Source: Wallemia ichthyophaga EXF-994
Taxonomy: Eukaryota; Fungi; Basidiomycota
Direction: 5' to 3'
Length of the DNA stretch: 32,000 nucleotides
Assembly (NCBI RefSeq): GCF_000400465.1
Contig: NW_008806278.1
Span: forward strand, 202,592 to 234,591
This document shows, piece by piece, positions 1 to 32,000 of the stretch; within the stretch, counting starts at the first letter, position 1, and each line of letters begins with the position of its first letter. The translations under genes were made by a program, and so were the position numbers. The notes beneath the pieces were generated by a model. It was not told the DNA's origin, did no database searches, and saw only the letters and a list, made by a program, of their open reading frames with translations.

Positions 1-3000
1 TTGAAGATGGAGCAGTATGCTAATGGAACTAGCACTCTCTACAAGTTGCTATGTAGAGCCACAACTGACGAAACCAAACCTTCGTCATCTACTGCTCTCA
101 TTCATTTCAAAATCAGGTCAAAAGCGCTGATGCTCATTAATCACAATCACAATCTTGACTTGAATCTTTGGTGGACTCAAGGCTGGAAGTTTGGCTTGTC
201 ATTGCTGAGATCAGCTGAGGATGCTCTGACACCCTACACAAACGAGGTCAAGCCTTTTTGGTCTAAAATGGTTGAGTTTGCACAAGATCGTAACCACTCA
301 AGGTTCATTGAGGAGAACGGATGGATTGAGTTCTGTGAGGGCTGGATGGGTATAGCAAAGAAGCTTGAAGATTTACCTTCTTTGAAATTACTAGCCCAGC
401 TTCTGTCAAATGAGCATCAAGTCAACACAGAAGAAACCGACAACCTAGCCACAGACATGTCATCCTTAAATTTGACAGGTGATGCCGAAAGCCTTTTCGC
501 TAAGTACAACGTGATTTTGCTGACAGCTACCGCTAACTTGGCATCAAAATCGAACATGCAAGACCTCGAGGAGAAAGAATGTTCCAAACTCACTCACGTG
601 TTGGATTCTTTAAAGTACCTTAATCTTGACGACGGAAAATTGCACAAAACCGAGAAAATCATTGATGGTATTCGAAGATCATTGTACCATAAGTTATCGC
701 AATTTAGCGAAATCAACGAATCGAACGCTAAAGCCTTAAATCTTTACGACGGCATCGCACTTTGGACAGAGTATCATCTCAAGGTGAGTTTATTGATTTA
801 CTGTTACTTGTCTGACGACATATTTAGCAAAGCAGAGCATTGTCTCCCCCAATTCTGTATGGTACACTAGACTCGCTACTACAGCTTTCTCAACTTTCGC
901 TGAAAGATAGCCAAACCTCTTTCTCCTATCTAATTAGAGCATTGGAGTTTATCGAACCATTGAGGTCACCACAGGCCAACAGACTTCTCGCCTCAGCATT
1001 TTGGAACTGGTCATGTGTACTATTTCAGGATGGTAAAGCAGGTACAGAAGCACAATGCATTCCTGCAGTCGAAAGCTGCTTACATGTCGCTGAGTATGGG
1101 ATCAGAATGTGTAAAGACAGCATTTCAAGGCAACCAAACGAAGATCTAGTTAAAGGTGACAAAGAGATATTAAATATCATGATCGATCAACGGCCTAGAC
1201 GTTATGAGCTACTAGCAATTTGCTATTCAAAGGTTCACGACAACCATTCGGCCTATGATGCCTTTAGCAAATCAATCATATGCTCACTGCAAACGACGTC
1301 ACCACCAATAAACACTGAAACGGGCGATCTTAATGATTCTCAAAACTTCCAAGCTATCGTTAAGAAAGCTATGCAAATCGGACTATCGAAACTCATGTTG
1401 AAACCGCAAGAAATTTCTTTCAATAGTCGTGCAGAGGATGAAAATATCGAGAAAAATGTCAAGTGTAGTTTAATAGAGTTACAAGTGGGACAAATTGAAG
1501 AGCGTGGGTGGTCGGATCGTGATACCTGCTCCGCAATTCTCTTCATGCTGCTAGAGTTGATCAGCCCTAGCGGATACAGTGTGGAGGAGCATCCTCTTAG
1601 GAGGGTGATCGTACTTTTAAGATTGATGGAGCAGGTTGTACTTGGTCCTTCAGTTTTTCTTGACGATATGCAGATACCGGCGCCAGAAGTCATATTCGAA
1701 GAAGTTCGGTCAATTTTACAGGGTCAAGATTACAAAGAAGATGACACATTCAAAGTCTACACAATGAGTTTCATGTTATCCGCTCATATGTATTTAGCTA
1801 TATACTACTACAGATCGAGTGATACCGCACTAGAAGGTTCATCTTCAGCCTTGAGAGAAGCAAGACATACAAAGGAAATATTAAAGTCACTTTTAGGTAC
1901 CGGATCTCAAAGAAAGAGCTCTATCATGAGAGACAACAACTTACATTCTCTTCTTCCCCCAAGTCAGAACAGTAAATCAAACGACGCAGCGCCGAAAACT
2001 CGTAATGGTTCAGTGAATCAAACAGCAGATACGCGCACAACTCGTAGCCGTACAGCGGCATCAGCTACAAATCAGTCTTCTAAACCAGCGACGGCCCGCC
2101 CTGTTCGTCCGGTTGCTGCTACAAGGAGAGTAGTCAAACCATCAACCATAAAGAATGCAGTAACGTCGAATAAAGGTATCAAAGAAACTAAAGTAGAAGT
2201 TTCCAAAAATAACCTCGTCTATGATATTGAGAGGTGTTATAATGCGCTACAGATGGTAACTGAGATGCTCGGGGTACTAGGACACACATTTCTTAGACTT
2301 GATTTTCTCAAGCTACTTAGGAAACTTTGTCATAGTCAGCAACGGAATGGCAACAACAGTTCTGAAGACTATTTGTTAGCATCAACAACGTTAGCAGCAG
2401 AGTATGTCAAGATTGGTAAGATTTATCGAGCAGGTTCCGTATTTGCACAGGTTGCTACAATGAAGGAAGCGGAAGTACCATCAGATAAAACATCAGAGTC
2501 TTGGATAGCTTCTCAAATGGAATTCAAATTGAGATACTCTGAGTACTTGGCTATCACAGGAAATGTTGAGAAGAGGTAAGCAGTTGTATAAATGTGTGAA
2601 ATTAGACTAACAGCGACCTTAGCTTGATTGCGTACAATGACGCCTATGCCCTCAAAGAGCTGTATGATGCTACTGTCGACAAGGAACACCTGAAAAATCC
2701 ATTGACGAGGACTTTGAATTTTGAAAGGACAGCAATTGCAGCTACAGTATATGCATCAATAGCTTACAATCGAGAAGATGTACCAACTGCATTAAAATGT
2801 CTAGCTCAAGCGCTAAGATTATTTAATAATGCCGCACGTCAATTGTCTAAGTTGACTCCAACAATTGATTCGTCATCGAATAAAGACAACGATGATCCGT
2901 TTTCAATGGATGTAGACGAGAAAAAGGCTAGGCAAGTTAGCTCTCATTCAAATGTGTTTGAGAATAGACGCTGTACGGGCCTTCATTGGAGAATATCGCA

Positions 3001-5753
3001 GTCACTATTTGATTGCTTGCTGTTACTGTCAACAATTTACACTAGCAGAGGATCTTCAAGAGAAGCAGGTTTCTTTCTTGATCAGGCTTTCGAGCTCACA
3101 GAAACGTTAGCATCGCCAAACTTTAATGCAAAGATCAATGCAGCTAAGGCAGAGCTTAATATGTCTTTGTCTAACTTAGATGAAGCTAAGAAAGAGATTG
3201 ATATGGCTTTACTTTCGTTAGGTGGACAAGATGACACAGAGTCGTCTGTTTTGATCAAGAAAGCGAAAGGAGACTTACTGTTCAAGTTACAGTCTAACGT
3301 TGATGCATCCGCAGGTTATCTTTCTGCTTGTCTAATTTTGGAGAGATTAGACAAAACTTACAGTGAAGCAGAAACACTGTTTACATCACCCAAGAAGACT
3401 GTTAGTGCTAAAAGTGAATCCAATCTTTTAACGGACTATGATCCATTACTACCTGATATTTTTGGACATTTGTTGCGTCAAAGAATATGGCTGCTTAGTG
3501 AAGACGAGAAGAATAATGAAAGCCAAAAGCTTTTGGATAGGTTGTTCGATTTTCCAGCAACATCAACCAATAAAGCAGAAGAAAATATGCTTTTAGGTAA
3601 AATGCGATTAAGAGAGGCGTATAATAGCTTCCAGAGTGACTTGTTTATGTCGTCTCTATCAGATGCTTGTGAGTATGGAAAAAATAGAGCACTGACCTTG
3701 ATGTTGATAAGAATACAGTGATATCAATACCATGTGGATCAACGTCAAGTAATACTTCCAATCGCTTGACATCGCGCCAACCAAGCATAGAAACATTAGC
3801 GGATGCTGAAAAATTTTTCACGAGTGCACTCGAATTGAATATTGATAGGGCTCCTGTTAAAGACATTAGACAGGCTTGTCTAGCAATCGCATTAATCAAA
3901 TCATTTCAAACATCACTTGGTAAGGTTAGTAAAAGCAATTCAACATTAGCAGCGGCATACTTAGATCTTGGGTCGGCCATTACATTACGTAGAGAGCTTT
4001 TGGAGGTGATTGATAATAAATTGGCTACTAATGAAGCTCGAAATGATATGAATTGGCCTGCTATAGATCAACTTAGTTCAATGAGAATGCTCACACCTTT
4101 AAATAAACGATCAAAGAAGTTGTTCATGCCTTCACCTTCACCATTAGGGTCACCAATGTACGAGAAAGACAATCTTTTTAACGAGGATCTAAAGATCAAC
4201 AAGTACTGGGAGGGTGTAAGAATGAGGCACGTTAAGGAGTTTTCAGAACCTGAGCAGGGTGTGCGCGATACTATCAATAAATTACCAAGGAACTTTACAG
4301 TAATCTCAATATCAATAACCGATGATAAAAAAACAATGTTCGTTGTGAAGTACAGAAAGAATTTAGAACCGTTGGTAGTTTCACTACCTTTAGACAACAG
4401 ACAAAACAAGCGTGAAGGTGGCGGAGAAGAAGGAGCATTTACTTATATGGATGCAATGAATGAACTCGAGAGTGTCATTGAAGAGAGCGATGATTCAATC
4501 AAATCAGCAAGTGATGGTAATGTCAAAAGTGATGATGAAAAGGTTGCATGGTGGAATAAGCGCAAAACATTAGATTCAAGGATGAGACAATTGGTGAAGA
4601 ATATTGAGTTTTGTTGGTTAGGAGTATTCAAATCATTGTTTATCAAACCAACTGCAACGTCAGAAAGTGCACTTAATGGATTGAGAGGATGTCTCGAGAA
4701 AGTATTTAAGAAGCATATCCATACCAGCGGAAGAAAGAAGCCAGTTACTAAAGTGAAGTTGGATGATGCATTACTAGAATGCTTCTCAGCTTTATCTACA
4801 AATTGCAAAGATGAGGAGCTTGAAGACTTGATATACTTTGTTTTAGATATCTACTTATTCCATGGAATACAATTAGCGCTTTCGGAGATTGATATTGATC
4901 AAGCCACAATTGATATTCGTAGCGCATTGGAAGAGTATCACAATAAGTATGCTGATAATAAAGATGAAGGCAAAGTGGAGCATACCTTTATAACATTGGA
5001 TAAGTTAACACAATCTATGCCATGGGAATCTATACCTGGATTAAGAAATCAAAGTGTTTCAAGGATACCATCAGTAGGTTTCTTGAGAGATAGACTAGAT
5101 TATATCAATTTCTTGAATCAGGATAGATTATATGTCAATCCAAGGAATACTTACTGTTTGATTAATCCTTCTGGAGACTTGAAGCGAACAGAAAAGAAGT
5201 TTGGCGGATGGTTTGAAGAAATGAAAGCATTTGGATGGAAAGGTATAGTTGGGAGAGAGCCACTTGAGGTGGAGTTGTCGAATGCGTTAGAAACATCAGA
5301 TTTATTCATCTACTTTGGACATGGAGGTGGACAGAAATACATTAGATCACAGAAGATAAGGAATATGCCCAAGTGCGCAAGTACGATGTTATGGGGATGC
5401 TCATCAGGATCATTGAAAAGCAATGGAGATTTTGACAGTAATGGCAATCCAAACAACTATCTGTTGGCCGGATGTCCTTGCTTAGTAGCTAATTTGTGGG
5501 ATGTCACAGATAGAGAGTGAGTGGAAAGTTGGACGAAAAAGCGATTACTAATAGATGTGATAGTATTGACAGATTATCAGAAAGTGTTTTAGATAAAATA
5601 GGATTAAACAGCGAGTCAATGAGGAGTGAAACTGTTGGAGAGAGTATAACATTAACACAATCAGTTGCAGAATCGCGAAGAGAGTGTAGATTGAAGTATT
5701 TAACAGGTTCAGCTGTTGTGGTTTATGGGATACCGATTCAATTGAGAAGATAG
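1..5753 (+). CDS. ESP1: Separase (peptidase C50), 5' end lies upstream of the window; spliced
   Basis: Track ORFs join through GT-AG introns at 784-827, 2576-2613, 3669-3718 and 5517-5563. The C-terminus carries the catalytic motifs YFGHGGG and LWGCSSG plus NLWDVTDRDIDR after splicing. Stop at 5751-5753. Confidence 0.95.
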
Positions 5754-5808
5754 AAGATTGTTGTATAGTACATGCTCAATAAATGGAATACAGAGATTAA
5801 AAGGATGT

Positions 5809-6235
5809 TTAATAAGTAAGAGGATGTATCGGCTCTGCCAAAATATTTGTCCAATCTTGGTTGTCGTCTATATCGGTATCTAGTTCAGAAGCACAGACTC
5901 TAAAGATATGGATGAGTGGAAGCGCAGGAGGAATAAAAAAAAACTCACAAGTTATCGCCTTTAATGAGGTACAAACCTAGAGGGACAATCTCGACGCCTT
6001 CATCTTTACTGAAAACACGTTCAAACGACGAAGACAGTATAATGTTTGATTTATCATCAAAGCCTTGTAATAGACCCTTTGAAGAGGTTAATAATTTTAA
6101 TTTATTTGGCGACTTCTTACTAAAATACATCTACCATCCGTTGTTATCAGTAGCAGTTTCTCTGAATAAGGGATTAGTGTACAAACGAAACCAAGAAATC
6201 AACTGACTGTTAAAATAATTACTTAATTCACTCAT
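5809..6235 (-). CDS. LSM8: U6 snRNA-associated Sm-like protein Lsm8; 4 exons
   Basis: Manual splicing gives MSELSNYFNKKLLLITTDGRCIL-GLLQGFDDKSNIILSSSFERVFSKDEGVEIVPLGLYLIKGDNL-VCASELDTDIDDNQDWTNILAEPIHPLTY*. Sm1/Sm2 motifs and the C-terminal AEP motif fit Lsm8 better than Lsm1. ATG at 6235-6233. Confidence 0.88.
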
Positions 6236-6241
6236 TTAACA

Positions 6242-6634
6242 ATGTCGGCTATTTTCAATTCTACAAAGTTTAAAAACAAGAATCAACTCAAATTATATCA
6301 ACTATTTTTATTGAATTTACAGTTGGATGAGTTGGATAAGGCTAAAAGGGCTATTGCCTTGTTGATTAGACAGAATCTATCAAGCCATTTATTATTCGAA
6401 ATCCTTGATTTCATTGATTTGATAGATGACGACGATATTTTAAACATATTAAAAGTGCTAGTTATCAAGCAGAATAATGTTCACCTTCTGAAGTACTATT
6501 TATACTCGCTCATCAAGCATGACAAATTGTCAGAAAGTTTTCAGCATTTAGAATTTTATATATATTCTCAGCCATTTACGGAAGATGACCAACTACAACG
6601 ATTACATAAGCAATTATCAGCCACTCAGCAATGA
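6242..6634 (+). CDS. 130-aa protein, possibly a minimal Rrn11/TAF1A-like RNA polymerase I initiation factor
   Basis: Intronless ATG-to-TGA ORF. LYQLFLLNLQLDELDKAKRAIALLIR and HLEFYIYSQPFTEDDQL resemble, from recall, the conserved helices of fungal Rrn11-family proteins. Confidence 0.5.
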   Translation: MSAIFNSTKFKNKNQLKLYQLFLLNLQLDELDKAKRAIALLIRQNLSSHLLFEILDFIDLIDDDDILNILKVLVIKQNNVHLLKYYLYSLIKHDKLSESFQHLEFYIYSQPFTEDDQLQRLHKQLSATQQ

Positions 6635-7107
6635 TTAGAATATTCACCAGGCCATCTACTAGGTCATTTTCTTCCACCAGGCTTCTTAGAAGCGACCCGT
6701 ATAAACTACCTTTCGATCCATCACTATCTTCTTCCTCTCAATCTCAAGATCTAGATGAAACGTTATTCCCCCAACCAATCAAACGACACAATGAAGACAT
6801 TCACAAGAAAAGAGCAAGATTGATCTATCAATCAAGGCACAGAGGTACCTTGGAATCTGACCTCATCTTATCCACCTTTGCTAAGGATTATTTACCATCA
6901 ATGACTCTAAACGAGCTTATTGAATTCGATCAACTAATGGATGAGCCTGACTGGGATATTTATTATTGGTCTTTAGATCGTAAGCAACCGCCTGCGAAAT
7001 GGCTTAACCACCCCTTATTAAATAAACTTAAATTACACGTTCAAAATCACGACAAGGTAACTAGATTCATGCCACCAATCAATCAATTTTATAATAAGTC
7101 ATCTTAG
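6631..7107 (+). CDS. SDH5: Succinate dehydrogenase assembly factor 2 (flavinylation factor)
   Basis: Arg/Ser-rich mitochondrial-type presequence, then KRARLIYQSRHRGTLESDLILSTFA and EFDQLMDEPDWDIYYW motifs of the Sdh5 family. Confidence 0.95.
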   Translation: MIRIFTRPSTRSFSSTRLLRSDPYKLPFDPSLSSSSQSQDLDETLFPQPIKRHNEDIHKKRARLIYQSRHRGTLESDLILSTFAKDYLPSMTLNELIEFDQLMDEPDWDIYYWSLDRKQPPAKWLNHPLLNKLKLHVQNHDKVTRFMPPINQFYNKSS

Positions 7108-8121
7108 CATTCTTGTTCTCTCCATCAATGCATCTCTTGGCTCTATCTTATATCCTCCACCCCATCTCTTCTTTAAATTATTATTGCTGCCTTTGTGACC
7201 CTGTTGCGATCTCAAGAACATCTGAAATTCCTCAATCTTATTATCGTCTATCGTCATCCTTTGATCTACACTTCCTCCACCGGCTCTGTTCCCAACATTC
7301 CTCATCATCCACAAGAATCCTAGCAAAACTAATATCAACATAGCGCCTCTTAGCCCTATCTCATTTGCAAACCCTTCTAATATCTCTGCAAACGCTGCTG
7401 CCCCGACTCTTGCTATGCCCACTGTCGTCGGATCCCTGTGCATACATTGCTCAAAATGTATACATGCGTCTTCACTAACTGGTACCCTCGTCGATGGATC
7501 ACATTGATTTAGCGCGTATGACCTCGCACATGCTGATGATTCTGAGTTTAATGACTGTACGTATACTTCTACTTTGTGCTCAACGTCTTTTAATATCGTT
7601 CGTACTAGTTTGAATGCTAATAATGATAAACCTAATAGTAAGAATAAATTGAAACCCATTTGTGCATAAGTTGATAATAATTTTGGTATATCTTGTTGGT
7701 ATCTATAATCTAATCTATCATCTTCGTCTTTTGTATTCTCCTTGCTCTGTTGATTTCGTATTCTCTTTTTACGCATTTTATTAACTGCGCTATTAGAAAC
7801 CTTCAATTTATTGTCTTCATTACTCGTACTTAAGTCTGTCATTTCAACTTCACCTAAACCGAGCGATGCTTTAACGTCCCATTTAAAATTATCATAATCT
7901 TTCTTCTCAATATCAGCATTATTAGGCTCAACATCCACTTTATTGAAAAGGAATGGCGTGTTGCTCCCAACCAAATTACTCCTTCTGTCATCGTCTTTGA
8001 ATGTTACGTTTTCATTGCTTCTAAAGCTCATCTCATTATCGTATTCATTATGCGTTCTTTTCAATGGTCTATCACTGTATTTAAAATCCATAGGCGCTTC
8101 CATCGACCGACCGAAAGACAT
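7099..8121 (-). CDS. BRL1: Nuclear envelope protein Brl1/Brr6 family
   Basis: N-terminal EAPMDF motif, two hydrophobic segments flanking the four-cysteine Brr6-like domain (CARSYALNQC...C...EQCMHRDP). First ATG at 8121-8119; the track start at 8136 is a TTG. Confidence 0.9.
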   Translation of the reverse strand: MSFGRSMEAPMDFKYSDRPLKRTHNEYDNEMSFRSNENVTFKDDDRRSNLVGSNTPFLFNKVDVEPNNADIEKKDYDNFKWDVKASLGLGEVEMTDLSTSNEDNKLKVSNSAVNKMRKKRIRNQQSKENTKDEDDRLDYRYQQDIPKLLSTYAQMGFNLFLLLGLSLLAFKLVRTILKDVEHKVEVYVQSLNSESSACARSYALNQCDPSTRVPVSEDACIHFEQCMHRDPTTVGIARVGAAAFAEILEGFANEIGLRGAMLILVLLGFLWMMRNVGNRAGGGSVDQRMTIDDNKIEEFQMFLRSQQGHKGSNNNLKKRWGGGYKIEPRDALMERTRMLR

Positions 8122-9008
8122 CGTCGCGGTTAACAACCAAGGGAAAGATATATGTGAATATCATTGGTTATTTTTAAAAAAAACTTTAATCTAATATTAC
8201 TCAATACACGTCGTATACACGTGGATACATATGCCAAAACTCCGTCGATACATCTCACCAACTCAAACAGAAACAGTGTGGTAAGAGAATCTTTTGAATA
8301 TTGTTTACAATCAGCAAAAAGCTGGGCTGGTTATACTGTGCTTCCTGTGCGGACGTCATCTGTAATGCTAGATGTTAGTGGACGAAGATGCACAGCAGAT
8401 TTGAATTCTTGAATATTGAGATTAGTTATTTCAGCATATTCAAACCCGGTTGAACACGGCTTCCGTACTTCTAGCTACCTTTTTCATGATGATGATATAT
8501 GGGCAGACACCCACCAGGGGATAACGTTATCTATCAGGGTAAATGTATACATCGATAAAAAGTTGTTGAACATTTGCATGCGTCGATCTACCTTTCATTC
8601 AATCGACTCTGGTTACTTAATTGATACGTTCCACGAAGGCAATCATTGCGAAATTGGGAGGTGCTACATAATAAAGTAAGTCATCAAAGCTGTTTCAAAG
8701 AAGTTTGTTTCTTCATCTCATATTTGCAACGTCAGTTGTCGAGTATATCCAACACATTGAAAGCTTTCGATTTTATCAGGCCTTTTAGAGCTTGTTGGGA
8801 TGTTTCAGGATGTCCTTAGCTTGGTAAAGTAGCTCAAGATAAGACTTGATATGTCGATTTCAGCGTCTTCCAAAGAGCTAGCAGAGTTTAGTTTTTCACT
8901 TGAGGCGCTAAATGCGATGACAGAAGAAAACTGATTACAGTCAGCAGTGTATTTCAGCTACAGCCAAGAGTAAATTGCGTTTGCAGGTACTACAAAATGC
9001 CTCCTTCC

Positions 9009-12000
9009 TGTCCACAACTTTGTGTTGATCGCAGATTTTTACAATCGGATACAAAGCACCCATCGTTATCTTTCTCGAAGTTTGCTACTGCTGTGGCGAT
9101 AATCTTATTCGCAAGATAAACACAGTTGGTCTTAACGCTGCCACCGCTAAGTCGCATTACTAGCGAAATGATTGTATAAAGATTATTAAACACATTCAAT
9201 ACATGTTATAATGCATAAAGATTTTGCCATATCTCTCGTTGCAGTGCACAACCATAAAATCATACTAGTCGGCTCTACATCATTATGACTTCAGGACAAG
9301 TTTTAAGTTAGCAAAAAGGTTCAAATGCTGAAAAAAGTATTTAAGAATTATTGAAATAGTATAGGCTATTTTTTCGAATTGAAATTGCTCGGCTTATCCT
9401 GAAAAATATCAAGTAAGTGCGATGATGAGTACATTGAAATGGTGTGCTAGCATTATCCTTAGAAAAAATATTTTATTCTAAGCCTGCCAACATTATGATT
9501 TTACTATTTAATCATTCATTCACTCAATATTATTATATTAGATTTTCCTTCTATCAGACATCTCCAAAAAAGGAAATTATCTTATAGCTCTAGTTCAATT
9601 AAAAACTATTTGCTAGACTTGAAGCATTTGAGTACCAATTCCACCCTGTAAGCTGATTGAAGGGACCATTTTGATATGAATCTGAAACAAGAAATAGAGC
9701 AGACACGGAAGCACTTACGTGCTTAACAATGCAAAGCATCTTCATTGAATAAAATATTCTATTGTTGCTCAATACCTCAAGCATAGCCTTTCTAGGTGTG
9801 TGCTGCAGATCTGGACCCGCGACTTTCACATTATTCGATTTCGTTTCCTCACGTGTATATCTGTACGCTATAGATTTTAGTAGTGTAAATTTCAACCAAA
9901 TTCAATAGTAATATTAAAGAATATATTTTAACGAGTTGCATCAGAAAAAGGCTAACTGTGCAACCTTTTCAACTAGGTACGGGATGCGCAGAATGACTTT
10001 CATATCGGTCATATCAGGCAGAACTTCAAATTATCAGGCTAATGTATACAGAAGAGAGACATTAATATTTTGCAGACTTTTAAATCCCTTATTTCTGTGT
10101 TGTTCTCACCCATATCACGCATATTTGGACATACGATTCCCATTTTTGGCTTGAAGGTTCAAACGCGATTTATGGTGCGAATGAGGTTTGATTAGATGAA
10201 AATAATGTAAGAAGTGTGTGATAAAGTTCTAAACTCATTAAATTGAGTATTATAAATAGAATAACTCGCATTTCATAGGTTGTGCTCTATGCCAATATCA
10301 CGCAAACAGATGAGCCAGCTATTTGGGGGTTTCAAAGTGTGCTTTTATTGAAGTATTGAATGTTTGGAAAGTATTAAATCATTTTGAAAAGTATTAAATC
10401 ATTGTGCAACTGTGTTTTTTTAGGTGATTTTTGAGAAGAATGGTATAATCAAATCGAGTGACAAAGGAGGAAGTAATTGCGTGGAACATGGATGGGAAAT
10501 GACATTAATAAATGTCTGGTGTTTTATATTCGACGAAAATTTAGTTGGACACAGCCTTTTTGGAGGTCTGTGACGCAATGCTTCGCATCTTCACTCAGCA
10601 GATCAGCAGATGACATCACGAAACTTGAAAACCTTCAAAGCCCTTTTGGCTTACTTATACTAATAATATTTGATCTTGGTGGTACAGAGGAGCTTGATTT
10701 TCCGGTAATCGCTGATCTAGCTAGGGTATTCTGCCCTCATTGATGTCAGGAAGTGAAACCAAATTCATGTGATGCTGCATTGCACTTTCATCAAGACCAA
10801 TAAAAACGTGCGTTCACTTTATTAAGTTTCCAACTGATTACGTGTGTTTGCTGTATAATCGCTGAACAAGCCATTATTCAACTCAGCAGTGTTAGGCCAC
10901 GGACTCGGATTGATTCCAGCCTATTGTTAGATACTCATACTTCTAAGGGAATTTGAAGGCGTTAAGCTCTTTTTATTATAACAATTTGGGTATCGTTATG
11001 TGATAATCAGAATCGCAACCCAACTACTATTCAAAAGAACAAGATGCGTACATTGACTTCGGATACCATCCATCTTAACCACGAGTCCTCAGTGAGACTC
11101 TCAAATCCTTTACCTTAGTTTTCAAGGTAGTTTCAGCGGTGCGCACTCAATAGCCTTTCTTTTGTACGAAGGGTGCGCTAAAGATGTCATAGTTCCACTT
11201 GAGACCTCAGGGGAAGCAGTAGCAGCTGATGTTGATAATCGATGTCGTTCATAAAATGTAGCTTTTCAATTACGAACGATATCTTTTTGCGCAAGAAAGT
11301 GACCCTGAGACTCAAGACTACTAACGGTTAACCCGAGAATTCTGTATTCGTTGAGCATAACATCCTGCCAGCTTACGACTGAGTACCTCTTTCGGTTATG
11401 ATTGACCCATTCATCCAATAAATTCCAAGAAATCCCTATGCATTAATGGGGATCGAGATCCACCCACAATTCAACCAATCGGCATGCACTAGATTAGGTT
11501 ACAAGTATGAGCAATTGCAAAATGCCTAGATTAGATACACATCAGGCCTACTTTAATTCCCAAAATACGCAAAACCCTATGCCCTTATCGGCATGGAAAT
11601 TCATGCATTATACTCTCAACGTAACCCGTGCACTAGTATAAGTTTAATGGAAGTGTGAGTAATTTCAATAACAGTTGTACATATGATTGCTAAGCTTAAT
11701 TTGGTGTATAGGCTGTTGGAAGCTGAGCGTGTTGGCTTAGGTTTTGCTTAAAGATGAAGACGTGATGTTGGTACCTGATTTAAAAAGGTGGCCATGATTG
11801 TAAGCCGTTAATGTGTCTAACTAGAACGATGTACCACCTATAAACTTTTATACAATCGCTGGTGTATGCTCCCCACTGAGCTGACACAGGCAGAAGGAAT
11901 TAGGATTCATATAGGTTTAATACTGTTTCAAGGCCGTAAAGTTCCCAACGATTCTAGAACACAACTATGAATTCATCATGACACATTAATTACATTCGAG

Positions 12001-12487
12001 CCGCTCAATGATTTCATCGTTGCTGCCTATATGCTTACTTTTTGCGATTCGCACGATGGCTTACAAATCGATAGGAAAAAACAACAAAACCTCAATATAA
12101 GTACAACTACAAGTGAGAAATAATAAAAAAATGGTACTCAATTCATTATATAGGATAAAACGAGAGCGTCCAAATTAATATGAACTAAAGCCAACCAGTA
12201 AATGCCCATTGCAACCTGTTAATTACTTTCAGCGATAGCGAACATCTAAACTTCGTGGTCGTGTATTTCATGACATAAAGCTTGCCTCTAAACTATAACT
12301 CAAAAATCGCTAGTTTGGTTCATAACAGACATATTTGAAGTAGCCTACTACATCGTTTGTGAAAAGAACACTTTCGTTCAGATTGAATCTTGAATCAAAC
12401 TAATGAGAACGTCCGCTGTCAGTATCACAATTATCGAAAGTCATGTTATCAGCGTTATATCAGCATGTCGGCTGTGAATTGAATGAT
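9009..12487 (+). repeat. Left arm of 3,479-bp inverted repeat
   Basis: Position x mirrors position 26176-x at both ends and at every internal point checked (9009/17167, 9199/16977, 9895/16281, 10743/15433, 11041/15135, 11701/14475, 12121/14055, 12487/13689). Four short ORFs translate the same in both arms up to the repeat boundary. Confidence 0.98.
10350..10404 (+). repeat. Short degenerate tandem repeat (AAGTATTAAATCATT core, ~19-20 bp period, ~3 units), mirrored at 15772-15826
   Basis: gaagtattgaatgtttg-gaaagtattaaatcatttt-gaaaagtattaaatcattgt. Confidence 0.7.
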
Positions 12488-13688
12488 CGAAGAAAGTCTA
12501 TCACATGGGCATAGTAGAACTGGGGGTTAAATAATTGTAGTTCCTCATTCTTATCAAACCCACGGTAATACATGTTTTTTATCATTGAGATCAATATTCA
12601 AACATTAACATTATTTTACTCGTTGTTGTAGACCCCGAAACATGCATTTTATTATGTTTTGATTTTACCTTGCTATCGAATAACGTTGTTACCAACGTTT
12701 AGCGAAATGCAAGCAAAGAAAGTTCCCATACATGATCTAGGTTTAGTACACGAGGTTGTCGGATTAGGTTAAAATGAAGATATTGTCGTTCGAAAATTCG
12801 AAAATGCTATAAATTCTAGTCGTTAATTTATTTCCTTCAACGATTTAGAGAATCCATAACCTACATACTAAGAATCTAATTTTCTCAGGTAGTAAAATTG
12901 AGATATTATTTTACTCAACTTGAAGATCCGTCGATTTTAAAACATTCCTTTTTTGAGGGCATTCAAGACAAAAAGTCACGCGACATTGATAACGTTTGTT
13001 ATGTTTTATCTGTAACTACATGTGGGTAATAGTATAATGATAAGTCCGCTTAAGTGATAAAGACATTTGTCATACAAGATGTGATTGTGTAAATTTACTG
13101 ATAATAATAAGTGTATTTTATAATATGACGTTTACGATCTCCGTTAGCCTCATTTGCATATCTAAATGACCTAACTTAGCTTTTCTGTAAATTTCTTACG
13201 GGATTTGAATAATAAAGATCTGATCACTGTTCTGCTTGTGAATAGGATATATATTGGGCGATTAGTCTATATAAAGAGGTTTCAAACTCATTTGTTTAAA
13301 ATTCTTTCCTGTTTTATCATTCGAAAGAAAAATCTAATGTAATTATCAATTTAAGGGTATGCCGACCGTAGCTTTCAACATATTTTAGACGTACAATCGT
13401 AATCACTTAACCCCACTTTAAAAACATTTTCCTCGCTAGATCATTTTCAAATTTTTACAAAACTTGCTAGGATGCTGCAAACGACACTTTGAACAAATAA
13501 CCAGGAACATTCTAATCGAATGGTAGTTGGTTTTCGTTTAGCAGGATTAATTGTAGCATTCAGTAGAAAAAACAAAAAAACAAAAAAACCAACAGTAAGA
13601 TGTTTTGGTACTGCCTCTCTCGCATGAGACATTCAGCTGATAGTAATCTTGATAAGAGCATGCCTAGCTATTTATTAGTAACTATTTC
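12488..13688. other. Unique 1,201-bp AT-rich spacer (central core) between the inverted arms
   Basis: Hand count over 12541-13680 gives 362/1140 G+C (about 32%). No ATG ORF of note. A-tract run at about 13566-13588. Confidence 0.9.
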
Positions 13689-16600
13689 ATCATTCAATTC
13701 ACAGCCGACATGCTGATATAACGCTGATAACATGACTTTCGATAATTGTGATACTGACAGCGGACGTTCTCATTAGTTTGATTCAAGATTCAATCTGAAC
13801 GAAAGTGTTCTTTTCACAAACGATGTAGTAGGCTACTTCAAATATGTCTGTTATGAACCAAACTAGCGATTTTTGAGTTATAGTTTAGAGGCAAGCTTTA
13901 TGTCATGAAATACACGACCACGAAGTTTAGATGTTCGCTATCGCTGAAAGTAATTAACAGGTTGCAATGGGCATTTACTGGTTGGCTTTAGTTCATATTA
14001 ATTTGGACGCTCTCGTTTTATCCTATATAATGAATTGAGTACCATTTTTTTATTATTTCTCACTTGTAGTTGTACTTATATTGAGGTTTTGTTGTTTTTT
14101 CCTATCGATTTGTAAGCCATCGTGCGAATCGCAAAAAGTAAGCATATAGGCAGCAACGATGAAATCATTGAGCGGCTCGAATGTAATTAATGTGTCATGA
14201 TGAATTCATAGTTGTGTTCTAGAATCGTTGGGAACTTTACGGCCTTGAAACAGTATTAAACCTATATGAATCCTAATTCCTTCTGCCTGTGTCAGCTCAG
14301 TGGGGAGCATACACCAGCGATTGTATAAAAGTTTATAGGTGGTACATCGTTCTAGTTAGACACATTAACGGCTTACAATCATGGCCACCTTTTTAAATCA
14401 GGTACCAACATCACGTCTTCATCTTTAAGCAAAACCTAAGCCAACACGCTCAGCTTCCAACAGCCTATACACCAAATTAAGCTTAGCAATCATATGTACA
14501 ACTGTTATTGAAATTACTCACACTTCCATTAAACTTATACTAGTGCACGGGTTACGTTGAGAGTATAATGCATGAATTTCCATGCCGATAAGGGCATAGG
14601 GTTTTGCGTATTTTGGGAATTAAAGTAGGCCTGATGTGTATCTAATCTAGGCATTTTGCAATTGCTCATACTTGTAACCTAATCTAGTGCATGCCGATTG
14701 GTTGAATTGTGGGTGGATCTCGATCCCCATTAATGCATAGGGATTTCTTGGAATTTATTGGATGAATGGGTCAATCATAACCGAAAGAGGTACTCAGTCG
14801 TAAGCTGGCAGGATGTTATGCTCAACGAATACAGAATTCTCGGGTTAACCGTTAGTAGTCTTGAGTCTCAGGGTCACTTTCTTGCGCAAAAAGATATCGT
14901 TCGTAATTGAAAAGCTACATTTTATGAACGACATCGATTATCAACATCAGCTGCTACTGCTTCCCCTGAGGTCTCAAGTGGAACTATGACATCTTTAGCG
15001 CACCCTTCGTACAAAAGAAAGGCTATTGAGTGCGCACCGCTGAAACTACCTTGAAAACTAAGGTAAAGGATTTGAGAGTCTCACTGAGGACTCGTGGTTA
15101 AGATGGATGGTATCCGAAGTCAATGTACGCATCTTGTTCTTTTGAATAGTAGTTGGGTTGCGATTCTGATTATCACATAACGATACCCAAATTGTTATAA
15201 TAAAAAGAGCTTAACGCCTTCAAATTCCCTTAGAAGTATGAGTATCTAACAATAGGCTGGAATCAATCCGAGTCCGTGGCCTAACACTGCTGAGTTGAAT
15301 AATGGCTTGTTCAGCGATTATACAGCAAACACACGTAATCAGTTGGAAACTTAATAAAGTGAACGCACGTTTTTATTGGTCTTGATGAAAGTGCAATGCA
15401 GCATCACATGAATTTGGTTTCACTTCCTGACATCAATGAGGGCAGAATACCCTAGCTAGATCAGCGATTACCGGAAAATCAAGCTCCTCTGTACCACCAA
15501 GATCAAATATTATTAGTATAAGTAAGCCAAAAGGGCTTTGAAGGTTTTCAAGTTTCGTGATGTCATCTGCTGATCTGCTGAGTGAAGATGCGAAGCATTG
15601 CGTCACAGACCTCCAAAAAGGCTGTGTCCAACTAAATTTTCGTCGAATATAAAACACCAGACATTTATTAATGTCATTTCCCATCCATGTTCCACGCAAT
15701 TACTTCCTCCTTTGTCACTCGATTTGATTATACCATTCTTCTCAAAAATCACCTAAAAAAACACAGTTGCACAATGATTTAATACTTTTCAAAATGATTT
15801 AATACTTTCCAAACATTCAATACTTCAATAAAAGCACACTTTGAAACCCCCAAATAGCTGGCTCATCTGTTTGCGTGATATTGGCATAGAGCACAACCTA
15901 TGAAATGCGAGTTATTCTATTTATAATACTCAATTTAATGAGTTTAGAACTTTATCACACACTTCTTACATTATTTTCATCTAATCAAACCTCATTCGCA
16001 CCATAAATCGCGTTTGAACCTTCAAGCCAAAAATGGGAATCGTATGTCCAAATATGCGTGATATGGGTGAGAACAACACAGAAATAAGGGATTTAAAAGT
16101 CTGCAAAATATTAATGTCTCTCTTCTGTATACATTAGCCTGATAATTTGAAGTTCTGCCTGATATGACCGATATGAAAGTCATTCTGCGCATCCCGTACC
16201 TAGTTGAAAAGGTTGCACAGTTAGCCTTTTTCTGATGCAACTCGTTAAAATATATTCTTTAATATTACTATTGAATTTGGTTGAAATTTACACTACTAAA
16301 ATCTATAGCGTACAGATATACACGTGAGGAAACGAAATCGAATAATGTGAAAGTCGCGGGTCCAGATCTGCAGCACACACCTAGAAAGGCTATGCTTGAG
16401 GTATTGAGCAACAATAGAATATTTTATTCAATGAAGATGCTTTGCATTGTTAAGCACGTAAGTGCTTCCGTGTCTGCTCTATTTCTTGTTTCAGATTCAT
16501 ATCAAAATGGTCCCTTCAATCAGCTTACAGGGTGGAATTGGTACTCAAATGCTTCAAGTCTAGCAAATAGTTTTTAATTGAACTAGAGCTATAAGATAAT

Positions 16601-17167
16601 TTCCTTTTTTGGAGATGTCTGATAGAAGGAAAATCTAATATAATAATATTGAGTGAATGAATGATTAAATAGTAAAATCATAATGTTGGCAGGCTTAGAA
16701 TAAAATATTTTTTCTAAGGATAATGCTAGCACACCATTTCAATGTACTCATCATCGCACTTACTTGATATTTTTCAGGATAAGCCGAGCAATTTCAATTC
16801 GAAAAAATAGCCTATACTATTTCAATAATTCTTAAATACTTTTTTCAGCATTTGAACCTTTTTGCTAACTTAAAACTTGTCCTGAAGTCATAATGATGTA
16901 GAGCCGACTAGTATGATTTTATGGTTGTGCACTGCAACGAGAGATATGGCAAAATCTTTATGCATTATAACATGTATTGAATGTGTTTAATAATCTTTAT
17001 ACAATCATTTCGCTAGTAATGCGACTTAGCGGTGGCAGCGTTAAGACCAACTGTGTTTATCTTGCGAATAAGATTATCGCCACAGCAGTAGCAAACTTCG
17101 AGAAAGATAACGATGGGTGCTTTGTATCCGATTGTAAAAATCTGCGATCAACACAAAGTTGTGGACA
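13689..17167 (-). repeat. Right arm of 3,479-bp inverted repeat
   Basis: Reverse complement of 9009-12487. Begins ATCATTC (13689) and ends GTGGACA (17167); identity stops abruptly beyond these points. Confidence 0.98.
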
Positions 17168-17539
17168 AGATAGATTGTAGAAGAAAATGTTTATATTTAA
17201 TCAAGTGGGCCCCAGAAACCCGCAATATGTAAAATTCTAACTAAAAATGCAAGTTATGTTCCAGTCACGATTAGAAGCAAGTAACAACGTTTTTACTTTA
17301 TACGGTAAAACCCCGCAATGCTGTAACCCTTACATGTTAGATGCCTGAGCTCAGTAAGTGATTCATGGGGTTATTTCTCTCTCATTAAAAATAGGATTGT
17401 GTCTCAACAAATGGGGTAAGGGACATTCAGAGATGGACTGAACTATTGTGGTGCTGCAACTTCAGCTGTATATCATGTATACGTTTAAAATCATAAGAAG
17501 TGGTATATGGAAGGGAAATTTCGTAACTGGAGGTATATA

Positions 17540-18109
17540 CTACTCTAATCTTTCTAAATACTCGAGTCTGTTTAAAATGACCTGCTTTGAAGTCTCTTCA
17601 ATTTCACCAGCTAGAAAGACTTCATCAAGGATTGCATACACCTTGTAAAAATTAAAAACTAGATCCAGTTCACAGACGTTTGAAAAGAAAGCATCTAACG
17701 CGAAGTTAGAAACTCTAACTGAAGATAGATAATCTCACCTAAAACCTCAACAAAGAGGTGAATGATTTCCAAGTAAGCGAGCTCATTGTCATTTGCATCT
17801 ACGCAAACACAGAAGAAGAGACCAGCGTATCGCCTGTAAACGACTTTGTAATTCCTGAATTCGACAAAGTTACTTTGATGTTTTTGATCACGAGGGGCGA
17901 CCAGTCTGTGAACCTCGCCGCGTAGCTTAATCTTTTAAGACCTTTAGTTGATAGAAAACGATACAGTCGATAATAGACGTACTTTGTCCTCATCTTCTAC
18001 CGGGACGTACCACTTTGATAATCTAGTTTTGCCTTGTCTGTTCTTTGGGCATATTAGACGTATACTGGGATAATTTAGAACTCACTTGAACTAAAATGAA
18101 TCTCAGCAT
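17540..18109 (-). CDS. APS2: AP-2 clathrin adaptor complex sigma subunit; 4 exons, absent from the ORF track
   Basis: Exons 18109-18086, 18042-17983, 17931-17739 and 17694-17540 give [143 protein letters not shown]. Confidence 0.96.
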
Positions 18110-18252
18110 CGACGACGTTTTGGTGCAAGAGGTGAATGTATTTGCAGAGTGCTATCTACAGCTGAAATCTATTTATTATTTAAATTGCAATACATTCAGC
18201 TTTATCCTTCTATCCTCGAAACCTCCTTACCTTCCTCCATCATCATCTCAAA

Positions 18253-19504
18253 ATGTCAAATAATCAGCAAAATCAACAGAATCTAACTCCAGAGCAGATG
18301 CTGCTCATTCAGCGTCATATGGCAAATCAGAGAGCTCAAGCTGCTCAGCAGCAGCAACAAGCTGCGATGCAACCAAATACACCAACACAGTCAAATCAGC
18401 AGAATCAATCAGCTCAACCAGCTCAAGCATCACAGTCTCAACCGGGAACTCCTCAAAATCCACAACAAAGCCAAATGATGCAAAATATGCAAAGTATGAT
18501 TCAACAACTTCCTGCACTTCTGGAATTGGCAAGAAGAGGCTTACTCAATCCCGAGCAAATGAATCAATTGCGTGGTTTAGCAAGATTACATGAACAACAA
18601 AAAGCTCGACAAGACCAGCGTAATGTACTGTCTAGAAATGCTAGTGTTGCACAAGCTCAAGCAATGCAGCAACAAAGGAGTGGTAGTCCAGCACTACGTA
18701 GTAGTGCTAGCACACCTAATCCAAATGGTAGAGGTGGTACACCAATACCTCGTACAGCGTCTCCAGCTGTTGGCAGTATGACTGGTATAGCAACCCCCCC
18801 ACCAAATTCATTACCAGGACAACAAAATACCAACACATCGCAAAGCAATATGTCAGCCGCCATACAATCACAACTCGCAAATAGCAACAATCAGTCTTTA
18901 CCTATTAATGACAAGGTTCCAAATATGAATTTTCAAGCTGAATCATTCCCAAATCAACAGGGCTCCAGACCAACATTGAATTCAGGACTAGCAAGTGGAA
19001 CCGTATTAGGACAACCTTCTACCATGCAAAGAGGGAATTTACCATCAAACTTTGATGAATTGATTGGTGGTATGGGTAATGGGAACAAAATTGATACAAA
19101 ATCCATGTTAGAGAATGACAACAATAGATTATTAGGTAAACGAAAGATTCAAGAATTAGTTGAAACTGTAGATTCAAAGGAAAAGTTAGAGCCCGAAGTC
19201 GAAGATTTAATGCTCGAAATTGCAGACGAATTCATAGACAGTGTGACAAACTTTGGATGTATGTTAGCAAAGCATAGAAAGGGTGATACGCTTGAAGTCA
19301 GAGATTTACAGTTACATTTAGGTTGGTCGATATTTGAATTATCTATTATCATGACTGACGTGAAATCTACAAGAGCGCAACTATAACATTAGAATACCAG
19401 GATTTGGTACGAATGAAGACAGTAGAATAGGAGCAAGAAGACAATCACAACCACAATCTTATCAGAATAGATTGAATGCAGTACAAAGCACACAGAATAA
19501 GTAG
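18253..19504 (+). CDS. TAF12: TFIID/SAGA subunit TAF12
   Basis: Q-rich N-terminus and histone fold ([12 protein letters not shown]...[29 protein letters not shown]...DLQLHL). Intron 19322-19373 continues into [11 protein letters not shown]. Stop 19502-19504. Confidence 0.95.
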
Positions 19505-19514
19505 ATGTAATAAA

Positions 19515-20837
19515 TTAAGTTAATATGAATGACGCATTGTTGTAATAATCTAACATGGGGTTACTACCATCTAATAATTTAGTTTGATTGACTTCTATAG
19601 CATTTGATTGAATGAAATCTCTATGGCTTAGTATTCTAACGTCCCTATTAACTCTACTTGAAGTGGATGACTTTGATTGAGTGACTCGAGTATATAGTTG
19701 AGCGAGTAGCTCAAAGTTTGTAGGAAAAAAGATATCAAAATGTCCCGGCTGAACTAAGAAAGTATCAACAGGAATCATTTCACCATTCAAACGAGTTTGA
19801 ACGACGGGCGAATTGATACCTGGTATAGATTGAGGTAAGGAATGAAAATCTGAAGCTATCAAGTGATGATGTGGGAAAGACGAGGATAACTTATCTAAAA
19901 AAAGAAGTTGCTTTGTCGGGAGAAATTCCTGTTGAGATAAGTTTGGTAGGAAAGGAATGAATTTGGATAAATAACGGAAAACAGGGGATTTTGCCCATTG
20001 ATTGGATTGTAGCGACGGAAAAGAAGACGATAAATCCAAGTAACGAAGAATCAAAGGGTCATTAGCAGGAGAGTATAAGGAGTGAAAGTCACCTTGATCG
20101 TCCACTGCTATATATAATTGATAAGGAATTGGAATTTTCGAGTCGTTAGAGTATCTGATAACATCATGTGCGAGATTATCAAAGACTTCCATCGCTAAAA
20201 AGTAGCAAGGTTGATGATGAACTGAATTAATATCAAAGAATGATTTATTGATGATGTTTATATGTCTAGAGTGCTGCGATAACAATCTACGTTGAATCGA
20301 TGATAATCTGTCACTGATTTCAATGACATTGTAGTAAGTTCTATTGTATATCTGTGGATGATGAGATTTCAAGTGATCAAGGATGTTTAACATTAAAGTG
20401 CCATTACCTGCACCAATTTCGAATAAATTCAAATCATGATGAGGGTAGTAATACGCTAAGTAATGATTGATGATGTAATTCGCAATAGCTTGACCATAAT
20501 GAGGATTGAATAATTCTGTTGGTGTATGCCATTCTGATGATTTTGATGAATTAATCGACAACAATGATTGCAACTGACTATCATTCTTAACCTTGTTAAA
20601 TTCAATGTTCTTGTATTTTATGATGTCAACATTCTTATTGAAATAGCCGTAGTTTGGATTGTATAAACTATCATCAATAAAGTCCCTTGCAAGAAGTTTA
20701 CATTTAAACGGCCTCTTTTTAAAATTCTTCAATTGATTTGAGTTCAGTAGTCTACAATTTATTAATTTATCGTCAACTTTGCTATCGAATGATAGTTTAT
20801 TGTAGTTGAAGTTGCACCTTCTGAGTGATTGCAACAT
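19515..20837 (-). CDS. SAM-dependent methyltransferase, MidA/NDUFAF7 (DUF185) family, probably mitochondrial
   Basis: RDFIDDSLYNPNYGYF, HTPTELFNPHYG, EIGAGNGTLM and MEVFDNLAHD motifs. Confidence 0.88.
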   Translation of the reverse strand: MLQSLRRCNFNYNKLSFDSKVDDKLINCRLLNSNQLKNFKKRPFKCKLLARDFIDDSLYNPNYGYFNKNVDIIKYKNIEFNKVKNDSQLQSLLSINSSKSSEWHTPTELFNPHYGQAIANYIINHYLAYYYPHHDLNLFEIGAGNGTLMLNILDHLKSHHPQIYNRTYYNVIEISDRLSSIQRRLLSQHSRHINIINKSFFDINSVHHQPCYFLAMEVFDNLAHDVIRYSNDSKIPIPYQLYIAVDDQGDFHSLYSPANDPLILRYLDLSSSFPSLQSNQWAKSPVFRYLSKFIPFLPNLSQQEFLPTKQLLFLDKLSSSFPHHHLIASDFHSLPQSIPGINSPVVQTRLNGEMIPVDTFLVQPGHFDIFFPTNFELLAQLYTRVTQSKSSTSSRVNRDVRILSHRDFIQSNAIEVNQTKLLDGSNPMLDYYNNASFILT

Positions 20838-20871
20838 TAGCGGACTTCCTCGAAGTTGATGGTGGTTAAGG

Positions 20872-21199
20872 TTAGAGGGGGTGATTAATTAATTCTATGA
20901 GTTTATTTTCATTTATCTTATGCCTCATAACCTCTTCTTCATCAATGTGTAAAACAGGTACGTCGTTCTATTTGTTTTGAGCCAGCTTCTACTTATATAC
21001 ACTAACTTACTTTATACATACTTCTCCAGTACTCTACGCCTTGCAATCTATCATCCCTTATGTTGAAATACTCCAGATTGAACTCATGTTCCCTCTTCAC
21101 GCTCTCTAGCGCTACCTTGGCTTCCTCGCAAAGGCTACACTCTTTGCCACCCGTGTATAGCTTCAAATTTGGTTTACATCTTATCAGACTTCTCAACAT
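20872..21199 (-). CDS. Glutaredoxin-like protein (DUF836 family), 94 aa, 2 exons
   Basis: CSLC (CxxC) motif. Intron 21010-20968 joins MYK to NDVPVLHID. Stop TAA at 20874-20872. Confidence 0.85.
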
Positions 21200-21285
21200 T
21201 CCCTAACGCTGCAACTTGGTGGATGATGCAATCTATTCAATTTAATTTCAAACTCATTTAGTATCACTCTTTAAATTACTTTATC

Positions 21286-23022
21286 ATGTCCAATAGTAAT
21301 TCTAAGCAAAGCATCCTTATCATTGGCGCTGGGTGCTCTGGAATGGCTGCTGCGTACTCTCTTTCGTTACAACCACAGAACTACAACGTCACTTTAACTG
21401 ATAAGTCTCACACTTTGGGAGGCAGTGCTACAAGCTATGAGCTAGATGATCATCTTTTCGGTGCTGATTATATCAATGATGGCGTACAAGGCGCAAGTCC
21501 GGTGTTTCACAACACCCTATCTATGTTTGAGTCTGTACTGGGCTTTAGAGCAAGTGATGTTGGTATGCAAATTAGCTTCGGAAATACTGTGGACTCCTTT
21601 TGGTCAAACGTATTCCCATCTCACCTCGTCGACCAGTTTCAGCAGGATATCAAGAAGGTTAGTCGTGCTGATGCACTGCATCCCTTCAAACTCACCCTCA
21701 ATTTACAGTTCGGTCGTGTTTTGAACACTATTAAACGCTTTGAAATCTTTTTCGCTCTCATACCCGTGGACAAAATGCTTAAAATATTCAATTTTCACCC
21801 TTCCTTTGGTGATAGAATGGTTTATCCCCTGGTTGCCTTATTTTTTGGTACTGGTAATGAGACTAAGCATATTTCTTCCGCTATTCTTGAACGAGTCTTC
21901 CTCGATCCATCGATGAGGTTGTTCGAATTCAGTGAAAAAAGTCTTTTGGCAAGCGTACCGCATATGAAAGCTTTTCCTGAACTGTCGCGTATATATGGAA
22001 AATGGAAATCCAAAATTCAATCTAACGGAAATGTCAAAATTCTTGCTTCAAATCAAGTTAACAGCATTGAAAGAGGAACAAAGGAAGCGAAAAACGCTGG
22101 TGGTAATATAAGGGCTTCTTTAACTGACTTAAAGAACAGTCATCATCGTTTCGAGTCATTCGATCAGGTCATCTTCGCATGTGATGCTGACAGCGCTCTC
22201 AAAATCCTTGATGCCGGTTCAGGTTCAACATGGCGTGAGAGGAAAATTCTTGGAAATGTCTTATACAAATGGGACGTAACCGTAACTCATCACGATTATG
22301 ATTACATGCGTAAGAATTATCAGATGACGTATGACTCAAAATACAACGCTGAAAGATACGACCTAGATAGTAAAAAGGCTTTTGAATTTGCTCAAAAGCA
22401 CTGGAGACCATTATATCTTATCAAAATGTATGAAGAGGATCCTTCACAAGTTGAAATGAGTTTTGATCTAACCCATTATCAAGGTCAATTTGAGGGCATG
22501 CCATCAGTAGGAACAGATGCAGATCTAAAACCTCAAGATGCACCACCAACTGAACGTCAAGCAGGGAATCAAGGCAAGGAGCACTCACAGAGTGCAACAT
22601 CAGATGGTTCTCAGCATATTGAAAGAGATAAAACGCTTCCAGTACCTAAAAATCATGTCTATCAGACAATCTATCTCGATCAGGACTCCAGCGATCGTTG
22701 GACAAAATATCAAGTTAATCGAGATAAAATAATATTAGAAAAGTGGTGGAAACAGCAAAGTCATCGATTCCAGCATTATGCTGGAACAGTTCCATGGTTA
22801 TGGACAATAAACGGGAAGAACAATACGTGCTTTGCGGGGGCATATACTCTTGTTAACATGCACGAAGTTGCTATGGTATCAGGATTTTCAGCAGCATACC
22901 AGCTAGGCGCGCCATATCCGTTTAAAGACGATGAAAACTGTGCAAGACTGTTCAGGCTTTATCTCCTATTAGCGCATATGTCACGCATGCGCAGTGAAGA
23001 TCGTAGCGGATTTTTCAGTTAA
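21286..23022 (+). CDS. FAD/NAD(P)-binding oxidoreductase (flavin amine-oxidase-like)
   Basis: N-terminal IIGAGCSGMAAA Rossmann motif and C-terminal FAGAYTLVNMHEVAMVSGFSAA. A probable in-frame 51-nt intron at 21658-21708 is read through by the ORF track. Confidence 0.85.
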   Translation: MSNSNSKQSILIIGAGCSGMAAAYSLSLQPQNYNVTLTDKSHTLGGSATSYELDDHLFGADYINDGVQGASPVFHNTLSMFESVLGFRASDVGMQISFGNTVDSFWSNVFPSHLVDQFQQDIKKVSRADALHPFKLTLNLQFGRVLNTIKRFEIFFALIPVDKMLKIFNFHPSFGDRMVYPLVALFFGTGNETKHISSAILERVFLDPSMRLFEFSEKSLLASVPHMKAFPELSRIYGKWKSKIQSNGNVKILASNQVNSIERGTKEAKNAGGNIRASLTDLKNSHHRFESFDQVIFACDADSALKILDAGSGSTWRERKILGNVLYKWDVTVTHHDYDYMRKNYQMTYDSKYNAERYDLDSKKAFEFAQKHWRPLYLIKMYEEDPSQVEMSFDLTHYQGQFEGMPSVGTDADLKPQDAPPTERQAGNQGKEHSQSATSDGSQHIERDKTLPVPKNHVYQTIYLDQDSSDRWTKYQVNRDKIILEKWWKQQSHRFQHYAGTVPWLWTINGKNNTCFAGAYTLVNMHEVAMVSGFSAAYQLGAPYPFKDDENCARLFRLYLLLAHMSRMRSEDRSGFFS

Positions 23023-23141
23023 ACGTGATAGTATTGTATTACAATTCCAAGTTATTTGCATCATGAAATGAAAAGAATTCTTGTTTTCGCGACGCGTAGT
23101 GAATCATCTCGTTCTGGCGATCAACACTTAAATCAAATCGG

Positions 23142-25222
23142 ATGGAGGCTGTGGGTCTTACGCGTGCATGCCTCGTTCAACATCTAATGTATACGTTTTA
23201 GCGCTCTTCACGTCTACCACTCAAGAGGAAGGCTTCCTCTTCTGCAGCGACATCAACCGCGAAATCTCGAACAGCAGTACCTGTAAAATCGGTGTCCAAT
23301 GACTCTTTCAAGACATCAAATTTCAAGCCCACAAATGCAAAGGTTCGTTGTCGTTATCTACATTAGCAAATCATTGAATAGTATCAGCCGCTTGATGAGA
23401 ACGCACAAAAGTATTGGGAAGGAAAACTTAAAGATCTCAAAGAAGTCACTGACAGCGAGTTAAGCAAAAGTAAGTCGTCACCACCAAGTATCCTACTAAA
23501 ACTGATTCTCGTTGGTAGTCGTCGAAATGGAGAGAATGCGTGATCGCATGCAACTAATTGAACGCGAACAACTAGAAGCTCGTAAAAGACAAGCAACAAC
23601 GGATGAATTGAATGATGCTAAATCTCAACATGCCGATCAACTTTCAATATTGGAACAGCAGCACAAAGATCGTGTAGATGAACTAGAATCTCAAGTATCT
23701 TATCTTGAAAAGATACACAAAGCTCTTGGAGAGGAACTGAACATGGAAAAAACTCACTCAAAGAAGCTTAAGTCTGAGTTAGCCAAATATACAAATAACT
23801 CTATGGCGTTGGAATCTGATGCCAAGGTTATCAAGCAAGCTTTAGCCGATGCTGAGTTCAAGCTTAGTAAGGCAAAAGAAAGTGGTGCAACCAGAGAAGA
23901 CGAAATGATGGTCATGCAAAATAAATTGAGAGAGATGGAAGATGAACTAAGAGCTGGTGAAACCTTGAGAAAGAGGCTACATAACACTATTCAGGAGTTG
24001 AAAGGAAATGTTAGAGTTTTTGCACGCGTTAGACCAAAATTACAACGCGATCACACGAGTCAAGTAGCTAGATTGGTCTACCCAGACGGACTCAACAAAG
24101 ATGGTGGCAAACAGATCACTCTAGAATCCTCAACTACCACTGCTGAAGGTAAAAACCGTGATCAAAGCTATAATTTCACTTTCGATCGAGTTTTCGGTCC
24201 ACAGTCTTTGCAAGATGAGATTTTCAGTGAAATTGAGCAACTTACTCAAAGCGTACTTGACGGATATAACGTTAGGTCTCACTGCTGCTTGATGACTTAT
24301 CTGACATATTGTCACAGGTCTGCATATTCGCATATGGTCAGACTGGAAGTGGCAAGTCGTGGACAATGGAAGGCGGTGTAAGTTTAGCTTGCTGGAAGAT
24401 TATACAAGTTGCTTACCATTAGTAGTCACATACAGGCAGAGATGCAGGTATGATTCCGAGAGCAATATATCACATCTTTGACACTACACGTAAATTGGAG
24501 GATCAAGGGTGGTCATTCGATATGCAAGGACAGTTTTTAGAGATTGTAAGTGATTGCAAAGTTGCATACTTTCAGTCTCACTCATGTCTCATCAGTACAA
24601 TGAGACAATAAACGATCTGCTAGGCTCGGGCGAACAAGAGAAGAAACACAATATTACACACGATAAGAATGGCTCAACGACAGTTTCCGATGTGGTTGTT
24701 GTACCACTACACGAGCCAAGTAATGTACATAATCTGTTGAAGAAGGCAAATAAGAAGCGTACGACAGCAACCACTAGAGTACACGAGCAATCTTCTCGTA
24801 GCTCAAGTGTATTTAGCTTAAAACTGCATGGGAAGAATGATGTTACTGGTGAAGAGCTGAGATCGGTGCTCAACCTGGTTGATCTAGCAGGTTCGGAGAG
24901 GTTAGATTCAACTGGCACTCTCAGTGACCCTGTTAGATTGAAAGAGACACAATCCATCAATAAATCACTCAGCTCACTATCAGACGTAATTTCAGCTCTT
25001 GGATCATCTAACAGTGGCTCTGTCTCTCACATTCCATATAGAAACTCGAAGCTGACATACTTATTACAAAACAGTTTGAACAGCAATAGTAAGACTTTGA
25101 TGTTTTTAAACTTATCACCTATGCAAGATCATCTTCAAGAGTCTTTGTGTTCATTGAGATTCGCATTGAAAGTTCATAGCACACATATTGGACAAGCAAA
25201 AAGAACAATGACTGTAAAGTAA
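23142..25222 (+). CDS. KAR3: Kinesin-14 (Kar3-like, C-terminal motor); multi-exon
   Basis: Spliced start MEA-RSSRLPLKRK (ATG 23142), coiled coil, ELKGNVRVFARVRP neck, P-loop GQTGSGKSWTM, SSRS and LVDLAGSER. Confidence 0.93.
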
Positions 25223-25239
25223 ACATGTACACCTAATTA

Positions 25240-26427
25240 TTATGAATTCTTCATATATTTATCAAAGTTTGCCCAACGTTGTTTAGTTTCGATTAATGTT
25301 TGTTGAGTGACATTGGCAACGCTGACGCGCAGATGGTAATTTGCATCATTTTTGTCATCGGTAGTGAAAAATGAACCAGGTAATGTCAAGACACCGAACT
25401 CTTTCGAAAAAATAGAGGCAATCTCGATTGACGATTGAGGAAATGGGTATCTAATAAAGGCGTAATAGGCACCAGATGAGGATATTTGCCAACCATTCAA
25501 ATCCTCAATGATTGACTTGAGTAGAAGATGTTTCTCTAAAAGAGATGTTTTCTGAAATTGTTTAAACTCACTCAAGTCTTCATAGATCGGTGCGATTGCA
25601 GATTGGGCTAAATTTGAGGATGAAATTTGGTAACAATCAGATATCTTTAGACATTGATGAATGAAATCATTGTGGGCGACAATGGAACCCAGTCTGAGAC
25701 CAGGTATTGCCAAATCCTTAGAGAAAGAATGTAAGGATATGAGATTCGGGAGTTTCGTTGAGTATAGAGAGTGAGGTTGGGTAAAAGAACAAAAAGATCT
25801 GTAAGTTTCGTCCAAGATAAGAGGAATGTCATTGTCCGAGCAAATACGCAAGCATTGCTCAAGTATTGAAGAAGGTATTGATACGCCAGTTGGGTTGTTG
25901 GGAGTGACCAGAACTACAGCTCTTGTGTTCACATCAATTAATTGAGTCAGACTATCTGGAACTGGTATAAATGAGTTGACGGATTGGCAATCCAACAGTT
26001 TCGTTGCGACGCCTAACTGAGAGAGAGTCATTTCATGATTGAAGTAGAAGGGAGATTGTAAGATAACATTATTATTCTCTCCAAATTGGATTAAAGCTAA
26101 AATACTTGTGTAAAATGCAGCATTTGCACCTGGTGTAATCAAAAGGTTATCAGTAGATAACGTTGACTTGTAGTAATCGTTGAGATCTTTTGAGAATGCG
26201 TCCTTGAAGGCAGGGTGTCCAGATATATCACCATATTGATAAACGCTATTCGTTGTACTCCGCCTTGATAACTCCTGCTGCAGTAACGGAGAAGGAGGAT
26301 CAATTGGAACACCTTGTGAAAGATTATAAGAAACTTGACCTTCAAATTCAGCTAGCCATTGCTTGGCTTGTTGAATCGGAGGTAACTTGGAATTAATAAG
26401 CGTCCTCGACAGTTTAAACCCAACCAT
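25240..26427 (-). CDS. PLP-dependent aminotransferase class I/II, intronless
   Basis: NLSQGVP, VTPNNPTG, LDETY and SFSKDLAIPGLRLG (PLP lysine). First in-frame ATG at 26427-26425; the track start at 26454 is a GTG. Confidence 0.9.
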   Translation of the reverse strand: MVGFKLSRTLINSKLPPIQQAKQWLAEFEGQVSYNLSQGVPIDPPSPLLQQELSRRSTTNSVYQYGDISGHPAFKDAFSKDLNDYYKSTLSTDNLLITPGANAAFYTSILALIQFGENNNVILQSPFYFNHEMTLSQLGVATKLLDCQSVNSFIPVPDSLTQLIDVNTRAVVLVTPNNPTGVSIPSSILEQCLRICSDNDIPLILDETYRSFCSFTQPHSLYSTKLPNLISLHSFSKDLAIPGLRLGSIVAHNDFIHQCLKISDCYQISSSNLAQSAIAPIYEDLSEFKQFQKTSLLEKHLLLKSIIEDLNGWQISSSGAYYAFIRYPFPQSSIEIASIFSKEFGVLTLPGSFFTTDDKNDANYHLRVSVANVTQQTLIETKQRWANFDKYMKNS

Positions 26428-28586
26428 GACAGACAGCGTTAAGGAAAGGCTCACTGATCAATTGAAACGTTCGGAAGAATCGACGGTAAAGGACGAGACT
26501 AAAGACAGCAAGAACAAAGTCACGTTCAATTCTAATTTCCAGCAGTTGTACTTCATATTCACTGAGTCAGGCAAGCCAGTCTTCAACAGCGACGAGTTCC
26601 ATGATAGTTACAGGCTATCTATCAAGCAGTTCAATCAGGCGCTGAAATCTAAGACCTCCCTTGACTCCTTGAAGACTACTTCCATAAAATCATTACGTTT
26701 GGGCAACGTCACCAATATCTCAAATGGCAGTACAGGCCTTGATTATACTTCGCTAATGGGCGTTTTGAACCTTATTTTCAACCTAGTTTCTATCGATGGC
26801 GACGAGTTGAAGTTCATAAAGGCTAACAATGATCTCACTATCCACTTCAGCAAGTTTGACCATCTCATTTACGTGTACTTGTCTAATCTAAACGAATCTA
26901 ACAAGATTATTAGTACAAGGCTTTGTCTCTTGCACGAACAGGTGTTATCGATTATACCAAAGCATCACTTGAATAAAATTCTCACTACGAAACCGAACTA
27001 CGATCTCAGGCAATTAGTGGAAGGTTCCGAGGCTCTGCTAAAGAATTTCATTATTTCTTTGGAGTCTAGTTTTCATTATAACTTACAAGCCATTCAACCT
27101 TTCAAAATGGACTTCAAATTCAGATCTCACATTGGCAACCTCTTAATCCCACCAAAGCACCTCAGATCTCATCACTTGTATACCATCTTGTTTGCCTTCG
27201 GTAAAGTCATCACGATTATTAGACCGAAAAGGCATAGTATTCATCCTACGGGCAAGTCGACCTACAAATTTACATCAATCATACTCATATTAACTCACAG
27301 ATCTCATTATAATTCTCAATACAGTAACTTCGTCGCCTAGTCTACGTAGTTGCGAATCATGGTTACCGTTATCTCTTCCCAAATTCATTACTAACGGCTT
27401 CTTAAATGCCTATATTGCATTCATTCCACCATCGGCACATCTCAGAGAGTCAATGGGCTTTTCAAGCTTCCCTGAAATTGGTGTGATACATATCACAGGT
27501 AACCCTGAATCTTTCGATGATGTCTCTAGTTGGTGGTACACAGTTAAACAGACTATGGTCGATCAAGGCGTGTTTGATGACATATACAAAGGTGCAAGTG
27601 ATTCGATTTATAGCTGTGGTGATGTTTCTGTTCCAGGTCTTCGGCATTTCATATTCAAATCTAAAGCCAACGTTCAGATTACTTGTCCTACTTACGATAG
27701 CATTTACGCACAAGATATGCATTCGAGACAACGTCTACTAAACTCGTACGACAAGCTATACAATCTCGTTCACTCTCCAAGTTCTGAATCTAGTATACCA
27801 AAGACTAGCTCAGGTGAATCGCTCAGATCTCCTAATGACAATGCTAGCAGACGTGACAGTACGTTTGCTGACAGAAGTAGTATCATTGGATCTGGAGATA
27901 GTTTAATCCGAGCTGGTGACACGAAAAATTTATCAACAGAACAGTCAGCTATTGCCTCCTCTTCTGCATCTGTTTCCACAACTCAACAGGAAGATGAAGA
28001 TAAAAATCCGAACGAATCCTCCGAAATAGCACGTCCTAGGCAAGAAGAACAAAATTCCAATAGCCATAATGTCGAAAGCAAACGAATTGAAAAGCAAAAT
28101 AATGAGCAGACGTATGAAAGTAATCAAAGCGATAATAGCGATCACGTTATACCCACGACGTCGAATCTACAAATCAACAACGACAACATGAAAGATACCG
28201 AATTGACATTACCACATAGGGTAATAAATAGTTCAATTTCACAACAGCTCCTTAGAGCAACAGTGTTAACACCAGCGAATATGCTTAAAGCAACTACGTC
28301 AATGATGTCTTATGTGCCCTCTCTACCTCAGTTAGGTCCGAGAAGGATAAATCATAGCCCGCAGGCGCCACAACAAATAAGACCTCGCACTAGTCAGAGG
28401 CTCTCTTACTTTATTAAAAACGAACATGAGAGTGTATTGGTATGGTCAACAAGGATATTCGAGCTGTATATCGCGTTACCTGCATCGATGCCACATAGCG
28501 CTGCTGTAAATTGTGCTCAATCGCTCGTTAAATGGGTAAGGAAAGAGGAACCGAGTCTATTCCTAGGTAATACTCCAACATTCTAA
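26426..28586 (+). CDS. MON1: Vacuolar fusion protein Mon1 (Rab7/Ypt7 GEF subunit); 2 exons
   Basis: Longin motifs YFIFTESGKPVF and YDLRQLVEGSE. GC-AG intron 27252-27300 restores HPTDLIIILN...ESWLPLSLPKF. C-terminal LVKWVRKEEPSLF. Confidence 0.92.
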
Positions 28587-28665
28587 AATCATTGCATGTA
28601 CAATTTTGGCATCTTTCGTTATGTAGTGATTTCTAAGTTTAAAATTTTGCTTGCTTCATTGTTTA

Positions 28666-30470
28666 TTATGGTACATTTTTGGTAGTGTCCAATCTATTGA
28701 TTAGCCAAGAGACAGTGATAGGAATGCTTCTTGTTCTTGATATGACGTTAATCGTTCTAATTCTTGTATCATCATCTAATCCATTTGATCTAATTGTAAG
28801 TTCATTTTGCTCATATGTAACCGTAAAAATTAGCGAACTATCGACATTTACTTCTAATGAAAGAGGTTCATTTGTAAGGATCACTGATACGCCAATTTGA
28901 TTGCTACATTCATTTAAGAGCTTGCATCCATACAAGCAGCTTGTCAAAAGCTCCTCGAAGTACAAGTGCTCTTTGATAATCTGTTTTACGTTAAAATTTC
29001 ACTTGTGTTAGAAAATGCATACCTCTATAATTCTCAGTAGTTCTGAGAATGTCCTAAATGGTACTACTGATAGCTTTGCCATGTTATTTTTACCCTCTGA
29101 GCAGCTTATTGTATATAGTTGACTCTTTGAATTAGCCAGTGACTGTGGAGTGAGATGAGCATGAACAACCTGCACAATGAGAGACTTACTTGAGTTACAG
29201 GTCGTACAGATGTTTGCAAGAAGCGCTGGTATAAGCAATCCAGCCAAGTAATTTCCACTTTATGATCATTCTGCATATTATCACTATATCCCAGCGCAGA
29301 CTGTATCGCCAAACAGACATTTTTTGGTAAATAGAGATCTTTGTTTAGACAAGCATAAGCTATTATGGCTTTTTCAGAGCTTGGTAGTACTTGTAAGTTT
29401 GCGTTTGATGGTACGTGATGTTTAAAAGTTGGATGAACTTTTGACGGGATTGGTTGATTGAAAGGCCACGAGCTCTCTCGTAACTCGACATGGATAGTAC
29501 AAGTGTCATTGTGAGAAAGAGCCTGAATAGCTTGGGCTGGGTCAAACAATTCACGAGAAGACACATGCAGCAACTGGGTGAGATAAGGTCGTATTGAGTG
29601 ATTGAGAGTTAGACCATGTCCAGATATGTCTAATGATGGGTATAGATGCAAATATTTAGGTTGTGATATCAAGCTAAGTTTTGAATAAGCGGTGGATTGG
29701 TTTATGGATAAGACTCACGAGTTTTCTGCAGAACACAAATCGACGAAAGCCTTAATAAGCGCTTCAAAGCTCACGAAAAGGTCATTCTCGTTGCCTAATT
29801 TTTGACTGAGCTTGTCAAGCAAGACTAGCTGATGTAGATTACGCTTAAATCTTTGAAAAGCACGTTCGCTTCTGAGAGGGGTTGATTCAGTACTACTTAA
29901 ATCGCTTTTCGGTGCTACGAAATCGTTCAAGTCATTGATCAAGAGCTTATCAATTGGTTCAAGGGCGCTGTTTGAGTTGGTAGCGTAGGATGTTTGGAGT
30001 CGGGTAAGTGAAGGTTGCTGGTTGGGTGAGCTGGTAAGATCAACATCTATTACTAAGATAGTTCCAGCTATAGTGACTGTATGAACAGTGAATTGAGCGT
30101 GTGTTGAATGATCCTGGAAGGCTTCGAGTCCTAATTCTTTAGCAGCAGACTCAATGCGGGTCATTAGAGAGGATGGCGATTGATCTTCTAAGCTGGAGTG
30201 AACGTAGGGGGTGCAGTAGGTGTCGCGACATTTGATAAGCCTGTGTATAGCATTCGCATCAACGGCGTCATTTGTAGCTGATTTGAATTGCGCGTTGTAT
30301 TTACTGAAGAAATTCAATATCTCCGCTGATTTTGTATTGGTGTTGTTGCTGTTGTTGGTATTTCTGTCTACGAGATTCCTCAATCTAAGCAAAAGATCGA
30401 CGTGATGATGAGAATTCCAAGGGGAATCCTTGGAAATTAAATCGAAATAGAGGCTAAATATCTCTGACAT
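28666..30470 (-). CDS. MED1: Mediator subunit Med1-like protein; 4 exons joining the three minus-strand ORFs
   Basis: IESAAKELGLEAF...TVTIAGTILVIDVD resembles fungal Med1. Phase-compatible GT-AG introns (first 29718-29674) link through to IIKEHLYFEELLTSC. Confidence 0.7.
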
Positions 30471-30580
30471 TATTTTTGCACCGGTTCCTGGCCTTGGTCG
30501 TTGGTTGTCTACTCACACACCGCGCGCTTTAAAATTTCAAATCAAACCTTCTTTCTTCTCTAGCAGACACTTGAATTAAA

Positions 30581-31734
30581 ATGTAAGAATTTAATAGCCA
30601 CAGATATATATAACTGACAGCCATCCCAGGTCAGAGCAACTTCACTACAAGGGTTCCTTAGCCGCACATGGAAACTGGGTTACTGCCATCGCAACCTCTG
30701 CTGAGAACCCAGACATGATCCTCACGGCTTCCCGTGACAGAACTGTCATCGTCTGGCAACTCACCCGCGACGACGCCCAATACGGTTACCCAAAGCGTAT
30801 CCTCAAGGGCCACAACCACTTCGTATCTGATGTCTCCATTTCTTACGATGGTCAATTCGCTTTGTCTTCATCATGGGACAAGACTCTCCGTCTTTGGGAC
30901 TTGAACACTGGTGCCACCACCAGACGTTTCGTCGGCCACGAAGCTGATGTCCTTTCTGTGTCTTTCTCCGCAGACAACAGACAAATCGTCTCGGGATCCC
31001 GTGACCGTACCATCAAGCTCTGGAACACCCTTGGTGAATGCAAGTTCGACATTAAGGATGAAGGTCACTCAGAATGGGTTTCATGCGTCCGTTTCTCACC
31101 AAACCCAATGAACCCTGTCATTGTCTCAGCTGGTTGGGACAAGGTTGTTAAGGTAGGTTTTCTCTACTTGATGACGTTGAGACGAGTCGGTATGATGTAT
31201 TGTTTAATATTTGCTACTTCAGAGAGTACGCTCGATGAGACATATGAACCACCAAGATCTCTGACCACTCAACCAACGTCCGAATTTCTTTATTTTCAGT
31301 ACTAACCTAGTCTACAGGTTTGGGAACTTTCAAACTGCAAGCTCAAGACCAACCACCACGGTCACACTGGCTACATCAACACCGTCTCCGTCTCTCCAGA
31401 TGGCTCTCTTGCTGCCTCAGGTGGTAAGGACGGTATCACCATGCTCTGGGACCTTAACGAGGGTAAGCACCTCTACTCCCTCGAGGCTGGTGACATTGTC
31501 AACGCACTCGTCTTCTCACCAAACCGTTACTGGTTGTGCGCTGCTACTTCATCATGCATCAAGATCTTCGACCTCGAGTCCAAGTCAATCGTCGATGAAC
31601 TCAAGCCAGACTTTGTTGACATTGGCAAGAACGCCCGTGAGCCAGAAGCTGTCTCTCTCTCATGGTCAGCAGACGGTCAAACTCTCTTCGCTGGTTTCAC
31701 CGACAACGCTGTCCGTGTCTGGACCGTCGCTTAA
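30581..31734 (+). CDS. ASC1: RACK1 / Asc1 / Cpc2 WD40 ribosomal scaffold protein; 3 exons
   Basis: Highly conserved WD repeats ([35 protein letters not shown]). Introns at 30583-30629 and 31153-31317. Confidence 0.97.
31183..31270 (+). ncRNA. SNR24: Box C/D snoRNA U24 (snR24) inside RACK1 intron 2
   Basis: Box C ATGATGT 31192-31198, guide ATATTTGCTACTT then D' CAGA 31220-31223, C'-like ATGAGA, guide CACCAAGATCT then box D CTGA 31261-31264, terminal stem GAGT(C)GG/CC-ACTC. Guides match yeast snR24 as recalled, which is hosted in the ASC1 intron. Confidence 0.92.
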
Positions 31735-31872
31735 ATTTAAGCTGTATAAGATAAACAGGGTATTGGGTTTTGTAACACTATTGCGAGGAACTCATGATTT
31801 TACCGATACTTTGATATTAAACGTCTGATTTATGATGTGTGCGAAAACGTATTTATATTTGTACATGTCTTT

Positions 31873-32000
31873 CTATCTACGCTCGCCTCTCTTGAAGTAG
31901 GAGCTGTTGACTACATATCCGGTCACGCCGTCTAATGGATCGATTTTAGTTGGTGCACTACACTATACCATATACCCACCATAACAAAATTCACCAATCC
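31873..32000 (-). CDS. Possible 3' end of a minus-strand gene entering from the right
   Basis: A putative GT-AG intron gives ...GLVNFVMVDGVTGYVVNSSYFKRGERR*. Product not recognised. Confidence 0.3.

Follow-up and report, generated by a model that had tools for sequence, protein, structure and literature searches.

A near-perfect 3.5-kb inverted repeat around an AT-rich core in a gene-free interval of Wallemia ichthyophaga: a putative centromere

The window analyzed here, a continuous stretch of 32,000 nt, is 100% identical to the EXF-994 reference scaffold KE007228.1 of the basidiomycete Wallemia ichthyophaga, and the TAF12 gene that it carries is likewise 100% identical to that of this species. 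A first-pass annotation, made from the letters of the DNA, had called the host ‘Wallemia-like’, and these identities now narrow that assignment to W. ichthyophaga. A repeat search of the window recovered one inverted repeat, located at about 211.6-219.8 kb of the scaffold, which is bounded by a gene for a Brr6/Brl1-like nuclear-envelope protein on the left and one for a clathrin-adaptor (AP) sigma subunit on the right. In window coordinates, the features of the locus are as follows:

7099-8121, minus strand: Brr6/Brl1-like nuclear-envelope protein, left boundary gene (PF10104, E=8e-34), transcribed away from the repeat
8122-9005, no strand: left unique gene-free flank, 884 nt, 38% GC, with ORFs lacking a Pfam match; presumably holds the Brr6 promoter
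9006-12487, plus strand: left arm, 3,482 nt, 36.9% GC, of complex, non-coding, unique sequence
12488-13688, no strand: central core (‘mid’), 1,201 nt, 32.1% GC, the predicted CENP-A seeding site
13689-17170, minus strand: right arm, reverse complement of the left arm with 1 mismatch, at 17168
17171-17539, no strand: right unique gene-free flank, 369 nt
17540-18109, minus strand: AP sigma subunit, right boundary gene (PF01217), with its 3' end toward the repeat
18253-19504, plus strand: TAF12, the TFIID 20-kDa subunit (PF03847)

The position of the AP sigma gene was taken from the reference annotation (9288-9857) and shifted by +8252 to window coordinates. The Brr6-like product, of 340 aa, is also present in Logan contigs. 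TAF12 was the gene used for fetching orthologous loci from other genomes, and these loci were reached through three proteins.

Each arm measures 3,482 nt and the whole structure, including the 1,201-nt spacer, 8,165 nt. Direct comparison of the arms revealed a sole mismatch, at the third outermost base (9008 versus 17168), inside of which the arms are perfect and free of indels over 3,479 nt (9009-12487 and 13689-17167). This agrees exactly with the arm length, without net indel, given by the first-pass annotation, and its estimate of a 1,201-bp core of about 32% GC is reproduced by the measured 1,201 nt and 32.1%. Near-identical inverted arms around a unique core of about 1 kb are what the short-read assembly presents, and contig breaks in eleven other assemblies agree with it. 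A perfect inverted repeat of 3.5 kb cannot have arisen by chance. With respect to composition, the core is the local GC minimum of the window (arms, 36.9%; window, 38.6%; genome mean, 45.35% (PMC3849046)) and lies inside a broad trough, from which GC climbs to 44-48% at the right window end. Its AT-richness is modest, as an ordinary, partly intergenic stretch of 500 nt at 6001-6500 has 30% GC.

The repeat occupies most of a gene-free interval of 9,418 nt that lies between the Brr6-like gene, which starts at 8121, and the AP sigma gene, whose 3' end is at 17540. The earlier description of an interval of about 9.4 kb with no recognizable gene is thereby confirmed: it holds no gene, tRNA, Rfam match or transposon mark, and the reference annotation places no gene within it. 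No other spacer read in the window exceeds about 0.5 kb, according to the ORF and gene tables, in a tabulation that was not exhaustive. The longest ORF of the interval has 98 aa and the longest in the core 61 aa, and each of the six frames is interrupted by a stop roughly every 15 codons. ORFs were listed down to 30 aa; the ten longest in the interval yielded no Pfam match, and the entire interval, compared by tblastx with five related loci and the two flanks of the window, matched nothing. Neither ARAGORN (for tRNAs) nor Rfam at the gathering threshold found an RNA gene in the window, and TRF detected no tandem arrays in the arms or core beyond a 20-nt doublet in the arms and an A-rich tract at 13566-13592 in the core. 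Of the 9.6-Mb W. ichthyophaga genome, which has 4,884 genes, 73.6% is coding and 1.67% is repeats (PMC3849046); therefore, a stretch of 9.4 kb without an ORF over 98 aa is exceptional.

In a sister species, the source of SRR25399871, one blastn alignment of 8.2 kb and another of 13.5 kb cover the two sides of the locus at 80-82% identity, ordinary intergenic spacers included. This similarity ends right at the borders of the interval, at window positions 8141 on the left and 17475 on the right, and the 2.0 kb and 2.3 kb of sister-species sequence past those ends match nothing in the W. ichthyophaga interval. At this gap, the two sister-species contig ends are reverse-complementary over 53 nt, with full identity in the final 30, and this is the mark that an inverted repeat leaves when an assembly at k=31 breaks in it. 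These reverse-complementary ends show that the sister species too carries an inverted repeat at the site, one of unrelated sequence. In W. hederae, the AP sigma gene is followed by 3.5 kb without genes (GC 40% versus 48%), at which the contig ends; this block is packed with (TTTCTGCA)~216 and (TGCAAG)~67 arrays. A blastn search at word size 7 found no similarity among the gene-free stretches of W. hederae, the sister species and W. ichthyophaga.

Thus, a kept position with quickly replaced sequence is seen between W. ichthyophaga and its sister species, but it does not extend to W. mellicola. Both there and in a more distant Wallemia, no gene desert lies beside either flank gene, which indicates that the locus is not anciently conserved. 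The locus is also a synteny breakpoint with respect to W. hederae, W. mellicola and the more distant species; however, interspecies rearrangements are frequent in Wallemia (PMC3849046), which makes such a breakpoint weak evidence. Separately, we considered whether a 3.5-kb unannotated gap beside Brr6 in W. hederae might correspond to the DEAH helicase gene found there in the distant Wallemia, and rejected this, as the gap gave no tblastx match and its ORFs have no Pfam match.

On balance, these sequence features tilt us toward regarding the repeat as the centromere of the chromosome represented by KE007228.1, of the small ‘repeat-defined’ type known from Komagataella phaffii, Candida tropicalis and the imr-cnt region of Schizosaccharomyces pombe. 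Its size, near-identical arms, gene-free setting within a compact genome, local GC minimum, and fixed position with fast turnover all agree with centromeres of the K. phaffii type. A centromere had already been proposed in the first-pass annotation, and the proposal holds up in part: it has gained the sister-species inverted repeat of unrelated sequence in the same syntenic gap, the AT-richer microsatellite block of W. hederae, the synteny breakpoint, the GC minimum and the K. phaffii-like dimensions, and it stays putative, with an arrangement that comes from a short-read assembly.

The principal alternative, which we consider unlikely, is that intergenic DNA underwent a palindromic (inverted segmental) duplication by fold-back or template switching and that conversion then homogenized the copies; the product would have no part in the kinetochore, being either neutral or of some other use, for example as a long non-coding RNA locus or replication origin. 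Arms differing at a single outermost base would fit a young duplication, and the want of a gene desert at the locus in W. mellicola and the distant Wallemia also speaks for this alternative. Yet such an event would have had to strike a site that was already gene-free over at least 5.9 kb, against genome spacers of about 0.5 kb or less. Moreover, at about 20% DNA divergence, the sister species has an inverted repeat of unrelated sequence in the same gap, which favors a maintained design over a one-off recent accident, and W. hederae retains a gene-free repeat block on the same flank.

For the EXF-994 reference (GCA_000400465.1, 82 scaffolds), SOAPdenovo was run at k=21 on Illumina libraries of 500 bp and 2 kb, the largest insert being shorter than one arm; the window contains no N. 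Because no read pair spans an arm, the order flank-arm-core-arm-flank is the inference of the assembler, and a single repeat contig, collapsed and then placed twice, may in part account for the perfect match between the arms. In eleven assemblies from other strains, ten covering the right flank and one the left, the contigs all stop at the outer edge of the respective arm. At least eight IDBA-Hybrid assemblies of other strains, among 17 contigs with the protein, end 122 nt inside the right arm, at 17049; at least one Logan contig ends 33 nt inside the same arm, at 17138; and on the other side, a contig from a further Logan assembly reaches about 33 nt into the left arm. Left-hand and right-hand contigs run into the arm in opposite directions. 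In other strains, too, the repeat is genuine. At the inner junctions of arm and core, neither the 98-aa ORF of the arm nor the 61-aa ORF of the core had an exact counterpart on record in other assemblies, and the 27-nt inner arm end had 0 matches in JGI metagenome contigs; an exact look-up of the 158-aa Sdh5 ORF was likewise without a match.

These data also render it improbable that we are dealing with an assembly or scaffolding artefact, wherein SOAPdenovo placed a collapsed repeat contig twice, and the real locus has one arm, more than two copies elsewhere or unlinked flanks. Such an error could follow from libraries of 500 bp and 2 kb at k=21, for which 3.5 kb is beyond any pair, and it would account for arms that are identical save for one outer-edge base; likewise, the other assemblies all break at the arms, with none crossing, and the population assemblies were guided by the same EXF-994 reference. 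Against this, the breaks in the eleven assemblies coincide with the outer edges of the arms, and the arm is entered from either unique flank in opposite orientation, as a true inverted repeat predicts. Further, the single-copy core joins the same arm end at both its ends without an N, and if the arm is present in two copies, the only path is then flank-arm-core-arm-flank. The independent de novo assembly of the sister species also has the same reverse-complement junction signature at this gap. A related candidate, a telomere or subtelomere mis-joined by the scaffolder, was rejected: TRF found no telomere-like array in the core or arms, and both ends of the core are complex unique sequence.

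Insertion of a non-autonomous DNA transposon of the foldback type, with very long terminal inverted repeats, between the genes for the Brr6-like protein and AP sigma is very improbable. Two long inverted termini that flank a short non-coding stretch would suit such an element, and about 85 kb of DNA transposons are given for the genome (PMC3849046), but there is no target-site duplication at 9005/17171 (the flanks, with ATGCCTCCT adjoining the left arm and TAGATTGTAGAAG the right arm, have no common direct repeat), no transposase or Pfam match on the ORFs, and, save for the 20-nt doublet, none of the sub-repeats that foldback elements typically carry inside their arms. The outer edge of the arm adjoins just these two flanks in the assemblies that were examined, and in the sister species, which has an inverted repeat of different sequence there, similarity is lost over the whole interval and not over an insert alone. 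A mating-type switching cassette was also rejected, as no gene of the STE3, HMG or homeodomain kind lies in the window and the neighbors described for the published MAT locus are different ones.

Returning to the centromere, we infer kinetochore assembly at the repeat, the presence of one such locus per chromosome, and distinct roles for the core and arms. CENP-A (Cse4) nucleosomes would be kept on the unique AT-rich core of 1.2 kb and thin out along both 3.5-kb arms, which would delimit the CENP-A domain inside a non-genic island of about 9 kb and so keep the kinetochore off the packed neighboring genes. Intrachromosomal gene conversion may maintain the identity of the arms, and crossing-over between them would invert the core. 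The sequence itself would be unconstrained and could be replaced rapidly from one species to the next, leaving position and inverted-repeat design in place.

A close precedent is furnished by CEN1-4 of K. phaffii, which were proven by Cse4 ChIP-seq; their repeats measure 2,012-2,699 nt and have 0-1 differences, their mids span 883-1,330 nt, and they lie in islands of 6-9 kb that are not transcribed, in a compact genome (Coughlan et al. 2016, PMC5010909). In both systems, an inverted repeat of simple build, a few kb long and with at most one difference between its arms, encloses a mid of comparable length (883-1,330 nt there; 1,201 nt here); both lie in a rare non-genic island of a very compact genome, with no satellite or retrotransposon and with arm and mid sequences unique to the locus, here within the assemblies examined. 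They differ in arm length (2.0-2.7 kb there versus 3.5 kb here) and in host, a budding yeast as opposed to a basidiomycete of the Wallemiomycetes. Further, Cse4 binding, early replication, the one-per-chromosome distribution and a polymorphism of mid orientation are demonstrated in K. phaffii. In C. tropicalis, as related in two later papers, a mid core likewise lies between inverted repeats a few kb long, and the repeats matter for centromere function on plasmids (Chatterjee et al. 2016, in PMC5010909 and PMC7292649). By the same accounts, the C. tropicalis centromeres are alike, at over 60% identity, whereas here there is no second copy of the arm at the other junctions examined.

The S. pombe centromere, with cnt flanked by imr, is similar in having a unique core and inverted repeats that differ between chromosomes but match each other on any one of them. 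There, CENP-A resides on the core and spreads into the repeats, and tRNA genes serve as centromere boundaries. In contrast, the W. ichthyophaga locus has no tRNA genes in the window searched and none of the tens of kb of outer (otr) heterochromatic repeats of S. pombe, with genes resuming 0.4-0.9 kb beyond the arms. Among basidiomycetes, Malassezia likewise has a compact genome, of about 9 Mb (Sankaranarayanan et al. 2020, PMC7025860). Its type of centromere is a gene-free region of 3-5 kb spanning an AT-rich core at synteny breaks. Here, the core has 32% GC in a genome of 45% and the site is a synteny breakpoint; however, a large inverted repeat is not part of the description of Malassezia centromeres. 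They have a common AT-rich sequence motif.

To our knowledge, the confirmed inverted-repeat centromeres are all from Ascomycota, namely Schizosaccharomyces, Komagataella, C. tropicalis and its relatives, and Barnettozyma, and the basidiomycete centromeres described to date are transposon clusters or short AT-rich regions. In a 2026 atlas of 49 fungi, of which 32 are basidiomycetes, centromeres made of transposon clusters are the commonest (34/49). The literature that we searched yielded nothing on centromeres, inverted repeats or long-read assemblies of Wallemia, and no ChIP-seq or Hi-C data. The first-pass annotation knew of no description of the design in Basidiomycota, and in the same literature no such case was found, which is an absence of evidence only. 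The inverted-repeat design has been proposed as perhaps ancestral in ascomycetes (Coughlan et al., PMC5010909), and the Wallemiomycetes, an early branch of Agaricomycotina, are placed near the point at which most CCAN proteins were lost (Sridhar et al.).

More tentatively, we suggest from these sequences that inverted-repeat centromeres could occur outside Ascomycota, with W. ichthyophaga and its sister species using a K. phaffii-like arm-core-arm arrangement that may have been replaced in situ within the clade, as by the 6-/8-mer arrays beside the same gene in W. hederae. If so, the repeat-type design would either date to the common ancestor of Dikarya or constitute a clean case of convergence, arising repeatedly whenever a compact, transposon-poor genome must fence a small CENP-A domain. 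It would also provide the first centromere map for a 9.6-Mb extremophile genome nearly devoid of transposons. Centromeres of budding yeasts have been described as ‘conserved in location but not in structure’, with 8-mer arrays at those of Barnettozyma (PMC12711049). Those of Barnettozyma and other Phaffomycetales are from Ascomycota and were located by Hi-C or ChIP, whereas the Wallemia comparison is one of synteny of a single flank gene; the likeness is that one clade there has some inverted-repeat and some tandem 8-mer centromeres with location kept (PMC12711049), much as the W. ichthyophaga repeat is set against the (TTTCTGCA)n array of W. hederae. W. ichthyophaga, its sister species and W. 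hederae would then form a three-species series for the replacement of centromere DNA at a fixed position.

The first-pass annotation had assigned this DNA to a Wallemia-like basidiomycete, an assignment that can now be narrowed to W. ichthyophaga: TAF12 is 100% identical to a protein labelled W. ichthyophaga, and window positions 8253-29504 are 100% identical to the EXF-994 reference locus (GCA_000400465.1, scaffold KE007228.1, 544,189 bp), in which the repeat lies at ~211.6-219.8 kb with either scaffold end more than 200 kb away. When the full window was searched for repeats, a single inverted repeat was recovered, and long direct repeats were absent. The inverted repeat sits in a gene-free interval of 9,418 nt, with the following layout:

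7099-8121, minus strand: Brr6/Brl1-like gene, left boundary
9006-12487: left arm, 3,482 nt (repeat search)
12488-13688: core between the arms, 1,201 nt
13689-17170: right arm, 3,482 nt (repeat search)
17540-18109, minus strand: AP-complex sigma-subunit gene, right boundary

Compared base by base, the arms differ only at the third position in from the outer end and are otherwise perfect over 3,479 nt with no indels, the same figure as had been read from the sequence in the first pass. Their similarity ends abruptly at the outer and inner ends alike. The arms have 36.9% GC and the core 32.1%, as against 38.6% for the window, and the core is the minimum of a GC trough spanning the whole window. 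The sole internal repeat of the arms is a 20-nt unit, TTTGRAAAGTATTAAATCAT, tandemly doubled in each (10363-10402 and 15773-15813). Near its right edge the core carries an A-rich tract, AAAAAACA x3 (13566-13592), to which a 16-mer present once per arm (12075-12090 and its mirror 14086-14101) is related.

The longest ORF of the arms and core is 98 aa, and each of the six frames is interrupted by a stop roughly once per 15 codons. Within the interval, we found no Pfam matches among the ten longest ORFs, no tRNA genes or Rfam families, and no further repeats besides the arm doublet and the core tract; tblastx of the interval against five related loci and the rest of the window found no similarity. 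The flanks, in contrast, are gene-dense (separase, LSM, Sdh5, TAF12, NDUFAF7, an amine-oxidase-like protein, kinesin, aminotransferase and Mon1), with spacers of ~0.5 kb or less between the genes read. As the W. ichthyophaga genome packs 4,884 genes into 9.6 Mb and is 73.6% coding, with 1.67% repeats and 45.35% GC (PMC3849046), a 9.4-kb gene desert is very unusual for it. The separase gene (840-5753; Peptidase_C50 at the C-terminus) falls into four ORF pieces (840-2579, 2624-3721, 3718-5520 and 5517-5753), whose ~45-nt gap and frame changes are consistent with very short introns; the mean intron reported for the genome is 61 nt. The window (38.6% GC; genes 39-40%) is also poor in GC relative to the published genome mean and the CDS mean of 47.5%, and does not reach 44-48% until 30.5-32 kb. 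In W. hederae the orthologous flanks have 48% GC, and in the sister species they are low too, at 37-38%; this may represent a pericentromeric GC trough or lineage-specific regional drift.

In the sister species (Logan run SRR25399871), blastn aligns window 1-8141 and 17475-30724 each in a single alignment, at 82% and 80% identity respectively, ordinary intergenic spacers included, and both alignments halt at the two edges of the gene-free interval. Beyond these points the sister contigs continue for 2.0 kb and 2.3 kb and then end; these stretches have no match in the window's interval, and the contigs contain no tandem arrays. The two contig ends are mutual reverse complements over 53 nt, the last 30 identical, which is the outcome expected when a k=31 assembly runs into the two outer borders of an inverted repeat; hence, the sister species has an inverted repeat of unrelated sequence in the same gap. 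Its DNA is 80-82% identical to that of W. ichthyophaga, and its proteins are closer (83-89%) than those of W. hederae (78-81%).

W. hederae has 3.5 kb without genes beyond AP sigma, with 40% GC versus 48% in the rest of the locus. This stretch is full of (TTTCTGCA)~216, (TGCAAG)~67 and several arrays of 10-44-nt period (L016 1-2876, SPNW01000110.1), and the contig terminates inside the first array. Brr6 lies elsewhere in that genome among other gene neighbours. In W. mellicola, Dim1 and CPSF73 directly follow AP sigma, while in a more distant Wallemia a DEAH helicase directly precedes Brr6. From these loci, the desert is specific to the ichthyophaga-hederae clade, in which AP sigma remains its neighbour while both structure and sequence turn over rapidly, and it marks a synteny breakpoint. 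Upstream of the W. hederae Brr6 (L006 6530-10000) are 3.5 unannotated kb of normal GC (47.5%), with ORFs of 225 and 326 aa lacking Pfam matches; this stretch does not correspond to the DEAH helicase at that position in the distant Wallemia locus L017.

The reading that we rank first, and consider on balance probable, is a candidate centromere of the inverted-repeat type, given its K. phaffii-like dimensions, a position kept while the sequence is replaced, and an AT-rich gene-free core at a synteny break. The four K. phaffii centromeres, proven by Cse4 ChIP-seq (PMC5010909), have nearly the dimensions seen here: their repeats measure 2.0-2.7 kb and show 0-1 differences, their mids span 0.9-1.3 kb, and their islands of 6-9 kb, in a genome that is compact, are not transcribed. 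Yeast centromeres show the same conservation of position with replacement of sequence and structure, some having changed between an inverted-repeat form and one of 8-mer arrays (PMC12711049), and in Malassezia, a basidiomycete with a compact genome, the pattern is one of gene-free AT-rich cores at synteny breaks (PMC7025860). By analogy with K. phaffii and S. pombe, CENP-A would occupy the core and tail into the arms, which would be homogenised by gene conversion and serve as a fence, leaving the sequence itself free of constraint. A non-centromeric palindromic duplication would also yield such arms, but is unlikely, being weakened by the inverted repeat of the sister species.

Inverted-repeat centromeres are a known kind of structure; as a candidate, this one would be a new instance in Basidiomycota. 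Our literature search on Wallemia centromeres, Wallemia inverted repeats and basidiomycete inverted-repeat centromeres found no such report, and a 2026 atlas (32 basidiomycetes sampled) records transposon-cluster centromeres in 34 of 49 fungi.

That the repeat is an assembly artefact draws on how the reference was built (SOAPdenovo, k=21, Illumina libraries of 500 bp and 2 kb): the 3.5-kb arm exceeds the library inserts, so that no read pair crosses an arm; the flank-arm-core-arm-flank order is deduced from the assembly graph, and a single collapsed contig, entered twice, could account in part for the perfect match of the arms. Nevertheless, we hold this to be improbable, as other assemblies break at both outer arm edges. 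All eight IDBA-Hybrid assemblies read from other strains (maximum k = 120) stop at 17049, 122 nt into the right arm. Of two Logan assemblies, one (k=31), from another run, breaks off 33 nt into that arm, at 17138, and the second ends at ~9038, 33 nt into the left arm. From these positions, the outer arm end adjoins two unique flanks in opposite orientations in the strains seen. Further, the single-copy core is joined at both its ends to the same end of the arm, with no N in between. Given two arm copies, the breaks and joins would fit the reported path alone. Least probable of all is a foldback-type transposon, as the locus shows no target-site duplication at the outer arm ends (flank comparison), transposase, sub-repeats or extra junctions.

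The first kb beside the right arm (17049-18048) has 12 segregating sites among seven other strains, and further from the arm there are ~4 per kb; one strain (L013) carries a SNP at 17143, within the right arm.
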